DNA from: Candidatus Magasanikiibacteriota bacterium
GTDB lineage: Bacteria; Patescibacteriota; Patescibacteriia; Magasanikbacterales; 2-02-FULL-50-9b
Length of the DNA stretch: 64,000 bases
Direction of reading: 5' to 3'
Assembly (NCBI GenBank): GCA_903893485.1
Contig: CAITMK010000003.1
Location: forward strand, 9,922 to 73,921
Shown here: positions 1-64,000 of the stretch, piece after piece
How positions within the stretch are numbered: the stretch's first letter is position 1
How the letters are laid out: each line of letters starts with the position of its first letter
Notes under the pieces: model-generated
Told to the model about the DNA's origin: nothing
The model's database searches: none
The model's input: only the letters and a program-made list of their open reading frames with translations
Program-made: the position numbers and the translations under genes

Positions 1-3000
1 GCCACCATTATATAAATCCGTAAGCTGGCCATCTTCCGTTTTGCCCGTCATGTAGGCCGCAGGAAAAGAAAAGTTTGGTTTATCAACCTCAATGCGATAA
101 TTACCAGGGCGAGCAAAAAACTGATACCGACCATCGCGATCCGTAACATGCGATTGTACGACACGGCCCGATTCCGCATCAACGATGCGTACCAATGCCA
201 AATCAGCTGGCAACTTTGAAATCGCGTTATACGCCATGCCCCACCCTTTGCGACGTTTACGCGTAAGTAAAAATAACGGTTGTGTAAATAAAAACCGGAA
301 GTACAACGCAACCTGACTAAAATTTAATGCAGTTGATACACTCGCCGCCACAACCGCTGCTGCCGCTGGCACCACTACCGCCTGATTTGTAATTTGAACC
401 TGCGGCGTTGCAACCGCTTGCTGAACTGCCACCGCGGCTTTAGTAACCGATCGCGAGACTTGCGCCGAAACAGCCTTCACTGCCGTAACAGTTGCGGCAG
501 ATACTGGCGATGAGAATGTATCTGCAACGGCTGAAATTGCATTTGATATTGTTGTTTGTGTCGAGCTAGGAGTAGCGATGATAATCGGTGTTGAGCTCAC
601 CACATCTGTAGTGGAAGAGGTCGAAGAGGTGCCTCCGGTGGTGATAGTACCGCCACCAATTCCGACGGTTGGCGTGGTTGGATTTGTAACCACTGGTGGC
701 AAAATATCCTTTTTAACGGGTGGCGGAATGACCACGGCCTGAGTTAGTGTAATTGATCGTTGCGTTCCATCAAGAAAATCATTTGCCTGATTTAACATGC
801 GAAATTCCAATGAATAGACGCCATCTTGTGCTGGTAATGATAAATTTATATTCCAATTAGCATCTGACCCAACGGTTGTGGTGTAAGTTGTGATTCCATT
901 TTGAACAATAATAATTTTGGCGCCAATTTGCCCGGTGCCCGATGCCGCAACAGAGGTTTTTGTTACCGTAGCACCATCGCTTGGAGAATTCACAACCAGC
1001 GCAACACCCGGAGTCGCCGCAAGAACACTAAAAATATTTATATCTTGTTGTGTGTTTCCTACAATGTCGGACGCAATGGCCGTTGCCTTGTAAACACCAA
1101 CGGGCAACGCATCCGGAACTGCATACGACCAGGTTCCATCGGTTGCAACCGGCACTGCAACGTGTACAATTTCTTTACTATTCGTTTCAATTAATAATAA
1201 TAAATTTGTTTTAACATCAGCGGTACCGGTAAATACAACCGTCCCGCCAGTGACATGCGAATTATTTGTTGGCGCCTTAATGACCGGCGCAGAAGGCACT
1301 ACCGTATTTAAAGTTGTCTTTCCCACGGTAATCGCACTTTCAGTTGCCATTGCAGAGCGAACCTTGATATAAACCGTTTTTTCGCCGTCGCCTGATTGCA
1401 AAAACCATTTTTTTGTACTTGTTGCAGGTTCCCATACGCCGCCCGTAAAATCTGCAGAATTCGAAATCATCATTTGCGCCGCATTTGCGCCGTACGTTAT
1501 TGCTAACGAAACTGTTGTGGTTGAAACATATGTCGGCATTGAAATCGTTGGAGCATCCACCATTTCGATTGGTGTGCTCGACGATATCAGTGTAATCTCT
1601 TGATACGTTGGCGCAGAAAAAGTATTTGTTGGACTTTTCACTATGGCATAAATTCTTTTAACACCCAAGCTACCACTAAGCAGATAACTTATTGCTTGTT
1701 GATATGAACTTACAACCGCATTTGAAAAATCCGATGACAATGAAAAACCCATTTGTTCTGCGTTGGTCGCAACAAGCTTCAAAGTAACTGTTGTTGAGGT
1801 GGTGACGGTTGCACCATCATTAATGGTAAAGCTTTGAATTGCCGGGGTAACTGCATCAGGTCCTAAATAACTGCTAATCGATGGCGAACCACCATTTTCT
1901 GCAGATGTTGTTGCAAGCCCAAAATAAATTATTTCTTTATCAAATACTTGCGAAACGATTGTTGATGAAGCCAAGTAAATTCCAGTTGCCGCGGTAGAAA
2001 AATTAAATGCAGGTGGAGAAATTAAATTGTAATTAAAATAATTAGTTAAAGGTGTGAATCCTGTTACATCGGAAGTGACCGTGTCACTTCCTCCAGAATA
2101 AGAGGACACAGTTACCGGAACTCCCGAGACTGGCGCGCCGCCATTTCGTTCTCCTACATATACACCAACCCTAACAGATGAGGTAACCGCGCTCGCCATC
2201 GGTCCAAATAAGGTCGACGTCGGCATGATATTTGAAGCGACAAAATTATTCAGCAAGCCCGTCGCATTTGAACAGAATTGAACGCCAGTTGAAGTAGCAA
2301 CAGCATCAAATCTGGTAAGGGTATTATTTGCAGACGCACCATCGAGCGCAACACTACAACCCGCATTTGTCGATGTTGTATCTCTAATATCATTATTTGA
2401 TGAATTCAAAAAATATAAACCAGCACCATTAATAGTAAGGCCTGTTGTGTGCGAAATTGCAGGAGGATTATCAAATCCACCAACGATTGTAAGTCCTGCC
2501 CCACTCACCGCAGATGGATTATAAGTGAGTGTGCCTGCTGACGCAGTAAACGCACTTGGAACAAACGCATCTACCGCAATGCCGTGCCCAGCGCAATCTG
2601 GATCTGCGACTATCGCAGCTGCTGACGGATATAAATTATTTGGCGCCCAAACACTTAAATGAAAGCCACTGACTGAAAGCAATGCTAAATTCCAATCGTT
2701 TGTGCCGGAGCCAACTGTACTGGTGATGTCTGTGGCAGATGATGAAATTGGCTGGACATCGCAGCCGGTATTGCGGAAATAAAGAGCGCTATTTGGGGGC
2801 GATCCTATGGCACCAGAATCATTATAATCAGTACCCGCTTTTGAAAAGACAGTTTTGTTTATCAAATAAGCACTAGTCGCAGTTGATGTTGGTGCTGCAT
2901 TTGAATAGTTTGTCGTGACTCCTGAAATATATGAATTATTTACCGAATCGAGGGTGATTACATTGTGAGGAAAAATTGTATCACCTGTATTAATACTCGC

Positions 3001-4731
3001 AGAAACATTAATCAAATTAACATTAACAGCATGACCAATGTATAACGCATTCGTGCCGCCTGAAAGTGTAAAAAATAAATTTTGCAACGACAAATGGTCA
3101 ATACCATCGAAGCGCATCGGGCCAGCCTCATTTGGCGATCCAGTAACTGCAGATATCGAAGCAGATCCTGTGTATGGCCCAAAAATACCAAACATCGATG
3201 ACAGTTGCGTACTCGAGGTCATGCCTCCAAAGGTGTACATGCCAGAAGTTAAATCAATCGAATCACCATTACGAAGACCGGCGGTTGATGTTGCGATATA
3301 AAAAAGATCAAAAGCATCCACCGTGTTATAATCGATTGGATCACCATGACCAGCCCAACTGATATGAATATTTGCGCGGCGAACCCCGCTAAAGGCGCCA
3401 ATATCGTCGGTTCCGTTTACATCCAAGTAATCGCTCCATGGCGCAGGTTCCCAATCATCTGACGTTGAAATATCTTCTAATCGCATGAATGGATTTGATG
3501 TTTTATCCGTTCCATTTGGCGTAAACCCGCCAACTAAATCGCGGTATGGAATATTGAATCCATAAAACCCGTTGTAACCCTGCGTAATCGTAAGTGTTTG
3601 CGGCTGATTAAGTTGAAATGTTAATCCAGCGGTACCCGTTAAACTGCTCGACGCCATCTGCGCGGTAGGAATGAGCGGCTGCCCCTTAACTGAGGCGTAA
3701 TTATAAAATAAATTTTTTGAAATGGTGTATGATGCTGCGCCCGCGGCACCCATAATTTCTGGAGTGGCAACCGTAATAGCGGTTTCATTCCCCGTTGAAG
3801 AAGTCATGAACGTGTTATTTTCGATATCCATTGGAGCGCCCTGCTCGCTTCGAAACACAATAAAACCGTTCGTTAATGCAAATGGAGCTGAAAATACATT
3901 CCCCTTAAAAGTGATCGTAGCATTCCCAAAAATAGGATTATTTACTTGGTCCAATACGGTTCCTGTATAAAAGGTTTTATTGTTTGTAAACACAAAGGTT
4001 GCTGAATTATATCCCGTTGCCCCGTTACCATCAGTCGATCGATAATCAGTTAAATTGAAAGTATTATTATCAATGGTGAACGTACCAAGCGGTCCAGTGC
4101 CCTCAAAATTAATAAACGTTTTAAAAGAACCTGCGGGCGCACTAAAAGTATTATTGCTAATCGTTGCGTTTGTTGAAGTAGAAGCGTAAATCTGAAAATA
4201 ACCAGTGCTGCCGGTCACCAATGGCGATGTGAATGAATCTAAATTTATTGCTGATTGCGAAGCTGGGTCAAAAGTGATGTTGCTTACCGTAAAACCCGCG
4301 TTTGAACCCGCGGCAGTATTTCGATAAATTTGAAGTCTGCGCGCGTTACAATTTTGAACGCCACCCGCACCTGTTGTATTTAAATAAATTGTTGTGGATG
4401 CCGCGGTTGTGCCCAAATAAGCACCGCTACTTTCACAATCGATAACCACATCAGGCTGTGTCGCGGTAATTGTTGTTCCCGCTTCGGCCGTTGGATCGTA
4501 AGTTCCCTGCACGCGAATGGTGCCACCAACCCCAACAAAACTTGCGTCGCCTTCTGCCGCTGCAATCGTGGTGTAATCGCAACCACTTGAACACACCGTT
4601 ACCGACGCTGTTGCGTGCACCTTAAAAACTACAAAAAGTGCCCCGATAATCGCGACATATGAAAGAAAAATCGTGTACCAAACTTTTTCTTTTGGGCTTT
4701 CGACTTTACCTTTAAAAAAACCAAGATGCAT
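1..4731 (-). CDS. giant cell-surface protein, paralog 1 of 3 (partial; C-terminus runs off the window start)
   Basis: ATG at 4731 (rc of tgcat 4727-4731). N-terminus MHLGFFKGKVESPKEKVWYTIFLSYVAIIGALFVVFKVHA matches the N-termini of the two downstream paralogs. The rc of nt 1-300 encodes ...AAYMTGKTEDGQLTDL.../...RKRRKGWGMAYNAISKLPADLALVRI...DRDGRYQFFARPGNYRIEV... in the same frame as the ATG (4731 and 60 are both 0 mod 3). Only short ORFs lie on the + strand across the region. Confidence 0.8.
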   Translation of the reverse strand, partial: MHLGFFKGKVESPKEKVWYTIFLSYVAIIGALFVVFKVHATASVTVCSSGCDYTTIAAAEGDASFVGVGGTIRVQGTYDPTAEAGTTITATQPDVVIDCESSGAYLGTTAASTTIYLNTTGAGGVQNCNARRLQIYRNTAAGSNAGFTVSNITFDPASQSAINLDSFTSPLVTGSTGYFQIYASTSTNATISNNTFSAPAGSFKTFINFEGTGPLGTFTIDNNTFNLTDYRSTDGNGATGYNSATFVFTNNKTFYTGTVLDQVNNPIFGNATITFKGNVFSAPFALTNGFIVFRSEQGAPMDIENNTFMTSSTGNETAITVATPEIMGAAGAASYTISKNLFYNYASVKGQPLIPTAQMASSSLTGTAGLTFQLNQPQTLTITQGYNGFYGFNIPYRDLVGGFTPNGTDKTSNPFMRLEDISTSDDWEPAPWSDYLDVNGTDDIGAFSGVRRANIHISWAGHGDPIDYNTVDAFDLFYIATSTAGLRNGDSIDLTSGMYTFGGMTSSTQLSSMFGIFGPYTGSASISAVTGSPNEAGPMRFDGIDHLSLQNLFFTLSGGTNALYIGHAVNVNLINVSASINTGDTIFPHNVITLDSVNNSYISGVTTNYSNAAPTSTATSAYLINKTVFSKAGTDYNDSGAIGSPPNSALYFRNTGCDVQPISSSATDITSTVGSGTNDWNLALLSVSGFHLSVWAPNNLYPSAAAIVADPDCAGHGIAVDAFVPSAFTASAGTLTYNPSAVSGAGLTIVGGFDNPPAISHTTGLTINGAGLYFLNSSNNDIRDTTSTNAGCSVALDGASANNTLTRFDAVATSTGVQFCSNATGLLNNFVASNIMPTSTLFGPMASAVTSSVRVGVYVGERNGGAPVSGVPVTVSSYSGGSDTVTSDVTGFTPLTNYFNYNLISPPAFNFSTAATGIYLASSTIVSQVFDKEIIYFGLATTSAENGGSPSISSYLGPDAVTPAIQSFTINDGATVTTSTTVTLKLVATNAEQMGFSLSSDFSNAVVSSYQQAISYLLSGSLGVKRIYAIVKSPTNTFSAPTYQEITLISSSTPIEMVDAPTISMPTYVSTTTVSLAITYGANAAQMMISNSADFTGGVWEPATSTKKWFLQSGDGEKTVYIKVRSAMATESAITVGKTTLNTVVPSAPVIKAPTNNSHVTGGTVVFTGTADVKTNLLLLIETNSKEIVHVAVPVATDGTWSYAVPDALPVGVYKATAIASDIVGNTQQDINIFSVLAATPGVALVVNSPSDGATVTKTSVAASGTGQIGAKIIIVQNGITTYTTTVGSDANWNINLSLPAQDGVYSLEFRMLNQANDFLDGTQRSITLTQAVVIPPPVKKDILPPVVTNPTTPTVGIGGGTITTGGTSSTSSTTDVVSSTPIIIATPSSTQTTISNAISAVADTFSSPVSAATVTAVKAVSAQVSRSVTKAAVAVQQAVATPQVQITNQAVVVPAAAAVVAASVSTALNFSQVALYFRFLFTQPLFLLTRKRRKGWGMAYNAISKLPADLALVRIVDAESGRVVQSHVTDRDGRYQFFARPGNYRIEVDKPNFSFPAAYMTGKTEDGQLTDLYNGG

Positions 4732-4746
4732 ACATTTTGCGTATGT

Positions 4747-4785
4747 ATTATAACATTAATAAAGGTTTTATGAACCTGTTGACAA
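4747..4785 (-). promoter_or_regulatory. candidate promoter of paralog 1 (extended -10 TGTTATAAT, 15 nt upstream of the ATG)
   Basis: rc of attataaca at about 4747-4755 gives TGTTATAAT; a TTCATA -35-like hexamer lies 16 nt upstream. Confidence 0.45.
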
Positions 4786-4787
4786 CT

Positions 4788-7700
4788 CTAGGCACCTTGC
4801 ATTTGCAATGTCACATCTTTTGCAAGTGATGCGCCACCTTCTGGAGCATTTATCGTTATCGGTTCGGTTGTTACTGTTTGATAACCCGGCTTTTCTGCCA
4901 TAACATAATACTGATTTGAACCAACAAGAAATGAATAACGCCCGTCATTGCCTGTAATTTGGGTTTCCAAAAGTTTGTTATATTGTGTATCGAACACGCG
5001 AACAATTGCATTTGCAACTGCCGCACCAGAAGCGTCTTTTATAACACCCCAATCTTTTGGTTTTTTTGTTATTGCCAGGCGGCGAAACACAAAATAACTT
5101 ACAACCTGCGCAGCCAAAAACGCCCCCACAAAAATGGTTGGCGAAACTGCAAATGAGACGGCGGTAAGTACAACGCCGCCTGCGCCTAATATATTTACCA
5201 ACCGGCTCTTATTTTTTGCGTGTAAAATTTCACTCACATCCTTATGTTCCCCGCCAGGATCGAGTGGTAAATTATATGAGATCTGTGCGGCAGCGGTAAG
5301 CGGTACGGTACCACCAGTATACAAATCAGCAAGTTGCCCATCTTCTGTTTTTCCAGCCATGTATGCAGCAGGAAAAGAGAAATTTGGTTTATCAACCTCA
5401 ATACGATAATTCCCCGGGCGTGCAAAAAACTGATACCGACCATCTCGATCTGTTACGTGTGATTGCACCACGCGACCTGAATCTGCATTTATAATGCGCA
5501 CCAACGCTAAGTCTGCAGGCAATTTTGAAATTGCATTATAAGCCATACCCCACCCTTTGCGACGTTTACGCGTGAGCAAAAATAATGGTTGGGTAAACAA
5601 AAAGCGGAAATACAAAGCGATCTGCCCAAGGTTAAGTGAAGTTGAAACACCCGCCGCAACAACTGCTGCGGCTGCTGGGACCACAACCGCCTGGTTGGCA
5701 ATTTGAACCTCTGGAGCCTGAGCAATTCGTTGTGCCGCAGCAGCTGTTTTGGTAACACGAGCTGAAACTTTTTTCACAGCATCTACAGCAGCTTGAATCG
5801 GCTCTGCCGCAGCTATAAACTGCGCAGCTGTGGTGGTAACTACTGCCGGCTCCGTGCTTGTAGTTACAACAACTTGCTCCGCGCTTGTCACAATTTGGCT
5901 TGTTGATGTTGGCGTTTCAATTACTAATGTCGCACCTCCTGGAGCGGGCGCTGGAGCAGCAGTACCGCCTGGCGCGGTGACTGTGGTGGTATCAATTACT
6001 TTTTTATCTGGCGGAGGTGGAACAACTGGCAAATCCACCACAACGCTTCTTTGTACACTATCGAGAAGATTATTACCTGCGTCCACCATTCGATATTCAA
6101 ATGCGTACGTATCACTCACCGCTGCTAAAGAAATTGGGATGCTCCATTTACCATTTGTCCCAATCACACTGGTGAATGTTGCAGTGCCCTGCACCACTAC
6201 AATGTGTGCGCCCGCTTTACCAGAGCCATTTGCGACAAATATATTTTTAGAAATGGTTGTACCATCCGAAGGAAACGAAACCATGAGCGGAATCGCGGGC
6301 TCTGAAGCAAGAATTGTAAAATTACTGAAATCTTCACTCTGATTTCCTGCAATATCGGTTGATCGCGCCAAAATCTGATACGAACCAACAGGTAGCGCAT
6401 CTGGCACCGCATAACTCCACGCTCCCTGAGCACTGATTGGGAATGTAACATGCACAACCTCTTTTTGATTTGATGAAAGAGTTAATACAAACGGTTCGTG
6501 TGGATCCGCAGAACCAGAAATAGTAATCGCGCCATTGGTTAATTTTTCATTATTTTTTGGAGTAGTGATTACTGGAGTCGCCGGCGCAGTTGCGTCTAAA
6601 ATTAATGTTGCCACCACCGTTGAACTTTCTGTTCCCGTTCCAGAACGGACCTTAATATAAATTGTTTTTTGTCCATCAGGTGCTGGCAATTTCCAAACCT
6701 TATTTGGCGCTAAAGGCTCCCACTCGCTCCCCACAAAATTTGCAGAATTACTAAGCATCATTTGAGATGCCGTATCATCATAGCCAATTGTTAACAAAAC
6801 CTCTGTTGATGTTGCATATGCCGGCGCACTAATTGTTGGTGCAGTTACTGGCCGCTGCGGCGTGCTTTCTGCAACCAGTGTTATATTTTGCACTGATACC
6901 GCACTCTCGCCGCCATCACTGCCGCGGACTTTTGCATAAATGTGTTTCAGGCCAAGCGCTGAATCCAGCAAAAATGATGAGGTTTGTGAATATGCTTGCC
7001 ATACAGTATTTGCAAATGAATCGTTCAAAGAAAATACCATTTGCGTCGCAGTGTTTGCCACAATACCGAGTGTTACGGTGGTAGATGCTGTTGTAGTAGC
7101 GCCGCTATTAATTCCAAAGCTACTAATGATTGGAGTAACTGTTTGTGGCGGCCCGCTACCATTACAATTAGTACATGGCGGCGGTGGCGTAACCGGCGGA
7201 GTGGTGGAGGTCATGTATACAGTAAACGTTTGGTTTTGTGAAACCAATTCACTGCGTGTAGATGTTGCATATAAACCACCTATTGCCGCAACTGAAATTG
7301 TGTATTGCCCCGCAGCAAAGAGCCCGGAGTATGGCGTATATCCACTTCCATCCGTTGTCATTAGGGTTGAAGACGTTGCGCCGATATCTGCAATTGTTAC
7401 TGTAGCACCAGCAATTGGGGTGCTGTAAGTATCTAAAATTCGTGCGCGCGTGTTATACATGAGCGCAGGAGAAGTGGCCACAGAAGAATACGATGCCGGC
7501 ACACTGCTGAGCGTTGGAATAAAAAATTCATTATAGTTGCCCGGGTTTGCATTTGAACAAATATCGTATTCTAAACTTGCGCTTGCAACGTAATTATAAA
7601 ATAAATTTGCATTTCCACTATTTGATCCAGATGATCCCGCAAATCCAACACCGCAAGTGTTCCCTGTTGAAGTTATATTAGTAAAGGTATTTCCACCTGA

Positions 7701-9992
7701 ATCATTCATTCCTATACCAGCACCATTTACAACTTTTGTTCTGGTAAGTGCGGCTGGACTATCAAAACCTGAAATAATTGTTGCCCCAGCAGACGCAATG
7801 GCGGCACTGTTATATGTAAAATCTTGGCCAGAGAAAGTGAAGGCGTTGGAGATAAATTTATCAACTACAACACCAGCATCGCTGCACAACGCTTCAACAG
7901 TGCCTGCATCTGACGCAACATGATTAGGCATCCACATTGTTAATCGCGCATTGCCCTGCGTTGGCACTCTAATAAGTGCCAAATGCCAACTTTCTGGCAA
8001 TACCAAATGTCCGTCATTAAGGATTGCTTCTGTTACGCTCGTCGCAGTCTCAAACGCTTTAGCATCGCAACCAGAATTATTACCCCCTCCTAACGCGAGC
8101 GTTGTCGAGGTATGCCATCCAATAGATGCACCATCAGAATAATTATGACCACCATATTGGTAAGCGGTATTAGACAGCATATACGACGGAAGAGTGCTCG
8201 AGGTAAAGCCAGCTGTGGCAATGTCGGTAAATGTCGAATTCGTTACAGCATTTAAACCAAGGCCGTCCGGTGCAGATCCTGTTGTTTTTACGACTTGAAT
8301 ATCAGAGAACGCGGCATTCTGCGCATTATTAATTGTCACAGTTGGCCCCCATAATCCACCGCATGTACGATCATCAAACTTAATATGTGAAATACTAAGT
8401 GAATCAATTCCATTGAACTGGGTATCGTGCGACAAATCTAAACACGAAATATTTGTTTCGGGGCCGCCGCCAATTCCAGAGCCAGAACCAACAATGGTAA
8501 GCCCTGATGCCATACCAGTGCTAGACGAAAAAATGCCAGCTGTGTATTGACCAGCCGCAATGTGCACGGTATCACCATTTGCTAAACCACCATTTGTTGC
8601 CAAAATACTGTCGGTATTTGTCGCGTCAACTGTGTTGTAGTCAACAGTTCCTGCGGCATCGATATACACGTTAGATCGACGCACTCCGCTGTACGCACCA
8701 ATATCCTCTGTCCCATCTACATCAAAATAATCGCTCCATGGGGCAGGCTCCATATCATCGGAAGTAGACACATTTTCCAAACGTAGATGTGGGTTATCCA
8801 AACGGTCGTACGAATCCAAAGTTACATAAGCCGGGGCATAATAACCCATCGGCTCTCCAAATCCATACATCCCATTTGCGTGATTAGTAATGATATAACT
8901 TCCACCACTCTCATTTCTAAAATTAAGAGCCTGAACACCGCCGTCACCGACAGATGCAACCTGTTTATTATAAAATAAATTATATTCTATATCTGCAGAT
9001 AAGCTACCGCCATATGCAGTAGAAAACCCAACCATACTACCCATTGCAACAGTGCTCACAACCGTATTGTGCTTGAATTCAACATGATCATGTTCACCTC
9101 CTAATCCACCAAAAAAAGCTATATATGACAATCCCGTTGTCTGTGTGTATCCGAAATTAAAATAATTTCCATCAACTATAAAATCACCGCCACCAAAAGC
9201 GAGCTCATCAAACCCTACAGGGGCCGTCCCGACAAATTCAACCGTATTTGAAGAAAAATTTAAACTACCCCCACTAAAGTTCCACCAAATATTATTAAAT
9301 CCGTCAATTGTGAAGTGATTATTCGTGATAGTTCCCTGTGGCATGGCTCCACGAGTGACAAGAACGACCGAATTAAAATTCATTTCACCAGTCATGGTAT
9401 TTCCGTCGATAATAGGTGCGACTGACCAAGCAATATCAATAGTAAAATGCCCTGTATTATTCTGAATCAAAGGTCCGCTAAAATATTGCAGGGTGAGCAA
9501 AGACCACGAAGATGGGTCAAACGTATTTCCAGAAATTGTGGCCCCAGTGGTTATGTCTCCATCCAGTACAACATGAGCATTCACCAATGTATTTCGAACA
9601 TTACAATTATTTAGCGAATCGCCAGAAATCATGCTTATCGTTGTTGTTGCTGTTGGATCCAACACACCAATGTACGCTCCACTATTTTGACAATCAATTG
9701 CAGTGTTTGTGTATGATGGCGCTATTACTGCCGATGGGTACGATGGTTCCCCTGTTGGATCGTAGGTTGCTTGTACAGAAACTGTACCTCCACCAGATAG
9801 GGTGGCGTCTGTTACTGCGGTGGTGATGTTGGTGTAGTCACAACCACTAGCACACACGGTAATAGTTGGAGTTGCGTGAACACGGAAAACTACAAATAGC
9901 GCCCCGATAATCGCGACGTATAATATAAAAGTGGCAAACCAGATTTTTTCTCCCTGGCCTTCCCCATGACGTTGTAATAAACCAAAATGCAT
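4788..9992 (-). CDS. giant cell-surface protein, paralog 2 (1734 aa): N-terminal signal anchor, parallel beta-helix-like central region, Ig-like domains, C-terminal polytopic membrane module with two CarboxypepD_reg-like domains
   Basis: Uninterrupted 5.2-kb ORF with ATG start. N-terminal hydrophobic segment IWFATFILYVAIIGALFVVF follows a short basic N-terminus. Recurrent N/G/T-rich beta-helix-type repeats, PPPP linkers, and two units of [TM]-(KRRKGWG/KKPKDWG)-[~85 aa with DRDGRYQF...GNYRIEV / GNDGRYSF...YYVM]. Confidence 0.9.
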   Translation of the reverse strand: MHFGLLQRHGEGQGEKIWFATFILYVAIIGALFVVFRVHATPTITVCASGCDYTNITTAVTDATLSGGGTVSVQATYDPTGEPSYPSAVIAPSYTNTAIDCQNSGAYIGVLDPTATTTISMISGDSLNNCNVRNTLVNAHVVLDGDITTGATISGNTFDPSSWSLLTLQYFSGPLIQNNTGHFTIDIAWSVAPIIDGNTMTGEMNFNSVVLVTRGAMPQGTITNNHFTIDGFNNIWWNFSGGSLNFSSNTVEFVGTAPVGFDELAFGGGDFIVDGNYFNFGYTQTTGLSYIAFFGGLGGEHDHVEFKHNTVVSTVAMGSMVGFSTAYGGSLSADIEYNLFYNKQVASVGDGGVQALNFRNESGGSYIITNHANGMYGFGEPMGYYAPAYVTLDSYDRLDNPHLRLENVSTSDDMEPAPWSDYFDVDGTEDIGAYSGVRRSNVYIDAAGTVDYNTVDATNTDSILATNGGLANGDTVHIAAGQYTAGIFSSSTGMASGLTIVGSGSGIGGGPETNISCLDLSHDTQFNGIDSLSISHIKFDDRTCGGLWGPTVTINNAQNAAFSDIQVVKTTGSAPDGLGLNAVTNSTFTDIATAGFTSSTLPSYMLSNTAYQYGGHNYSDGASIGWHTSTTLALGGGNNSGCDAKAFETATSVTEAILNDGHLVLPESWHLALIRVPTQGNARLTMWMPNHVASDAGTVEALCSDAGVVVDKFISNAFTFSGQDFTYNSAAIASAGATIISGFDSPAALTRTKVVNGAGIGMNDSGGNTFTNITSTGNTCGVGFAGSSGSNSGNANLFYNYVASASLEYDICSNANPGNYNEFFIPTLSSVPASYSSVATSPALMYNTRARILDTYSTPIAGATVTIADIGATSSTLMTTDGSGYTPYSGLFAAGQYTISVAAIGGLYATSTRSELVSQNQTFTVYMTSTTPPVTPPPPCTNCNGSGPPQTVTPIISSFGINSGATTTASTTVTLGIVANTATQMVFSLNDSFANTVWQAYSQTSSFLLDSALGLKHIYAKVRGSDGGESAVSVQNITLVAESTPQRPVTAPTISAPAYATSTEVLLTIGYDDTASQMMLSNSANFVGSEWEPLAPNKVWKLPAPDGQKTIYIKVRSGTGTESSTVVATLILDATAPATPVITTPKNNEKLTNGAITISGSADPHEPFVLTLSSNQKEVVHVTFPISAQGAWSYAVPDALPVGSYQILARSTDIAGNQSEDFSNFTILASEPAIPLMVSFPSDGTTISKNIFVANGSGKAGAHIVVVQGTATFTSVIGTNGKWSIPISLAAVSDTYAFEYRMVDAGNNLLDSVQRSVVVDLPVVPPPPDKKVIDTTTVTAPGGTAAPAPAPGGATLVIETPTSTSQIVTSAEQVVVTTSTEPAVVTTTAAQFIAAAEPIQAAVDAVKKVSARVTKTAAAAQRIAQAPEVQIANQAVVVPAAAAVVAAGVSTSLNLGQIALYFRFLFTQPLFLLTRKRRKGWGMAYNAISKLPADLALVRIINADSGRVVQSHVTDRDGRYQFFARPGNYRIEVDKPNFSFPAAYMAGKTEDGQLADLYTGGTVPLTAAAQISYNLPLDPGGEHKDVSEILHAKNKSRLVNILGAGGVVLTAVSFAVSPTIFVGAFLAAQVVSYFVFRRLAITKKPKDWGVIKDASGAAVANAIVRVFDTQYNKLLETQITGNDGRYSFLVGSNQYYVMAEKPGYQTVTTEPITINAPEGGASLAKDVTLQMQGA

Positions 9993-10009
9993 ACGTGGGT
10001 GGCGTATGC

Positions 10010-10045
10010 ATTATAGCACTTAAAAAGATTTTTCGGATCTGTTAG
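10010..10045 (-). promoter_or_regulatory. candidate promoter of paralog 2 (extended -10 TGCTATAAT)
   Basis: rc of attatagca at about 10010-10018, 17 nt from the ATG at 9992. Confidence 0.45.
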
Positions 10046-10050
10046 TAATT

Positions 10051-13000
10051 CTAGACCGCTTGCATTTGCAATGTCACATCTTTTGCAAGCGCCGCGCTGC
10101 CTTCTGGAGCATTTATTATGATCGGCTCCGTTGTTAAATTCTGAAAACCTGCTTTTTCTACCATTATGTAATATTGATTTTTACCAACCAAGAATGAATA
10201 CCTACCTTGGTCATCAGTAATCTGTGTTTCCAAAAGTTTATTATATTGTGTATCAAACACGCGAACAATTGCTTGAGCTACTGGTTTGCCATCACTGCCA
10301 CGAACAACACCCCAATCATGCGGCTTTGGTGGAAGTGCGAGGCGGCGGAATACAAAGTAGCTCACCACTTGAGCTGCCAAAAATGCACCCACAAAAATTG
10401 TCGGAGAAACTGCAAATGAGACGGCGGTAAGAACAACGCCGCCTGCGCCAAGTATATTTACTAAACGATTTTTTGCTTTTGTACGCAAAATTTCTCGCGC
10501 AGGTTTTGCATCGCCACCAGGGGCTAATGGTAAGTTGTATGAAATTTGGCCAGCAGCGGCAAGTGGTACGGTGCCACCGGTATATAAATCGGTGAGCGCG
10601 CCATCTTCTGTTTTCCCTTGCATGTACGCAGGTGGAAATGAATAATTTGGTTTTGTTACCTCAAGACGATAATTCCCTGGACGCGCAAAAAACTGATACC
10701 GACCATCTCGATCTGTTACGTGTGATTGCACCACGCGACCTGAATCTGCATTTATAATGCGCACCAACGCTAAGTCTGCAGGCAATTTTGAAATTGCATT
10801 ATAAGCCATGCCCCACCCTTTGCGGCGTTTACGCGTGAGCAAAAATAATGGTTGGGTAAACAAAAAGCGGAAATACAAAGCGATCTGCCCAAAATTTAAC
10901 GCGGTCGAGACGCCTGCCACCACAACTGCAGCTGCAGCCGGAACTACAACCGCTTGGTTGGCGATTTGGACTTGTGGAGCCGCCACAATTTGTGCCGCCG
11001 CAACACGTATTTTACGAACAGATTTAACTACGCTCACTGACGCAGCAGTAACGGTTTCTGAAATTTTTTGAGCAGTAACTGTTTGTGCAACGTTTTCCGG
11101 AATAGTGACGGTGCTGGTGGTGCTCGTGGTGTTTGCGGGTTCCTGTACGACGAGCGGAACAGTTGTTGTCGTTATTATCTCAGTGGATGTTGCCATCGGC
11201 GCAATAACTCCCCCAGCAACTGGAGCAGGCGCTGCAATTGGTACCAAACCTGGTGTATCTTTTTTAACTGGTGGAGGTGGAACCGCTGGTAAATCTACGA
11301 TGATAGTGCGCTGAACACTGTCCAACAAATTGCTCGAAGCGTCTACCATGCGGTATTCAAATGCATAGGTATCGCTCACCGCTGCCAAAGAAATTGGAAC
11401 ACTCCATTTACCATTTGTGTCAACAATGCTCGTGAATGTGGCGCCGCCTTGCACAATCACAATGTGTGACTGTGGTTTACCATGGCCACTTGCCGTAAAA
11501 GAATTTTTGGTAATATGCACGTTGTCTTGCGGTGAATCAACCGAAAGCGGAATCAGTGGTTCTGCAGCCAAAATAGTAAAACTTGCCGTATCAGAACTCA
11601 TATTTCCCGCAATATCCGTTGCCGACGCAACTATCTGATACGATCCCACTGGTAAATCGTCTGGAACGGCATAGCTCCAACCCCCTTGTGGGCTCACTGG
11701 CAATGTCACATGAACTTTTTCTGCCCCACCTGAAGTTACTATCAAAACAAACAGTTCGTGCGGATCTGCAGTGCCAGAAATAGTTATGGTGCCAGTGGTC
11801 AGCTTTTCATTATTTTGTGGATTTGCAATAACAGGAGTTATCGGCGCGGTTGCATCCAAAATCACTTTTGCGACTACTACAGAACTTTCTATGCCTGTTC
11901 CCGAGCGAACCTTTAAATAGATTGATTTTTGGCCGTCGGGCGTTGGCAATGTCCAAACTTTAGTTGGTAACAAAGTCTCCCACACGCCTCCAACAAAATC
12001 TGATGAATTACTAAGCATCATTTGGGAGGCGGTATCGTCGTAACCAATTGCAAGTAATACACTTGTCGACGTTGTATAAGCGGGTGCGCTAATCGTTGGT
12101 GCTGTTACTGGCCGTTGCGGTGTACTTTCGGCAACTAGTGTAATATTTTGCACCGATACCGCGCTTTCGCCACCATCACTACCGCGAACTTTTGCATAAA
12201 TGTGTTTTAAACCAAGCGCTGAGTCCAATATAAATGAGGATGTTTGTGAATATGCCTGCCATACCGTATTTGTAAATGAATTATTTAAAGAAAACACCAT
12301 CTGAGAAGCACCGTTCGCCGCAATACCAAGTGTAACCGTGGTAGACGCGGTCGTAGTTGCGCCACCATTAATACCAAAACTGCTGATGATTGGAGTAACT
12401 ACTTGTGGTGGCCCACCGCCAGTACAAGTAGTGCATGGTGGTGTAATTATCACGGGCGCCGACGAAGACATGTATACCGTAAAAAGCTGGTTTTGAGAAA
12501 TCAAATCAGCGCTCGTGGATGAGGTATACAATCCATTAATTGGTGCAGCAGAAACCACGAATGGACCGCTTGAACCACCGTCGATAAGCAAAAAATCATC
12601 TGGTCGGTATTGCTGTGACATGAAGTAATCGGCGTTGGAAACATACCCGTCTCCATCAGTTACATAATCATGTGATGTAATGCCTCCACCAATATTACTG
12701 TCGTGAATTGTGACCGTAGCACCCGCTACCGGCGCTCCGTACATATCTAAAATTAAGGCTCGCGGTTTATACAACAACATGATAGATCCTGTATTTTTCA
12801 TGTATACCGACCCTCGTGTAATTGTAGGTCCAAACAAAAAATTATAGGTTTGACTTGGTCCTAAACTATCATCAGAGCAAAGATCATATTCCAAACTCGA
12901 GGTGGCAACAAAATTATATAAATTATTTTGCGCATATGCAGCTCCAGAAGCTCCTTCAAACAAAACGCCACAGGTGTTACCCGTTGAAGTGACATTGGTA

Positions 13001-15324
13001 AATGTATTATTCCCCGAATCAGTGATGTCCAAGCCGGCGCCAAAAAAGTTTTTAGTTACGTGATGAGTAATTTGCGGCATCCACAGCCCAAAGCCACTTG
13101 CATAACGAATACCTTGGGCTTGAAGCATGTCAAAATTATAAGTAAAGCTACCACCAGATACCGTAAAAGCATTGGAAACAAACTTATCAACGGTAATTGA
13201 ATATCCGCCGCCAATGTTTGAGCAATCCGTTTCAATCGCTGCTCCACTTGAGGCGATATTATTTGGAACCCACATGGTAAGACGTGCTGGAGAGGAAAAC
13301 CCGTGAATCACCACCGCCGCGACATTCCAATTGTTTGTTGCGTCACCAACGAGACTCGTAATATCAAGATCTCCACCACCCTCATCACTCGTCTTTACAT
13401 CGCAACTACCATTCGTCATGACAAGCGTCGATGATACGGTACCACCGACAACCGGCCCATCCGTATAATTGGATCCACCAAAAAAGATCGGGCTGCTATT
13501 TATTGAGTACGTAGAGGCTGGCTGTGTGCTCGAGGTAAATCCTGAAATATCTAAATCCGTAAATGTCGAACCTGTGACGCGTTGCAAACTCAGCCCGTTG
13601 GTACTTGAACCTGTACCTTGCGCCACTTTTACATCATTCATCGTCACGTTATTAGCATCAGTAATTTTAATTGCCGCTGGACTTTGCGAACAGCCATCAT
13701 CAAAGGCAAGGTGTGAAAATGTTAAATCATTCAACCCAACAAAGCGTGCAAAACATCCAATTTTTGAAACGGGGCCTCCGTTAATACCAGATCCAGCGCC
13801 GACAATGGTAAGTCCGCCATAAAAATATGAACTTGTTGCCACTTCTGACACCTCATATGCCCCCGGAGCGAGATGAATAGTATCGCCCCACTTAAGACCG
13901 CTGTCCGTAGCAAGGATTCCCAAAGTACTTGTTGCATCAACCGTATTATAATCAACTGTACCAGACGCATCGATATAAATATCAGTCCGATGAGAATTAT
14001 GATAAGCCCCAATACCACTCCCATCTCCGCCATCTAAATAGTAACTCCAAGGTGCCGGATACATATCATCTGCGGTTGACAGATTTTCTCTGCGGAAATG
14101 TGGATCTTCCGTAAGATCATGGGAGCTAACAGGAATTGAAGCGGTTCCGTTGTTTGATATTATGTGTGAAAAACCATGGGCGCCATTAAAACCTTCTCCA
14201 GCTGAAAATGTACCTTCACCAAGCTCAGCTTCAAACGCAATTGCGTTTATATTGGAATCTGTACCAAGAGGAACTGGCGTTAAATTATCAAACAGATTCG
14301 ATCGAAGCGTTGCGGTCGTTCCCGCGGTAGTATTAACAAAACGAACCAAACTCCCCGATGACAACGGCGCAACAACGGTATTATGTGTAAACTGATAATC
14401 ATTTGTCACCCCCGTACAATTCCACCCAAATTGTAAATGTTCGTATGGTGTCGCCACATCATAGGCAAAAGAAAAATAATTGTAACTCACGTTAAAAGTT
14501 CCGCCACAAAAACTCATTTGTGGATTATTAATTGATTGTGTTCCAGTAAACGTAACCGTATTTCGTTCAAAATCTAAATCGCCGTTATTGTAGCTCCACC
14601 AATTTCCATCAAAATTTGTAATCGTAAACGTATTATTTGTCATTGTCGCATTCGTTGGCGCCACTAGCCCTGAAGCACCAAATAACGTCGAAATAATTGA
14701 CGAAAAATTATTTGATCCCACTAACGAGTTTCCGTCAAGAAGTGGATTTACCGCACTAGCGCCTGAATTAGAGCTCAAACTTATCGATACTTTCCCGGTA
14801 TTATTTTGAAAAACAGGATTAACCATTTCAGCAAGTGAAACCGATGACCATGCCGCAGCGTCAAACGTATTTCCAGTTATGGCAATCCCCGTAACACCAG
14901 TGCCCAGTGTTTGTATATTTACGTGCCGCGCATTGCAATTAGTTATCGAATTACTTCCAATCAAATTGAAAGTCGTGGTTGCAGTTCCATCGGTCACCCC
15001 AAGATACGCGCCACTATTTTGACAATCAATTATTGTGCTTGTATATGATGGTGTAATCACGGCTGCTGGGTATGAGGGCTCACCTGTCGGATCATAGGTT
15101 GCTTGAACGGTTACAGTACCACCGCTAGAAAGCGTGGCATCAGTCACTGCGCTTGTAATATTGGTGTAATCACAACCACTCGCACATACCGTAATCACTG
15201 GCGTTGCATGTACTTTAAAAACTACAAAAAGTGCCCCGATTATCGCGACATACGAAAGAAAAATTGTGTACCAAACTTTTTCTTTTGAGTTCTCGGCTGT
15301 GCGCTGTAAAAAACCAAAATGCAT
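10051..15324 (-). CDS. giant cell-surface protein, paralog 3 (about 1757 aa from the ATG at 15324; the ORF track begins at a TTG at 15333)
   Basis: Same architecture as 4788..9992. C-terminal ~850 aa are about 90% identical to paralog 2 and the first ~110 aa are also conserved. The MHFGFLQ start aligns with MHFGLLQ and MHLGFF of the paralogs. Confidence 0.9.
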   Translation of the reverse strand: MHFGFLQRTAENSKEKVWYTIFLSYVAIIGALFVVFKVHATPVITVCASGCDYTNITSAVTDATLSSGGTVTVQATYDPTGEPSYPAAVITPSYTSTIIDCQNSGAYLGVTDGTATTTFNLIGSNSITNCNARHVNIQTLGTGVTGIAITGNTFDAAAWSSVSLAEMVNPVFQNNTGKVSISLSSNSGASAVNPLLDGNSLVGSNNFSSIISTLFGASGLVAPTNATMTNNTFTITNFDGNWWSYNNGDLDFERNTVTFTGTQSINNPQMSFCGGTFNVSYNYFSFAYDVATPYEHLQFGWNCTGVTNDYQFTHNTVVAPLSSGSLVRFVNTTAGTTATLRSNLFDNLTPVPLGTDSNINAIAFEAELGEGTFSAGEGFNGAHGFSHIISNNGTASIPVSSHDLTEDPHFRRENLSTADDMYPAPWSYYLDGGDGSGIGAYHNSHRTDIYIDASGTVDYNTVDATSTLGILATDSGLKWGDTIHLAPGAYEVSEVATSSYFYGGLTIVGAGSGINGGPVSKIGCFARFVGLNDLTFSHLAFDDGCSQSPAAIKITDANNVTMNDVKVAQGTGSSTNGLSLQRVTGSTFTDLDISGFTSSTQPASTYSINSSPIFFGGSNYTDGPVVGGTVSSTLVMTNGSCDVKTSDEGGGDLDITSLVGDATNNWNVAAVVIHGFSSPARLTMWVPNNIASSGAAIETDCSNIGGGYSITVDKFVSNAFTVSGGSFTYNFDMLQAQGIRYASGFGLWMPQITHHVTKNFFGAGLDITDSGNNTFTNVTSTGNTCGVLFEGASGAAYAQNNLYNFVATSSLEYDLCSDDSLGPSQTYNFLFGPTITRGSVYMKNTGSIMLLYKPRALILDMYGAPVAGATVTIHDSNIGGGITSHDYVTDGDGYVSNADYFMSQQYRPDDFLLIDGGSSGPFVVSAAPINGLYTSSTSADLISQNQLFTVYMSSSAPVIITPPCTTCTGGGPPQVVTPIISSFGINGGATTTASTTVTLGIAANGASQMVFSLNNSFTNTVWQAYSQTSSFILDSALGLKHIYAKVRGSDGGESAVSVQNITLVAESTPQRPVTAPTISAPAYTTSTSVLLAIGYDDTASQMMLSNSSDFVGGVWETLLPTKVWTLPTPDGQKSIYLKVRSGTGIESSVVVAKVILDATAPITPVIANPQNNEKLTTGTITISGTADPHELFVLIVTSGGAEKVHVTLPVSPQGGWSYAVPDDLPVGSYQIVASATDIAGNMSSDTASFTILAAEPLIPLSVDSPQDNVHITKNSFTASGHGKPQSHIVIVQGGATFTSIVDTNGKWSVPISLAAVSDTYAFEYRMVDASSNLLDSVQRTIIVDLPAVPPPPVKKDTPGLVPIAAPAPVAGGVIAPMATSTEIITTTTVPLVVQEPANTTSTTSTVTIPENVAQTVTAQKISETVTAASVSVVKSVRKIRVAAAQIVAAPQVQIANQAVVVPAAAAVVVAGVSTALNFGQIALYFRFLFTQPLFLLTRKRRKGWGMAYNAISKLPADLALVRIINADSGRVVQSHVTDRDGRYQFFARPGNYRLEVTKPNYSFPPAYMQGKTEDGALTDLYTGGTVPLAAAGQISYNLPLAPGGDAKPAREILRTKAKNRLVNILGAGGVVLTAVSFAVSPTIFVGAFLAAQVVSYFVFRRLALPPKPHDWGVVRGSDGKPVAQAIVRVFDTQYNKLLETQITDDQGRYSFLVGKNQYYIMVEKAGFQNLTTEPIIINAPEGSAALAKDVTLQMQAV

Positions 15325-15342
15325 ACGCGACAAAGCAATCTT

Positions 15343-15380
15343 ATTATAGCCTTTTTTCGATCTTTCTGCAGCGTGTGTAT
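15343..15380 (-). promoter_or_regulatory. candidate promoter of paralog 3 (-10 TATAAT)
   Basis: rc of attata at about 15343-15348, 18 nt upstream of the ATG at 15324. Confidence 0.4.
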
Positions 15381-15390
15381 AACCTTATTT

Positions 15391-15430
15391 AAAAAAAATC
15401 AGCGGCACGTTGGAAAACGTACCGCCTTTT
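15391..15430 (-). terminator. intrinsic terminator downstream of the PNP gene
   Basis: Hairpin cagcggcacgttggaaaacgtaccgcc flanked by A8 on + (T8 on the transcribed strand), directly after the PNP stop at 15455. Confidence 0.55.
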
Positions 15431-15454
15431 GACTCCGCGTAGCTGCAAAAGTTG

Positions 15455-16339
15455 CTACAGCTGCGTGATCACGCGATGCAAAACCTCGGTGAGCCGCGCA
15501 GCACCGAGCGGGCCCGCATCCATCACTTCTTCGTGGCTATTGCTTCCCGCCCCCGAGTAGTTGGTGATGAACGAGAGCGCGCTGACGCTCGGCCGCTGTT
15601 CAACGTCCGAAATGCCGAGCGCCATGTGCTGAATCGCCATCACTTCAGGCACCACGGACATGCCAACGACATGCGCACCAAGTTTGGCCAGCAATTCAGC
15701 CTCGGCAGCCGTTTCGTACTGCGGGCCGCGAGCAAACGCCAGCGTGAGTCCTTGGCGCGGCGCGATGAGCCAGGGAAAAAATTCGACGTCGCCGCTAATG
15801 CCGCTCGAAACGAAGTTGAACGCCTTGCCGTGATACGCGCCCTCCATGGACGTAAACCGCAACCGCGGACCAAGCCCCGACTCGTGCAGCCACCGCCCCA
15901 TGAGCGGATTGTCGTCCCGCTCCATGAAAAGCGAAATGTGGTTGCCGACAAGCACCACCTTGCCCGGCTCGTACAGGCGCGAAAGCGACCCGACCGCCGA
16001 AGTCAAGATGAAGTTCTTCACGCCGATCCGCACCAGCGCGCGCAGCGAAGCGACGATCGTATGAATGTTCACGCCTTCGTAGCAGTGCACGCGGCCGGAC
16101 AGAACGAGAACGCTTTTTTCGCCGACGTGGCCGAAATACGCAACGCCCTCGTGCCCTTCTGCTTTCGGCACCTCGAGTCGAAGTGACCGATAACTCGCGG
16201 TCGACGCGTTCTGGACCATGCCCGTCACGCCCGAAAGGCCTGACCCAAGCACAATCACCACGTCCGGCACGTTACCGCCCAAAAAGCGCCAGAAACCATC
16301 CGTCACATGCTGAACTCTTTCAAGACTAAACTTTGGCAT
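15455..16339 (-). CDS. purine nucleoside phosphorylase / MTA phosphorylase family (PNP-I)
   Basis: 294 aa with VIVLGSGLSG, GMSVVPEV, FITNYSGAG and HEEV motifs typical of trimeric PNP/MTAP. GC about 63%, well above neighbours. Confidence 0.8.
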   Translation of the reverse strand: MPKFSLERVQHVTDGFWRFLGGNVPDVVIVLGSGLSGVTGMVQNASTASYRSLRLEVPKAEGHEGVAYFGHVGEKSVLVLSGRVHCYEGVNIHTIVASLRALVRIGVKNFILTSAVGSLSRLYEPGKVVLVGNHISLFMERDDNPLMGRWLHESGLGPRLRFTSMEGAYHGKAFNFVSSGISGDVEFFPWLIAPRQGLTLAFARGPQYETAAEAELLAKLGAHVVGMSVVPEVMAIQHMALGISDVEQRPSVSALSFITNYSGAGSNSHEEVMDAGPLGAARLTEVLHRVITQL

Positions 16340-16433
16340 CCTACCCTCCAGATTGCTTTAAGCGAATCATTCCGCGCAATCAAAAACAGAGTACTCGCGC
16401 ACCCTGTTTTTGTCAATCCCTTTGATTTTAAAA

Positions 16434-16745
16434 TTATGCCAAAAGCGCTTTAAGCTGATCGATGGTTTGTACGCCCGATGCGGTTTTTACTGCCACGCCA
16501 CCCTTGAAAACGATGAGCGTTGGAATGCTCATGATGTTATATTTTGCTGCGGTGTCTGGATTTTCGTCCACGTTCATTTTGCCAATTTTAACTGGCTTGC
16601 CTTCCATTTCGTGGGCAAAATTTTCTACAACCGGACCCATCATGCGGCAAGGGCCACACCATGGTGCCCAAAAATCAACCAAAACAGGTTCTGCGCTCTG
16701 CAATACGTCTGCGTCAAATTTTGCATCAGTGAATTCGAGTTCCAT
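16434..16745 (-). CDS. trxA: thioredoxin
   Basis: 103 aa with a WCGPC active site and ~105 aa thioredoxin fold length. Confidence 0.9.
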   Translation of the reverse strand: MELEFTDAKFDADVLQSAEPVLVDFWAPWCGPCRMMGPVVENFAHEMEGKPVKIGKMNVDENPDTAAKYNIMSIPTLIVFKGGVAVKTASGVQTIDQLKALLA

Positions 16746-16765
16746 AGAAACTAAAATTAATTTTA

Positions 16766-18787
16766 TTATTTGTTAAACGTAACTTTGCGTTTGCGCTCTT
16801 CTTTCATGTACGCCTCAAGCACATCGCCTTCCACGAGTGGTTCTTTGCCTTCGTATTTGATACCACATTCGTGGCCCGCTGGAATTTCTTTAACTTGCGT
16901 TTTACCCATTTGAGTTGAAACGATTTTACCATCAGCGATATATTCACGGTTGCGATATACACGCACCAATGAACCGCTTGGCACTTTGCCCTGGTCAACG
17001 CGACCACCAACCACCTGAACTTTTTTGTCCGTGCGGAAAATCGCGAGCGCTTTGAAGGTACCGTATTCGGTAACAATAACTTCTGCAGGAATCATTTCGT
17101 TGAGACGAACTTCAACAAAGTTCAACAAGTCGTAAATGACCTTAAATAAGTGTACCTCGATTTTTTTGTTACGCGCAAGTTCTGCGGCACCCGGAATTGG
17201 TTGCACATGAAAACCGAACAAAAGTGCATGCTGAGATTCGGCGCGCGCAACTTCAGCTTCGGTGAAATTACCAAGGCCTTTGCCAACCACTTTAACACCA
17301 ACTTCTTCGGTCTGATATTTTTCCAATGATTGCATGATTGCCTCCAAAGAACCGAGCACATCAGCTTTAACAAAAACGTTAAGCCAAATTTTCTGTTTTG
17401 TTTCTTCGCCAGATTCAACGTCTTCGGCAGATTGCGTTGCACCAATGATCGGTGCCAAAATACCTGACGCACGAGATTTTTTAACTTTTTCCGCGGTTGC
17501 TGCTTTGGACACATCCAAAATATCACCAACTTCTGGCGCAAATTTGAAACCTAAAATTTTAACCGGCATTGATGGTTTTGCATCTTCAACGAATTCGCCC
17601 AAATGATTTTTCATGGCGCGAACTGAACCGTAGAGCTGGCCATTAACTGCAAGTTCGTCGCCACGATGAAGCGTGCCACCTTGCACCAAAATAGTTGCAA
17701 CAGGGCCTTCGCCTTTGTCCACGTGCGATTCGATAACCGTACCAATTGCAGGGCGATTTGGGTTGGCGCGGATTTTGTCTGCGTCAACATCGGCAACCAA
17801 TAATAAAGTTTCCAAAAGTTTGTCCACGCCCATGCCGGTCTTTGCAGAAATTGGCACGAGTGGCACATTACCGCTCCATTCTTCAATTTGAACACCGTTG
17901 TTCGCGAGTTCTGTTTTTACTTTTTCCAAATTGATACCTTCTTTATCCATTTTGTTGAGCGCAACTACCATTGGCAATTTTGCTGCATGAATAATTTTAA
18001 TTGCTTCAACGGTTTGAGGCATGACGCCGTCGTCCGCTGCAACCACAAGCACCGCAATATCTGCGATACGTGCACCACGAGAACGCATAACCGTGAACGC
18101 TTCGTGACCTGGCGTATCGATAAATGTAATGGGGCGATTATTTTTGATCACCTGGTACGCACCAATATGCTGCGTAATACCACCGGCTTCGGTTGCGATC
18201 ACGTTAGTGGTACGAATGGTGTCGAGCAATTTTGTTTTACCATGATCAACGTGACCCATGATAACAATAACTGGCGCGCGGGGCTCCAAAGATTCTTTGG
18301 TGTCAGCGTCGAGTGACGCTTGCATTTCAACAACTTGTGAAGTTGAAACTTCTGCTTCTGGTGCAGCCTCGCCTTCGGCGGTAACCGCAAAACCTAAGTC
18401 TTCAGCAATAACGGTTGCAGTATCGCGGTCGATACGTTCGTTAAGTGACGCCAAAATACCGTTCTTCATGAGCTCTGAAATAACAGCGGTCACTGGCAAC
18501 TGAAGTGCAGACGCAAAATCACGCACGGTAATGACTGCTGGCAAGGTAACCGACTTCCCTTCGGCCTTGCGAGCTTCTTTTTCGTCGATGCGCTTTTGGT
18601 CGATTGCACGACGCTGCTTTTCTTTCCAATCAGCGTACATGCGGCGCCAATCGCGAATAATGCTGTCTGCGATTTTATCGTCAACTTTAACCGCACGACG
18701 CCCAATATCGTACCCGTAGTTAGGGAGTACTTCGTAAAGTTCTTTGATTGATACACGCAGGCGGCGTGAAAGTTCGGAGACGTTCAT
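16766..18787 (-). CDS. infB: translation initiation factor IF-2
   Basis: GHVDHGKT G-domain motifs, DTPGHEAF, NKMDK and the C-terminal beta-barrel region. ATG (MNVSELSRRL) at 18787; the track's longer form starts at a TTG at 18811. Confidence 0.95.
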   Translation of the reverse strand: MNVSELSRRLRVSIKELYEVLPNYGYDIGRRAVKVDDKIADSIIRDWRRMYADWKEKQRRAIDQKRIDEKEARKAEGKSVTLPAVITVRDFASALQLPVTAVISELMKNGILASLNERIDRDTATVIAEDLGFAVTAEGEAAPEAEVSTSQVVEMQASLDADTKESLEPRAPVIVIMGHVDHGKTKLLDTIRTTNVIATEAGGITQHIGAYQVIKNNRPITFIDTPGHEAFTVMRSRGARIADIAVLVVAADDGVMPQTVEAIKIIHAAKLPMVVALNKMDKEGINLEKVKTELANNGVQIEEWSGNVPLVPISAKTGMGVDKLLETLLLVADVDADKIRANPNRPAIGTVIESHVDKGEGPVATILVQGGTLHRGDELAVNGQLYGSVRAMKNHLGEFVEDAKPSMPVKILGFKFAPEVGDILDVSKAATAEKVKKSRASGILAPIIGATQSAEDVESGEETKQKIWLNVFVKADVLGSLEAIMQSLEKYQTEEVGVKVVGKGLGNFTEAEVARAESQHALLFGFHVQPIPGAAELARNKKIEVHLFKVIYDLLNFVEVRLNEMIPAEVIVTEYGTFKALAIFRTDKKVQVVGGRVDQGKVPSGSLVRVYRNREYIADGKIVSTQMGKTQVKEIPAGHECGIKYEGKEPLVEGDVLEAYMKEERKRKVTFNK

Positions 18788-18814
18788 GGGAAGAGATTTA
18801 GAATAACGCAATTT

Positions 18815-18860
18815 TAGTAGAAAACTACTAAAAAGTCAAATGTGTGGGCGGCAGATTCCT
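18815..18860 (-). promoter_or_regulatory. candidate infB promoter (TTGACT-17-TAAAAT)
   Basis: The rc strand reads TTGACTttttagtagttttctacTAAAAT about 25 nt upstream of the start; coordinates approximate. Confidence 0.4.
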
Positions 18861-18879
18861 TTTTTGGAACCGTGTCGAT

Positions 18880-18935
18880 TTAAAATAAAAAATCGTTCGC
18901 CCGGCCCGGAAGTGAATGGGGCCGAACGAACGATT
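18880..18935 (-). terminator. intrinsic terminator after the 18947..19966 gene
   Basis: Inverted repeat aatcgttcg...cgaacgatt followed on the transcribed strand by a T-run. Confidence 0.45.
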
Positions 18936-18946
18936 GCAGGTTGCGC

Positions 18947-19966
18947 CTAGCGCTTGTGGCGCGGCGGACGCGGTTGGTTGTGCCGTCCAGCCGCCCTTTT
19001 CAAGGACTTGGCGCGACCCTCCAAGAAGACCACCTTTTCACGCAGCAGATCCAGGGTCGGCGCATCCCGCGGCAAGAACTCGTCGAATAGACTTTCGCGG
19101 TCCAGCTTGGACAGTTTCAATACCGCCACGGACAGTGTCCGGAGTAGCGTTTCGTGCGCGTCGCAGCGCAACTGGGCTAACTCTGGCGTATCAGCAGTCA
19201 TGGGCATTGCTTCAAGCCGTTTTACCAGGATGTTACATGACTCCACGCAGCTCCACATCGCGGTGAACGCGTCCCGCTTCTGGCCATCGAGCGCCAGCAG
19301 CAAATTCTGCTGGCGGCTGATGAGGTTGTCCACGATCAACGCGTTCGGATCACGAACCATCTTGGCCATGAAACGTGAGCCGATGAGCTGACCATGGCTT
19401 TCCATGTACCACTCGCCGAGTACGAACAGCTGACGAACAAAGTTCGTCGCGCTGGACACGCGATTGGCATTGTCGTTCACGCGATCTTTGATCCGCAGGT
19501 AGTAGCCGCCGTCTGGATGCAGCCACACGCTCATGCGCGTGTACTTGGAGACCAGTGGCGTCCGGCCAACAGCTGTCCACGGCTGCGCGCGATGAGGCTG
19601 CACAATCGTACCCCACCCCATGTTCACGACGAAAACGTACAGCGAATGATCATTCGTCTCATTCAGAAAATCCCAGAGCTTGTCGATCTGCTTCGCGCTG
19701 ATCTGGTAGCACTCCATGCCCTGCGCGCCCCACACCACCAGCAGGTGCTTGCAAAAGTTGCTTTCGCGGTAGTGCCCGTTCAGCACCCACATGCCAAGTG
19801 CGATGGCAAGAACGCCCCAAATGGTTGAATTAACCGTAGTTCCGCTGAACAACAGACAGAGGATAAGGACAATGCCAGCACCATACACGACTGGCCTCCG
19901 AAAACCGTTACCTTGAAAGTACTTATGATCCGCCGCCAGATATTTCTTTTCGATTTGTGGAAACAT
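18947..19966 (-). CDS. hypothetical membrane protein (N-terminal two-TM hairpin plus ~250-aa soluble domain)
   Basis: ATG at 19966 with GGTGAG 5 nt upstream; the track's 359-aa form starts at a TTG at 20026. Hydrophobic VVYGAGIVLILCLLF and IWGVLAIALGMWVL segments. About 58% GC. No recognisable family. Confidence 0.6.
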   Translation of the reverse strand: MFPQIEKKYLAADHKYFQGNGFRRPVVYGAGIVLILCLLFSGTTVNSTIWGVLAIALGMWVLNGHYRESNFCKHLLVVWGAQGMECYQISAKQIDKLWDFLNETNDHSLYVFVVNMGWGTIVQPHRAQPWTAVGRTPLVSKYTRMSVWLHPDGGYYLRIKDRVNDNANRVSSATNFVRQLFVLGEWYMESHGQLIGSRFMAKMVRDPNALIVDNLISRQQNLLLALDGQKRDAFTAMWSCVESCNILVKRLEAMPMTADTPELAQLRCDAHETLLRTLSVAVLKLSKLDRESLFDEFLPRDAPTLDLLREKVVFLEGRAKSLKRAAGRHNQPRPPRHKR

Positions 19967-20040
19967 GGAACTCACCGCCTCGCGAGCGCAAAATGCGCTT
20001 GCCACAGCCTGCCACAAAATGGGCAAACAGTCAATACGAC

Positions 20041-20068
20041 TTGACGCGCCACACCGCGGTGCTATATT
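20041..20068 (+). promoter_or_regulatory. candidate lemA promoter (TTGACG-16-TATATT)
   Basis: Hexamers with 16-nt spacing, 21 nt upstream of the ATG at 20090. Confidence 0.5.
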
Positions 20069-20089
20069 ACCTATACTTAACTTTATAAT

Positions 20090-20644
20090 ATGACACCAAG
20101 CATTATTTTTCTGATCGTCGTTATTGTAATCGTTTTGTGGGTTATCATGGCCTACAACGGTTTAGTCACGGGCCGCAATCGCGTTGCCGAAAGTTGGTCA
20201 GACATCGACGTACAATTAAAACGTCGCTACGATTTGATTCCAAATTTGGTTGAAACTGTAAAAGGCTACGCCGCACACGAACAAGGCACGTTGGAAAAAG
20301 TAATTGCCGCACGCAACGCCGCAATGAATGCGGGCAGCGACATGCAAACAAAATTGGCCGCAGAAAATAATTTGTCGAGTACGTTGAAATCCATTTTTGC
20401 ATTGTCAGAAAGTTACCCAGACTTAAAAGCAAACACCAATTTTTTGCGCTTACAAGATGAACTTGCTGACACCGAAAATAAAATTCAAGCTGCTCGCCGT
20501 TTTTACAATGGCAACACACGTGAATTCAATACCTCACTCCAAACATTTCCAACCAGCATAATCGCCGGTTTGTTTCATTTCACTCCACGCGATTTTTTTG
20601 AAGCAGCCGCAGGCGAACGCGAAAACGTGCAGGTGAAATTCTAG
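20090..20644 (+). CDS. lemA: LemA family protein
   Basis: 184 aa, N-terminal TM, characteristic LemA sequence (NGLV..RN...SWSDIDVQLKRR.DLIPNLV). Confidence 0.85.
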   Translation: MTPSIIFLIVVIVIVLWVIMAYNGLVTGRNRVAESWSDIDVQLKRRYDLIPNLVETVKGYAAHEQGTLEKVIAARNAAMNAGSDMQTKLAAENNLSSTLKSIFALSESYPDLKANTNFLRLQDELADTENKIQAARRFYNGNTREFNTSLQTFPTSIIAGLFHFTPRDFFEAAAGERENVQVKF

Positions 20645-20645
20645 T

Positions 20646-21533
20646 ATGCAGATGTATTCGCAGATTGATGCGAACAAACGCCGCACCGCAATTTTGATTG
20701 CGGTGTTTGGTGTATTTTTAATTGCAGTTGGTTATGCGTGGAGCGCGTGGAGCGGGTCCGATCCAACTACCACCGTTGGCATTGCAATTATTATTTCCGT
20801 TGCCATGTCACTGTTTAGTTATTACAGCGGCGATAAAGTTGCGCTAACCGCAAGCGGTGCACGCGCCATTACCAAAGAAGAAAATCCGTACGCCTATCGC
20901 TTAGTTGAAAATGTTTGTATTGCAGCCGGTTTAAAACCCGTGCCAAAAGTGTATATCATCGAAGATCCGGCGATCAACGCGTTTGCCTGTGGCCGCGATC
21001 CGTTGCATGCATCAATCGCCATCACCACGGGCGCAATTCAAAATTTGGAAAACGAAGAATTAGAAGGCGTGATTGCACACGAAGTCTCGCACATCATGAA
21101 TTACGATGTACGTGTGATGACATTGGTCGTTGTTTTGGTAGGTGCGATTGCCCTGCTCGCGCAGATGGCGCGCTTTGGTGGCGGTCGTCGCCGCAGCAAC
21201 AATGATGGCGGTGGTGTGCTCGCAATTATTGGCTTGATTTTTATTTTACTGTCGCCGCTCATTGCGCAACTCATTCAACTTGCAATTTCTCGCAAGCGTG
21301 AATATTTAGCTGATGCATCCGGCGCGCTGCTTACACGTTACCCCGAAGGTTTGGCACGCGCACTTGAAAAAATTGAAGCACATAACCAACCAATGGCGCG
21401 GGCCAATTCTGCCACCGCACATTTATTTTTTGATTCGCCATATCGCCGCGTGGGAAAAAAGATCTCAGGATTATTTTCAACGCATCCACCGATCGAAGAG
21501 CGAATTGCAGAACTCCGTGCCATGACTAAATAA
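20646..21533 (+). CDS. htpX: zinc metalloprotease HtpX (peptidase M48)
   Basis: HEVSH HExxH motif, four TM segments, follows lemA with a 1-nt gap as in the conserved lemA-htpX pair. Confidence 0.85.
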   Translation: MQMYSQIDANKRRTAILIAVFGVFLIAVGYAWSAWSGSDPTTTVGIAIIISVAMSLFSYYSGDKVALTASGARAITKEENPYAYRLVENVCIAAGLKPVPKVYIIEDPAINAFACGRDPLHASIAITTGAIQNLENEELEGVIAHEVSHIMNYDVRVMTLVVVLVGAIALLAQMARFGGGRRRSNNDGGGVLAIIGLIFILLSPLIAQLIQLAISRKREYLADASGALLTRYPEGLARALEKIEAHNQPMARANSATAHLFFDSPYRRVGKKISGLFSTHPPIEERIAELRAMTK

Positions 21534-21602
21534 AAAAACACAGCCACATCCAGGGTTCTGGAGGGCTGCGTGCACATGGTGCTTTTTTCGCGGTTCGCGC
21601 GA

Positions 21603-22232
21603 CTATGGCTTCTCGGGGTCAAACTCCTTGTCGAGCGCCGCGAGACGTTTGGCGTCCGGCAGCGGAATGGTCCCGGACGCGCCGAGCACCGCGAACAGGT
21701 TGCGCCAGTTGACCTCGCTTTCGCCGCCTGGGAGTTGTTCTGGGGCCAATGCGGTCATCGTCGCCGGACCGATCATGAGGTTGCGATGATCTCCTTTCAG
21801 ATCTTCCTCAAGATTACCGCTGTCCAGGAGCTCGTCGTCCGTGAATGTCACGGCAACGGGAAATCCGTGCAGGGTCGGCATCATCTTCACCTGAATCCGG
21901 CCGTGCATGCCGAACAGCACCTCAACTTTGACCACATCCTTCGGGTGGATTGCGGTCATGAGGCCGTCGAGCTTGACTTCCGTCAGCGCGAGATTGCTCA
22001 CCGCCGATTCACTTCGCAGCCGCCACCGCACGCGTTCATCAGCGTCGGTATACACCCGCAGCCGCCGAATGAGGTAGCAGGCCCACTTCAGGGCGAGCAT
22101 CGTGTCCGGTGGCAAACTGAGCACCGCCATGGGTCCGCCGCACGGCACACCCAAACCGGCACCGCCAAAGGCAATTCCGAGATTCAAAAATTCACGCATC
22201 GATTTTCCTCCTTGTGAACTTGTCACGCGCAT
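21603..22232 (-). CDS. hypothetical protein
   Basis: ATG at 22232 (MRVTSSQGG...); the track form starts at a TTG at 22262. GC-rich. The opposite-strand ORF 21570..22217 is R/H-rich and looks like antisense noise. Confidence 0.45.
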   Translation of the reverse strand: MRVTSSQGGKSMREFLNLGIAFGGAGLGVPCGGPMAVLSLPPDTMLALKWACYLIRRLRVYTDADERVRWRLRSESAVSNLALTEVKLDGLMTAIHPKDVVKVEVLFGMHGRIQVKMMPTLHGFPVAVTFTDDELLDSGNLEEDLKGDHRNLMIGPATMTALAPEQLPGGESEVNWRNLFAVLGASGTIPLPDAKRLAALDKEFDPEKP

Positions 22233-22310
22233 ATTTGTATCACAAAAGAGCCGCCAAGTCAAGGTAGCATTGACAGCCCGCCGCTTGCCGGGTAAGATAC
22301 TCTATTCTCT

Positions 22311-23282
22311 ATGCAGCAACTGGCTCATCAAATTCACGCGCATTTGACCACGCATGCCAAGCGTGTTGTTGTGGTTCCGCACAAAAACCCTGATGGTGAT
22401 ACGCTGGGCGCGGCCACTGCTTTTTTGGAATATTTGCGCGCCAATAATGTGCAGGCAACGTTGTGGTGTAAAACTGCCGCAAGTGTAGCACTGCAATTTT
22501 TGCCAAACGCACACGAGCTAAAAAGTGACCCGGCGATTTGGGAGCGCGAGCAATTTGATACGGTTTGTTTTTTTGATGCTGGCGATATTATTTTTGCGGG
22601 TGCTGCCGATGCAATGCAGCTCCTTCGCACACGTCCAACAATTATAAATTTTGATCATCATTTTACCAACAAAAAATTTGGCATTTATAATTTTGTCGAT
22701 ACTGCCGCAGCAAGTACCACAGAAGTTTTATATAATTATTTTGGAATTGTTGGCGGCAAAATTACCGCACCAATTGCAACATCACTGCTCGCGGGCCTCA
22801 TGACGGACACGGGGAATTTTTCTAATCCCGCAACAACAGAAACAGCCCTTGCCGCAGGCGCCATGCTGGTGCGCGCGGGTGGCAATTACGCGGCAATTTT
22901 GGGTTACACGTATCGCAACAAAACAACCGACGGATTAAAATTATGGGGCACCGCGTTGTCTCGATTAATTATTAAGCCGGAAATGGATTTAGCCTATACC
23001 GTAATTACGCGCGCCGACATGGCAGGTCTTAAAGTTTCCGATAATGATGTTGAGGGCGTTTCAAATTTTATGGTTGCGCTTGGCGAGGCAAAAATTATTA
23101 TGGTGCTCAAGGAAACGCAAGATGGATTTGTAAAAGGAAGTTTGCGCACCACGCATGAAGGCGTTGATGTGTCCGAGATGGCCGCACAGTTTGGTGGCGG
23201 CGGACACAAGAAAGCGTCAGGGTTTTCTGTAAAAGGAAAACTTGAAATGAAGGGTGGTGATTGGATAATCGTCACTGAATAA
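22311..23282 (+). CDS. DHH-family phosphoesterase (NrnA-like oligoribonuclease / pAp phosphatase)
   Basis: NPDGDTLGAA and FDHH motifs and a GGGH DHHA1 motif. A TTGACA-17-TAAGAT promoter lies upstream (about 22271-22300). Confidence 0.8.
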   Translation: MQQLAHQIHAHLTTHAKRVVVVPHKNPDGDTLGAATAFLEYLRANNVQATLWCKTAASVALQFLPNAHELKSDPAIWEREQFDTVCFFDAGDIIFAGAADAMQLLRTRPTIINFDHHFTNKKFGIYNFVDTAAASTTEVLYNYFGIVGGKITAPIATSLLAGLMTDTGNFSNPATTETALAAGAMLVRAGGNYAAILGYTYRNKTTDGLKLWGTALSRLIIKPEMDLAYTVITRADMAGLKVSDNDVEGVSNFMVALGEAKIIMVLKETQDGFVKGSLRTTHEGVDVSEMAAQFGGGGHKKASGFSVKGKLEMKGGDWIIVTE

Positions 23283-23289
23283 TTTTTAC

Positions 23290-23412
23290 CCCTCAAGGAC
23301 GCGTGTCAGTTTGCCCTGCGGCAAACTGCGCTCAACCTCGGCGCGGGCTCGTCTTGGCTGCGCCAAGACACCGGCCCGCCGCGCCTCCGGACGGTCCTTG
23401 ATGGACAAAAAC
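23290..23412. other. GC-rich (~70%) nested-hairpin intergenic element upstream of clpP
   Basis: Outer inverted repeat tcaaggacg...cgtccttga encloses perfect hairpins cagtttgcc-ctgc-ggcaaactg and gtcttggc-tgc-gccaagac. Coordinates approximate. Confidence 0.5.
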
Positions 23413-23440
23413 TATCCGCCGATGTAATCTAATCATATCT

Positions 23441-24034
23441 ATGTCTTCCAATTCTACATTCATGATCCCAACGGTAATTGAAAAAACAACGAACGGCGAA
23501 CGTGCCTACGATATTTATTCTCGCCTTTTAAAAGATCGCATTATTTTTTTGGGCACCGAAATTAATGACGATGTTGCAAATTCCGTGATTGCGCAATTGT
23601 TATTTTTAGAAAGCCAAGACAAATCAAAAGATATTAAATTGTATATCAACTCACCTGGTGGTTCCGTTTCTGCAGGTCTCGCGATTTTTGACACCATGAA
23701 TTTTGTGGCGCCAGATATTTCAACCATTTGTATCGGCATGGCCGCTTCCATGGGCGCAGTTTTACTTTCAAGCGGCGCGCCAGGCAAACGCTTTGCGCTG
23801 CCAAACGCTGAAGTCATGATTCACCAAGTTTTAGGCGGCTCCGAGGGCCAAGCATCGGACATCAAAATTCGCACCGAGCATATTTTGAAAACAAAAAACC
23901 GTTTGAACGAAATTTTGGCAGCAAACACCAAGCAGTCCTTCGAAAAAATCGAACGCGATACTGACCGTGATTATTACCTATCCGCCACCGACGCCGCAGC
24001 GTACGGATTAATTGACAAAGTAATCACAAAATAA
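23441..24034 (+). CDS. clpP: ATP-dependent Clp protease proteolytic subunit
   Basis: 197 aa; the catalytic Ser motif GMAASMGA and conserved ClpP fold sequence. Confidence 0.95.
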
Positions 24035-24063
24035 TTCGAGGCAAGAATTTCAAACTATTTGAA

Positions 24064-24095
24064 AAGCCTGGGCTTGCCCAGGTCTTTTTGTTTTT
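24064..24095 (+). terminator. intrinsic terminator of clpP
   Basis: cctgggc-ttg-gcccagg hairpin followed by T5gT5. Confidence 0.7.
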
Positions 24096-24243
24096 CACGA
24101 AGGGGTCATCCGCAGGCATGGCGGGCCGGTGCCGCGCAGCATGCGCGGCGAGCCATGCCGAGGTCGAGCGTGATTTCCCGCCGGGGAAATCGACGCGACC
24201 CCTTCGAGGAAAACAAAAAGACCCAGATTGCTCTGGATCTTTC
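24084..24243. other. structured GC-rich intergenic element: ~24-bp outer inverted repeat enclosing three perfect hairpins; candidate small RNA or REP-like element
   Basis: Outer arms ctttttgtttttcacgaaggggtc / gaccccttcgaggaaaacaaaaag. Inner ggcatggc..gccatgcc, ccgcgc-agcatg-gcgcgg and gatttccc-gccg-gggaaatc, plus a 3' hairpin cccagattgctctgg. A CCCCTTCG motif recurs three times in the 436-bp clpP-VanW spacer. Confidence 0.5.
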
Positions 24244-24470
24244 AAAACTTTATACGTAGAAATTCGCGCTCAAGAAGATTTTTCCGAGATGGATTCGAGC
24301 AATAAAGCCCGAATGCCCCTTCGGGAAAAATCTCCATGCTTGTCGTGAGCGCGAGTTACTAAGCACAAACTTTGTCTCGGGTCATCTGGTGACCTCTCGG
24401 ACGGTGAAATATACCCTATAGCGGGTTCTTTGTCAAGTGGATAAATATTCGCCCTATTTTTAGCTAAAAA

Positions 24471-26300
24471 TTAGTTCCCTGCCACACCCGCTGCATCAGG
24501 GGACAAAACCACCGGCGCCACAATTGGCGTTGAAGTTGCGGCTACCCCAATCAAACAAACTTCGCCCCAAGGTTTATAGAAGCTTGGAAAATCAACTTTT
24601 TTAAGTGTTCCATTTGGATAAGTAACCGAATACGAAAAAATGGTTGATGCGCCCTCATGTGCTAACTCGGTACATTTTTTTTTGCCCACGGGCAAAGTAG
24701 TCGTTTCAATAAGTTTTTTTGGTGGCGGATCTTTTGTTGCTAATGTTATTGGAATCGTACGAGATGCGGTTCGCCCATCTTTTGTTCCCCAAATTGAAAA
24801 CCGCAAAATATTTTTTGGCAAAAATTCCGTATGCATCATAACCCAATGACCAGTATCGTTGGTGAAACGAAAATCTGGTTTTGGATCATAGATAGTTGCG
24901 TCAGTACCTGATACTCCATTTTCAAAATAATAATGCACTTGATACGAATGATTGTGACGCTCGACCACCGGCAACCCCGCGCCCATGGCCGCGCGAAAAG
25001 TGGTTGTGCCAATTTGACAGAGGCCGCCGCCAAATTCTGGCTGCGTTTTATCATCTTTGATTACCAATTCCTGCACATATCCGCCAGTGGCATCGATTGG
25101 AAGAAGTGCCTTAATGAGTGAAAACGTATCGCCCGGCGCAACCAAGGTACCTTCAACTTTTGCCATGCCGGTTTTTATATTCACCAAACGTGCCGGTGTT
25201 GATCCGGAATAATCTGAGGTGCCAAAACCAATTTCTTCTTTGATGCCCAAGGTATTTAAACTGTCGAGCGTGATTGCGGGCGCTGTTTCTTTAACCGCAA
25301 CATCCGCAGAATCTGAACCCGCTTGCGCTGCATTAAAAATATTTCCCGCGGTCCCTGCCCAATCAATAACGCGGCCCATAATTTCTGGTTGAAATTGAGT
25401 CACTTTTTTATCAGCATATACAAAGCGTGCATTTTTTCCCGACTGTTCAAATCCGCTGAGCGCTGCATGAAGTGTATTTTTCAAAATGTCTCCGTCAATA
25501 CCAACCATAACATTTCCCTGCACCGTAATTGGTTGCACCGCTGGAATAATTGCCACCGGAGTAATTGCAACTGGTTTGCCCGCAATTTGTAAATTCAGAT
25601 TTTTTAAATTTGAAATAAAATTATTCGCCGTATCAATTAAGTTTTCAGCTGCCGCGGTTGTTACCAAAGGTTCTGTTTCAGTAATTTTTGCGGTCACTGA
25701 ATTTTTGCCTTCCAAAAGTGCGTCAGAAATTGCATTTGTTAAATCGGCAGCGTTAATACTTTGCCCCGCGCTACCTGGCACCACATGTACCGCATGACTA
25801 CTTGCGTCAAATTCAAAACGAGCATTTTGCGGACCCTGGTCGGAAACTTTCCAAGCGGTGATTGCCGTGGCAATGACGTCTACATTATGTGCAGCTCCTG
25901 AATGCGCAAGCGGTACATGCGCTGGTGTTTCCAATCCGACTGCCCCACGCAGGCGCGCGAGCGTATCCAAATTTGCAGCTTTTAAAGCTGCATCATCGAC
26001 GGAATCTTTTGCGGACAATACAAAAAGCTCATCGTTTTGCGTATCAAGTGGCAGCGTGTGAACGCCTTTTCCAGGCACCGCAACCGTTATACCTTCACGC
26101 GTAATTTTATCAATGCGCACCGTAACTGCCTGCAGGGCTTGGGCCTGTGTCATTCCGCCAACAGCAACCGGACCAATGGTAAAACCTGCGGGAAATAAAT
26201 TGAGCGTATATGCTTTTGCAAAAATCGCACCAACACCAAAAGCAGCGGCTATAAAAACCGCTCCACCTAGTGCTAATCCAATTTTTGTGCCACGCGTCAT
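24471..26300 (-). CDS. VanW-like protein (N-terminal TM, VanW domain)
   Basis: 609 aa, PEFGGGLCQIGTT core typical of the VanW family, and a single N-terminal TM. Confidence 0.7.
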   Translation of the reverse strand: MTRGTKIGLALGGAVFIAAAFGVGAIFAKAYTLNLFPAGFTIGPVAVGGMTQAQALQAVTVRIDKITREGITVAVPGKGVHTLPLDTQNDELFVLSAKDSVDDAALKAANLDTLARLRGAVGLETPAHVPLAHSGAAHNVDVIATAITAWKVSDQGPQNARFEFDASSHAVHVVPGSAGQSINAADLTNAISDALLEGKNSVTAKITETEPLVTTAAAENLIDTANNFISNLKNLNLQIAGKPVAITPVAIIPAVQPITVQGNVMVGIDGDILKNTLHAALSGFEQSGKNARFVYADKKVTQFQPEIMGRVIDWAGTAGNIFNAAQAGSDSADVAVKETAPAITLDSLNTLGIKEEIGFGTSDYSGSTPARLVNIKTGMAKVEGTLVAPGDTFSLIKALLPIDATGGYVQELVIKDDKTQPEFGGGLCQIGTTTFRAAMGAGLPVVERHNHSYQVHYYFENGVSGTDATIYDPKPDFRFTNDTGHWVMMHTEFLPKNILRFSIWGTKDGRTASRTIPITLATKDPPPKKLIETTTLPVGKKKCTELAHEGASTIFSYSVTYPNGTLKKVDFPSFYKPWGEVCLIGVAATSTPIVAPVVLSPDAAGVAGN

Positions 26301-26301
26301 A

Positions 26302-26697
26302 TTATTCTTCTTCGATGATCATTATTGGGATGTGTTCTGTTTTGGTTTGTTTTGGAATACGGATGGTGAGTAAACCGTTGCGAAAAGTTGCTTTTGCTTC
26401 GTCTGCGTGCACTTCGGTTGGCAAAATAATGCTGCGCGAAAATGGCCCCCAAAAACATTCTTCCATGAAATATTGCTCTGGAGTGAGCATGACTTCTGGT
26501 GTACGTGTTCCCCGTATTGTGAGCACATCACCATGAAACGAAATGGAAATATCCGTTGGATCTGCACCCGCAACTGGCGCCAAAATAATCAAATCAGTTT
26601 TTGTTTCCGCAACATCAACCGGCAGCTCGCCTTCGCGCGCGTCGTTCAAAAGTTCTTCGTGAGACATTTCATGTTGAAATTCAAAACCGTCGGCCAT
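26302..26697 (-). CDS. small heat-shock protein (Hsp20/alpha-crystallin family)
   Basis: 131 aa with an alpha-crystallin domain ending in the ...GLLTIRIPK motif. Confidence 0.8.
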   Translation of the reverse strand: MADGFEFQHEMSHEELLNDAREGELPVDVAETKTDLIILAPVAGADPTDISISFHGDVLTIRGTRTPEVMLTPEQYFMEECFWGPFSRSIILPTEVHADEAKATFRNGLLTIRIPKQTKTEHIPIMIIEEE

Positions 26698-26715
26698 AGT
26701 GGCCCCAAGTATATT

Positions 26716-27573
26716 CTATTTTAAGGCGCTTTGCAAAACAGACAAATTAGTTTGCATAACTGTTTGATAAGCGGTCGGCTCAGCGGTGCCGACTTCCAAG
26801 GTGTTAACGGTGTATACCACATGGTGTGTATCCGCAGCAATGGCCGCAGCAAGCGACTGCGACATACCACTTTCACCAAGAAGCGCTGCATCGCCGCCTA
26901 AATTATTCAGCACCTTTTCAACCGCAGCAACCGCTTGTGGCGTTGGTGTGTCTTCTGGCAACTGCTGCACCGTGCCCGAAATATGCAAACCGTAATCCGC
27001 GGCCAAATATTCAAACGCATCGTGCAACGTTACAATATTATGATGTGGCAATTCAGCGAGTGTTTTAAATTGTGAATCTAATTCCGTGAGCGTGTTTTGA
27101 TATGTCGCCGAATTTGCTTGGATTGCCTGGGCATTTTGCGGAAATGCAATCGCAAGCGCTTCAGAAAGTTTTTGGGTAATGCCAATCATTTTTTTTGGCG
27201 ACAACCATACGTGCGGATTATCTTTATCCGTCATGCCGAGTAAATCAGCGACCGAAATAATTTTTGCATTTGGCGCCGCGGCCTGGGCACCACGCACGGC
27301 CCACGTGTCGAGCCCCATGCCCCACACCAAAATAATATCCGCATGTGAAAGTATTACCAGTTCGCGCGGTGATAATGTTACTTCATGAGGCTCTGCACCT
27401 GGTGGCAAGATTGATTGCACGTTTGCTTTGTCTCCAAGTAAATTTTCGGCAACAACGGTAAGCGGAATAATAGTTGTTACCACGGTTGGTTTAGTTGTGT
27501 CGAGCGGTTTTGCAGAACTACAACCCGCACCAATAAAAAATAAAATTGTTGCAGCGACAAAAAACTTTTTCAT
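26716..27573 (-). CDS. metal ABC-transporter substrate-binding lipoprotein (ZnuA/TroA family)
   Basis: Lipobox GAGC; NPHVWLSP and HDAFEYLA motifs of cluster A-I SBPs. Confidence 0.8.
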   Translation of the reverse strand: MKKFFVAATILFFIGAGCSSAKPLDTTKPTVVTTIIPLTVVAENLLGDKANVQSILPPGAEPHEVTLSPRELVILSHADIILVWGMGLDTWAVRGAQAAAPNAKIISVADLLGMTDKDNPHVWLSPKKMIGITQKLSEALAIAFPQNAQAIQANSATYQNTLTELDSQFKTLAELPHHNIVTLHDAFEYLAADYGLHISGTVQQLPEDTPTPQAVAAVEKVLNNLGGDAALLGESGMSQSLAAAIAADTHHVVYTVNTLEVGTAEPTAYQTVMQTNLSVLQSALK

Positions 27574-27574
27574 A

Positions 27575-28000
27575 TTATATTTCGGCTAGGGCAAACAAAA
27601 TTGCTAAAATCGCGGTGAGTGCGTATGAAGTTAGGCACACAATACACCATGTGTTAAGCAGCACATGGCTAATCCACGCGAGGTGCGCGCTGAATCCAAC
27701 CGCAACACCAATAAGCGCAGCAAGGAGTAATTTAATTTTTCGGCGATGATCGCGAAATTGTTCGATACAAAAAAGTAAAATTGCTACGTATGAAAGTAAT
27801 CCAAAAAAAGCAACGGGCACGCCAAATAATTCTGAATAGATGCCACGGTTAACAATGTCACAATTAAATTGTGCGTTAATGTTGCAGAATGATCCGCCCG
27901 TTGCAAAATGCGCATACATTGCATAACCAGCCGCGACGATTCCAAGGCCAGCAACCACGCACATTGCACGATACATTTTTTGTTTTTGGATAGCATTCAT
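27575..28000 (-). CDS. vitamin K epoxide reductase (VKOR)-like membrane thiol oxidoreductase
   Basis: 141 aa, four TM segments, loop cysteines (CNINAQFNC) and a TWCIVC CxxC in the last TM, as in bacterial VKOR/DsbB-analogues. Confidence 0.55.
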   Translation of the reverse strand: MNAIQKQKMYRAMCVVAGLGIVAAGYAMYAHFATGGSFCNINAQFNCDIVNRGIYSELFGVPVAFFGLLSYVAILLFCIEQFRDHRRKIKLLLAALIGVAVGFSAHLAWISHVLLNTWCIVCLTSYALTAILAILFALAEI

Positions 28001-28003
28001 AGT

Positions 28004-28633
28004 TTATTTTCTAAGTAGTACAAATAAAGTGTCGTGCAATTTTTGAAGTCTTTCAAAAAGCTCTTCGGAGGGTGTGTGAATTTGGGCTTCATATTCCGAG
28101 CCTTCCAAATCAAGACCATTTTTTCTGATAACCTCAACAATGTCAGTTTGAAATTTAGTGACCAATACTTTTGCCGTCTGGCGAATCTCGTTTGGACATC
28201 TTGCGCACAAATCCGCTGGCATACGATGTAGCGCGCAAAAACGCTCCCCGGTGCCATCATGAACGTTGCGTTGTGCCACGTCTTCATACAGACTTTTTTG
28301 ATGAGGCTGCAAGCCGTTTGTAAATGCACGCAAACCATAATTGTCCCAAAGCTGTTTTGCAACGTCCATAGCCTGAATTGTTTGAATGGTGTGCGCCCGG
28401 CTATCAAGCGCTTGAATGCGACATTTCCGACAACTGCCGCCACGAGGGTTCCCATGTTCACACAATTCATTGTCAAAACCTGGTTTTGGTTCAATTGCGG
28501 GATGATCACCAACTGCCTGCAAAAGACCTGGTCGCTGTGGTATCGTAGGTTTTTTTTCTGATGGTTCATCGTGTGGTGGCAACGGCGTTATCGCCTGCGA
28601 CCACGGCCGTTTAATTTTGTCCCAAAAACCCAT
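28004..28633 (-). CDS. hypothetical protein with two Cx9Cx2C zinc-ribbon-like motifs
   Basis: 209 aa; CEHGNPRGGSCRKC and CALHRMPADLCARC; no family recognised. The alternative-frame ORF 27997..28569 was rejected. Confidence 0.55.
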   Translation of the reverse strand: MGFWDKIKRPWSQAITPLPPHDEPSEKKPTIPQRPGLLQAVGDHPAIEPKPGFDNELCEHGNPRGGSCRKCRIQALDSRAHTIQTIQAMDVAKQLWDNYGLRAFTNGLQPHQKSLYEDVAQRNVHDGTGERFCALHRMPADLCARCPNEIRQTAKVLVTKFQTDIVEVIRKNGLDLEGSEYEAQIHTPSEELFERLQKLHDTLFVLLRK

Positions 28634-28717
28634 AGCGAATCATGTTTGACGTTTCTATAACTACGTGGTATTCTACACCCGCAATTTTTTATACGCAATT
28701 AGAGTTGCACAAAATCA

Positions 28718-28789
28718 GGTCTCATCGTCTAACGGTTAGGACACCACGCTTTCAATGTGGGAATAGGGGTTCGATTCCCCTTGGGACTA
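28718..28789 (+). tRNA. tRNA-Glu (anticodon UUC), no encoded CCA
   Basis: Cloverleaf folded by hand. Acceptor GGTCTCA/TGGGACT (with G-U pairs), D stem GTCT/GGAC, anticodon stem CCACG/TGTGG with loop CTTTCAA, T arm AGGGG-TTCGATT-CCCCT, discriminator A. Confidence 0.85.
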
Positions 28790-28790
28790 T

Positions 28791-28825
28791 AAAAATACGC
28801 CATCCGCAAGGGTGGTGTATTTTTA
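28791..28825 (+). terminator. intrinsic terminator after tRNA-Glu
   Basis: aaaaatacgccatcc-gcaa-gggtggtgtattttt: 15-bp stem (three G-U pairs), GCAA tetraloop, T5. Confidence 0.7.
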
Positions 28826-28839
28826 TAGTCTTACAATTT

Positions 28840-28855
28840 GGGGAATCGAACGGGC
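28840..28855 (-). repeat. inverted partial copy of the tRNA-Glu T-arm
   Basis: ggggaatcgaacgggc has rc gcccGTTCGATTCCCC, matching 13/14 of the GGTTCGATTCCCC T-arm. Confidence 0.6.
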
Positions 28856-28917
28856 ACAAAGAAATTGCCGATGGCAATTTCGACTGCCCCGGGTTTTGCG
28901 GCTTCACGCCACAAAAC

Positions 28918-28938
28918 CGATTCCCCTTGGGACTACCA
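28918..28938 (+). repeat. direct duplicate of the last 18 nt of tRNA-Glu followed by CCA (displaced tRNA 3' end; att-like scar)
   Basis: cgattccccttgggacta at 28918-28935 is identical to 28772-28789, and here it is followed by cca. No upstream tRNA body. Confidence 0.8.
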
Positions 28939-28942
28939 AAAT

Positions 28943-28976
28943 ATCCTCCGCTTTTGCGGGGGATGTTTTGTTTTTA
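28943..28976. terminator. hairpin plus T-tract; terminator for the convergent 28974..29603 gene and the tRNA region
   Basis: atcctccgc-tttt-gcgggggat followed by gttttgttttt. Confidence 0.6.
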
Positions 28977-29603
28977 ATACCATTTTTTATCCGCGTAAAA
29001 ATATAAAACCACACTCACGAGTGCCGCATAAAAACACCACACCGACGTAAAATCTTTGGTGTATACAATCCACGCAACCGCGGCAGTAACTAATGCAAGC
29101 ATCGAAAAAACTTTAAAGGCTCGATAACTAGATAATAATCCGGGAGCAATTGTCACGATAAGATACGCATAACTGAGCGGCATCGGATGCGTAATTTCAT
29201 TTGCTTTATAAAATACACAGTGATTGATAATAACCGCGGCTTGCGGATTGCGCAAAAAGCCAATGTATAGTGTTGCGCCAATAGCCGCCCCCACATAACA
29301 CATGACCGTCATGATTTGACGACGTACCTTACTTGGTTCAATCGATCGCGCAGCAAACGGAACAAATATTGGCCAAAATAAAAATGCAAAAAATAAAAAT
29401 CCAAATGTAAGTGGTAATGTAAATTGTGGCGCGTGCCCGAGTGACAACCAGAGCCATCCTTCTATAAATTGCTGAATTGCAAAAAGAAATGAAATGCACG
29501 CAAGCGGCAACGCATTTTTATTTTTAGTTTTATGAATTGTTGCAGCACCAACTACCGTGAGAACAGCGGCGGCGGTAAAACTTGCGGTTGCAGAAAAACA
29601 CAT
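28974..29603 (-). CDS. hypothetical polytopic membrane protein
   Basis: 209 aa, ATG start, six or more hydrophobic segments; no family recognised. Confidence 0.6.
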   Translation of the reverse strand: MCFSATASFTAAAVLTVVGAATIHKTKNKNALPLACISFLFAIQQFIEGWLWLSLGHAPQFTLPLTFGFLFFAFLFWPIFVPFAARSIEPSKVRRQIMTVMCYVGAAIGATLYIGFLRNPQAAVIINHCVFYKANEITHPMPLSYAYLIVTIAPGLLSSYRAFKVFSMLALVTAAVAWIVYTKDFTSVWCFYAALVSVVLYFYADKKWY

Positions 29604-29663
29604 ATGCTAATATATTAGCATGGATTTGGCTAATAAAAAACAGCTTGGCGTATATACGTTTTT

Positions 29664-30068
29664 TCAATCACTCATTCTGTCTCTAAAAGGAAATGGATCT
29701 GCCATATCTCTATTAGGAAGATGATCAATTCTCATCGCATTTTCTTGTACCAATCTTGCTTCGGCTTCGGTAAGTTCTTCTTTAAAACGATCAATTCTTT
29801 TAACAACCTCTTCGGCTTCAGATACTAAAAGATTGTCAGCCTTTCCTTTTTTGGCAAGCTGAATCGCATCATCCATTACACGTCTATAATATCCCTCATT
29901 AGTCAAGATGGCCCGCTTGAGGCGCATAATTTTACCAGCGGTATTTTCTGCCCCAGCTTCATCTTGATAAGCCTTGCCTGCCTGTTCTAATCTAATCTGC
30001 TCATCAACGAGTTTAATTCTTTCAGCATCTACATCTATCGTATTTAAATCTTGCTTTTCGAAATCCAT
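29664..30068 (-). CDS. hypothetical coiled-coil protein
   Basis: 134 aa, charged alpha-helical composition. Confidence 0.5.
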   Translation of the reverse strand: MDFEKQDLNTIDVDAERIKLVDEQIRLEQAGKAYQDEAGAENTAGKIMRLKRAILTNEGYYRRVMDDAIQLAKKGKADNLLVSEAEEVVKRIDRFKEELTEAEARLVQENAMRIDHLPNRDMADPFPFRDRMSD

Positions 30069-30205
30069 AGTATGAAATTATCACTAATCGTACATATATC
30101 TTACCCTCCGCACTCAGGAGCGTCAATCAAAATTTAATCCACAGTAGCCAAAACGCCAGCATATGTGCTATTATTCTTGCAATCATTCATTTGTTAACTA
30201 ATTTT

Positions 30206-30487
30206 ATGAGCAAAATGACAAAGTCAGCCATTGTAGATTCATTGGCAACTACCACAGGCATGAGCAAGAAAGACGTTAATGGCTTCCTTACCGCCATGGC
30301 AGAACTTGCATACAAAGAAGTAAAGAAAAACGGCGAATTCGCTGTGGTAGGTCTTGGTAAATTGGTTAAGGTACACCGCAAGGCTCGTGAAGGCCGCAAC
30401 CCAGCAACTGGCGAAACCATAAAAATTGCTGCAAAAACAGTAGTTAAGTTCCGCGTTGCAAAGGCTGCTAAGGACGCAGTACTCTAA
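30206..30487 (+). CDS. hup: DNA-binding protein HU
   Basis: GFGKF-like core (VVGLGKLVKVHRKAREGRNPATGETIKIAAKTVVKFRVAKAAKDAV). ATG at 30206; the track's 98-aa form starts at a TTG at 30191. Confidence 0.9.
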   Translation: MSKMTKSAIVDSLATTTGMSKKDVNGFLTAMAELAYKEVKKNGEFAVVGLGKLVKVHRKAREGRNPATGETIKIAAKTVVKFRVAKAAKDAVL

Positions 30488-30503
30488 ATCGCTCGTAGGA
30501 TTT

Positions 30504-30531
30504 AAAAACCGCCCGATTGGGCGGTTTTTTT
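30504..30531. terminator. bidirectional intrinsic terminator between hup and the exonuclease gene
   Basis: aaaaaccgccc-gatt-gggcggttttttt. Confidence 0.75.
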
Positions 30532-30532
30532 A

Positions 30533-31228
30533 TTAGCAATATTTTTTCAGAGTAAACACCAACTCTTCATTTTGCTCTGCGGGCGGTTTTTGCATTTCAC
30601 TTCCCTGCAGCCATTGCAGATAACTTTTATCTGTTGCCGCAACCTCTTCAAAAGTTTTGCCGCGATATTTTCCAAAGTTCATGTGCGTAAGGAGCGCGGG
30701 TGTGCGTGTAAGCTCCAACATTTTTTCTAAAACCGCTTCGTCGGTGGTGAGTGCAAATTTTTCTGCAACTGTTTTTTTAAGCGCGCCAAATAACGCTTCC
30801 AAAACCAAAACATCACCGAGCGCATCGTGCGCCGCACCAGCAACATCAAGGCCGAGCAAATAACGCAGGTACTGCAAATTATATTGCTCTGCAGAAATTA
30901 CATGGCGTGCAACGCGGAGTGTATCAATATGCTGGCCCGGCTCCATTCCTTCATTTTTTAAAACTTCCAAATCAAATGGTGCGTTATGCGCCACAATAAT
31001 ATTCTCTGTGATTTCTGCGGCGTGCGGTGCAGCCTCAAACTTTGGCTTATCCGCAACCATTTCGTTGGTAATATGATGCACGGCCATTGCAGAAATTGAA
31101 ATTGGTGATGGTGGTTTGTAAAATTCATTAACTATTTTGCCCGTTTGCGGATTTTTGTAGGCAAGTTGTACGAGGCGGCGTGCGGGATCCAAATCAGTTG
31201 TTTCGGTATCAAGAAAAATAATGTTCAT
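30533..31228 (-). CDS. DEDDh 3'-5' exonuclease (DnaQ/RNase T-like) with a C-terminal extension
   Basis: FLDTETT (Exo I), HNAPFD (Exo II) and HDALGD (Exo III) motifs; ~70-aa conserved C-terminal tail (FGKYRGKTFEEV...YLQWL). Confidence 0.75.
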   Translation of the reverse strand: MNIIFLDTETTDLDPARRLVQLAYKNPQTGKIVNEFYKPPSPISISAMAVHHITNEMVADKPKFEAAPHAAEITENIIVAHNAPFDLEVLKNEGMEPGQHIDTLRVARHVISAEQYNLQYLRYLLGLDVAGAAHDALGDVLVLEALFGALKKTVAEKFALTTDEAVLEKMLELTRTPALLTHMNFGKYRGKTFEEVAATDKSYLQWLQGSEMQKPPAEQNEELVFTLKKYC

Positions 31229-31318
31229 AGTGCACGCAGCATATCAAATCAAATAAAAAATCACCACCCCTGCCTGCGCGTCGCGCAAACAAGTTTGGTG
31301 AGTTGGCCTGCAAGCGAT

Positions 31319-31984
31319 TCACGGCGCTTTGCTCGGAATCGCGAAATCTTCCACGCGAATGATCGGCGCTTTGCCACAGTGATCGAACAAATCATAGCCG
31401 TCGATCGGCGTGCATTTACGCTCGAGCGCCTCGCGCTGCAAATTGTAGGCGCACGTTTCAAAATCCTTTTGCTTTTGCTGCGTGTGTGGACACGTAGCGC
31501 ACGCCGGATCTTGCGCCGCAAACGCTTTGACACACCACGGCTCAACATACGGCAAGACTTTGGGTGAACACTTTGCCGCAACCAACGCCGCAATATCATC
31601 CTCGGGCGTGTGGCGCGCACGCAACAATTTCTCCTGCGCGGCCACGCACTCTTCATGTTTGACGATTTTCTCGTCATGGTCCTTCCGCGCCCAGCGCACA
31701 CCAATCAGGCATGCATTCTTTTGGTCCGCGTATGCCATGGCCGCCGTTTCAGCCGCGGTCTTGCTTTGTGTGTACATGTTATTCACCGCCGGGAACAGAT
31801 GCTCGGCACTGATCGCTCGCGCGCCGCACCGACGCTGAAATTCACGCGCGATTAGATCTTGCTCTTCGCTCACCGGCGCACCAGCATACCCCTTGTCTTC
31901 CAGGTACGAAACCACGGTTGGCACGCGCATTGCACCGCAACTAAGCAGGCAGAAAACCACCAGAAACAGTTTAGCGTTCTTCAT
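31319..31984 (-). CDS. secreted cysteine-containing lipoprotein, hypothetical
   Basis: Signal peptide with LLSC lipobox; about 12 Cys; 62% GC; left end of the GC-rich island. Confidence 0.55.
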   Translation of the reverse strand: MKNAKLFLVVFCLLSCGAMRVPTVVSYLEDKGYAGAPVSEEQDLIAREFQRRCGARAISAEHLFPAVNNMYTQSKTAAETAAMAYADQKNACLIGVRWARKDHDEKIVKHEECVAAQEKLLRARHTPEDDIAALVAAKCSPKVLPYVEPWCVKAFAAQDPACATCPHTQQKQKDFETCAYNLQREALERKCTPIDGYDLFDHCGKAPIIRVEDFAIPSKAP

Positions 31985-32197
31985 AATCCCCCCAATTGCC
32001 TTTCGGCAAATCTGGTATACCGTAAAATTACCGCCATGTCAAGATAATTCCGTGATTTTTTGGTATTTTTTTGATAACCACGAAGTAGCCGAAGCCCTTG
32101 ACAAAATCGACATATTACGTTATATCTATTACTACGCGCGGGAATTCTCCTTCGTGTTCTGTTCTTCACGGCCCGAGGGGCCAGAAAGGAGTTCGTC

Positions 32198-33883
32198 ATG
32201 CGATTGTTAATCGCGGTAGTTTCCCTCGTCGGCGCCGTGTGGTTGCCGATGGGATGTGGGAGCGATAGCAGTGCTATCACCCCCACCGATGCTGGTTCCG
32301 GAGATACCGGCAGCGACGTGGGCTTGCCCAATGCACCAACGCCGTGCGGTTCGGCCGCGGAGTGTCAGTACGAAGGAATGCAGAAAGAATGCCGCAAGGC
32401 TACCTGCGACCTCACGGCTGGTCACTGCGTGGTGAATCAAGCGGACGACGGCGACCAATGCATGGCCGGCAATGCCTGCTACGACAAAGGGACCTGCACC
32501 GCGGGCCAATGCGTCGTCGGGAAGGCCGTGCTGTGCGATGACGGAATCGCGTGCACCATCGACAGCTGCGACATCACGACCGGTTGCCTGCACAAGCCCC
32601 TCCAAGAGGGCGCGGACTGCGACGACGGCAACGTGTGTACGGTTGGCGATCAATGCACTAAGTTCGGCCTTTGCGCGGGCACCAAGCAAACCTGCGACGA
32701 CGGCGAGATCTGCACCAACGACTCGTGCAACCCGGTCAGCGGCGCGTGCGAAAACACGCCAACCAATGGCCCATGTGACGATGGCAAGGTCTGCACCAAC
32801 GACTCGTGTGTTGGTGGCAAATGCCTCGGCGTCGAAATCAAATGCGACGACGGCAACTTCTGCACCATCGACAAATGCGTCGAAGCCTTTGGCGGCTGTG
32901 TCGGCACCAACTCTTCCGGCGGACCGTGCAATGACGGCGACGGATGCACGGTGGGCGACACGTGCGACAGCGGTATCTGCAAATCGGGTACACCCCAAGT
33001 TTGTAACGACGGCAACGTCTGCACAGCGGAAAAGTGTTCATCGCCGAGCGGCACCTGTGTGTTCACCAAGTCCACCGAGACCCAGTGCAACGACGGTAAT
33101 CTATGCACGGAAAATGACCTGTGCGACACCGTGGCGCCGTGGGTGTGCAAAGGCGGCAAGCCGCTCGTGTGTGACGACGGTAACGTCTGCACCTCCGACA
33201 GCTGCACGGGCAATGGCGGCTGCGCATTTACGCCGAACAACGGCACGTGCGACGACAACAACTCGTGCACGGTGGGCGACACGTGCGTGGCCAAAGAGTG
33301 CCAGCCGAGCAACTTGCAGAAGTGCGACGACAACAACCCGTGCACCACGGACTCGTGTTCGCCAATCACGGGCTGCATCTTCGACGCCAATTCCATCAGC
33401 TGCACGGATGGCAACAGCTGCACGCTGGATGACAAGTGCGCGAACAAATCGTGCGTGGGCGTGGGTGTGGTCTGCAACGACAACAACCCGTGCACCACGG
33501 ACTGGTGTTCGCCGGACCTGGGTTGCCAGGCCGACAAGCTGTCCGTCAACGCAACGTGCAACGATGGCAACGGCTGCACGGGCCCGGACCTGTGCGATGG
33601 CGCTGGCAAATGCAGCGGCAAGACAATTTCGAATTGCGACGACGGCAATTCGTGCACGGACGACTCGTGCAATCCGACCAATGGTTCGTGCGTGAACAAA
33701 GCCAAGCTTGACGGCTCGGCCTGCACGGACAACAACGCGTGCAGCTCCGGCGACGCGTGCAAAGGTGGCATTTGTGCAGCCGTTGCCGTGGACTTGTGCA
33801 ACGACAACGTGACCTGCACCGTGGACATTTGCAATCCGGCCAACGGCGCGTGCTCCCACACGCTCGACCCGAACTGCAAGTAA
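32198..33883 (+). CDS. cysteine-rich tandem-repeat lipoprotein (about 13 ~38-aa CDDGNxCTxDxC...GC repeats)
   Basis: Strong SD (AAAGGAG) 7 nt before the ATG, signal peptide ending ...WLPMGCGS, periodic Cys spacing, about 62% GC. Many alternative-frame ORFs on both strands are artefacts of GC and repeat structure. Confidence 0.8.
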   Translation: MRLLIAVVSLVGAVWLPMGCGSDSSAITPTDAGSGDTGSDVGLPNAPTPCGSAAECQYEGMQKECRKATCDLTAGHCVVNQADDGDQCMAGNACYDKGTCTAGQCVVGKAVLCDDGIACTIDSCDITTGCLHKPLQEGADCDDGNVCTVGDQCTKFGLCAGTKQTCDDGEICTNDSCNPVSGACENTPTNGPCDDGKVCTNDSCVGGKCLGVEIKCDDGNFCTIDKCVEAFGGCVGTNSSGGPCNDGDGCTVGDTCDSGICKSGTPQVCNDGNVCTAEKCSSPSGTCVFTKSTETQCNDGNLCTENDLCDTVAPWVCKGGKPLVCDDGNVCTSDSCTGNGGCAFTPNNGTCDDNNSCTVGDTCVAKECQPSNLQKCDDNNPCTTDSCSPITGCIFDANSISCTDGNSCTLDDKCANKSCVGVGVVCNDNNPCTTDWCSPDLGCQADKLSVNATCNDGNGCTGPDLCDGAGKCSGKTISNCDDGNSCTDDSCNPTNGSCVNKAKLDGSACTDNNACSSGDACKGGICAAVAVDLCNDNVTCTVDICNPANGACSHTLDPNCK

Positions 33884-33907
33884 CCAAATTCTTCCTACCG
33901 GAAGTCC

Positions 33908-33948
33908 TCCCCCTACCGCATTCGTATCGCGGTTCGGGGAGTTTTTTT
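33908..33948 (+). terminator. intrinsic terminator after 32198..33883
   Basis: ctccccctaccgc...gcggttcggggag followed by T7. Confidence 0.55.
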
Positions 33949-33952
33949 ATAT

Positions 33953-33980
33953 TGACAAAACCAGACATTATTGCTAGAGT
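33953..33980 (+). promoter_or_regulatory. candidate promoter (TTGACA-16-TAGAGT) for 34026..35264
   Basis: Consensus -35 hexamer, 16-nt spacer, 4/6 -10. Confidence 0.45.
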
Positions 33981-34025
33981 GATTTATCACGCGAATCCAC
34001 GCGTGAATTACCCCTGGGGGGATCC

Positions 34026-35264
34026 ATGAAGTTCCTTGTTCCGGCTATCTTTGCCCTCCTTTTAGTGGGGGCAACGGGCTGCGGAGATACCGCCGCCCCA
34101 CACGCCGATGACGCGTCAGCTGACGCGAGCGGCGATGCAAACAAAGACGCCACGCTCGGCGATGCCTCGGACTTTGCTCCGGACACGCCAAACGCAAGCG
34201 ACAGCGTCGACATCGCAAATCAAGTCACGCCAGGCGCCAAGAACTGGCCTTGCAGTGTGAACAGTGATTGCGACTCCGGCTACTGCGCGGAATCGCAGAA
34301 CGGCAAGCTGTGCGCGGAGGCGTGCGTTGGAGACTGCTCGTTCGGGTTTGCTTGTCAGACCGTTTCCAATGTCAGCGGCGACATCACGCAGTTCTGCGTC
34401 TCCAAGTTCACGTTCCTGTGCAATCCGTGCGAACACAACACGGAGTGCAACAGCAACTCGAGCTCAAGCAACCGCTGCTTGGACAAAGGCCCTGAAGGAA
34501 TGTTCTGCGGCGTCTCATGCGAAAGCACCAAAGACTGCCCCGCGGGATACGCTTGCAACCAGTTCTCGGATGATACCGGGACGTTCCTGCAGTGCGTACC
34601 CAAGGGTGGCCAAACGTGCGAATGCAATCCGCGCGCCATGGAACTGAAGCCGCAGACCACGTGCTACGAGGCGGCGTCGCCAAGCACGTGCAAAGGCACG
34701 CGTCAGTGTGAAGCCGCGGGCCTTTCGGCCTGCGACATCAAAAAGTCGCCGGAGATCTGCGACGATAAGGACAACGATTGCAACGGTCTGACCGATGAAG
34801 GGCTCTGCGACGATGGCAATCCCTGCACCGCTGACAGCTGCAACTCGGACGGCTCCTGCAAACACGATCAGCTGCAGGGCACGCCCTGTGATGACGGCAG
34901 CGTTTGCACGACCAGCGACAAGTGCGCGGCAGGTTTCTGCGTTTCGGGCGCCACGCTGCTCTGCGACGACAACAATCTGTGCACGGACAACCTGTGTGAC
35001 CCGGTAAATGCTTGCATGTACCCGGCGAACAAAGCTCCGTGCAACGATGGCAATCAGTGCACCTTGGTGGACATGTGCAGCGAAAAAAAGTGCCTGGGAT
35101 CTGTGCCGCCGAATTGCGACGACAAGAATCCGTGTACCACCGACTTCTGCGATCCGACGCTCGGCTGCGTCCATCAGGCTGATACCAAAGTGGACGGTTC
35201 GCCCTGCGCTTCTGCCCCCGGCAGCATCGGCCAGTGCGTGAATGGCAAGTGTGCCCAAACCTAG
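34026..35264 (+). CDS. cysteine-rich lipoprotein with a MopE-like DxDNDCxGxxDEG motif and C-terminal CDDGNxCTxDxC repeats
   Basis: Signal peptide with LVGATGC lipobox; CDDKDNDCNGLTDEG motif; five or more C-terminal Cys repeats like those of 32198..33883; 62% GC. Confidence 0.8.
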   Translation: MKFLVPAIFALLLVGATGCGDTAAPHADDASADASGDANKDATLGDASDFAPDTPNASDSVDIANQVTPGAKNWPCSVNSDCDSGYCAESQNGKLCAEACVGDCSFGFACQTVSNVSGDITQFCVSKFTFLCNPCEHNTECNSNSSSSNRCLDKGPEGMFCGVSCESTKDCPAGYACNQFSDDTGTFLQCVPKGGQTCECNPRAMELKPQTTCYEAASPSTCKGTRQCEAAGLSACDIKKSPEICDDKDNDCNGLTDEGLCDDGNPCTADSCNSDGSCKHDQLQGTPCDDGSVCTTSDKCAAGFCVSGATLLCDDNNLCTDNLCDPVNACMYPANKAPCNDGNQCTLVDMCSEKKCLGSVPPNCDDKNPCTTDFCDPTLGCVHQADTKVDGSPCASAPGSIGQCVNGKCAQT

Positions 35265-35337
35265 ATTCCGGTCTGCTGAACACAGCGCCGGATCACCGCG
35301 GGGTCAGCCGCGTTTAACCAACAGTAATAGGTGTCCC

Positions 35338-35367
35338 GGGAGCTCTGACCAGCTCCCTATTTTTTTT
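35338..35367 (+). terminator. intrinsic terminator ending the GC-rich island
   Basis: gggagct-ctgacc-agctccc followed by T8. Confidence 0.7.
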
Positions 35368-35395
35368 AAAAATCCTGTGTTACACTAGTCGCACT

Positions 35396-36319
35396 ATGGA
35401 ACAGGCAACACAAAAACCACACGTTTTAATCATTGGCGCCGCTGGCCGCATCGGTCGTGCCATGGCGCACATTTTTTCACAGGCAAATGTAACTGATTTT
35501 GATTTGTGCGATAGTGATACGGCCAATTGCCCTGTTCAGCGTCCACTCGCCGAAAGCGCTCCCGAAGCTGACATTATCATCATGTGCGTTTATTCATGGG
35601 TAACCCGCGAGATACTTGAGCAAATTGCACCGCTTGTGAAAAAATCTGCTGTGATTGTATCAATGGCAAAAGGCATTGAAAAAGATTCCAACAAAACAAT
35701 GGATGTGGTTTTGGACGAAACAATCGGCGATCGCGCATCGTGGTGTGTAATGAGCGGACCAATGCTTGCGGAAGAAATTTTAGCAAACGGTGGAAGTGCG
35801 GGTGTTATCGCATCAAATTCAACGCGTGCGTTTGAAATTTTATCTGCATGGATGCTCCCACAAGATGTTATTTTATCCGCAAGTTCTGATGTGCGCGGCG
35901 TTGCACTTTCTGGTGTTTTAAAAAATGTGTATGTACTAACACTTGGCATTGCCGACGGATTAGAATGGAGTGCAAATCGCAGAGGTTGGCTACTTTCGCG
36001 CGCGGCGCATGAAATGCATTTGGTTATGGAAAAATTAGGTGGCGAACAAGAAACCACTGAAGGGCCCGCTGTTTTGGGCGATTTAGTTGCGTGCGCCTTT
36101 TCTCCGCTTTCGCGCAACCGTGCCACGGGTGACACGTTAGTCAAAACAGGTGAATTAAATCCAAAAAGCGAAGGCGCAAATTCACTTAATTCGCTTTTGA
36201 TTTTGCTTGGCGACGCAGCAAAACAATTTCCATTACTACAAGCAATCAAAGCTGTGGCACTTGATCATAAGTCAGCCCACGAAATTTTTGATCAAATGAT
36301 TAGCCGTCACGAAGTATGA
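35396..36319 (+). CDS. gpsA: NAD(P)H-dependent glycerol-3-phosphate dehydrogenase
   Basis: GAAGRIG Rossmann motif, KGIE, SGPMLAEEI (GPSFA.EV-like), LKNVYVLTLGI. Confidence 0.8.
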   Translation: MEQATQKPHVLIIGAAGRIGRAMAHIFSQANVTDFDLCDSDTANCPVQRPLAESAPEADIIIMCVYSWVTREILEQIAPLVKKSAVIVSMAKGIEKDSNKTMDVVLDETIGDRASWCVMSGPMLAEEILANGGSAGVIASNSTRAFEILSAWMLPQDVILSASSDVRGVALSGVLKNVYVLTLGIADGLEWSANRRGWLLSRAAHEMHLVMEKLGGEQETTEGPAVLGDLVACAFSPLSRNRATGDTLVKTGELNPKSEGANSLNSLLILLGDAAKQFPLLQAIKAVALDHKSAHEIFDQMISRHEV

Positions 36320-37344
36320 GAATTTTAGCCATCGAAACTTCGTGCGATGACACCTCCGCGGCTTTAGTTGTGGCGCGTGGCCAAAATACCAAAGTGCTTG
36401 GACAAGTTACCGCATCGCAAATTCCAATTCACCGTCGCTTTGGCGGCGTGGTGCCAGAAGTTGCCGCGCGTGCACATGCCGAAAGCATTGTTCCAACGAT
36501 CCAAGAATTATTTGCGCAGTGTGGATATGATGCCGCAAAGTCCATGAAAAAACCGCCCATCGACGCAATTGCTGTAACATGTGGCCCTGGTTTGGTAACC
36601 AGCTTATGGGTTGGCGTGATTGCCGCAAAATTATTAGCCGCTGAATGGGGCGTGCCGGTATACGGCGTTAACCACATGATCGGACATTTGTTTTCCGCAA
36701 CCGTTGAACATGGTGCGCCCGAATTTCCCGCGCTTGGATTAATTGTGTCTGGCGGCCACACTGAATTAGTGTGGTGCAAATCCGCACGACACTTAAAAAA
36801 AATCGGTGCCACCCGCGATGATGCGGCGGGCGAAGCATTTGATAAATTTGGAAAGTTGTTGGGATTATCATATCCGGCCGGCCCTGAAATTGCAGATCTC
36901 GCAAAACGTGGAAAGAAAAATTCAGTGCCATTTCCCCGCCCCATGCTCACAGACCCCTCGTACGATTTTAGTTTTGCGGGATTAAAAACCGCGGGCCGCA
37001 CCTGGATTTTGGCGCAAGAAAAAATTACACCAACGATGCGCGCTAATGCGTGCGCTTCATACGAAGCCGCAATCGTAGAAGTGTTGGTTGCAAAAACAAT
37101 GCGCGCAGTAAAAGAATTTAAACCAAAAACAATTTTACTTGGTGGCGGTGTTGCGGCTAACGAATTACTGCGTGCAGAATTAACCCGTGCACTTGCGGGC
37201 GAAAAAATTACACTGCTTTTGCCTGAAAAAAAATACACCACCGACAACGCAGCCATGATTGCGGTGGCAGCGATGCGCACTGGAAATTTATTCAAACAGC
37301 CGTGGCGTAAACTTGCGGCTAATCCTTCATTCGAGATACAATAA
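36316..37344 (+). CDS. tsaD: tRNA N6-threonylcarbamoyladenosine synthase TsaD (Kae1/YgjD family)
   Basis: MRILAIETSCDDTS N-terminus, HMIGH and GGV..N motifs; 4-nt overlap with gpsA. Confidence 0.9.
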   Translation: MRILAIETSCDDTSAALVVARGQNTKVLGQVTASQIPIHRRFGGVVPEVAARAHAESIVPTIQELFAQCGYDAAKSMKKPPIDAIAVTCGPGLVTSLWVGVIAAKLLAAEWGVPVYGVNHMIGHLFSATVEHGAPEFPALGLIVSGGHTELVWCKSARHLKKIGATRDDAAGEAFDKFGKLLGLSYPAGPEIADLAKRGKKNSVPFPRPMLTDPSYDFSFAGLKTAGRTWILAQEKITPTMRANACASYEAAIVEVLVAKTMRAVKEFKPKTILLGGGVAANELLRAELTRALAGEKITLLLPEKKYTTDNAAMIAVAAMRTGNLFKQPWRKLAANPSFEIQ

Positions 37345-37349
37345 TATAT

Positions 37350-38099
37350 ATGCAATCACTTCCAAGTTTCATTTCTCTCTTAGAAAGCACATGGGCAGAA
37401 TATCAAAACCGCTCCAAAAGTTTGTCCAAATTTATTTTGTGGATTATCCCAATTTTTGCAGTCTGTTTTTTTGGATTTGCAACTTTTTTTGGCTCATTTG
37501 CACTTGGGATGCTTCAGCAGTCCAAAGCGATAATTTGGGCAGGGATTGCAATCGGTGCAGTAATTACCCTAATCGGATTACTGTTTGCCCTATGGTTTAC
37601 GTTTGCCTTTAAAGCAATCGTTATCAAACCTGAAACGCCAGCTAAAGGGGTGTGGCGCGCAACTGCCCCACGACTTCTTGGATACCTTGGCCTGGTAATT
37701 TTAACTAATCTTATTTTGCTTGGTGGTTTTATTTTATTTGTTATCCCGGCGATTCTGTTTCATGTGTGGTTTGTTTTTGCACCACAATATTTTGTACTTG
37801 GCAGTGGTATTACCGAATCACTTAAAAAAAGTAAGGCGCTGTGCGAAAACCGTTGGTGGAATGTAGCGCTTATGCTCATGGGATCGTACATCTGCGTTGC
37901 AGTACCGCTCAACATTGCGCAGTATGTTGTAAAATATATTCCTCATTTTGCAGGAATCGGTTCGTTCCTCGTCAATATCGTTTCAATTTTTGTTGGCATG
38001 CCCGTGCTTCTTATTTTCATCAGAAAATTACGCGAATCAGTTGAAGAAGCAAACGTGTCAACCAATGCGAACACTACCATCCCCGAACAGATCGGTTAG
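37350..38099 (+). CDS. hypothetical polytopic membrane protein
   Basis: 249 aa, six or more TM segments; its 3' end overlaps the convergent dnaE stop by 42 nt. Confidence 0.6.
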   Translation: MQSLPSFISLLESTWAEYQNRSKSLSKFILWIIPIFAVCFFGFATFFGSFALGMLQQSKAIIWAGIAIGAVITLIGLLFALWFTFAFKAIVIKPETPAKGVWRATAPRLLGYLGLVILTNLILLGGFILFVIPAILFHVWFVFAPQYFVLGSGITESLKKSKALCENRWWNVALMLMGSYICVAVPLNIAQYVVKYIPHFAGIGSFLVNIVSIFVGMPVLLIFIRKLRESVEEANVSTNANTTIPEQIG

Positions 38100-41000
38100 T
38101 TCTTTGACAAGCGCGTCGGTTGCCCCAACGGCGCGCTCAGTTTCGATGAGATGTCGGCGGCCATTACTTTGCAGCGATACAAATACTCTGGTTGATCCAG
38201 GGTATTTTTGTAATATCGCGGGCATTGCGGCGATTTGATCTGGCGATGCTTCTGGCGGCACGGTAATTAAAATTTGATCTGGCGCGGCGACCGATGCGAT
38301 TTGCGCCGTGGCTGATACTGCCGCGGCCGGCGCTGATGCACGTGGGGTATGCGGTGCACTTGATCCGTCAGTTTGTTTTTTTTGCCCGCCAAATTTATCC
38401 ATGAATGCACTGCGACTTTTTTGTTTTGCTAATGATTCTTGAATTTGTTTTTTTATTTCTTCAATCGTTTCTAATTCAAGTGGCCCCGCGTTTTCGATAA
38501 AAACTTTATTGTCGCCCGACTCTTTTGATTTGCGCCCCGTTGCCCAAATGCACGTACCTGAAACCCAAACGCTTTCTGTTTTTGCAAATGTTTTTGGAAA
38601 CACCATAATTTCGGTGCCACCACTTAAGTCTTCCATTTTTACATTCATCATTGCCTCACGATTTTTAGTCCACTTTTTCTTGGCTTCGGTAATGAGACCT
38701 GCGATAATCACGTGACCACCGGCTGGCTCGGCATCGATGTGCGCAATTTCCATGCACACGCCGCGCATTGGCTCTGCAAAATTTTCGAATGGATGTGCGG
38801 TAATATATAACCCAATCAAATCTTTTTCCCACTGCAAACGCTGCGGCAGTGGAACTTCCTCGGCGGGTACTAATTGCAACGTGGCACCACCAAGCGCGCC
38901 AAATAATGACCCCTGATTACTATCTTTTGACGCAATAATTTCGCGCGAAAAAGATTGCATACGTTCGACGTTTGCCAAAAGCACACCGCGCTCGCCCCAC
39001 ATGTCGAGTGCGCCACATTTAATTAAACTTTCCAACGATTTTTTATTTAAATCCTTATCTTGCACGCGCTCCAAAAAATTACTGAGCGACGTAAATGGAC
39101 CACCCGCATTTCGCGTTGCAATAATAACTTCCGTAATATGCGCACCGACATTTTTTACCGCTGACAAGCCAAAGCGAATAATTTCAGTACCTGCATCATT
39201 TTTTTGCACCGAAAATTTTTCAAAACTTTCGTTTACATTTGGTGGCAGCACTTCAATTCCCATGCGCGTTGTTTCGTGCACGATGTCGGTAAGCTTATCA
39301 AGGTCATCGCTTTCAGCTGAAAGCACCGCGCACATATACACCGCCGGATAATTCGCCTTAAGGTACGCCGTTTGATATGCAACCACCGCATAACTTGCCG
39401 CATGCGCGCGACCAAAACCATACGCTGCAAACGGTTCAATAAGATGCCACAAAATTTCAACTTTATCTTCAGTCATGCCGCCATCGATTGCACCCTTAAA
39501 AAACTTTTCTTTCTGACGTGCCATTTCTTCTGGGATTTTTTTACCCATTGCTTTACGAAATTTATCTACTTCTTCCCAGTTGTATCCGGCGATCGTAATT
39601 GCGGTTAATAAAACGTCATCTTGATACGTTAAAATACCAAACGACTGATCCAAAATTGGTTTGAGGCGATCATCCAAATACGTAACCAGCGCGGGATTAT
39701 GTTTGCGTTTAATGTATTCCGGAATCGATTCCATCGGGCCCGGACGAAAAAGTGCCACCATCGCCATGATATCAAAAATAGTTGTTGGCTTGAGTTCTTT
39801 TAGGTAGCGCGTCATGCCGCCGCCAGACAATTGAAATACGCCGCCCGTTTCACCACGCGCTAACATTTCGTAAGTTTTTTTATCGTCCCACGGAATTTTT
39901 TGCAGATCAATTTTCACGCCGTAATGTTTTTCGATCAACACAATTGCGTTTCCCAAAATTGATAAGTTACGAATACCCAAGAAATCCATTTTAAGCACGC
40001 CCGCTTTTTCAACGGCATGCATTTCGTATTGCGTGGTTAAATGCGTGCCGCCGACTTCAAGCTGCACGGGCGTAAATTCGGTGAGTGGCTCCGGAGAAAT
40101 CACCACGCCCGCCGCATGAATTGATGTGTGGCGCGCGTTGCCTTCAATTTTTTGTGCAATGTCGAGCAAGCGATGCACCTCATCTTGTTCATCGTACGCT
40201 TTTTTCAATTCAGTTGATTCGGTTAGTGCACGCGCAATGGTCATTGGCATGCCTTGCGCACCAAACGGAATTGATTTTGAAACGCGATCACAAAAACCAT
40301 ACGAGTAGCCCAGCGCGCGACCCGCATCGCGCACACTGGCGCGCGCGGCCATGGTTCCAAAAGTTACAATTTGCGCCACACGATCACGACCATATTTTTC
40401 GGTCACATACGCGATCACTTCTTCACGGCGGTCATCGGCAAAATCGCCGTCCACATCAGGTGGCGATGGACGAAATGGATTCAAAAAACGTTCGAACGGT
40501 AATTTAAAATAAAGAGGATTCACCGAAACAATACCAATAGAATATGAAACCAGTGAACCCGCAGCGGATCCACGAGTCGTGGTTACAATACCGTGATCGC
40601 GTGCCCATTGAATATAATCTGCAACAGCCAAAAAGTACGGTGCATAACCTTTTGTTTGAATAATTCCTAATTCGTATTCCAAACGTTCCGTAATTTCAGG
40701 TGTAATTTCGGGAAGTAGTTTTGCGATACCGCGCATCGTGTCGGCGCGCAAAATATCATCGTATGTTTCATCGGGCTTTTTTTCAACCAATGGAAAGTGC
40801 CATTGATTAAGTGGAATTTCCACGTTGATGCGCTCTGCGATTTTAACCGTATTCGCCAGCGCTTCTGGCACATGGCGCCAGCGGGATTCGATTTGTTCTG
40901 GCGTGCTAAGCGAGCGATCAATATCAACCAGTGATTCACCACGATGATCGTGAACTGTTTTTCCGAGTCCAATACATTCAGTAATTTCACACGCTTCAGC

Positions 41001-41639
41001 GTCGGACTCTTCAATGTAATGTACATCACGCGTCACAACCAGCGGCAAACCGGTTGCCGCGGCAATTGTTTGCAGTCCTTCGTTCACTTGAAACTGCCCT
41101 TGCACATCCGGATGATCTTGCAATTCCAAATAAAAATTATTTGGCCCAAATAATTCTGAATATTCGCGCGCAACTTTTTCGGCGCGCGCCACGTCGCCAG
41201 ACAAAATAATTTGCGCGAGTTCACCCTGCTTGCAACCAGACAGCGCAATCATGCCTTCGTGAAATTCTGCCAACAATTTTTTATCAGCGCGCGGCAAATC
41301 ATCATGCAGCCCTTCCAGCGCTGCGCGTGAAATCAAACGCATCAAATTTTGATAGCCATGAAAATTTTCGGCAAGCAATACAAGGTGGTATGGTTTTGGC
41401 TGATCGCCGCTGGTATCAAACCGATCGCGCACCAAATAAATTTCACAACCAATAATAGGTTTAATTCCTTTTTTCTTACACGTCTCGTAAAATTCGATGG
41501 CGCCATACAAAACGCCCAAATCAGTAAGCGCAACCGCGTCCATCCCCTGATTCTTAATAGCAGAAATAAGCGCGTCCACCTGAGGAAGCGCCTTAAGCAA
41601 TGAAAAATGTGAATGGGTGTGGAGGTGGACAAAGCCCAT
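38058..41639 (-). CDS. dnaE: DNA polymerase III alpha subunit
   Basis: 1193 aa; N-terminal PHP motifs (HLHTHSHFSLL), polymerase core and C-terminal OB region. Confidence 0.95.
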   Translation of the reverse strand: MGFVHLHTHSHFSLLKALPQVDALISAIKNQGMDAVALTDLGVLYGAIEFYETCKKKGIKPIIGCEIYLVRDRFDTSGDQPKPYHLVLLAENFHGYQNLMRLISRAALEGLHDDLPRADKKLLAEFHEGMIALSGCKQGELAQIILSGDVARAEKVAREYSELFGPNNFYLELQDHPDVQGQFQVNEGLQTIAAATGLPLVVTRDVHYIEESDAEACEITECIGLGKTVHDHRGESLVDIDRSLSTPEQIESRWRHVPEALANTVKIAERINVEIPLNQWHFPLVEKKPDETYDDILRADTMRGIAKLLPEITPEITERLEYELGIIQTKGYAPYFLAVADYIQWARDHGIVTTTRGSAAGSLVSYSIGIVSVNPLYFKLPFERFLNPFRPSPPDVDGDFADDRREEVIAYVTEKYGRDRVAQIVTFGTMAARASVRDAGRALGYSYGFCDRVSKSIPFGAQGMPMTIARALTESTELKKAYDEQDEVHRLLDIAQKIEGNARHTSIHAAGVVISPEPLTEFTPVQLEVGGTHLTTQYEMHAVEKAGVLKMDFLGIRNLSILGNAIVLIEKHYGVKIDLQKIPWDDKKTYEMLARGETGGVFQLSGGGMTRYLKELKPTTIFDIMAMVALFRPGPMESIPEYIKRKHNPALVTYLDDRLKPILDQSFGILTYQDDVLLTAITIAGYNWEEVDKFRKAMGKKIPEEMARQKEKFFKGAIDGGMTEDKVEILWHLIEPFAAYGFGRAHAASYAVVAYQTAYLKANYPAVYMCAVLSAESDDLDKLTDIVHETTRMGIEVLPPNVNESFEKFSVQKNDAGTEIIRFGLSAVKNVGAHITEVIIATRNAGGPFTSLSNFLERVQDKDLNKKSLESLIKCGALDMWGERGVLLANVERMQSFSREIIASKDSNQGSLFGALGGATLQLVPAEEVPLPQRLQWEKDLIGLYITAHPFENFAEPMRGVCMEIAHIDAEPAGGHVIIAGLITEAKKKWTKNREAMMNVKMEDLSGGTEIMVFPKTFAKTESVWVSGTCIWATGRKSKESGDNKVFIENAGPLELETIEEIKKQIQESLAKQKSRSAFMDKFGGQKKQTDGSSAPHTPRASAPAAAVSATAQIASVAAPDQILITVPPEASPDQIAAMPAILQKYPGSTRVFVSLQSNGRRHLIETERAVGATDALVKELTDLFGDGSVRIG

Positions 41640-41678
41640 AGTAACCGGATTTTACCTTGTCTACTAATAAATTACAAC

Positions 41679-41720
41679 TAAAAAAGCCGGGCGCTGAAAA
41701 CTAGGCCCGGCTTTGATTTT
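41679..41720. terminator. bidirectional intrinsic terminator
   Basis: A-run, agccgggc-gctgaaaactag-gcccggct hairpin, T-run. Confidence 0.6.
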
Positions 41721-41726
41721 AGTACT

Positions 41727-42071
41727 TTATTTAAGCAAATGCTTTACCGCCTTTTTTGCTTTTTTCTGAGCAACCTTGAGACCCTGGCGGCCTTCGGTTT
41801 CCATTGATTCGCTCATGAGTTTGCCGGTAACCAATTTAAGGCCGTCCATGACAAAACCAACGCCCGCACCAACGAGTTCCAATTTGTCGCGGATGTAACC
41901 AACCGATTCGTTAAGTTCATGCATTTTTTCTTGCACTTCTTCAACGATGCCATTGGCATGTTTTAAAATTTGTGTGGCGTAATAAAGAAGCCACGAGAGA
42001 AACAACGCAACCCACAGGACCGAGAAAGCGATCACGAGGTTAAGGATATCACGACTGTCTGTAATGTTCAT
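41727..42071 (-). CDS. hypothetical small membrane-anchored protein
   Basis: 114 aa, single N-terminal TM, ATG start. Confidence 0.55.
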   Translation of the reverse strand: MNITDSRDILNLVIAFSVLWVALFLSWLLYYATQILKHANGIVEEVQEKMHELNESVGYIRDKLELVGAGVGFVMDGLKLVTGKLMSESMETEGRQGLKVAQKKAKKAVKHLLK

Positions 42072-42109
42072 AAAATAAATGAGCTAAAGATCTTGATGAA
42101 ATTAGTATA

Positions 42110-42862
42110 TCACATTTTTTCTTCTGGCCAAAATCCCATTCGCTCAATGTTGTCCACATACTGCTTGGTGTAATATTTTCCATCGATGCGACGTTGGCCG
42201 TCGGCAATAAAAACCGCTTCAACCACAACCAATACTGCCAGTGCGATAAGTGCTGCTGCGAGCCGGCCGCCAAGCGAATCGGCAAAACCAACCGTGGTGA
42301 GCATGATTACCGCGCCACCAAGCGTAAGCAAAACACCTGCATTCCACGTGCCCATACGCTGCACGCGCATAGCGTGAATGCGTTGACGCGCTTCGGTTGC
42401 CTGCCCCGAAATCGTCATGAGTTCTGCAAACAATAATTTTCCCTTTTCGCTTGCAATCGTGTCGAATCCATACAACTGCTGCGTAATGCGGCGAAACATT
42501 TCATTCGTGTCATCGTATTGTTTAAATGGAATCACTTCGAACGCATGCAAATACGATTCAATCGCTTCGCGCACCAAATCGAACCAAGGAATTTGTTTTT
42601 CGGCGCGTGAAAATGCGCGTGCCAAATGATGAATGCGGCGCAGTTTATTTAATTCAACCGAAACCGCATCGGCAAGAGCTGCGGCACGATCGATTGCTTT
42701 GGACATAAGCAGCGTTGCAAAACCTGCAAACGATGCACCAACAATAATTGCCGCAAACGCGCACGATGCATTTTCCTGGCCCGGCGTAATAAAAGCGATC
42801 ACCACCGCAACGATTGCCAATACGGTTGTGTGAACGATAAAGGAAAGTGTGTGTTTAAACAT
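42110..42862 (-). CDS. hypothetical membrane protein
   Basis: 250 aa; hydrophobic segments at both termini. Confidence 0.55.
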   Translation of the reverse strand: MFKHTLSFIVHTTVLAIVAVVIAFITPGQENASCAFAAIIVGASFAGFATLLMSKAIDRAAALADAVSVELNKLRRIHHLARAFSRAEKQIPWFDLVREAIESYLHAFEVIPFKQYDDTNEMFRRITQQLYGFDTIASEKGKLLFAELMTISGQATEARQRIHAMRVQRMGTWNAGVLLTLGGAVIMLTTVGFADSLGGRLAAALIALAVLVVVEAVFIADGQRRIDGKYYTKQYVDNIERMGFWPEEKM

Positions 42863-42888
42863 AAGAAGAACAATATGAATTTAGTATA

Positions 42889-44661
42889 TCACGCCGCTGG
42901 TTTTTCTTTGAATCCCCCGGCCTGAATTTTCCAAAGCCGTTTGTATTTTCCTGCCCGTTTATAAAGCTCATCGTGCGTGCCTTCGTCAACAATATGCCCG
43001 TCTTCTACCACCAATATACGGTCCATTTGCATGATCGTCGAAAGACGATGCGCAATCACAATAACGGTTTTATCTTTCATTAGCTGTACCAGTGCATCTT
43101 GAATAAATTGTTCCGATTCAGAATCCAAACTTGATGTCGCCTCGTCGAGCACCAAGATCGGTGCATTTTTTAAAATCGCACGCGCGATTGCAACACGCTG
43201 CCGTTCACCACCAGATAATTTTACGCCGCGCTCACCAACCAGCGTGTCATACCCTTTTTCAAGGCCCGTAATAAATTCGTGGCAATACGCTTTTTTTGCA
43301 GCCGCTATCACCTCTTCATCGGTTGCCCCACGCTTACCGTATCGAATATTTTCCATGAGCGATCGATGAAATAAAATTGGATCTTGTGGCACGAGTGAAA
43401 TTGCATTTCGTAGCGACGAGAGTTGTACTTTAGAAATATCCTGACCATCGATGGTAATCATGCCGCGCTGTATATCAAAGTAGCGCAATAATATTTTTAT
43501 GACCGTTGTCTTCCCTGCGCCGCTCGATCCAACAAACGCAATTTTTTCTTTTGAGCGAGACGAGAATGACATATCACGAACAATTGGTGCCGCGCTACTG
43601 TAGCCGAATGTCACCGCGTGAAATGCAATTTGCGCATCAGAAATATTTAGTGGCTGCGCGCGTGGCGCATCCACAATTTCGTGCGGCTCTAATAATATTT
43701 CCACGGTTTCTTTTGCATCTGCAAAACCTTCGTACAGGCCACGGAGCACACGGCCAAAACCCCACAGCGATCCAATAATTGATACCAGCGCCGACTGAAT
43801 CAACGCAAAATCACCAAGCGTTAATTTACCCGCAACATAAAATGTGATCGCCGTGGTAATACAAAAATATTCAAGCGCAAGCATGAGGAGCACCTGAACC
43901 GCGGTATTTAATTCGCCCAAACCCCACGTCAGCGTATAAATTTTTCGAAGCCGTTCATGCGCCGCTTTCATTGCTGATCGTTCAAAATCAAATCCGCTAA
44001 ATTGCTGGATCGTGAGGCTGTTAGAAAAGGCATCTGCTATTTTTCCAGAAACTTCAGATTCGATATCAGCGCGCTTGGTGTCTTGCGGCAACTTCCAATA
44101 TGAAAATAAAAAATTTGCCACCACAAATATAATTACCCACACACCTAAAATTAGGGCGAGCCGTGGCTGACGCAAATAAAATATATACAAACTCCCGGCA
44201 ACTAATATCGTAGAATCCATGAGATCCCAAAATAATCGGTCCGCCACATTTTCAAACGATCGCCCAAATCGACTCACGCGACGCACCAAAGATCCCGCAA
44301 ACGAATTAGAAAAAAACCGATACGAGTGCTGTAAAATATGTTCAAACGCCGTCTGATCAAGTTCGGTCATGACGTACGGCTGAAAATACACATTAATGAC
44401 CGATGCTGTTCTATAAAAAATAAACTTCGCGAAATTCCAGAGCATTACCATTCCCCACGCATAGATGAGTGCCCGTGCCAAATCAGCGGGCGCGGCAAAA
44501 TGCTGCGTAAATAAATCAAAAAATTTTTTTAGATACCATGGAATGATGATGTTGGTCACCGATGCTGCAATTGCCGTAATTAAAAAACCAAAAAAAAGAA
44601 TTTTATGCCGCGCAACATGCTGCCAATAAATTTTGAGGATCTGCCGAATCGTGACCTTCAT
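42889..44661 (-). CDS. ABC transporter ATP-binding/permease protein (MsbA/lipid-exporter-like)
   Basis: Six-TM N-terminal domain; Walker A GSSGAGKTT, signature LSGGERQRVAIARA, Walker B ILVLDEATS. Confidence 0.9.
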   Translation of the reverse strand: MKVTIRQILKIYWQHVARHKILFFGFLITAIAASVTNIIIPWYLKKFFDLFTQHFAAPADLARALIYAWGMVMLWNFAKFIFYRTASVINVYFQPYVMTELDQTAFEHILQHSYRFFSNSFAGSLVRRVSRFGRSFENVADRLFWDLMDSTILVAGSLYIFYLRQPRLALILGVWVIIFVVANFLFSYWKLPQDTKRADIESEVSGKIADAFSNSLTIQQFSGFDFERSAMKAAHERLRKIYTLTWGLGELNTAVQVLLMLALEYFCITTAITFYVAGKLTLGDFALIQSALVSIIGSLWGFGRVLRGLYEGFADAKETVEILLEPHEIVDAPRAQPLNISDAQIAFHAVTFGYSSAAPIVRDMSFSSRSKEKIAFVGSSGAGKTTVIKILLRYFDIQRGMITIDGQDISKVQLSSLRNAISLVPQDPILFHRSLMENIRYGKRGATDEEVIAAAKKAYCHEFITGLEKGYDTLVGERGVKLSGGERQRVAIARAILKNAPILVLDEATSSLDSESEQFIQDALVQLMKDKTVIVIAHRLSTIMQMDRILVVEDGHIVDEGTHDELYKRAGKYKRLWKIQAGGFKEKPAA

Positions 44662-44682
44662 AGGGCCACTAGTATAGCACGA

Positions 44683-45774
44683 TTACTTCACTAAATGAAT
44701 CACGTCGCGCACCGTCACCACAATTACCAGCGCCATTAAAAGTGCAAATCCAATAAGATGCGCTGCCTGCTCCACACCATCTTTCATACGTTTGCCAAAA
44801 AATTTCTGAAGGACTACAAAAAGTGCGCGCCCACCATCGAGTGCAGGAAACGGCAACACATTAAGCACACCCAAATTAATGGACAAAATCGCCATGAGCT
44901 GCAAAAGCGGTGTAATGCCGGTGCGCGCAACCTGGCCAGTAATTTGTGCAATACCAACCGGGCCGGCAACATCCGCACCAACTTTGCCGGATTTAAATAA
45001 TGTCTTAATTAAATCACCAAGTGCGCGAAAAATCATCGTCGCGGTTCCTGCGGTGTCCAACGCGGCAATATGTACCGCAGCGCCAACAGGATATTTTTGA
45101 AATGCCATATCCGTCATGCGTACCCCAATACCATGAACCCCTTCAGGCAGATCAACGGCGCGCATGTGTAATTCTTTTTTTTCGGCGCCGCGTGCAACCG
45201 TTACAATAATTTCGTCAGCACCATGTAATTTCAAATTGGTAACCGCATCTGCGGCAGCAGAAATTGTCACGCCATTTATTGCGACGATTTGATCACCTGC
45301 TAATACGCCAGCAGCTCCCGCAGGGCTACCAACCAATGCGTCCGTAACAATCGCACGCTGATTTGAAAGCTGCGCACCAACGCCCGCAAATGCCACGGGC
45401 GCATCCATACCGCGCAAATACACAATGGTAAATAATAAAAATCCAACCACGAAATTCATGAACACACCGGCAAATAAAATCGCCAGGCGTTGCCACATCG
45501 GTTTATGTCCAAAACTATCAACGTCATTTTTTTCACTTCCATCTTCACCTTTTAATCGCACAAAGCCGCCGAGCGGAATCCAATTTGCGGTATATTCGGT
45601 ACCAGATTTTTTACTTTTCCATGCCGCGATACGCGGTGGAAATCCAAAACCAAATTCATGAACTTTCACCCCGCAGCGGCGTGCCACAAAAAAATGACCC
45701 CATTCGTGCGCAATCACAAGTACAAATAAAACACCAATAAAAATGAGGGCCGTAACCAGTGCGTGTAAAAACAT
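44683..45774 (-). CDS. rseP: RIP metalloprotease RseP (site-2 protease, M50, with PDZ domain)
   Basis: HEWGH HExxH in TM1, a PDZ region, and a C-terminal LDGG motif. Confidence 0.85.
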   Translation of the reverse strand: MFLHALVTALIFIGVLFVLVIAHEWGHFFVARRCGVKVHEFGFGFPPRIAAWKSKKSGTEYTANWIPLGGFVRLKGEDGSEKNDVDSFGHKPMWQRLAILFAGVFMNFVVGFLLFTIVYLRGMDAPVAFAGVGAQLSNQRAIVTDALVGSPAGAAGVLAGDQIVAINGVTISAAADAVTNLKLHGADEIIVTVARGAEKKELHMRAVDLPEGVHGIGVRMTDMAFQKYPVGAAVHIAALDTAGTATMIFRALGDLIKTLFKSGKVGADVAGPVGIAQITGQVARTGITPLLQLMAILSINLGVLNVLPFPALDGGRALFVVLQKFFGKRMKDGVEQAAHLIGFALLMALVIVVTVRDVIHLVK

Positions 45775-45775
45775 A

Positions 45776-47140
45776 TTAATGAAGTGCGCGAGGTGCGTTT
45801 AAAATTGATTCAAATTCTGCGAGATATTTCATGAGCGTTTCTGAGGTGCGTGTTTCCATATTAAGCCGCAAAAATGGTTCAGTATTTGATGGGCGAACAT
45901 TAAACCACCAGTCATGCATCACAAATGAAAGTCCATCCATTTGCAAAACTTCCTGAGCACGGGCTTCGTATGCTTCATGTATTTTTTTAATCGCCCCGGC
46001 ACGATCTTCGACCACATAATTTATTTCGCCGGAATGTGCGTCTTCAAATAATCCAGCGGCTAATTCAGACAACGATTTGCCTTCGGTTTGCAAAAGCTGC
46101 ACAACAAGCAAAAACATATAGTCCGCGCTTTCGACACTAAAAAATTCTTTTGCGTAAAAATGACCGGATAGTTCACCAGCAAACAATGCGTTTTCACGGC
46201 GCATCTGCTCCTTAATGAACGCATGCCCTACCCGACACACACCAGGAATTCCACCAGCTGCGGCAATTACACGACCCACCACGGAACGAGCACGCAGATC
46301 ATATAAAATACGCGCGCCAAGATGTTTCTTTAATAGTTCCCCACTGACCAACGCAAGCAAAATATCCGCACCAACCATCTCACCTTTTTCATTTACAAAA
46401 CCAATTCGATCACCATCACCATCGAATGCAACACCAAACGCGGCGCCGCGCGCCACAACTTCTTTTTTTAAATCCGCAAGTGTCGATTCCTTTAATGGAT
46501 TTGCTTCATGATTTGGAAAGGTGCCATCAGGGTCACCAAACATCACATGCGCCGTGATTGCGGGCACACGCTGTAATAATTTTTGAATCGTCGCACCTTC
46601 CATTCCATTGCCGCAATCAATTACCACGTTCATTGGCGCCGCGTCATTCAAATGCACCAAGCCAGTTACATAATCTAAACTCGGATCGATCGCATCCGCA
46701 TATTCCACGGATCCAGAAATCAAACTTTCCGCAAACATTCCTTTGAGTGCCATTTCTTTAATATCCAAAAGACCTGAATTTTCGCCAACCGGCGATCCTT
46801 CGCTCAAACAAAATTTCATGCCGTTCCATTCTGACGGATTATGCGATGCGGTAACCATAATACCAGCTTCGCGATCCGCATAATTTGCAACTGCAAAATA
46901 CAATGTTGGAGTTGTGACCTGTCCGATATTAATAATTCGCACACCTGCGGCCACTAAAATCTTTTCCACTGCAGCAACGATTTCAATACTCGTCGCTCGC
47001 ATATCAAAACCTAAAACAACCGTCTTAACCGCAAATTTTTCCACAAATGCCCGAGCGATTGCAGCGGCGCCATCTGCATCCCAATCTTTACCGTAAATAC
47101 CACGAATATCGTACGCTTTAAAAACTACCGGAGTAAGCAT
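45776..47140 (-). CDS. phosphohexomutase (phosphomannomutase/phosphoglucomutase family)
   Basis: TASHNP active-site Ser loop, GFDGDGDR metal-binding loop, GELSGH sugar-binding loop. Confidence 0.85.
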   Translation of the reverse strand: MLTPVVFKAYDIRGIYGKDWDADGAAAIARAFVEKFAVKTVVLGFDMRATSIEIVAAVEKILVAAGVRIINIGQVTTPTLYFAVANYADREAGIMVTASHNPSEWNGMKFCLSEGSPVGENSGLLDIKEMALKGMFAESLISGSVEYADAIDPSLDYVTGLVHLNDAAPMNVVIDCGNGMEGATIQKLLQRVPAITAHVMFGDPDGTFPNHEANPLKESTLADLKKEVVARGAAFGVAFDGDGDRIGFVNEKGEMVGADILLALVSGELLKKHLGARILYDLRARSVVGRVIAAAGGIPGVCRVGHAFIKEQMRRENALFAGELSGHFYAKEFFSVESADYMFLLVVQLLQTEGKSLSELAAGLFEDAHSGEINYVVEDRAGAIKKIHEAYEARAQEVLQMDGLSFVMHDWWFNVRPSNTEPFLRLNMETRTSETLMKYLAEFESILNAPRALH

Positions 47141-47189
47141 ATTATTGATGATTGACGGCTTTACCTAAACTGGCTATACTCTTTTATAT

Positions 47190-47567
47190 ATGCCCTTTTC
47201 AGCCGTCTGGCGAGATTATAACATACAACGCGAACGCCGTTACAAAGTTGCCCCCAAATTAATGCATTTGGCGTGGGGTTATTTGGCGGAATACCAAAAA
47301 GAAATGTTACAACTTACCGAAGATTTAGAACGCGCGCACCAGCTCAAAGAATTTGGATTCACCCTGGTGGGCGAGCAATTTGAAGCAGAAAAAAAATTGT
47401 CCAAGGATCTGCGGCAGCTCCTTATTAAATGTCATCATCACCACGCGCTTATTTTAAAAGACGTGTTCCGTGAACATGAGCATGACTTGCTCGATGCCGA
47501 AGCACATTTGCATGTACTTCAAGGACTCGTTATCGGAACAAAGCGCACTGAGTTTTCCCGTTCATAA
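47190..47567 (+). CDS. hypothetical protein
   Basis: 125 aa, ATG start preceded by TTGACG-17-TATACT; His-rich. Confidence 0.5.
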   Translation: MPFSAVWRDYNIQRERRYKVAPKLMHLAWGYLAEYQKEMLQLTEDLERAHQLKEFGFTLVGEQFEAEKKLSKDLRQLLIKCHHHHALILKDVFREHEHDLLDAEAHLHVLQGLVIGTKRTEFSRS

Positions 47568-47596
47568 AAGTCCGCTTAAAATTTAATTCGCAACCT

Positions 47597-50116
47597 ATGT
47601 CGACTCATCCGTTTGCGCAAAAAACCACCCAGCATTTTAAAAATGTGCTGGTACAATCATTTCATCAAGCGGCACTGACCGGCACCGGATCGGTTACGTC
47701 GCTCCATTTGTTATTTTCACTTTTGGGTGAGGTCGGCTCGATTGGCCAAGAAATTTTGCATCGCGCTGGCGCCACCCGCGAAATGCTTGCGCCTTTTTTT
47801 GGTGAAATCGAAGGCACGCGTTTTGTACACCAGCAAGGACTTTCCCCTGCTGCCACGCGTATTTTGGAACGCGCAATTTTGGTTGCTGCCAAAAATGGTC
47901 ACACATATATCGGCACCGAACATTTACTTGCCGGGCTTTTGGAATCGTCACCTGCCGAATTAAATTTTTTATTTGAAATTTCAAAAGTTAAACGCGCCAC
48001 CGTTGAACAGCAACTCGAAATCGCATTAAAAAGCGCGGGCAAATTACCAGAATTATTGCACGACTTTAAATCAAAACAATCCACTGCCAAACAAAACGCA
48101 AAACAAAAAACGCCGGCGCTTGAATTTTTTGCAACAGAATTGACCACGCAAAAAGTTGCCGCAAAATTAGACCCGGTGATTGGTCGCGATGAAGAAATTG
48201 AACGCTTAATTCATGTGCTCTGCCGTCGCACCAAAAACAATCCGTTGCTTTTGGGCGATCCGGGCGTTGGTAAAACCGCAATTGTCGAAGGCTTGGCAAA
48301 ACGCATTGTTGATGGCGCGGTTCCTGCAGCGCTTGCCGATAAACGTATTTTTTCCGTTGATTTAGGTTTGGTTATTGCTGGCACCATGTATCGCGGTGAA
48401 TTCGAAGGCCGCATCAAACAACTCATCGACGAGGTAAAACAGCATCCTGAAATTATTTTGTTCATCGATGAAGTACATTCTATTGTTGGTGCAGGTTCAT
48501 CGAATGGCACACTCGACGCAGCGAATTTATTAAAACCTGCATTAGCGCGCGGCGAGTTGCACGTAATTGGCGCAACCACGTTTGAAGAATTCAAAAAACA
48601 CATCGAACACGACGCGGCACTTGAACGCCGTTTTCAAACCGTGATGATCAAAGAACCAACTGCCGACGAAACGATTGAAATTTTGAAACATATTAAATCG
48701 CGTTACGAATCGTTTCATCATGTTGCAATTAGCGATGAAGCAATTGTTGCGGCCACCAAACTATCGCACAAATATTTCCCCGAAAAACATTATCCGGATA
48801 AAGCGATTGACTTGATCGACGAAGCCATGAGCGCGCAAAAAGTTGAGCGCACTCATTTGGAAACGCACACGCGCCGCGCAGAACTTCGCAAAAAAATTAT
48901 TCAACTTGGTCGCAAAAAACAAGAAGCGGTTATCGAAGAAAATTTTGATCGCGCCACTGCGCTGCAAGCCGAAGAATCCGCCGCGCAACTTGAACTTTCG
49001 GCGCTCGAAGCCGTCACTGAGTCCGGCGCGCCACTTGGCACGGTTACCGCACGCGATATGTACGCCGTTTTGGCACGCATCACCCGCCGCCCACTGGCCG
49101 AAATGTCGAGTGGTATTAATGCTCGCGGCATTTCTGCACTGCTCACGCAAAAAGTTTTTGGGCAATCAGAAGCGCTTACCAAAATTGCTGCAACACTTGC
49201 AAAAGCAGAATTAGGTTTGGGCAGCGACACGCGCCCACTTGCTTCATTTCTTTTTGTTGGCCCAACCGGCACAGGCAAATCCGAAGTTGCAAAATTAATT
49301 GCCGCTGGCGCCTATGGCGATCCAAAAGCCGTGATCCATCTTTCCATGACGGAATTTTCGGAAGGATTTAGCGTTTCCAAACTTCTCGGCTCGCCCGCTG
49401 GTTACGTTGGCCACAAAGAATCAACCACACTCGTTGATCGACTTCGCCGCCAACCACTTTCCGTAATCGTGTTCGACGAAATCGACAAAGCGCATGGCGA
49501 TGTACTCAATATTTTATTGCAAATGCTCGAAGAAGGCCGACTCACGGATTCATCGGGCAAAGAAGCGAACGTCAAACAGTGCATTATTATTTTGACACAC
49601 CAAATTCCCTACGAAGAAGCCGCGGGATCGCAGTTTGGTTTTGGTGCAAGCACAATTGGTGCAAATCGCGGCCAGGCGCGCACGGCAAAAGAAATCGAAC
49701 AGTCGCTTCGCACCATCATGAAACCAGAACTGTTAAATCGTATCGATTCAATTTGCGTGTTTCAACCGCTTACCGAAGATGCACTCGCACAAATCGCAGG
49801 CGCTGAACTTGCAGATTTAGCAACGCGCGTTTCAAAACGCGGTATTGCGCTTACGTGGGATGATGGAGCGCCCGCAGCAATTGCAAAAACAATTTCAAGT
49901 GCGGCTGATGGCGCCCGCAGCGTTCGACACGCAACGTACACACAAATTGAACAACCGCTCATCGATGCATATTTGGCGCAAGAAGAAATGTCCGCATACC
50001 ATATTGAATCGGAAGATGGTATAATCCGTGGTATTCCAACCTATGGACGAGACCAGCAATTCATCACAACTCTCAAGAAATCCAGGGCTCGAGTACGCAC
50101 AAGCGCAAAGGCTTAA
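47597..50116 (+). CDS. clpC: Clp/Hsp100 AAA+ chaperone, ClpC-like (two Clp-N repeats, two AAA modules, short UVR-containing linker)
   Basis: GDPGVGKTA and GPTGTGKSE Walker A motifs and a sensor-2 region; 839 aa fits ClpC rather than ClpB. Confidence 0.85.
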
Positions 50117-50411
50117 TGAAGCGCGCGCGGCGAATAATCTTCAAGCTGCTTCTGAGAAAAACACTGCTAGCAACGCGAACACCGTCTACGATGAGCCTAG
50201 TGTTGATGAATACCCTGATGATGAGCTCGAGGACGACGCTTCGGATGATAGCAATGAAGAAACAGGAGGCGAACAAACTTCCGACGATTCAGGCCCATCG
50301 AATGCAGACAAGGCCAAGGAGTTGGCAAAAGCTGCGCGCTTTGGCATCTGGGGAGCTGTTCTGTGGTTTTTAAAAAAATTGTGGGGACTCTTCACCGCAC
50401 AAAATTCATAA
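50028..50411 (+). CDS. possible small acidic protein overlapping the clpC 3' end
   Basis: 127-aa ORF with a D/E-rich centre and C-terminal amphipathic/hydrophobic tail. The only in-frame ATGs lie 73-90 nt inside clpC. May be non-coding. Confidence 0.25.
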   Translation: MVFQPMDETSNSSQLSRNPGLEYAQAQRLNEARAANNLQAASEKNTASNANTVYDEPSVDEYPDDELEDDASDDSNEETGGEQTSDDSGPSNADKAKELAKAARFGIWGAVLWFLKKLWGLFTAQNS

Positions 50412-50423
50412 TTGTTCTTTTAT

Positions 50424-51680
50424 ATGGAAACTGAATTCGACAAAAAAAAGGTTCTTGCCCTTGTTGGCATTGTTGCGGCCACCGGGCTCATTGGCTACAT
50501 CATTTACGTAGTTTTTTTTAAATCCGCAGCGCCAGCCGCGGTCACTACTCCAACCGAACAAACCGCTGGCGGAGGTCTTTCACCTTCCGGACAAGCAACC
50601 CCAGGCACCAATGTGGTAACGCCGCAAGCACCAGAGCAACAAGTTTTTTCTTCCGCATCACAAATTAGCCCACTCGCTACTGCTGGGTCAAAAATTGTAA
50701 GCGTCACACCAATTGTCACACTCCCAACCGTTGGCGTAACTGCCGCGGCAAATGGGAATGATTTACAATTTTACAACTCAGTTGATGGGAAATTTTACAA
50801 AATTAATTCTGACGGCACCCCAACCACGTTAACTCCAGATTCATTTCCAAACGTAAAAACCGTTGAATGGTCCCCAAATAAATCGCTCGCCGCAATGAGT
50901 TTTCCAGATGGCAGCAAAATTGTATACGATTTTAAAGCGCAGAAACAATACACGCTTCCAAAACATTGGGACTCAATCACCTTTTCGCCAGACAGTACAC
51001 AACTGTACGGAAAAACCCAAAGTCCAGATCCAGAATTGCGGTTTTTATTTAGTTCAAACGTCGATGGCACGGGCGCAACTCCAATTGAACCACTTGGCAA
51101 TAATGGCGATAAAGTTATCATTGCACCATCACCAAACAATCAGGTCATTGCATTTTCAAATACCGCGGACCCAATTGGGGGCGGCGCCGAACGCATGGGC
51201 ATGCTTCTGATTGGCAAAAATCACGAAAACTTTAAACAAATGACCATTGAAGGTCTTGGTTTTCAACCAAAGTGGTCACCAAACGGTGATAAGGTTTTAT
51301 ACAGCGCATACAATCGCAGTACCGGTTTAGCACCAATTTTATGGGTTGATGGTGGCACTGACAGCACTGTTGGCCAACTCAAAAACGCTTTTCCAATTAA
51401 AACTTGGGCAAGTAAATGTACGTTTGCATCAAACGACGAAGCAATCTGCGCGGTACCAAATCCAGATACGCTTCTTCCTGGCATCGGTTTTGCACCACAA
51501 CTCGCAACCAATACCGACGATACTATTTACAAAATCAATCTTAAAAGCGGTTTACAAACAATCGTTGGAAAACCAGATGGCAACCGCACGATTTCAGAAG
51601 TTACCGCATCAGAAGATGGCCAGTACCTGTACATGAAAGACCAAAATTCGGGAGAGCTGCTGAAAATGCGTCTTAAATAA
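50424..51680 (+). CDS. membrane-anchored WD40-like beta-propeller protein (TolB/PD40-like repeats)
   Basis: ATG at 50424 (METEFDKK); the track form starts at a TTG at 50412. N-terminal TM, Thr/Pro-rich linker, recurring WSPN/FSPD..G...Y repeats. Confidence 0.6.
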   Translation: METEFDKKKVLALVGIVAATGLIGYIIYVVFFKSAAPAAVTTPTEQTAGGGLSPSGQATPGTNVVTPQAPEQQVFSSASQISPLATAGSKIVSVTPIVTLPTVGVTAAANGNDLQFYNSVDGKFYKINSDGTPTTLTPDSFPNVKTVEWSPNKSLAAMSFPDGSKIVYDFKAQKQYTLPKHWDSITFSPDSTQLYGKTQSPDPELRFLFSSNVDGTGATPIEPLGNNGDKVIIAPSPNNQVIAFSNTADPIGGGAERMGMLLIGKNHENFKQMTIEGLGFQPKWSPNGDKVLYSAYNRSTGLAPILWVDGGTDSTVGQLKNAFPIKTWASKCTFASNDEAICAVPNPDTLLPGIGFAPQLATNTDDTIYKINLKSGLQTIVGKPDGNRTISEVTASEDGQYLYMKDQNSGELLKMRLK

Positions 51681-51681
51681 T

Positions 51682-52353
51682 ATGCGAAACGAGACCGCAA
51701 TTGCCGCGGGGCTTATCTGTTGCAGTATCATAATTGGCGGCATTGCCATTATTAAGTTACAAAATTCTGATTCAGCCACGCCTCAGCAATTAACTAAATT
51801 GACCACTCCACCAATACGAATTACTGACCCTACACAAGGGCCAGAAAAGGCGCCGGTCACAATTGTGGTGTATGCTGATTTTGCATGCGATAGCTGCGGC
51901 GGGCTTGCCACCGAACTTTCGAATCTACGCCATGAATCAGAAATTGGCAATAAGTTTCGGGTGATCTGGAAAGATTTTCCGATACACCAACAAACACTTC
52001 CAAAAAGTTTTGATCTACATATTGCAGCTCGATGCGCTGCAACCATGGGTAAATTTTGGGAATTTCATGACGCGGTATTTGCCCATGCAAATCAACTTAT
52101 TTTTGGAACCGATATTTTATCCGCGGTGGAACAAGAATCTGGCGTTTCTCCATCGCGCATTGCCGATTGCATGAAGTCATCCGCAATTACGGATTTAATT
52201 AATCAAAATATGGCTGATGGGCGAGCGCTTGGCATCACCGCACTCCCCACCTATTTTATCAATGGCAACCGCAACGAAGGTGTCCTCCCTTACAATCAAC
52301 TTCGTGGTATAATTCGGAGCGAAATCGCAACATATGATGCATCGCATCCGTAA
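51682..52353 (+). CDS. DsbA-family thiol:disulfide oxidoreductase (membrane-anchored)
   Basis: N-terminal TM and a thioredoxin fold with a CDSC CxxC; 1 nt after the upstream gene. Confidence 0.65.
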   Translation: MRNETAIAAGLICCSIIIGGIAIIKLQNSDSATPQQLTKLTTPPIRITDPTQGPEKAPVTIVVYADFACDSCGGLATELSNLRHESEIGNKFRVIWKDFPIHQQTLPKSFDLHIAARCAATMGKFWEFHDAVFAHANQLIFGTDILSAVEQESGVSPSRIADCMKSSAITDLINQNMADGRALGITALPTYFINGNRNEGVLPYNQLRGIIRSEIATYDASHP

Positions 52354-54676
52354 TTTTTTCATTGCAAGTTTTTTTGTAATCAGCACTTTTTTAGTGCCGG
52401 CTTCGGCGCACGCACTTGATAATTTTTTAGACTGCACCAACCTAACAAATAATTGCAACAACCGCAGCGGCTGCGTTCAAAATCATATTGGCACGAATCC
52501 TGATACGGGATATAGCACGGTCGTCAATAATGTTTTAACCAGTATGTGTATCCCCTACTACACATACGATCTTTGTGGTACCGATAGTTATTCGAAAGCT
52601 CATATTACGATGGGGACTGTTGATTCTGGAAATTGTCAACAAAAAGGCGAATATTGCGCACTCGTAAGTTCTACAAAATACAAGGATCATTTTGCTGCTT
52701 TTTGTGTAAATGATCAGATGATTCCAAAAGCACTAAATTCAAACAACATTTGTACAACATCAGCAAATTGTAATGTTAACCAGCAATGTGTTTTTGTATC
52801 AACGGTTAATCTCAGTACTGGCATTATTAACGGTAAGGACTCAAGTTTCTCATTCCAGAATGATTTGAACCCACTATTTACCGCTACTCGTTGCATGGAT
52901 ACCAATCTTTTGCCACCAGAACTTGTTGACCCAAAACTTGGTGGCACTTGTGGCACAAACTCAAGCTGCACTGATTCACAAATTTGTGTTCAAAATACAT
53001 TCGATCCAGAACACTATCCGCAAGTTTGTGTTGATAAAACAGCTGCCGCCATTACCACGAACTGCGACAAAGCTCACGTTGCAAGTCAATGCAACACCGG
53101 GACACAAACAAATCATGTTTGCATGCAAATTGTATCGGATCTAAAAAATCCATATCAATGTGTCGATGTAACCACGCTCCCCGGCGGCCCTACGGCACCA
53201 ACCGTAAAGGTCTGCGATACTGATGCTGATTGCAAAGGTATTGGATCTTCCGCAGATGGCACCGCAGGATATTGTTTATATAATCCCGCTACGAAAAAAA
53301 ATCAGTGCATGCCAAATTCGGTTGTGTACACCGATGCTGCGGCAACAGCCAGCTGTAAAATTCCAGGCACCAGCGGTTGTGAGGCTGGCGATCCAACTTC
53401 GATTTGCACCTATCGACCATCCGCAACATTGGCTTTCATGTGCATTAAAGGTAATTCGCTGGGAAGTGGCGCGGGCATGGCTGCATATGTTCCTCCACCA
53501 CAACTAGCTACTGCGCAAGATACTAACACCCGCCCCGCACCCGTACTCGAAATTAACATTCCTGATCTTTCGTTTACCGATAAGCTCGTTGGTCACGCCG
53601 CGCCCGGTGGACAAATTTTCGATGTGAATTATCTGGCAACATATATTAATGCCGTGTACAAATACGGTATCGGACTTTGTGTTTTAGTTGCCACGATCAT
53701 GCTCATGTATTCTGGTTTTCTATACATGACCGCTGGTGGAAATTCAAAGGCCGCAACCGAAGCAACTACTGGCGCCAAAAATGCAGTCGCAGGACTTATC
53801 ATTCTTTTTTGTGCGTACATTTTCTTATACACAATCAATCCCAACTTAACGCAGCTAAAATCAATTAGTATTTTTGCGCAACAAACGGATCCTTACGAGT
53901 TAAAGGACGATGGTGAATCCACACCAACCCTCACCGAAGGCCAAACAAATAGTATTACCACGCAAACAGGTCCCTTTACCCCAATCGATTCTAAAAGTCC
54001 GTTGATCGAACAGCTCATCGGCGCGCTACCCGATAGTATCGAGGCGTGCTCGCCTGCTGCGGCAGATTATGCCGCGACTAAATTAACTGCATTGGGCATT
54101 TGTGTCCGCGACAAAAACTGTGCAAATACCGCATCAGCGTTCATGAACTATATAAAATGCACAAAAGTTTTTGAAGGAAGTGCGCGTTATCTTCCTGCCG
54201 TGCTTAGTAAATCTGGATGGACAACAATATTGATTCAAAAAGGTCAAGAACAAAACTTACCGCTTGGTGTTCTTTGGATGAATGATGGTCACGTTGGAGT
54301 TTCGCTTGGCAATGGAAAAGGACAATTCGATTCCGGTAATGGGCAACATGCACTCAATGAAATAAATAAAATAACCGGTGGTAACTGTGCGAAATTGAAT
54401 CACAAAGTCGCCAACGTTGACGATTGTAATTCGTGCGCAAAAATCCAAGCAAAAAAACCAATCGCCGACGTGGATGTGCAATCGTGGTACAAAAATCCAA
54501 CCGTTACCCCTATTACCGAAAAATATTCATGGAAGCTCATCATGGTCCCTCCAAAATACGCTCAATCAACCGTGCCGCGTGGTCCTTGCAGCGTAGCGGG
54601 AATCAACATTAAAGATGGGGTTGAGTCCACACTCTGCAATGCGCTTACCAATACGTGGCCCCCAGCAAAATCTTAA
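52334..54676 (+). CDS. Cys-rich secreted protein with a conserved two-helix membrane hairpin and a C-terminal NlpC/P60- or CHAP-like papain-fold peptidoglycan hydrolase domain
   Basis: Signal peptide ...ASAHA; about 40 Cys in the ectodomain; hydrophobic pair IGLCVLVATIMLMYSGFLYM / AVAGLIILFCAYIFLY; C-terminal ...NC(x55)...LPLGVLWMNDGHVGVSLGNG (Cys...His about 55 aa apart). Confidence 0.7.
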   Translation: MMHRIRNFFIASFFVISTFLVPASAHALDNFLDCTNLTNNCNNRSGCVQNHIGTNPDTGYSTVVNNVLTSMCIPYYTYDLCGTDSYSKAHITMGTVDSGNCQQKGEYCALVSSTKYKDHFAAFCVNDQMIPKALNSNNICTTSANCNVNQQCVFVSTVNLSTGIINGKDSSFSFQNDLNPLFTATRCMDTNLLPPELVDPKLGGTCGTNSSCTDSQICVQNTFDPEHYPQVCVDKTAAAITTNCDKAHVASQCNTGTQTNHVCMQIVSDLKNPYQCVDVTTLPGGPTAPTVKVCDTDADCKGIGSSADGTAGYCLYNPATKKNQCMPNSVVYTDAAATASCKIPGTSGCEAGDPTSICTYRPSATLAFMCIKGNSLGSGAGMAAYVPPPQLATAQDTNTRPAPVLEINIPDLSFTDKLVGHAAPGGQIFDVNYLATYINAVYKYGIGLCVLVATIMLMYSGFLYMTAGGNSKAATEATTGAKNAVAGLIILFCAYIFLYTINPNLTQLKSISIFAQQTDPYELKDDGESTPTLTEGQTNSITTQTGPFTPIDSKSPLIEQLIGALPDSIEACSPAAADYAATKLTALGICVRDKNCANTASAFMNYIKCTKVFEGSARYLPAVLSKSGWTTILIQKGQEQNLPLGVLWMNDGHVGVSLGNGKGQFDSGNGQHALNEINKITGGNCAKLNHKVANVDDCNSCAKIQAKKPIADVDVQSWYKNPTVTPITEKYSWKLIMVPPKYAQSTVPRGPCSVAGINIKDGVESTLCNALTNTWPPAKS

Positions 54677-54678
54677 CT

Positions 54679-56850
54679 ATGAGATTTCGCTTTCGTCTTT
54701 ATCTCATTTCAAGTTTATTATTTTTGAGTGCCTTTGCCGCGCCATCTTCTGCGCATGCACTCGGCAATGATGTTCTTCAAAATTGCGCATCCGTAACCGG
54801 CTGTGATTCGAATTTAACCTGCGTCCAGAAAAATAATGTAAGCGGATTTAATATTCAACCGCTGGATAATATTTGCATGCCGGAGCCGGCTTACGCCAAT
54901 TGCGGTCTAAAAAATGAGGGCCTACAAATTAAAGGTAAATGCGAACTTGGGAGTTTTGAATGTGCCGTAATCAGCTCCCTCAAACGCACAAACGCGTACG
55001 TTGATTCATGTGTTTCAAAATCAAAATTGCCTCAGATGGGCGTTTTAGATCAAACCGATTGCTCTGATTCCACTGACTGTAATGTTGGAGAGCAGTGCGT
55101 TCTGGTTTCCCTGCCAAATGATACCGGGACCAATACCACGTTTGGCACCCACCGCTGTATTTCGATTTTAGATTTACCAACAAAAATTGTGGATGATGCC
55201 GGATCGTGTTTTGCAAAAAAGAAATGCGATCCCGGTCTTGTTTGTGTACGCCACATCGATGACAAGACCGTTGATAATCCGTTTGTCTGCCAAAAAAATA
55301 CCGACGTTAAGCCCGCGCCAACTTGCATCGATAAAACGACCATTGGCACAGATTGTGTTATTGATGGCACTCCAGGCACTTGCTTGGATATTTTTATTGG
55401 CACGTCAAAACCAGTTGTGCAATGTGTTCGTAAAGATACGCTTATCGGCGGCGTCAATGCGCCAAGTTCACAAGTTTGCACCAACGATAACGATTGCAGC
55501 TCCGTAACCGGATTTCCTTATTGCGTCACCAACCCAGCTACGGGGAAAAATCAATGTTTTGGCCAGGATCAAATTTATACTGCAATGACTAATCCTGCTG
55601 ATGCAAAATGTACTACCGGTTCTCCAAGCGCCTCGTGTGCATGTACCGCAAATAAAATAACTGGCTGCGCGGGTAATGCTGGCGGATCTGTCTGTTCAAC
55701 ACATTTGGGCGGCTCTGGTGGATTTATTTGTATCCATAATCAAGCGCTCAGTGCGGGTACAACAACCGTTGGATACACCCCTGCAGCCACGCCCCAAGAC
55801 AGTAATACTCGCCCCGCGCCAGTACTTGAAGTCGCAATTCCAACGGTAAATTTTTCAGATGCGCTTACCGGGACATCAACCACCGGTGGTCAAATTTTTA
55901 ATGTAGATTATTTAGCGACCTACATAAATGGTGCATATAAATATGGCATCGGTGTAGGAGTACTTTTTGCAACACTTTTGCTCATGTACGCGGGCTTTTC
56001 TTACATGACCGCTTTTGGAAATGCAAAACAAGTTAGCACCGCAACCGATAATGCAAGAAATGCAATCATGGGGCTTGCACTATTATTTTCTGCATACACG
56101 ATTCTATATATAATCGATCCAAATATAACGCAGCTCAAATCAATACAAATTTTCTCACCATCAACCGAAGTATTTGATATTGGTACTGCAAATTTTGTCG
56201 ATGAAAATTCTACACCACAATCAACTCCGCCATCAGTATCTTCGAGCCCAAGTGCATTTGATGATATTTTTAAAAAATATGCACAATGTTCCGGTATCAA
56301 CTGGGAACTTATGAAGGCAATTGCGAAACATGAATCTGGCCTCAACCCAAATATTCCAAATGGAAGCGGAAGCAGCTGTATCGGACTTTTTCAAGCGAAA
56401 GCTGGAAAAGATAATGCATTCTGCAAAGCAGTTTTAAAACCCGTACACCTCGATGTTAAATGCGATGTACCTGGCCTTACTGATCCAGATCTTAATACCG
56501 CATTTGCAACAGAAATTTTTAAAGTATCAGTTCCCGCTATAAATAAAAGGTGTCCGGATGCGACATTCGGTGATAAAGTTTTTTTGTTATATTTTGCAAA
56601 TGGTAACGGGCCAAGTGGCATGAACACTGCAATTACAGCCTACCACTGTAATCCCGTGAGCAACCCATCAACATGGCCTGATCCAGATACCCGGTGGCCT
56701 GCTGGAACAGCTCACGGACTCGGTGGCGTAAAAGTTTATCATGGTGCAACAAAAGCCTACAATTATGATATTGTTAATGTGATTTCTGCTCTAGGCGTAA
56801 CACAATTCAGCGGTCCAATGAATGCATCTGTCTGCCCAACGCACCACTAG
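54679..56850 (+). CDS. Cys-rich secreted protein, paralog of 52334..54676, with the same membrane hairpin and a C-terminal SLT lytic transglycosylase domain
   Basis: ATG at 54679 gives signal peptide MRFRFRLYLISSLLFLSAFAAPSSAHA; the track form starts at a GTG at 54655. SLT motif AIAKHESGLNP...GSSCIGLFQ; the hairpin region is about 75% identical to the paralog. Confidence 0.75.
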   Translation: MRFRFRLYLISSLLFLSAFAAPSSAHALGNDVLQNCASVTGCDSNLTCVQKNNVSGFNIQPLDNICMPEPAYANCGLKNEGLQIKGKCELGSFECAVISSLKRTNAYVDSCVSKSKLPQMGVLDQTDCSDSTDCNVGEQCVLVSLPNDTGTNTTFGTHRCISILDLPTKIVDDAGSCFAKKKCDPGLVCVRHIDDKTVDNPFVCQKNTDVKPAPTCIDKTTIGTDCVIDGTPGTCLDIFIGTSKPVVQCVRKDTLIGGVNAPSSQVCTNDNDCSSVTGFPYCVTNPATGKNQCFGQDQIYTAMTNPADAKCTTGSPSASCACTANKITGCAGNAGGSVCSTHLGGSGGFICIHNQALSAGTTTVGYTPAATPQDSNTRPAPVLEVAIPTVNFSDALTGTSTTGGQIFNVDYLATYINGAYKYGIGVGVLFATLLLMYAGFSYMTAFGNAKQVSTATDNARNAIMGLALLFSAYTILYIIDPNITQLKSIQIFSPSTEVFDIGTANFVDENSTPQSTPPSVSSSPSAFDDIFKKYAQCSGINWELMKAIAKHESGLNPNIPNGSGSSCIGLFQAKAGKDNAFCKAVLKPVHLDVKCDVPGLTDPDLNTAFATEIFKVSVPAINKRCPDATFGDKVFLLYFANGNGPSGMNTAITAYHCNPVSNPSTWPDPDTRWPAGTAHGLGGVKVYHGATKAYNYDIVNVISALGVTQFSGPMNASVCPTHH

Positions 56851-56889
56851 CTTGCTGAAAATTCAAACCTGCGCTAAGGTGATACCACT

Positions 56890-58224
56890 ATGTTTGTTTG
56901 TACGGAATGCAAATCTCGCTCGCAAAAGTGGTCTGGAAAATGTTTGAATTGCAGCGCGTGGAGTAGTTTGGTCGAGGCGCCGGACGAAAAAAAGAAAAAA
57001 GGCTTGGGTGGTGGCGGCAGTGCCGCGCCACTCGTTGCGCTTCAAGATATTTCTGCGTCGGCGCCAGCCCACGCACGTTTGTCCACTAAAATTGCATCAG
57101 TCGATGAAGTTTTAGGCGGTGGCATTGTGCCCGGATCATTGGTTTTGCTTGCGGGCGAGCCAGGCATTGGTAAATCAACAATTGTCATGCAAATCGCAAT
57201 CGCGGCGCGCGGCGCACTCTATGTTTCCGGCGAAGAATCCGCGGATCAAGTTTCCCTGCGCATGAAACGCTTGGCCGGCCCAGGCGGTAAAGCTGATATC
57301 AAATTTATTGGCACCACGGATTTTGAAGAAGTCTATAACGCCATCAAAACGCATCGGCCAACGCTTGCGATTGTGGATTCGGTGCAAACCATGCGCCATC
57401 CAGATGTACCAAGCGAGCCGGGCAACGTGGCGCAAATCCGCGCGGTAGCAAATGCACTCATGGATTTGGCAAATCAAACTGGCGTGCCAATTATTTTAAT
57501 CGGCCACGTTACCAAAGACGGTTCGGTGGCGGGCCCAAAAACTTTGGAGCATTTGGTGGATGTGGTTATCGCGCTCGAAGGTGAACGATCCGATCGTTTG
57601 CGCTTTATGCGTTGTTTTAAAAATCGTTTTGGTCCAACCGATGAGGTTGCGGTTTTGGAGATGCTAGAAAATGGGTTGCAGCCCGTTGCAGATCCGTCTG
57701 GATTGTTACTGCAGGAACGTTCCCTGCCAGTTCCTGGCACCGTGGTGACGTGCCTCATGGATGGTAACCGCCCGATCTTGGTTGAAATTCAAGCGCTTAC
57801 CACGCGCACCACGTTTGGTTTTCCGCAGCGCCGCGCCGTTGGTGTGGACACGGGCCGTTTGCAGATTTTATTGGCCGTGCTTGGCCGCCGCATGGGTTTG
57901 CCGGTTGATCAGTTCGACGTGTTTGTAAATGTTGTTGGCGGATTATCTGCCGATGAGCCCGCCGCAGATTTAGCAATTTGCATGGCCATTGCATCTGCGC
58001 TTGCGGACAAAACAATTCCACAAACCGTTATTGCGTTTGGCGAAGTTGGCCTATCCGGCGAAATCCGCCGCGTGAAAAATATGGATAAGCGGCTAAAAGA
58101 AGCGGAACGCCAAGGATTTAAATTTGCGCTCGTACCAGCTGCCAAAAATTTTCCAACAACAAAAACTTTAAAACTAACGCCGATTGCTGATATTAAATCG
58201 GTCCTCGAAAAAATTGAAAAATAA
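56890..58224 (+). CDS. radA: DNA repair protein RadA/Sms
   Basis: C4 zinc finger CTECKS...CLNC, Walker A GEPGIGKST, KNRFG motif, and a Lon-like C-terminal domain. Confidence 0.95.
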   Translation: MFVCTECKSRSQKWSGKCLNCSAWSSLVEAPDEKKKKGLGGGGSAAPLVALQDISASAPAHARLSTKIASVDEVLGGGIVPGSLVLLAGEPGIGKSTIVMQIAIAARGALYVSGEESADQVSLRMKRLAGPGGKADIKFIGTTDFEEVYNAIKTHRPTLAIVDSVQTMRHPDVPSEPGNVAQIRAVANALMDLANQTGVPIILIGHVTKDGSVAGPKTLEHLVDVVIALEGERSDRLRFMRCFKNRFGPTDEVAVLEMLENGLQPVADPSGLLLQERSLPVPGTVVTCLMDGNRPILVEIQALTTRTTFGFPQRRAVGVDTGRLQILLAVLGRRMGLPVDQFDVFVNVVGGLSADEPAADLAICMAIASALADKTIPQTVIAFGEVGLSGEIRRVKNMDKRLKEAERQGFKFALVPAAKNFPTTKTLKLTPIADIKSVLEKIEK

Positions 58225-58225
58225 A

Positions 58226-58654
58226 TTATTTCAGCGTAATTAAAACTGCACCAACAACCATTATCACTGCCCCCACCCCAGTTTTCCAATTAAATGTTTC
58301 GCCTAAAAATAACGCGGCCAAGACAACCACAAAAATCAAACTCATGCGATCAATTGTTGAAACTTTAATAGCGCTACCTGTTTTGAGCGCCAAAAAATAG
58401 CAGAGCCAAGAAAGTGCGCCCGCAAGACCTGATAAAAATAAAAATAACCATTCCCGACCCGCAAAGCTTCCCCACTTTACATTACGAAATGTACCAAATG
58501 CGATTGCAGCAACCAATAAAACGCCGGACATGATAAACGAGCGTACTGTTGCAGCAAGCGTCGAACTCATTCCTTGAATTCCAATTTTTCCAAAAATCGC
58601 CACGAGCGCGGCAAATACTGCGGAACCGAAAGAAAATAGTAACCAGGTTGGCAT
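58226..58654 (-). CDS. EamA-domain (DMT superfamily) small membrane protein
   Basis: ATG at 58654 (MPTWLLFSF...) gives 142 aa with four TMs. The track's N-terminal extension from 58768 was rejected because it overlaps the 58748 gene and its promoter. Confidence 0.6.
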   Translation of the reverse strand: MPTWLLFSFGSAVFAALVAIFGKIGIQGMSSTLAATVRSFIMSGVLLVAAIAFGTFRNVKWGSFAGREWLFLFLSGLAGALSWLCYFLALKTGSAIKVSTIDRMSLIFVVVLAALFLGETFNWKTGVGAVIMVVGAVLITLK

Positions 58655-58676
58655 ATGGCAATAGTATAGCATCCTG

Positions 58677-58706
58677 TTGACATTCAGGCATCGTAGTGAT
58701 ATATAT
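58677..58706 (+). promoter_or_regulatory. candidate promoter TTGACA-17-TATATA for 58748..59131
   Basis: Consensus -35, 17-nt spacer, AT-rich -10; GGGAGG SD 6 nt before the ATG. Confidence 0.5.
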
Positions 58707-58747
58707 CTTATACACAATTCTGTGTCATTTGCCACCGGGAGGCGGTC

Positions 58748-59131
58748 ATGCCGCAAATTCAGATTCACAATTGCCCTTACGATTGGCGGCTTAGCGACAG
58801 CGATGCGCTTCCGTCACATCGCGGCCTCAAACGCAAACTGGCAGCCGCGCTGCGCGAAGCGGTCCTCACCTCGGTGATTCCCGGAATCTCCGAGGCAAAA
58901 TCTGTCTCGGTCTCTGAGACCAGCTATGCAATGCTCGAAGATGACACCACGCTCATCATCAAGGTCGTTGACCTGTTCGACCACCCAGAGAGAACGATCG
59001 TGGTAAAAACGCGGCTTGCTGAAGCGCTCTTGAAAGCAGCGGCCGATATCATGAGGGGGTACACGATTGAAGTCATCATCGATGTGCCGCTGAACCTGCA
59101 AAACAGCACCTTCCGCAAGCTGAGCAGATAG
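58748..59131 (+). CDS. hypothetical protein, possibly tautomerase-superfamily-like (N-terminal Met-Pro)
   Basis: 127 aa, MPQIQIH start, consensus promoter and SD, strong terminator downstream; ~58% GC. The family call is weak. Confidence 0.55.
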   Translation: MPQIQIHNCPYDWRLSDSDALPSHRGLKRKLAAALREAVLTSVIPGISEAKSVSVSETSYAMLEDDTTLIIKVVDLFDHPERTIVVKTRLAEALLKAAADIMRGYTIEVIIDVPLNLQNSTFRKLSR

Positions 59132-59152
59132 CGCAAAGACAAGTGCGTCAAT

Positions 59153-59196
59153 CGCCCGAGCCACTCGCATACGCAGTGGCTCGGGGCGGTTTTTTA
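59153..59196. terminator. bidirectional intrinsic terminator between the 58748 gene and recG
   Basis: cccgagccact-cgcatacgc-agtggctcggg (11-bp stem) followed by T6. Confidence 0.75.
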
Positions 59197-59198
59197 TT

Positions 59199-61295
59199 TT
59201 ATTCCTGATGCAAAATTTCTTCGAAACGCGCGATGCGTTCACGAAGTTCTGGGCTGTGCGCCAAAATTTCTGGCTCATTAAAAACTTTTTGTGCCGCTTT
59301 TTTCGCGCGTTCCCATACCTCGGGTGGCACGGCCAATAATTCTTCGTATTCAAAAAAACCGGATTGCAAAATTCCCCACACATCGCCGGAGCCGCGCATT
59401 TCTAAATCTTTTTCGGCGAGTTCGAAACCGTCGGAGATTTGTTCCATCAGACGCATTCTCTGTTCTGCAGCGGAAATCTGTGGCGCGCCCGACTCGCTCG
59501 GCCGCGAGTACGCTACAGCGTCGCTCGCCGACCGCGCCACAGATTTTGACGAACAGAGAAAGCAATACGATTGAACATCAGAACGGCCGACTCGACCTCT
59601 AAATTGATGAAGTTGCGCCAAACCAAATCGTTCAGCGCCCTCGATCCACATAACCGTTGCACCCGGAATATCCACGCCGACTTCGATAACCGCGGTTGCA
59701 ACTAAAACATCCAAGTCGCCGGCGCGAAATGCATCCATCACGGCCGCGCGATCTTTTGGTTTCAAGCGCCCGTGTACCAAACCAACGCGCGCCTGTGGAA
59801 ATGTTTCTTTGGAAATTTTTTCAAACACTTCGGTGGCAGATGCAACACCCAAAGAATCCGACGGATCAATCAGCGGTGTGACAACAAAAACTTGCTCACC
59901 CGCGGCAATGTGCTGTGCCACGAATTGCTGCGCCTTAGCGCGCGCTCCAGGGCCCACCACGCGCGTAATAACTGGCTTGCGGCCTGGTGGCATTTGTTTA
60001 ATTGAGCTAATTGCCAATGTACCGCTGGCCAAAAGTGCCAATGAGCGCGGAATTGGCGTTGCGGTCATGGATAAAAAGTGGGGCGTGTAGCCCGCGCCAT
60101 TTTTGTCTTTAATTTTTTTGCGCTGGCCCACGCCAAAACGGTGTTGTTCGTCAACGACCACCAAACCAACTTCGTCGAATTTCACACCATCTTGAATGAG
60201 TGCGTGTGTGCCAATAATTATTGCGGGGCCCGCGGGAATCGCCGCGCGCTTCCCTGCACCCACCATCAGCATCACCGGCACGTCCGTAAATAATTTTTTA
60301 AATGTTACAAAATGCTGCTCCGCCAAAAGCTGTGTTGGTGCCATAAATAAAACTTTCGCGCCGGCCGCCAAAACTGGATGCGCGGCCATCGCAGCCACAA
60401 CGGTTTTCCCAGAACCCACATCGCCTTGGAGCAAACGGTTCATCGGATGCGTCGCCGCGATATCCTGCGTAATTGCCCAGACTGCTTTTTTCTGATCATC
60501 GGTTAGTGCGAATGGAAGCACAGCAACCACGGCTTTTAAATCGTCAACAGAAAATTCAAACGCGCGTGCCTGCGCGGCCGCGTGAAAATCTTTGATCAAA
60601 CCAGATTGCAATTCCTGGAGCAGCGCGCGCTCGAATTGAAAACGGCGTAGCGCCAAACCAAGCTCATCAAAATCCGCTGGAAAATGCGCAGCGTGAAGTG
60701 CAGCTGCATAGTTCATCGCACCATCCACCAATTCCATTGGTAACCATTCACTAATTGCCGCGCCATATTTTTCAAAAGCCGCAGCCACAAGTGTACGCAG
60801 CTGCTTATGCGACAATCCTTCGGTGAGCGAATACAACGGCACAATTCGCGCGCTGTGGAGCGCCTCGGGTTTATTTGTTTTTTCGTATTGTGGACTTACC
60901 ATTTGCAAGCCAAAGCGATCCTGCTTTACCTCGCCCGTTAAAAAAATTTCTTCGCCAACGGCCAATGTTTTCGTCAGATACCCCTGACTAAACCAAATCA
61001 CGCGCACGCTGCCTGTGGCATCGCCAACCAAACCTTCCACAAGCGTCATCCCTGCCCGCTTAGCCGCGCGGCGCGAGCGGAGCTGCTGCACACGCACACG
61101 CACGGTGGCGCTGTCACCCGCGGCCAATTCTGCCACCGGCGTAATCGCCCGATGATCTTCGTACCGAAATGGCAAATGCAAAAATAAATCCTGAACCGTT
61201 TTCACGTCCATTTTTTCCAAATATTTGGCAATCTTTTCCCCGCAGCCTGGGATCGTGGTGACGGGCTGGGTGAGTAAAACGGAGGTGTCTGACAT
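59199..61295 (-). CDS. recG: ATP-dependent DNA helicase RecG
   Basis: 698 aa; wedge domain; helicase motifs GDVGSGKT, DEQHRFG and QxxGRVGR. Confidence 0.9.
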   Translation of the reverse strand: MSDTSVLLTQPVTTIPGCGEKIAKYLEKMDVKTVQDLFLHLPFRYEDHRAITPVAELAAGDSATVRVRVQQLRSRRAAKRAGMTLVEGLVGDATGSVRVIWFSQGYLTKTLAVGEEIFLTGEVKQDRFGLQMVSPQYEKTNKPEALHSARIVPLYSLTEGLSHKQLRTLVAAAFEKYGAAISEWLPMELVDGAMNYAAALHAAHFPADFDELGLALRRFQFERALLQELQSGLIKDFHAAAQARAFEFSVDDLKAVVAVLPFALTDDQKKAVWAITQDIAATHPMNRLLQGDVGSGKTVVAAMAAHPVLAAGAKVLFMAPTQLLAEQHFVTFKKLFTDVPVMLMVGAGKRAAIPAGPAIIIGTHALIQDGVKFDEVGLVVVDEQHRFGVGQRKKIKDKNGAGYTPHFLSMTATPIPRSLALLASGTLAISSIKQMPPGRKPVITRVVGPGARAKAQQFVAQHIAAGEQVFVVTPLIDPSDSLGVASATEVFEKISKETFPQARVGLVHGRLKPKDRAAVMDAFRAGDLDVLVATAVIEVGVDIPGATVMWIEGAERFGLAQLHQFRGRVGRSDVQSYCFLCSSKSVARSASDAVAYSRPSESGAPQISAAEQRMRLMEQISDGFELAEKDLEMRGSGDVWGILQSGFFEYEELLAVPPEVWERAKKAAQKVFNEPEILAHSPELRERIARFEEILHQE

Positions 61296-61308
61296 GTCGC
61301 TATTGTAA

Positions 61309-61414
61309 CATATAAATTGATTATGTCCTCGAGAGAGCGCTTCGCTACTCGCAACTAAAGTTGCGAGCTCCGCGTGCGGGTCCAGTCTCTCTCGGATATA
61401 ATCAATTTATATTG
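61309..61414. repeat. nested-palindrome element A (~27-bp outer inverted repeat plus central cgcaactaaagttgcg hairpin)
   Basis: Arms catataaattgattatgtcctcgagagag / ctctctcggatataatcaatttatattg; central ctcgcaac-taaa-gttgcgag; lies between the recG start and tRNA-Arg. Confidence 0.6.
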
Positions 61415-61478
61415 ACGTATCGGCATACGGCACTTTTTAACCCCTCCGTCACCACGGATCGGATACATTTTTGGAAAC

Positions 61479-61585
61479 AAAAAATCCTAATGCTTCTGAA
61501 AGAGACTTGAACCCGAACCGGAGAGCGCGCAACTTTAGTTGCGCATCGCGACCCGGCGTCTCTTGAAGAAGTATTAGGATTTTTT
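61479..61585. repeat. nested-palindrome element B, homologous to element A (about 75% in the core), abutting the tRNA-Arg 3' end
   Basis: Arms aaaaaatcctaatgcttctgaaagagac / gtctcttgaagaagtattaggatttttt; central gcgcaac-ttta-gttgcgc; shared core gagagcgc..gcaact..agttgcg..cgcg..gtctct. Confidence 0.6.
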
Positions 61586-61661
61586 GGTGCACCCGAGACG
61601 ACTTGAACGTCTGACCCTCAGCTCCGCAAGCTGATGCTCTATCCATCTGAGCTACGGGTGC
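61585..61661 (-). tRNA. tRNA-Arg with anticodon GCG (ACG-family body), CCA encoded
   Basis: rc reads GCACCCGTAGCTCAGATGGATAGAGCATCAGCTTGCGGAGCTGAGGGTCAGACGTTCAAGTCGTCTCGGGTGCACCA, a canonical cloverleaf with anticodon loop TTGCGGA. Confidence 0.8.
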
Positions 61662-61696
61662 ATAAATGATTGCCTGACTATTCTAGCACAGCCTTT

Positions 61697-62215
61697 CTAA
61701 AACTTCAAGACCTTCTCCAAAACATCGCCCAAAGGCTCTTCTACTTGGGTTTTGTCTTCCCGGACGAACCGCAAAAGCGTCTCGCGGACCTCATTCGGGT
61801 CTTCGTCTTCCAGCGGAATAGAAAGCCGTGGCGACGTGGCACTTTTGAACGTGATATATAAACTTTTGACCACACCTGGTTCAAAAACAATGAAAAAACG
61901 GTCGACTTCGAGGTATGGGTACAAAAATCCGCGCCACACCACGCCTTTGTCGGTAATGCCAAACTGCGTCAGGCCCGGCTCTTTGGTCTCGTGGAACAAA
62001 AAAATGACCGCGATTAAAATTAAAATAAACGCAAATAAATAATTATCGGTGTAGAGCGCGTACCCAATCGTTGCAAGTAAAAAAATGCTGGCCGTAATGT
62101 ACCACCGGGGTGTGTGCGGATATTTGGTATATTCCGGGATATCCCACACGTGATAAATCGTGTTTCCAAATTGATTGACAAGGGGCTCTGGCATATGATG
62201 ACAAAAGTATAACAT
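61697..62215 (-). CDS. hypothetical membrane protein
   Basis: ATG at 62215 (MLYFCHHMPEP...) gives 172 aa with two TMs. The track's longer form runs antisense through tRNA-Ser and was trimmed. Confidence 0.55.
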   Translation of the reverse strand: MLYFCHHMPEPLVNQFGNTIYHVWDIPEYTKYPHTPRWYITASIFLLATIGYALYTDNYLFAFILILIAVIFLFHETKEPGLTQFGITDKGVVWRGFLYPYLEVDRFFIVFEPGVVKSLYITFKSATSPRLSIPLEDEDPNEVRETLLRFVREDKTQVEEPLGDVLEKVLKF

Positions 62216-62268
62216 GTATTGACTCGAGGCGCCAAATCCGCTACAATTGAATCGTTCTAAATTTACGT

Positions 62269-62360
62269 GGAGAGGTGGCCGAGTTGGTCGAAGGCACCAC
62301 ACTGCTAACGTGGCAGGGCTTAAACCGCCCTCCAGGGTTCGAATCCCTGCCTCTCCGCCA
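62269..62360 (+). tRNA. tRNA-Ser (anticodon GCU), class II with long variable arm, CCA encoded
   Basis: Acceptor GGAGAGG/CCTCTCC, 3-bp D stem, anticodon loop CTGCTAA, variable arm GGGC-TTAAACC-GCCC, T arm CAGGG-TTCGAAT-CCCTG, discriminator G. Confidence 0.85.
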
Positions 62361-62400
62361 GGACATCCCACTCACGTGGGATTTTTTGTTTGACGCCTTT

Positions 62401-63060
62401 TTAAACAGCCGCCACAACGACGCCGCAAATTTTTTCGACACCAACATGGTGAAGAGCTTCAATCGCAGCAGTCATTGTACTTCCTGTGGTGAGCACATCA
62501 TCGACAATGCAATATTGTACAGCAGGATCGATTTTTTCTGTTGCAATAAACGCACCCTGCATGGCACCCAAACGTTCCTGACGTGATCGATGTGCTTGCT
62601 GCCCGCGTCCACGGGCGCGCACCAAAATATTTTTAATTTCAAAATTTTCTGCACCGCCGGCCCGCAATATTCCCTGCGCCAAAATTTCCGATTGATTAAA
62701 TCCGCGCAGCGCTAACCGCTTTTCTAAGAGTGGAATCGGTACTAATATTATTTTTTCTTTTTGCGGCGGTAAACAATCATGCATCCATTGCCCCATCACC
62801 TCACCGGCGCGCCAAATCATTTTATATTTAAGCGTGTGAATTGCGCTGCGCACCGATGCAACTTCAAAACTGGTGGCCGAAAAAACCTGCGCACCAGCAA
62901 TTTCTCGAGTACAAATTCCGGCATTCAGACGCATAATCTCGCATTTTGTACACCAGATTACACAACCAGAATCAGAGCTGTCCACAAACAGCCCACAACC
63001 CATGCACGGCATGGGAAATAAAAAATCTAATACCACCCGCCAAATCCCCCCTTCCACCAT
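62401..63060 (-). CDS. comFC: ComF-family competence protein (phosphoribosyltransferase domain)
   Basis: N-terminal CxxC...CxxC zinc finger (CMGC...CTKC); C-terminal PRTase motif IVDDVLTTGSTM. Confidence 0.8.
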   Translation of the reverse strand: MVEGGIWRVVLDFLFPMPCMGCGLFVDSSDSGCVIWCTKCEIMRLNAGICTREIAGAQVFSATSFEVASVRSAIHTLKYKMIWRAGEVMGQWMHDCLPPQKEKIILVPIPLLEKRLALRGFNQSEILAQGILRAGGAENFEIKNILVRARGRGQQAHRSRQERLGAMQGAFIATEKIDPAVQYCIVDDVLTTGSTMTAAIEALHHVGVEKICGVVVAAV

Positions 63061-63063
63061 ATG

Positions 63064-63654
63064 TTATGGTTTGTACTCTTTCCAAGTTACGGCGTCAACT
63101 AACCAAATCGAATTTACCTTTACGGCTGCAACGGTCGCGATTTCATAGGTGGTATGATCGCCCGCGGTGCCGCCATGATACAAACGCTGCGCGCCAACTT
63201 CCAAAGTTGCGGTGGTTGCGGTTTGTGCCGTAATTTTTATTGAGATTGCATGTGTGGTAACGCCACTAAATACCGCAGCAACGGTTGGCGCCTGTGTTAA
63301 ACGAGCCTGCGCCCATGCTAACAAATGGGGGCCCATGCGACTGAGTAATTGTTTCAAATTCGCATTTTCTGCATCCGTTGAATAGGTTCCAAAGCGCGCA
63401 ACAAAATCACCGGTGGTGCGCTGAAGCATTGCGTCTGATGAATCCTTTGGGATTGAGCCTGCTGGAATTGGTGTGGCTGGTGTAACTGGTCCAATGTTTG
63501 GCGTTGTTGTTGCAGTTTGTGTTGGCGCAACTGGCGATGGAGCCGCAGGTGCAGCTGCGCGATTTTTAAGTGCAATAATCGCCGCAATAATTAGCAGCAC
63601 CGCTGCCAAAATCATGACGCCCATTCTTAATTTTTTCTGTGTTTCTGCTTCCAT
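63064..63654 (-). CDS. hypothetical membrane-anchored protein (N-terminal TM, Pro/Ala/Thr linker, ~120-aa C-terminal domain)
   Basis: 196 aa, ATG start; sits between the VirB4-like fragment and comFC. Confidence 0.55.
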   Translation of the reverse strand: MEAETQKKLRMGVMILAAVLLIIAAIIALKNRAAAPAAPSPVAPTQTATTTPNIGPVTPATPIPAGSIPKDSSDAMLQRTTGDFVARFGTYSTDAENANLKQLLSRMGPHLLAWAQARLTQAPTVAAVFSGVTTHAISIKITAQTATTATLEVGAQRLYHGGTAGDHTTYEIATVAAVKVNSIWLVDAVTWKEYKP

Positions 63655-63659
63655 AGTTT

Positions 63660-64000
63660 TTATGTTTCAGGACCAAACTCAACCGGCACCACTGTTTTAA
63701 GCGCAGCCTCAGCATCGGTTGATTGCGATACGCCCGCCGCAGCCGCTGCGTCTTGATCTTCGCGCAATTTACGTTTTTCCTCTTCCATTTTAATCATCTG
63801 CTGTGGATTGGTAGTAACAATTTGATCTTCGTTATATGACGCAACAATTTTAATTGCCGCGTGTTTGTTGCCCGCAAAGAAAATACCTTCACCAACCGCG
63901 CTTTCCAAAAGCAAAAACTTTTCGCCCTCGGTGAGCATAAAGGTTTTTACCAAGTGATCGATCGCCGCCGGCGACTGTTTAAGCAAAAGCTGCATTGATG
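63660..64000 (-). CDS. C-terminal ~113 aa of a protein continuing beyond the window; resembles the C-terminus of VirB4/TrbE-type conjugative ATPases
   Basis: ...FMLTEGEKFLLLESAVGEGIFFAGNKHAAIKIVASYNEDQIVTTNPQQM... followed by an acidic/Ala-rich tail. No in-frame stop before the window edge. The family call rests on recollection of the VirB4 C-terminal pattern, not a search. Confidence 0.4.
   Translation of the reverse strand, partial: SMQLLLKQSPAAIDHLVKTFMLTEGEKFLLLESAVGEGIFFAGNKHAAIKIVASYNEDQIVTTNPQQMIKMEEEKRKLREDQDAAAAAGVSQSTDAEAALKTVVPVEFGPET

Follow-up and report, generated by a model that had tools for sequence, protein, structure and literature searches.

The closest described relatives of the proteins examined here are the VirB2-like pilins of Patescibacteria, which belong to Pfam family PF18895 ('Type IV secretion system pilin', T4SS_pilin). 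According to the literature, the type IV secretion system (T4SS) of these bacteria is essential for epibiotic growth in the one species tested, and a survey published in 2025 noted that most of the genomes with VirB2-like pilins have no recognisable VirB1 (PMC12102498). The name of the family is likewise inferred, in that a pilus or T4SS binding has been shown by experiment for no PF18895 protein of Patescibacteria, and reviews grant the group only the 'potential' to elaborate pili. Table S3 of the survey lists PF18895 matches without protein lengths (PMC12102498). The VirB1-type enzymes of Gram-positive bacteria, according to the literature cited in the survey (PMC12102498), combine an ordinary N-terminal transmembrane (TM) segment with SLT and CHAP domains.

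Here we describe two proteins in which a PF18895 hairpin is placed between a cysteine-rich ectodomain and a C-terminal domain that, in one of the two, is a recognisable wall hydrolase. Joining a VirB2-type module to interchangeable wall hydrolases offers a concrete candidate for the wall-opening function that these genomes seem to lack, and such fusions provide a 'Rosetta-stone' link between pilin-type and wall-hydrolase activities.

Two tandem proteins share an ectodomain-hairpin architecture

The window, a stretch of 64,000 nucleotides from a Candidatus Magasanikiibacteriota bacterium, carries two tandem paralogues in its list of open reading frames, which we call A and B. Their pairwise alignment yields E = 1e-90, and the likeness is not due to chance. 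All coordinates given below are on the + strand unless noted otherwise. Protein A (52334..54676) has 780 amino acids, or 779 in the database gene call, which begins at 52337, and it is identical to P0002, a protein from public MAG contigs. Protein B runs from 54679 to 56850 if translation begins at an ATG (723 amino acids) or from 54655 if a GTG is used (731 amino acids). The public gene call for B is the 723-residue form, and residue numbers for B follow the 731-residue scheme.

Protein A consists of a signal peptide, an ectodomain of seven four-cysteine modules, the T4SS_pilin hairpin, a linker and a C-terminal domain. The signal peptide (52334..52414, MMHRIRNFFIASFFVISTFLVPASAHA) has hydrophobic residues 5-29 and an A-H-A motif at which the protein is predicted to be cleaved. 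Protein B is laid out similarly, with a signal peptide, a cysteine-rich ectodomain, the hairpin and an SLT lytic transglycosylase domain. The hairpin is flanked in the two proteins by about 370 residues before and 220-265 residues after. The ectodomain of A (52415..53518), delimited by cysteine positions and motif matches, holds 28 cysteines that can be grouped by position into the seven modules, four of which open with a C-x5-8-C-x5-9-C motif; the ectodomain of B holds 30. Ectodomain identity is 31% between A and B and approximately 30% in comparison with other homologues, and the cysteine columns are conserved.

The C-terminal domains were both described as peptidoglycan hydrolases in the initial annotation, and this assignment stands for B but not for A, in which no hydrolase family was detected. 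In B, the SLT domain (56266..56547, residues 538-631) matches PF01464 at 1.7e-07, scoring 31.2 bits where the cut-off is 21.3. The domain also matches PHROGs transglycosylase and endolysin families and has kept catalytic-type motifs (AKHESGLNP and GLFQ). The C-terminal domain of A (53966..54673, residues ~545-780) gave no match in Pfam, NCBIfam, PHROGs or PDB sequences. A local jackhmmer search returned the orthologue P0089 as its sole relative, comparison by hhalign with 21 other C-terminal domain clusters was negative, and a single-sequence AlphaFold model (pLDDT 33) is not usable. The motifs NCANTASAFMNYIKC and GHVGVSLG are common to this domain and P0089, and from these conserved motifs we guess that it may be a papain-like Cys/His hydrolase. 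Hydrolase activity of A is putative, which counts against the T4SS-linked reading proposed below. By sequence comparison, the C-terminal domains of A and B are unrelated.

The hairpin block is conserved at the level of the enzyme domains

The conserved block of A, placed at 53540-53880 by the initial annotation, is located by pairwise alignment and hydropathy at 53519..53878 (residues 396-515, 120 amino acids). It comprises, in order, the motif RPAPVLEINIPDLSF, helix 1, a loop of the form TAGGNSK...AKN, helix 2 and the motif INPNLTQLKSISIF. Its Pfam T4SS_pilin match spans 53633..53833 (residues 434-500, 3e-08), and hydropathy places its hydrophobic helices at 53663-53731 (residues 444-466) and 53780-53848 (residues 483-505). 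The second copy, expected at about 55800-56150, was found in B by alignment, Pfam and hydropathy at 55798..56157 (residues 382-501), with a T4SS_pilin match at 55906-56115 and hydrophobic helices at 55942-56010 (residues 430-452) and 56059-56124 (residues 469-490). Each block therefore has the two hydrophobic helices and short loop that had been noted previously. AlphaFold models the block as a helix-turn-helix whose helices span block residues 44-78 and 83-113 (pLDDT 88-96).

Some of the earlier figures need revision. The blocks of A and B align without gaps at 75 of 120 positions (62.5%, with 79% positives) rather than at the approximately 75% identity reported. The view that the block is far more conserved than its flanks is borne out for the ectodomain (~30%) but not for the enzyme domain when orthologues are compared. 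Between A and its orthologue P0089, the block is 51% identical and the catalytic/C-terminal domain 50%; between B and its orthologue P0093, the values are 52% for the block and 56% for the enzyme domain. The contrast between block and flank in A and B therefore arises in part because their C-terminal domains are unrelated (a swap) and are not diverged copies.

Nonetheless, a consensus drawn from 22 and from 118 homologues supports the proposal of a role beyond passive anchoring. Among the 22, the block is gap-free, is 43-62% identical across close homologues and has invariant Pro, Gly and Tyr residues, among them P402, Y436, Y441, G460, G468 and P502, in comparison to the approximately 30% identity of the ectodomain. 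At the nucleotide level, the blocks of A and B are 63.6% identical, the longest identical run is 12 nucleotides, and the same codon is used at 35 of the 75 identical residues. Recent gene conversion as the source of the likeness is ruled out by these diverged synonymous sites, and the conservation is therefore due to selection.

The block belongs to the T4SS_pilin family

The block is a VirB2-like T4SS_pilin module (PF18895), an abundant pilin-type domain of Patescibacteria. Proteins A and B score 34.0 and 27.9 bits against this family, and the isolated block of A scores 37.8 bits, all above the curated gathering threshold of 26.6 bits, which supports the VirB2/TrbC-type reading initially offered. 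The same family is matched by 20 of 22 and by 111 of 118 block relatives. The tie to PF04956 (TrbC/VirB2) is indirect, as evident by the fact that neither A, B nor the block matches this Pfam family at E <= 1, and that some block relatives match both PF18895 and PF04956. A profile of the block also retrieved 82 small Patescibacteria pilins of 84-217 residues, some of which match TrbC/VirB2 and some of which are named 'pilin' by NCBI. Proteins A and B differ from this small stand-alone form in having 780 and 723-731 residues.

Searches of solved structures were less informative. Foldseek with the hairpin model returned no pilin among its top 50 PDB matches, only generic helical hairpins at E >= 1; the best value was E = 1.0 because a helical hairpin fold is not discriminating. 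A profile search of PDB sequences likewise matched no solved VirB2 or TraA pilin. In PHROGs, the block matches just three families, all without annotated function, at E values of 0.03-0.08.

Relatives combine one hairpin type with many C-terminal domains

An exhaustive search with the block recovered 13,235 cluster representatives; a word-indexed search with the block alone gave one match, and the exhaustive search was needed. Nearly all of the 150 closest relatives are long fusions with SLT, amidase, VanY/M15, C39-like, NlpC/P60, glucosaminidase or M23 domains, and 19 of them carry 2-6 tandem pilin domains. The C-terminal domains assigned among the 140 closest are SLT, C39_2, VanY/M15, Amidase_2, Glucosaminidase, NlpC/P60, M23, SLT_3 and 3D. 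At least 47 C-terminal sequence clusters are present among 187 fusions. In the fusion loci compared, the same C-terminal class never occurs twice at one locus, and different genomes hold different classes at the same locus, which in most lies between dsbA and radA. Pilin-hydrolase fusions are thus common in databases, and yet no description of them was found in the openly accessible full-text literature searched.

The fusion genes lie in a conserved module near a T4SS gene cluster

A gene order of clpC, a TolB-like gene, dsbA, one to four fusions, radA and recG is complete or nearly so in 25 genome loci from Magasanikbacteria, Uhrbacteria and related genomes. The TolB-like gene (50412..51680) is the first of the conserved module and encodes a membrane-anchored beta-propeller protein of 422 residues with weak PD40 and TolB matches. 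It adjoins dsbA and the fusions in 23 of the 25 genome loci, as well as in several loci from metagenomes. The gene for a DsbA-like thioredoxin (51682..52353; Pfam Thioredoxin_4 and DSBA) overlaps the start of A, and in nearly every related locus dsbA precedes the fusions.

A VirB4-like T4SS ATPase gene has its 3' end at 63660..64000 on the - strand and runs past the end of the window. The encoded fragment is 72% identical to the C-terminus of the L003 ATPase, which matches P-loop_TraG, AAA_10 and DUF87. Contigs from the same organism carry genes for PrgI, a TraC-like protein and VirB4 (654 amino acids) directly beyond the window. Counted from the fusions, virB4 starts approximately 6.8-7 kb downstream, with radA, an EamA transporter gene, recG and comF between. 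A single-TM protein of 196 residues (63064..63654, - strand) is conserved immediately beside VirB4 and has no Pfam match; its position fits that of a candidate VirB8-like component.

Small pilins were also sought in these regions. The 64-kb window, which reaches the near side of the T4SS cluster of this genome, contains no pilin-like open reading frame besides A and B. In the 25 genome loci, the stretches up to 10 kb from the fusions likewise hold no small pilin open reading frame, and a search of the surroundings of virB4 in the 50 longer of 80 metagenome loci gave none. Conversely, most of the metagenome VirB4 loci examined have no fusion gene within 10 kb.

A proposed role in T4SS-linked wall cleavage

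From the conservation of the hairpin, which equals that of the catalytic domains, we infer that it does more than anchor. We propose that it is a pilin-type element of N-out/C-out topology that tethers, and probably docks at the T4SS, both disulfide-rich surface domains and swappable wall hydrolases, and we estimate the probability of this mechanism at about one half. Export of the cysteine-rich ectodomain would depend on the Sec signal peptide, and its oxidation is probably the work of the co-transcribed DsbA. Next, helix 1 would cross the membrane inward, leaving the short Lys-bearing loop in the cytoplasm, and helix 2 would cross outward to place the C-terminal wall hydrolase outside. Once in the membrane, the hairpin probably docks A and B where the neighbouring T4SS (VirB4, PrgI/VirB3) handles its pilins. 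Docking of this kind would confine wall cleavage to sites where the machine or a pilus must cross peptidoglycan, and the net role would be that of a built-in VirB1 function with an exchangeable enzyme set. The wall that is cut could be the cell's own or that of a host.

In favour of this role are the family assignment, the hairpin model, the constraint on the block, the many wall hydrolases joined to it in relatives and the gene context, in which no small pilin turned up near the fusions or virB4 in the regions searched. Two aspects of the gene neighbourhood count against docking. The most tightly conserved neighbours, the TolB-like and DsbA proteins, are not known T4SS parts; and housekeeping genes separate the fusions from virB4 here, with many VirB4 loci lacking a nearby fusion.

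Other explanations were also weighed. Membership in the pilin family suggests that the module might polymerise into a T4SS pilus, either by itself or as a minor component alongside small pilins, and that cysteine-rich adhesins and hydrolases on this pilus might bind and breach the wall of a host bacterium during epibiosis. In F-type and VirB2 pili, the subunit termini lie at the outer surface of the fibre. A fast-evolving ectodomain on a constant scaffold, C-terminal enzymes whose polymorphism recalls that of polymorphic effectors, and the 2-6 tandem pilin domains of some relatives, which look like fused adjacent protomers, would all suit such a display, as would the essential role in epibiotic growth reported for the Southlakia T4SS and its pilin array, for which effector delivery has been speculated in the literature. 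Nevertheless, passengers of ~370 and 260 residues on every subunit would seem too bulky for a tightly packed homopolymer, and no small major pilin was seen near the fusions in the window, the 25 genome loci or the VirB4 loci searched. Moreover, the 43-62% identity of the hairpin far exceeds the mean of 25% for pilins in arrays (PMC12102498), and the pilus itself is a prediction. We therefore regard display on a pilus as unlikely. A bolder version is more doubtful still, in which the pilin modules of such proteins, alone or with other pilins, form a T4SS-dependent filament or membrane platform bearing on its outer surface disulfide-knotted adhesins and mixed peptidoglycan hydrolases, through which ultrasmall epibionts bind and drill the host wall, and in which the proteins with 2-6 pilin domains are covalently linked protomers. 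It is likewise unlikely, in our estimation, that a pilin-derived hairpin was simply recruited as a two-TM anchor for housekeeping autolysins with no T4SS tie, so that the TolB-like/DsbA/fusion module is the lineage's own set of hydrolases for wall remodelling or cell division. The vertically inherited position of the module between clpC and radA in all 25 loci speaks for this simpler arrangement, as do its constant partners, which are TolB-like and DsbA proteins and not T4SS genes, its enzyme classes, which are those of ordinary autolysins, and the many VirB4 loci without fusions nearby. It is harder to reconcile with the invariant Pro, Gly and Tyr residues and the extramembrane motifs RPAP.LEI.IP.L.F and INPNL..LK, kept at the level of a catalytic domain and rare in passive anchors, with the occurrence of the domain family beside virB4 in 1,135 assemblies (PMC12102498), and with the presence of virB4 about 7 kb away here.

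The fusions might also be polyprotein precursors that are cleaved at the block boundaries to release a small mature pilin, a soluble cysteine-rich protein and a soluble hydrolase. TrbC/VirB2 pilins of the RP4 and Ti systems are trimmed at both termini. An LEI.FP-like segment directly follows the signal peptide in several small pilins, P0001 among them, so that the N-terminal motif of the block would be the mature N-terminus there; conserved motifs mark both block boundaries, and the tandem multi-pilin proteins could be precursors. We consider such processing improbable, given that the conserved module includes no protease gene and that the N-terminal boundary is without the preceding hydrophobic segment needed by signal peptidase. 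The initial annotation had also likened the hairpin to class II holins, in which case it might permeabilise the membrane and so release or activate the attached hydrolase. General hydropathy, with two TM helices beside a muralytic domain, is all that recommends the comparison. Scans of Pfam and PHROGs at E <= 1 turned up no holin match for the block, which is confidently assigned to another family, PF18895. Class II holins are small and have an N-in/C-in topology, the opposite of the N-out/C-out arrangement implied by a signal peptide followed in turn by an ectodomain, the hairpin and a wall hydrolase. Proteins A and B, with 723-780 residues, a signal peptide and predicted exported domains flanking the hairpin, are unlike holins, and their surroundings are chromosomal and housekeeping rather than those of a lysis cassette. 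On these combined grounds of family scans, PF18895 assignment, implied topology and gene context, a holin-like role is effectively refuted.

Regardless of which role applies, a pilin hairpin is used here as a carrier of large passengers, and in relatives in tandem repeats, which bears on whether such 'pilins' form pili. The conserved TolB-like/DsbA/fusion module also brings two unstudied partners into consideration. Should the host wall prove to be the target of the enzymes, the family would offer a direct handle on host breaching by these bacteria.

Comparison with known systems

The TrbC/VirB2 pilins of Gram-negative conjugation systems (PF04956) resemble A and B in having a signal peptide, a two-helix hairpin and a basic loop. 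Proteins A and B are ten times larger, and comparison with solved pilus subunits gave neither a sequence nor a fold match. Polymorphic effectors and toxins join a constant delivery region to an exchangeable C-terminal enzyme, and the fusions are similar in their constant ectodomain and hairpin and their many C-terminal clusters. Unlike those systems, the fusions have no evident immunity genes and carry wall hydrolases, not nucleases or deaminases.

The VirB2-like pilins of Patescibacteria, such as the essential array of Southlakia epibionticum ML1 and those in the survey (PMC12102498), are of the same family and phylum as A and B. Shared features include a Sec signal peptide, two hydrophobic helices, a TAGGN..K...AK loop, a YTINPNL end and the occurrence of tandem paralogues, which in A and B lie about 7 kb from a VirB4/PrgI T4SS with housekeeping genes between. 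Canonical PF18895 pilins, however, have 100-220 residues with little beyond the hairpin, in comparison to 723-780 residues for A and B. The hairpins of the A/B type are also more uniform than those of the pilin arrays, and their genes are located outside the core T4SS operon, in the TolB-like/DsbA module.

Finally, the VirB1-type hydrolases of Gram-positive T4SSs (PrgK of pCF10, TraG of pIP501, CD419 and the TrsG profiles) are membrane-held in a monoderm cell, as is proposed here. Like these enzymes, the SLT domain of B, with its amidase, peptidase and other counterparts in relatives, is encoded near an MPF-FATA-like T4SS. What distinguishes A and B is an anchor formed by a pilin-family hairpin, one variable enzyme domain in each protein and an additional large cysteine-rich ectodomain.

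Architecture of the two tandem proteins

Adjacent plus-strand genes encode two large surface paralogues, protein A (52334-54676, 780 aa; public gene calls begin one codon later) and protein B (54679-56850, 723 aa, or 731 aa if started at the GTG at 54655). Each starts with a Sec signal peptide of typical make-up that ends in ...SAHA, followed by a Cys-rich ectodomain of ~370 aa (28 Cys residues in A, 30 in B). The Cys positions of A can be grouped as seven 4-Cys modules, four of which open with C-x5-8-C-x5-9-C. There follow a conserved 120-aa block (aa 396-515 of A, positions 53519-53878; aa 382-501 of B, positions 55798-56157; both plus strand), a linker rich in Thr, Ser and Pro, and the C-terminal domain. 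The initial annotation had correctly located this block, describing it as a pilin- or holin-like membrane hairpin shared by two peptidoglycan hydrolase fusions.

At its C-terminus, B carries a lytic transglycosylase domain of the SLT type (PF01464, 31.2 bits versus a cut-off of 21.3) in which the ...HESG... and GLFQ motifs are present. The C-terminal domain of A (53966-54673, plus strand, ~235 aa, 11 Cys) matches no family in Pfam, NCBIfam, PHROGs or PDB sequences, and therefore fusion to a peptidoglycan hydrolase is established only for B. Among ~280 pilin-domain proteins and other ORFs from related loci, its sole relative is the A orthologue P0089; profile-profile comparison with 21 other C-terminal clusters gave no link, and a single-sequence structure model gave no usable fold. 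The domain carries conserved Cys-helix and GH.G.SLG motifs, and the conserved stretches NCANTASAF... and GH(V/T)G(V/I)SLG hint at a papain-like Cys/His hydrolase, a guess from these motifs.

Other genes of the window encode a further wall-associated protein with VanW and PG_binding_4 domains (24471-26300, minus strand) and two adjacent giant paralogous surface proteins of 1734 and 1760 aa (4788-9992 and 10051-15333, both minus strand) with CarboxypepD_reg, Big_13 and SdrD_B-type domains. The GC content rises to 0.55-0.58 at ~32000-36000, compared with ~0.45 elsewhere, and two genes in this stretch (32198-33883 and 34026-35264) encode Dicty_CTDC cysteine-rich repeats. The stretch could be of foreign origin, or else a repeat-protein locus with an unusual composition.

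The block is a pilin-family domain

The proposed VirB2/TrbC-type character of the block is borne out by matches to the Pfam family PF18895 ('Type IV secretion system pilin'), with scores of 34.0 bits for A, 27.9 for B and 37.8 for the block alone that all exceed the curated threshold of 26.6. A block profile also retrieved 82 small proteins (84-217 aa), whose named sources are Colwellbacteria, Sungbacteria, Paceibacteria, the Parcubacteria group and unclassified Patescibacteria; the majority bear a PF18895 annotation, several also one for PF04956 (TrbC/VirB2), and NCBI labels some of them 'pilin'. Several small pilins of the alignment, P0001 among them, have an ...LEI.FP...-like segment right after the signal peptide. 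The same motif starts the block in A and B, and so the ectodomain is an insertion that separates the signal peptide from the normal pilin N-terminus.

An AlphaFold model of the block, built on the pilin alignment, consists of two long helices with a turn of four residues between them (pLDDT 88-96), preceded by ~43 conserved residues modeled with low confidence. Foldseek and profile searches against the PDB were non-discriminating because any helical hairpin matches. The exported disulfide-rich domain and signal peptide before the hairpin, two conserved Lys in the loop and the wall hydrolase after it together point to an N-out/C-out topology with a cytoplasmic loop. This is the topology of VirB2 and the reverse of that of class II holins.

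Conservation of the block

The A and B blocks align without gaps at 62.5% identity (75/120; 79% positives), lower than the ~75% originally estimated. In sliding windows, identity is 55-70% in the block and 20-30% in the ectodomain, and falls to background past the block. Nucleotide identity between the blocks is 63.6%, and only 35 of the 75 identical residues share a codon; hence the similarity is ancient and maintained by selection rather than by recent gene conversion.

Across 22 close homologues the block has no gaps and is 43-62% identical to that of A, with P402, Y436, Y441, G460, G468, G486, L487 and P502 invariant. The suggestion that it is far more conserved than its flanks holds against the ectodomain (~30% identity, many gaps) but not against the catalytic domain, as evident from orthologue pairs (catalytic versus block identity 50 versus 51% for A and P0089; 56 versus 52% for B and its orthologue P0093). 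The contrast between the C-terminal regions of A and B stems from a domain swap.

Pilin fusions in databases

With the block as query, an exhaustive phmmer search yielded 13,235 cluster representatives at E <= 1e-3, of which 1,679 reached E <= 1e-10. Among the best 150 of the 13,235, which are skewed to the A/B subfamily because the query took in subfamily flanking motifs, 140 extend >100 aa past the pilin domain, 52 extend >100 aa ahead of it, and 19 carry 2-6 tandem pilin domains. C-terminal domains among the 140 closest relatives include SLT (17), Peptidase_C39_2 (14), VanY (12; M15-family models match overlapping sets), Amidase_2 (7), Glucosaminidase (5), NlpC/P60 (4), Peptidase_C70 (4), M23 (2), SLT_3 (2) and 3D (2). 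C-terminal regions of 187 fusions fall into 47 clusters. Tandem relatives (P0154, P0085, P0087, P0192, P0092 and P0097) have 2-6 pilin domains per polypeptide, some with SLT at the end; P0085 combines four with an SLT domain, and P0154 is almost nothing but six hairpins, with 12 predicted TM helices.

Genomic context

At 47597-58224 of the window and at loci L002-L026 of related genomes, an insertion of a TolB-like gene, dsbA and 1-4 pilin-fusion genes is flanked by clpC and radA, two genes that adjoin each other in the Bacillus ctsR-clpC-radA operon. The 25 related loci, from a GTDB genome scan, belong to Magasanikbacteria, Uhrbacteria and other Patescibacteria MAGs, and nearly all have the order clpC, TolB-like membrane beta-propeller, DsbA, 1-4 fusion genes, radA, recG; in most of the 25 genomes, dsbA and radA bracket the fusion genes. 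Their enzyme class at this site varies by genome, and the same class never occurs twice in one locus. Window genes from 50412 to 58224 overlap or are separated by 1-40 nt, so they probably form an operon, and a DsbA encoded directly upstream fits the 28-30 exported Cys of A and B.

A VirB4-like T4SS ATPase gene (63660-64000, minus strand), 72% identical to an ATPase matching P-loop_TraG, AAA_10 and DUF87, runs past the window end. Adjoining it is a gene for a conserved 196-aa single-TM protein (63064-63654, minus strand), putatively VirB8-like by position, and nearby is a ComF-like phosphoribosyltransferase gene (62401-63060, minus strand). Contigs of the same organism beyond the window encode a TraC-like protein, PrgI (VirB3-like) and one further gene. 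Independently, T4SS loci of class ABY1 are reported to adjoin comF, recG and radA (PMC12102498). A neighbouring 224-aa ORF (61697-62371, minus strand) overlaps tRNA-Ser(GCT) (62269-62360, plus strand) on the opposite strand; public annotation places only a 172-aa membrane protein there, so the start of the longer ORF is probably spurious.

No pilin-like ORF other than A and B occurs in the 64-kb window. The fusions are tied more loosely to the T4SS than to TolB-like and DsbA genes: of 80 metagenomic VirB4 loci, the 50 longer ones include only five with fusion genes within 10 kb, and all five have TolB-like, DsbA or radA genes nearby. At L030 (4081-8841), and also at L031, L034, L037 and L043, conserved ~1000-aa and ~590-aa proteins lacking Pfam matches are encoded upstream of PrgI, TraC-like and VirB4; these are candidate unrecognised T4SS channel components, perhaps VirB6- or TrsD-like.

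Possible roles of the hairpin

The likeliest reading, to which we assign a probability of roughly one half, is that the pilin-type hairpin tethers the ectodomain and an exchangeable wall hydrolase and is docked at the T4SS. The hairpin would hold the disulfide-rich ectodomain and the hydrolase on the membrane's outer face, and would dock both at the T4SS pilin-handling site because it keeps pilin-family constraints. Docking would make wall cleavage local, and the fusion itself would supply VirB1 function.

True pilus display, directed at a host wall, seems unlikely; no Patescibacteria PF18895 protein is known to form a pilus. The hairpin might instead have been recruited to anchor housekeeping autolysins with no T4SS role. 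A hairpin evolving at the pace of an enzyme domain is nevertheless unusual for a mere anchor, and we consider this alternative unlikely as well. Processing of a polyprotein is very improbable. The holin-like function initially entertained is scarcely credible, given that no holin family matches at E <= 1 in Pfam or PHROGs and that the topology proposed here is opposite to that of class II holins.

The PF18895 domain family is known, whereas no description of 700-800-aa pilin-domain proteins with swappable hydrolases, of tandem pilin repeats or of a conserved TolB-like/DsbA module was found in the full-text literature searched, outside which most subscription journals lie. In the pilin arrays of Patescibacteria, identity among the pilins averages 25% (PMC12102498), and the hairpin of the A/B type is much more conserved than this.

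Follow-up and report, generated by a model that had tools for sequence, protein, structure and literature searches.

A putative, expanded terminator hairpin of tRNA-Arg and a related inverted element upstream of recG in a Candidatus Magasanikiibacteriota bacterium

The stretch of DNA analysed here (the window) is 64,000 nucleotides long, and its recG gene, on the minus strand, has its closest relatives in Candidatus Magasanikiibacteriota (Patescibacteria/CPR), as judged by homologue comparison. In the direction of the minus strand the locus consists of a divergent tRNA-Ser gene, a small gene, tRNA-Arg(GCG), element B, a 65-nt spacer, element A and recG. The features of this locus and of the loci compared with it are listed in Table 1. 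The order tRNA-Arg, B, A, recG, which had been given in an earlier note made from the sequence alone, is borne out by tRNA prediction and the gene map. Three independent assemblies of the same genome (L001, L038 and L039) take the sampled genome to 68 kb. They are 100% identical across the A/B region, and comparison at the strain level is thus uninformative. The sister species is represented by contig L002, whose RecG protein is 82% identical. The anticodon of tRNA-Arg is GCG at every one of these Patescibacteria loci. Type IV secretion-like genes (PrgI, TraC-like and VirB4/TraG-like DUF87) are located past the right end of the window (L038, 1-4238) and in the left flanks of L031 and L040, and are syntenic with the tRNA-Ser/tRNA-Arg/recG block in several relatives. 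A GC-rich island of the window (32000-36000, 55-58% GC versus about 45% elsewhere) encodes two proteins with Dicty_CTDC cysteine-rich repeats (32198-33883 and 34026-35264).

Table 1. Positions of the features discussed. Positions are those of the window unless a contig is named.
Feature	Position	Strand	Description and basis
recG	59199-61295	-	Pfam RecG_wedge/DEAD/Helicase_C and homologues
Promoter-like site of recG	61302-61329	-	AGGACA-16-TACAAT with TG; consensus scan; its spacer is the left arm of A
Element A, nested hairpin	61310-61412	+	27-nt arms 61310-61336/61386-61412, 89% complementary; fold
Outer arms of A	61310-61328 and 61394-61412	+	Inverted repeat and fold
Core of A, 63 nt	61331-61393	+	Paralogue of the B core in opposite orientation; apex hairpin 61348-61367
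A-B spacer, 65 nt	61413-61477		61431-61461 copies recG codons ~6-15 in inverted orientation and is riddled with indels
U-rich tract 3' of B on the tRNA strand	about 61487-61473	-	GGAUUUUUUGUUUCC; direct sequence reading
Element B, nested hairpin, 109 nt	61478-61586	-	29-nt arms 61478-61506/61558-61586, 90% complementary; fold
Outer arms of B	61478-61497 and 61567-61586	-	AAAAAATCC..GGATTTTTT; inverted repeat and fold
Core of B, 65-nt GC-rich rod	61500-61564	-	Fold; apex hairpin 61527-61544; flanks TC/TC
tRNA-Arg, anticodon GCG	61585-61661	-	Encoded CCA 61585-61587; ARAGORN; Rfam tRNA match, 64.6 bits
Promoter-like site for tRNA-Arg	61680-61708	-	TTGAAG-17-TAGAAT with TG; consensus scan; consensus-level match only
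Element C	24081-24223		27-nt arms, 93% complementary, being the U-tracts of two convergent terminators
Hairpin after tRNA-Arg, L003			AAATAAAAACCCCTT, loop ttacac, GAAGGGATTTTTATTT
Hairpin after tRNA-Arg, L031			AAATTAAAAAATCCTATC, loop ctcagc, GATAGGGTTTTTTAATTT
Hairpin after tRNA-Arg, L015			AAATTTAAAATCCTCACC, loop cgtg, TGGTGGGGATTTTAAATTT
Nested hairpin, L002	3408-3557		AT-rich stem, GC-rich unrelated core
Triple-nested hairpin, L029	12838-12996		Outermost arm extends into the 3' end of the reading frame upstream
Nested hairpin, L037	15897-16031		AT-rich stem, GC-rich unrelated core
Soil doublets, L022	1958-2024, 3494-3592
Soil doublet, L024	5396-5605
Soil doublet, L025	2212-2284
Soil doublet, L026	6233-6310
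Soil doublet, L027	1762-1833
Soil doublets, L021 and L023

Only three inverted repeats in the 64-kb window, namely A, B and element C, combine arms of at least 27 nt with at least 49 nt of spacer. When folded as RNA, A reaches -49.5 kcal/mol on the plus strand and -47.5 kcal/mol on the minus strand, and B reaches -55.8 and -50.6 kcal/mol respectively. Shuffled A and B sequences average about -23 to -26 kcal/mol (z = -7 to -8.3), and none of 200 shuffles folds as well. Both structures are real and well outside what chance would produce, and the two nested-palindrome elements of about 105 bp described in the earlier note do exist, as inverted repeats at 61310-61412 and 61478-61586 with a folding z of about -8. 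In each element, an AT-rich outer stem of 19-20 bp leads through either a TC bulge or a 2x2 internal loop (UC/UC) to a GC-rich core of 63-65 nt. Arms of 27-29 nt are present, in agreement with the outer repeat of about 27 bp that had been reported, but they are not a single repeat unit: in each, the AT-rich stem is joined by a 7-bp basal helix that belongs to the core (GAGAGAG/CTCTCTC in A and AAGAGAC/GTCTCTT in B), and the TC bulge or the 2x2 loop separates the two. Both cores fold into a common rod consisting of a basal helix, short GC helices, an apex hairpin and a 3' bulge of 8-10 nt. The short helix of the B core is CCGG/CCGG and its bulge is 10 nt long. The apex hairpin CGCAACTAAAGTTGCG is identical in A and B, and the consensus of the two apices is (C/G)(T/C)CGCAAC-TAAA-GTTGCG(A/G)(G/C). 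The apex had been read as gcaact(n4)agttgc, but the sequence is actually GCAAC-TAAA-GTTGC, with a tetraloop on a stem of 7-8 bp, of which these 5 bp are the core. Comparison of the outer arms shows no relation between those of A and those of B; that they differ had been stated.

The A core on the plus strand and the B core on the minus strand are identical at 52 of 65 positions (80%) with four gap columns in a hand alignment. The local alignment score of this comparison corresponds to z = 15.7, whereas that of the same-strand comparison corresponds to z = 4.3, and the two cores also come out of a repeat search as an inverted repeat of 40 nt with 78% complementarity. The cores are therefore homologous in opposite orientation, and are not arranged in tandem as the earlier note had it. 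The shared pattern that was seen on one strand arises because the cores are internally palindromic. Across the apex hairpin with its 3' flank, A and B agree at 20 of 21 positions, so that this part is nearly invariant, and the rest of the core has diverged. Comparison of the folds identifies two pairs that differ on both sides and yet stay paired, one changing from G-C to A-T in the basal helix and the other from T-A to G-C in the apex, so that helices P1 and P4 are kept. These compensatory changes suggest that the structure is under some selection. A derivation of the core from tRNA was considered and rejected: the sequence GTTCAAGTC of B matches the T-arm of tRNA-Arg, but with p = 0.018 among 12 comparisons, and the A core gives no significant match.

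The B hairpin begins directly at the 3' end of tRNA-Arg. Its stem starts at 61586 and takes in the last two nucleotides of the encoded CCA (61585-61586), rather than starting after the CCA as previously described. The stem is followed on the tRNA strand by a U-rich tract, the first six U's of which also pair with the upstream A-tract. The A-tract lies on the opposite side of B, which makes the hairpin symmetric and bidirectional in form. A plain hairpin is present directly 3' of tRNA-Arg(GCG) in seven relatives (L003, L015, L031, L011, L007, L040 and L042), with a stem of 12-18 bp, a loop of 4-6 nt, and an A-tract and a U-tract at its flanks; those of L040, L042, L011 and L007 are similar to the ones given in Table 1. 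The outer stem of B (CAAAAAATCCTAATACTTCT/AGAAGCATTAGGATTTTTTG, followed by UUUUUUGUUU on the tRNA strand) is recognisably the same hairpin as that of L031, and is homologous to the hairpins that follow tRNA-Arg in L002, L031, L015 and L003. The suggestion that these structures are linked to the tRNA is therefore right for B, because its outer stem and U-tract are conserved after tRNA-Arg in the relatives, both in position and in sequence. B also has much more structure than a terminator needs, as was pointed out, with a GC-rich module of 65 nt where the relatives have a loop of 4-6 nt.

Among the relatives examined, a large GC-rich insert in the loop is present only in the window species and its sister L002. 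The outer stem of the L002 hairpin (ATAAAAAATCCAATACCTTTT/AAAAGGCATTGGATTTTTTAT) is the same as that of B, with paired indels and paired substitutions, and the two hairpins have in common an A.C mismatch and a TC/TC junction. The apical domain of L002 is 108 nt long and Y-shaped, and it is not alignable to the B core (no significant similarity); a weak match of 18/21 positions has p = 0.04 before correction. Neutral DNA is saturated at 82% protein identity, and the cores of B and L002 could therefore share an origin and have diverged, instead of having been inserted independently. From these comparisons, the stem of B is conserved and selected, and its apical insert is lineage-specific and fast-evolving, or alternatively was acquired twice. 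The sole stem mismatch in A, B and the L002 hairpin reads as G.U on the plus strand of the window, or on the corresponding strand of L002, and as A.C on the tRNA strand, which slightly favours selection at the RNA level on the strand opposite to the tRNA.

B resembles intrinsic bidirectional tRNA terminators in that it starts within the CCA, has its stem between an A-tract and a U-tract, and is conserved at orthologous loci. It differs from them in its loop, which is 69 nt long (a structured rod of 65 nt with 58% GC, plus the TC junctions) instead of 3-8 nt, in its stem, which next to the U-tract is AT-rich instead of compact and GC-rich, and in its total length of 109 nt. The consensus terminator scan calls no terminator at B, because the loop exceeds 8 nt. 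B is probably the Rho-independent-type terminator and 3'-end hairpin of tRNA-Arg, with a predicted termination activity.

Element A is absent from all relatives examined. It overlaps the promoter-like site of recG. From the end of the -10 box of recG to the ATG, the distance is 6 nt in the window, in L002 (~3975-3992) and in L003 (~930-947), and 5 nt in L031. The recG mRNA is probably leaderless, and A is probably located upstream of its transcription start, because the -10 box ends so close to the ATG. The spacer between A and B contains a fragment that matches the 5' end of recG (61250-61279) in inverted orientation. In the alignment, the reverse complement of 61431-61461 reads CGATCCGTGGTGACGGAG--GGGT---TAAAA and recG 61250-61279 reads GGATC-GTGGTGACGG-GCTGGGTGAGTAAAA, and a further collinear block, TTTCCAAA, is located at 61470-61477. 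The local alignment of the spacer with recG has z = 6.4, none of 1000 shuffles scores as well, and it is the best match of the spacer in the whole window. The spacer fragment must be the copy, because the 5' end of recG encodes a conserved protein. The order along the DNA is accordingly the recG 5' end (a), the reverse complement of the B core (d'), the reverse complement of the recG 5' end (a') and the B core (d), and A forms the centre of a decayed palindrome that spans about 61213-61480. In one reading of the alignment, about 18 nt have been deleted between two ACGG direct repeats; other aligners place several small indels instead. Inverted similarity in the flank just outside the arms of A is not significant (p = 0.87), and a duplication model therefore requires later decay. 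No inverted similarity is detected in the outer flanks of B.

Interleaved reverse-complement copies at a short distance are an outcome of replication template switching or of hairpin-primed (fold-back) synthesis, followed by deletions. The A/B locus resembles such duplications in that nearby sequence recurs twice as its reverse complement, at a distance of about 170-190 nt and interleaved as a-d'-a'-d, and this order points to a local inverted duplication or a template switch. It also resembles palindromes whose centre is revised, since the palindrome at A has decayed through deletions, in one reading between the two ACGG repeats. It differs in that the centre at A is an asymmetric structured core and not a simple loop. 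The topic is treated in a review of non-B DNA (PMC12887540) and in a paper on small inverted triplications (PMC13334657). A is most likely the product of a local inverted duplication, and as such would be a by-product and not an independent gene or a transposed element.

The ancestral state would have been the AT-rich stem of B with its flanking A- and U-tracts. In the lineage leading to the window species and its sister, a GC-rich self-folding module would have taken over the apical loop. Such a module may bring the halves of the old stem together, so that the hairpin closes beside the U-tract and presumably terminates transcription. An inverted duplication, by replication template switching or by hairpin-primed synthesis, would then have set a reverse-complement copy of the B core beside the recG promoter, and the same event would have copied the recG promoter and 5' end, inverted, on the far side of the copied core. 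Later deletions would have left the 19-bp stem formed by the arms of A and the degraded recG fragment in the spacer. This joint explanation, in which B is a terminator with an acquired GC-rich module and A is the by-product of its local inverted duplication, is the one that we consider probable. The duplication or template-switch model is the best available and not a demonstrated one; we infer the mechanism of origin from the arrangement of the copies, and the cores would be nearly neutral. If A acts at all on the tRNA strand, it may at most, speculatively, serve as a back-up hairpin or as an insulator between the strongly transcribed tRNA and the leaderless recG promoter. Equally speculatively, the spacer in a read-through RNA could pair with recG codons 6-15.

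Alternatively, the 65-nt core may be a small non-autonomous mobile element (REP/REPIN- or MITE-like) that enters AT-rich hairpin loops, A and B being two insertions of it. The same core is found in two unrelated outer stems in opposite orientations, it has terminal inverted repeats of 6-7 bp, it is flanked by TC..TC in B, its flanks in A are compatible with the same, and the junction recurs in L002, the loop of B is empty in seven relatives, and unrelated GC-rich cores fill other hairpins of the clade (C, L029 and L037). The TC flanks, on the other side, are of low complexity and are located within GA/TC-rich ends, and transposition leaves the inverted recG fragment beside A unexplained. When a profile built from the two cores was searched against the window with L001, L038 and L039 (68 kb, about 7% of a roughly 1-Mb genome) and against the relatives, no third copy was detected in the 68 kb, in about 152 kb of Magasanikiibacteriota-like relatives or in about 97 kb of other Patescibacteria (about 250 kb of relatives), so that the core is limited in this DNA to two copies 170 nt apart. 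No transposase, recombinase or REP-associated tyrosine transposase (RAYT) is found among the 38 reading frames of the window scanned against Pfam, and collections of plasmid, phage and viral sequences give no match to the elements. These results do not support the suggestion that A and B belong to a family of REP/MITE-like repeats, but with about 7% of the genome sampled, a dispersed family of low copy number could still exist. A lack of other copies and of pairing conserved in relatives had been named as what would refute the earlier reading; in the sampled DNA the core lacks both, and the outer stem of B is the part that is conserved. We regard a mobile core as unlikely.

A scan of metagenomes with the pattern CGCAACTWWWGTTGCGNGCTC returned nine contigs, all of high or middle GC content and several with 65-69% GC, and none of them is a CPR copy. 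The contigs carry intergenic doublets of about 75 nt of the form GGAGCGCG-hairpin-...-hairpin-CGCGCTCC, with hairpin tips that are not alike within a doublet, and L024 carries a 63-nt tandem array at its end. These doublets, on contigs from soil, look like REPINs as defined by Bertels and Rainey (PMC3116915). The inner part of B matches L024 at 33 of 35 positions with a 2-nt gap, which is more than the search pattern imposed; this match to a REPIN-looking family is in favour of a mobile core, but is itself partly imposed by the pattern. The soil doublets may be related to the CPR cores or may be convergent GC-rich hairpins, and are a lead only. The cores of A and B are like REPs and REPINs (PMC3116915) in being short, GC-rich, extragenic hairpins that form an inverted pair, in having a short conserved motif, GGAG, 5' of the hairpin on one strand, and in their resemblance to the doublets of the soil contigs. 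They are unlike them in that they are not over-represented in the sampled DNA, are accompanied by no RAYT there, lack a GTAG motif, and are located 152 nt apart, each in its own unrelated stem, and not in one hairpin with a short spacer. They differ from MITEs in the sampled DNA by lacking multiple copies and a related insertion sequence or transposase. Nothing relevant came up when the literature was searched for the apex sequence or for REP elements of CPR bacteria. The very small dispersed repeats of cyanobacteria (SDRs, mentioned in PMC3116915), which insert into stem-loops, and the GC clusters of yeast mitochondria are multi-copy families with a recognisable consensus. Like the cores described here, they are GC-rich palindromic modules in AT-rich or stem-loop contexts that extend hairpins and give nested structures; in contrast, each core here stands alone, the A/B pair excepted.

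The cores form 40-nt inverted repeats with 78% complementarity around a 152-bp segment beside a promoter, and they might serve as recombination sites in an invertible DNA switch through which the terminator and the recG promoter are toggled. An identity of 78% is low for recombination sites, the neighbouring genes include no recombinase, and the three assemblies L001, L038 and L039 all have the segment in one orientation with 100% identity. We consider such a switch extremely improbable.

A and B may also be paralogous structured RNAs (small RNAs or cis-acting 3'/5' elements), whose rod-like core binds a protein or an RNA. The extreme folding z-scores, the near-invariant apex hairpin with its 3' flank in an otherwise diverged core, and the two compensatory pairs that preserve P1 and P4 are consistent with this possibility, and B is certainly transcribed, at least partly, together with tRNA-Arg. 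Because the copies are reverse complements, however, transcription from one direction yields complementary and not homologous RNAs, and this disfavours a shared sequence-specific RNA function. A is located between the terminator and the recG promoter and has no convincing promoter of its own in the consensus scan, and the core is missing in every relative examined. The strand preference is inconsistent, since the G.U of the outer stem favours the plus strand and a U.G at the apex of B favours the minus strand. A search of Rfam with A and B at E <= 10 gives nothing beyond a match of chance level to HPnc0260 (23.9 bits versus a gathering score of 59, E = 4.9), which overlaps B and the tRNA; a known ribozyme or small RNA was rejected on this basis. 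The idea of conserved small structured RNAs, also raised in the earlier note, is thus not supported, and we assign only a small probability to paralogous RNAs. Rfam likewise gives no match for element C, for the hairpins of L002, L029 and L037, or for the soil doublets.

The apex GCAAC-N4-GTTGC was also considered as a dimeric repressor operator for recG (Cheo-box-like, LexA-type), the hairpins being incidental. The operator core of LexA of the Cheo type is GAAC-N4-GTTC. The 16-nt sequence is identical in A and B, has an architecture like that of the GAAC-N4-GTTC boxes, and lies upstream of a DNA-repair gene, and sites with at most three mismatches are enriched in the window (11 found versus 1.1 expected). 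Four of these 11 sites, however, are the two sites themselves counted on both strands, and five of the other seven are located in reading frames of a rough ORF map; of the remaining two, the one at 28694 is beside tRNA-Glu in a probably spurious frame, and the one at 4531 is outside any mapped frame. The motif is CAAC/GTTG, with C where the LexA box has a conserved G, the copy in B is 250 nt from recG and inside the terminator, and the motif is missing upstream of recG in the relatives. The operator, which is very improbable, is rejected because most of the other near-matches to the apex motif are located within reading frames of the rough map. The near-copy of the apex palindrome at 28694-28709, CGCAATTAGAGTTGCA, is located 9 nt upstream of tRNA-Glu (28718-28789), which is followed by a terminator with a 21-bp stem (28785-28830).

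Hairpins with AT-rich stems and GC-rich centres are found at other sites of this clade. Element C has a Y-shaped core of 89 nt with 72% GC and folds at -91.8 kcal/mol (z = -8.8). At its site, the element is absent in L036 and only a short AT hairpin is present in L037; its flanks (24044-24265) show a weak extended palindrome (p = 0.04). The site of the triple-nested hairpin of L029 is empty in the window and in L033. The cores of A/B, C, L002 and L029 have no similarity to each other when compared, apart from the weak match between B and L002 (p = 0.04 uncorrected). A and B are one instance of a broader, undescribed habit of this clade, in which AT-rich stems carry unrelated GC-rich centres.

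If the terminator and by-product reading of B and A is true, B represents a known type, the tRNA terminator, in a form that is expanded and unusual, and the lesson is mainly one of caution: a striking structure of 105 nt beside a tRNA can be an ordinary terminator with a lineage-specific apical module, and an apparent paralogue of a structured element can be rearrangement debris. The pattern recurs in the clade, in some cases at the centre of larger decayed palindromes, and bears on the evolution of terminators and intergenic structures in very small genomes. A further and decidedly doubtful proposal is that Magasanikiibacteriota carry an undescribed class of GC-rich self-folding modules, which would colonise, or be captured in, the apical loops of AT-rich terminator hairpins and then seed the outward growth of palindromes by hairpin-primed copying of the flanking DNA; examples would be the 5' end of recG next to A, and at C the convergent terminators that surround it as a pair. 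If true, the class would be a tiny element, mobile or 'parasitic', of a new kind, or else would give reduced genomes a new route to intergenic RNA structure and terminators. Horizontal transfer may connect it with the GGAGCGCG-hairpin doublets, in which case high-GC soil bacteria could be hosts.

Two other structures were noted in the course of the comparison. A candidate conserved small RNA gene is located on the minus strand of the window at 24205-24436, where clpP and a VanW-family gene flank it. Its promoter, TTGACA-17-TATATT (24436-24408), is strong, and it also has a canonical terminator (24243-24216) and a rod-like conserved block of about 130 nt (24255-24363). It has no match in Rfam, is present in L035, L036 and L037, and shows compensatory changes on both sides in 9 of 51 predicted pairs in three species. 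In L005, a Falkowbacteria relative, a 165-bp AT-rich palindrome with 42-nt arms of 93% complementarity is located immediately upstream of recG (2618-2782).
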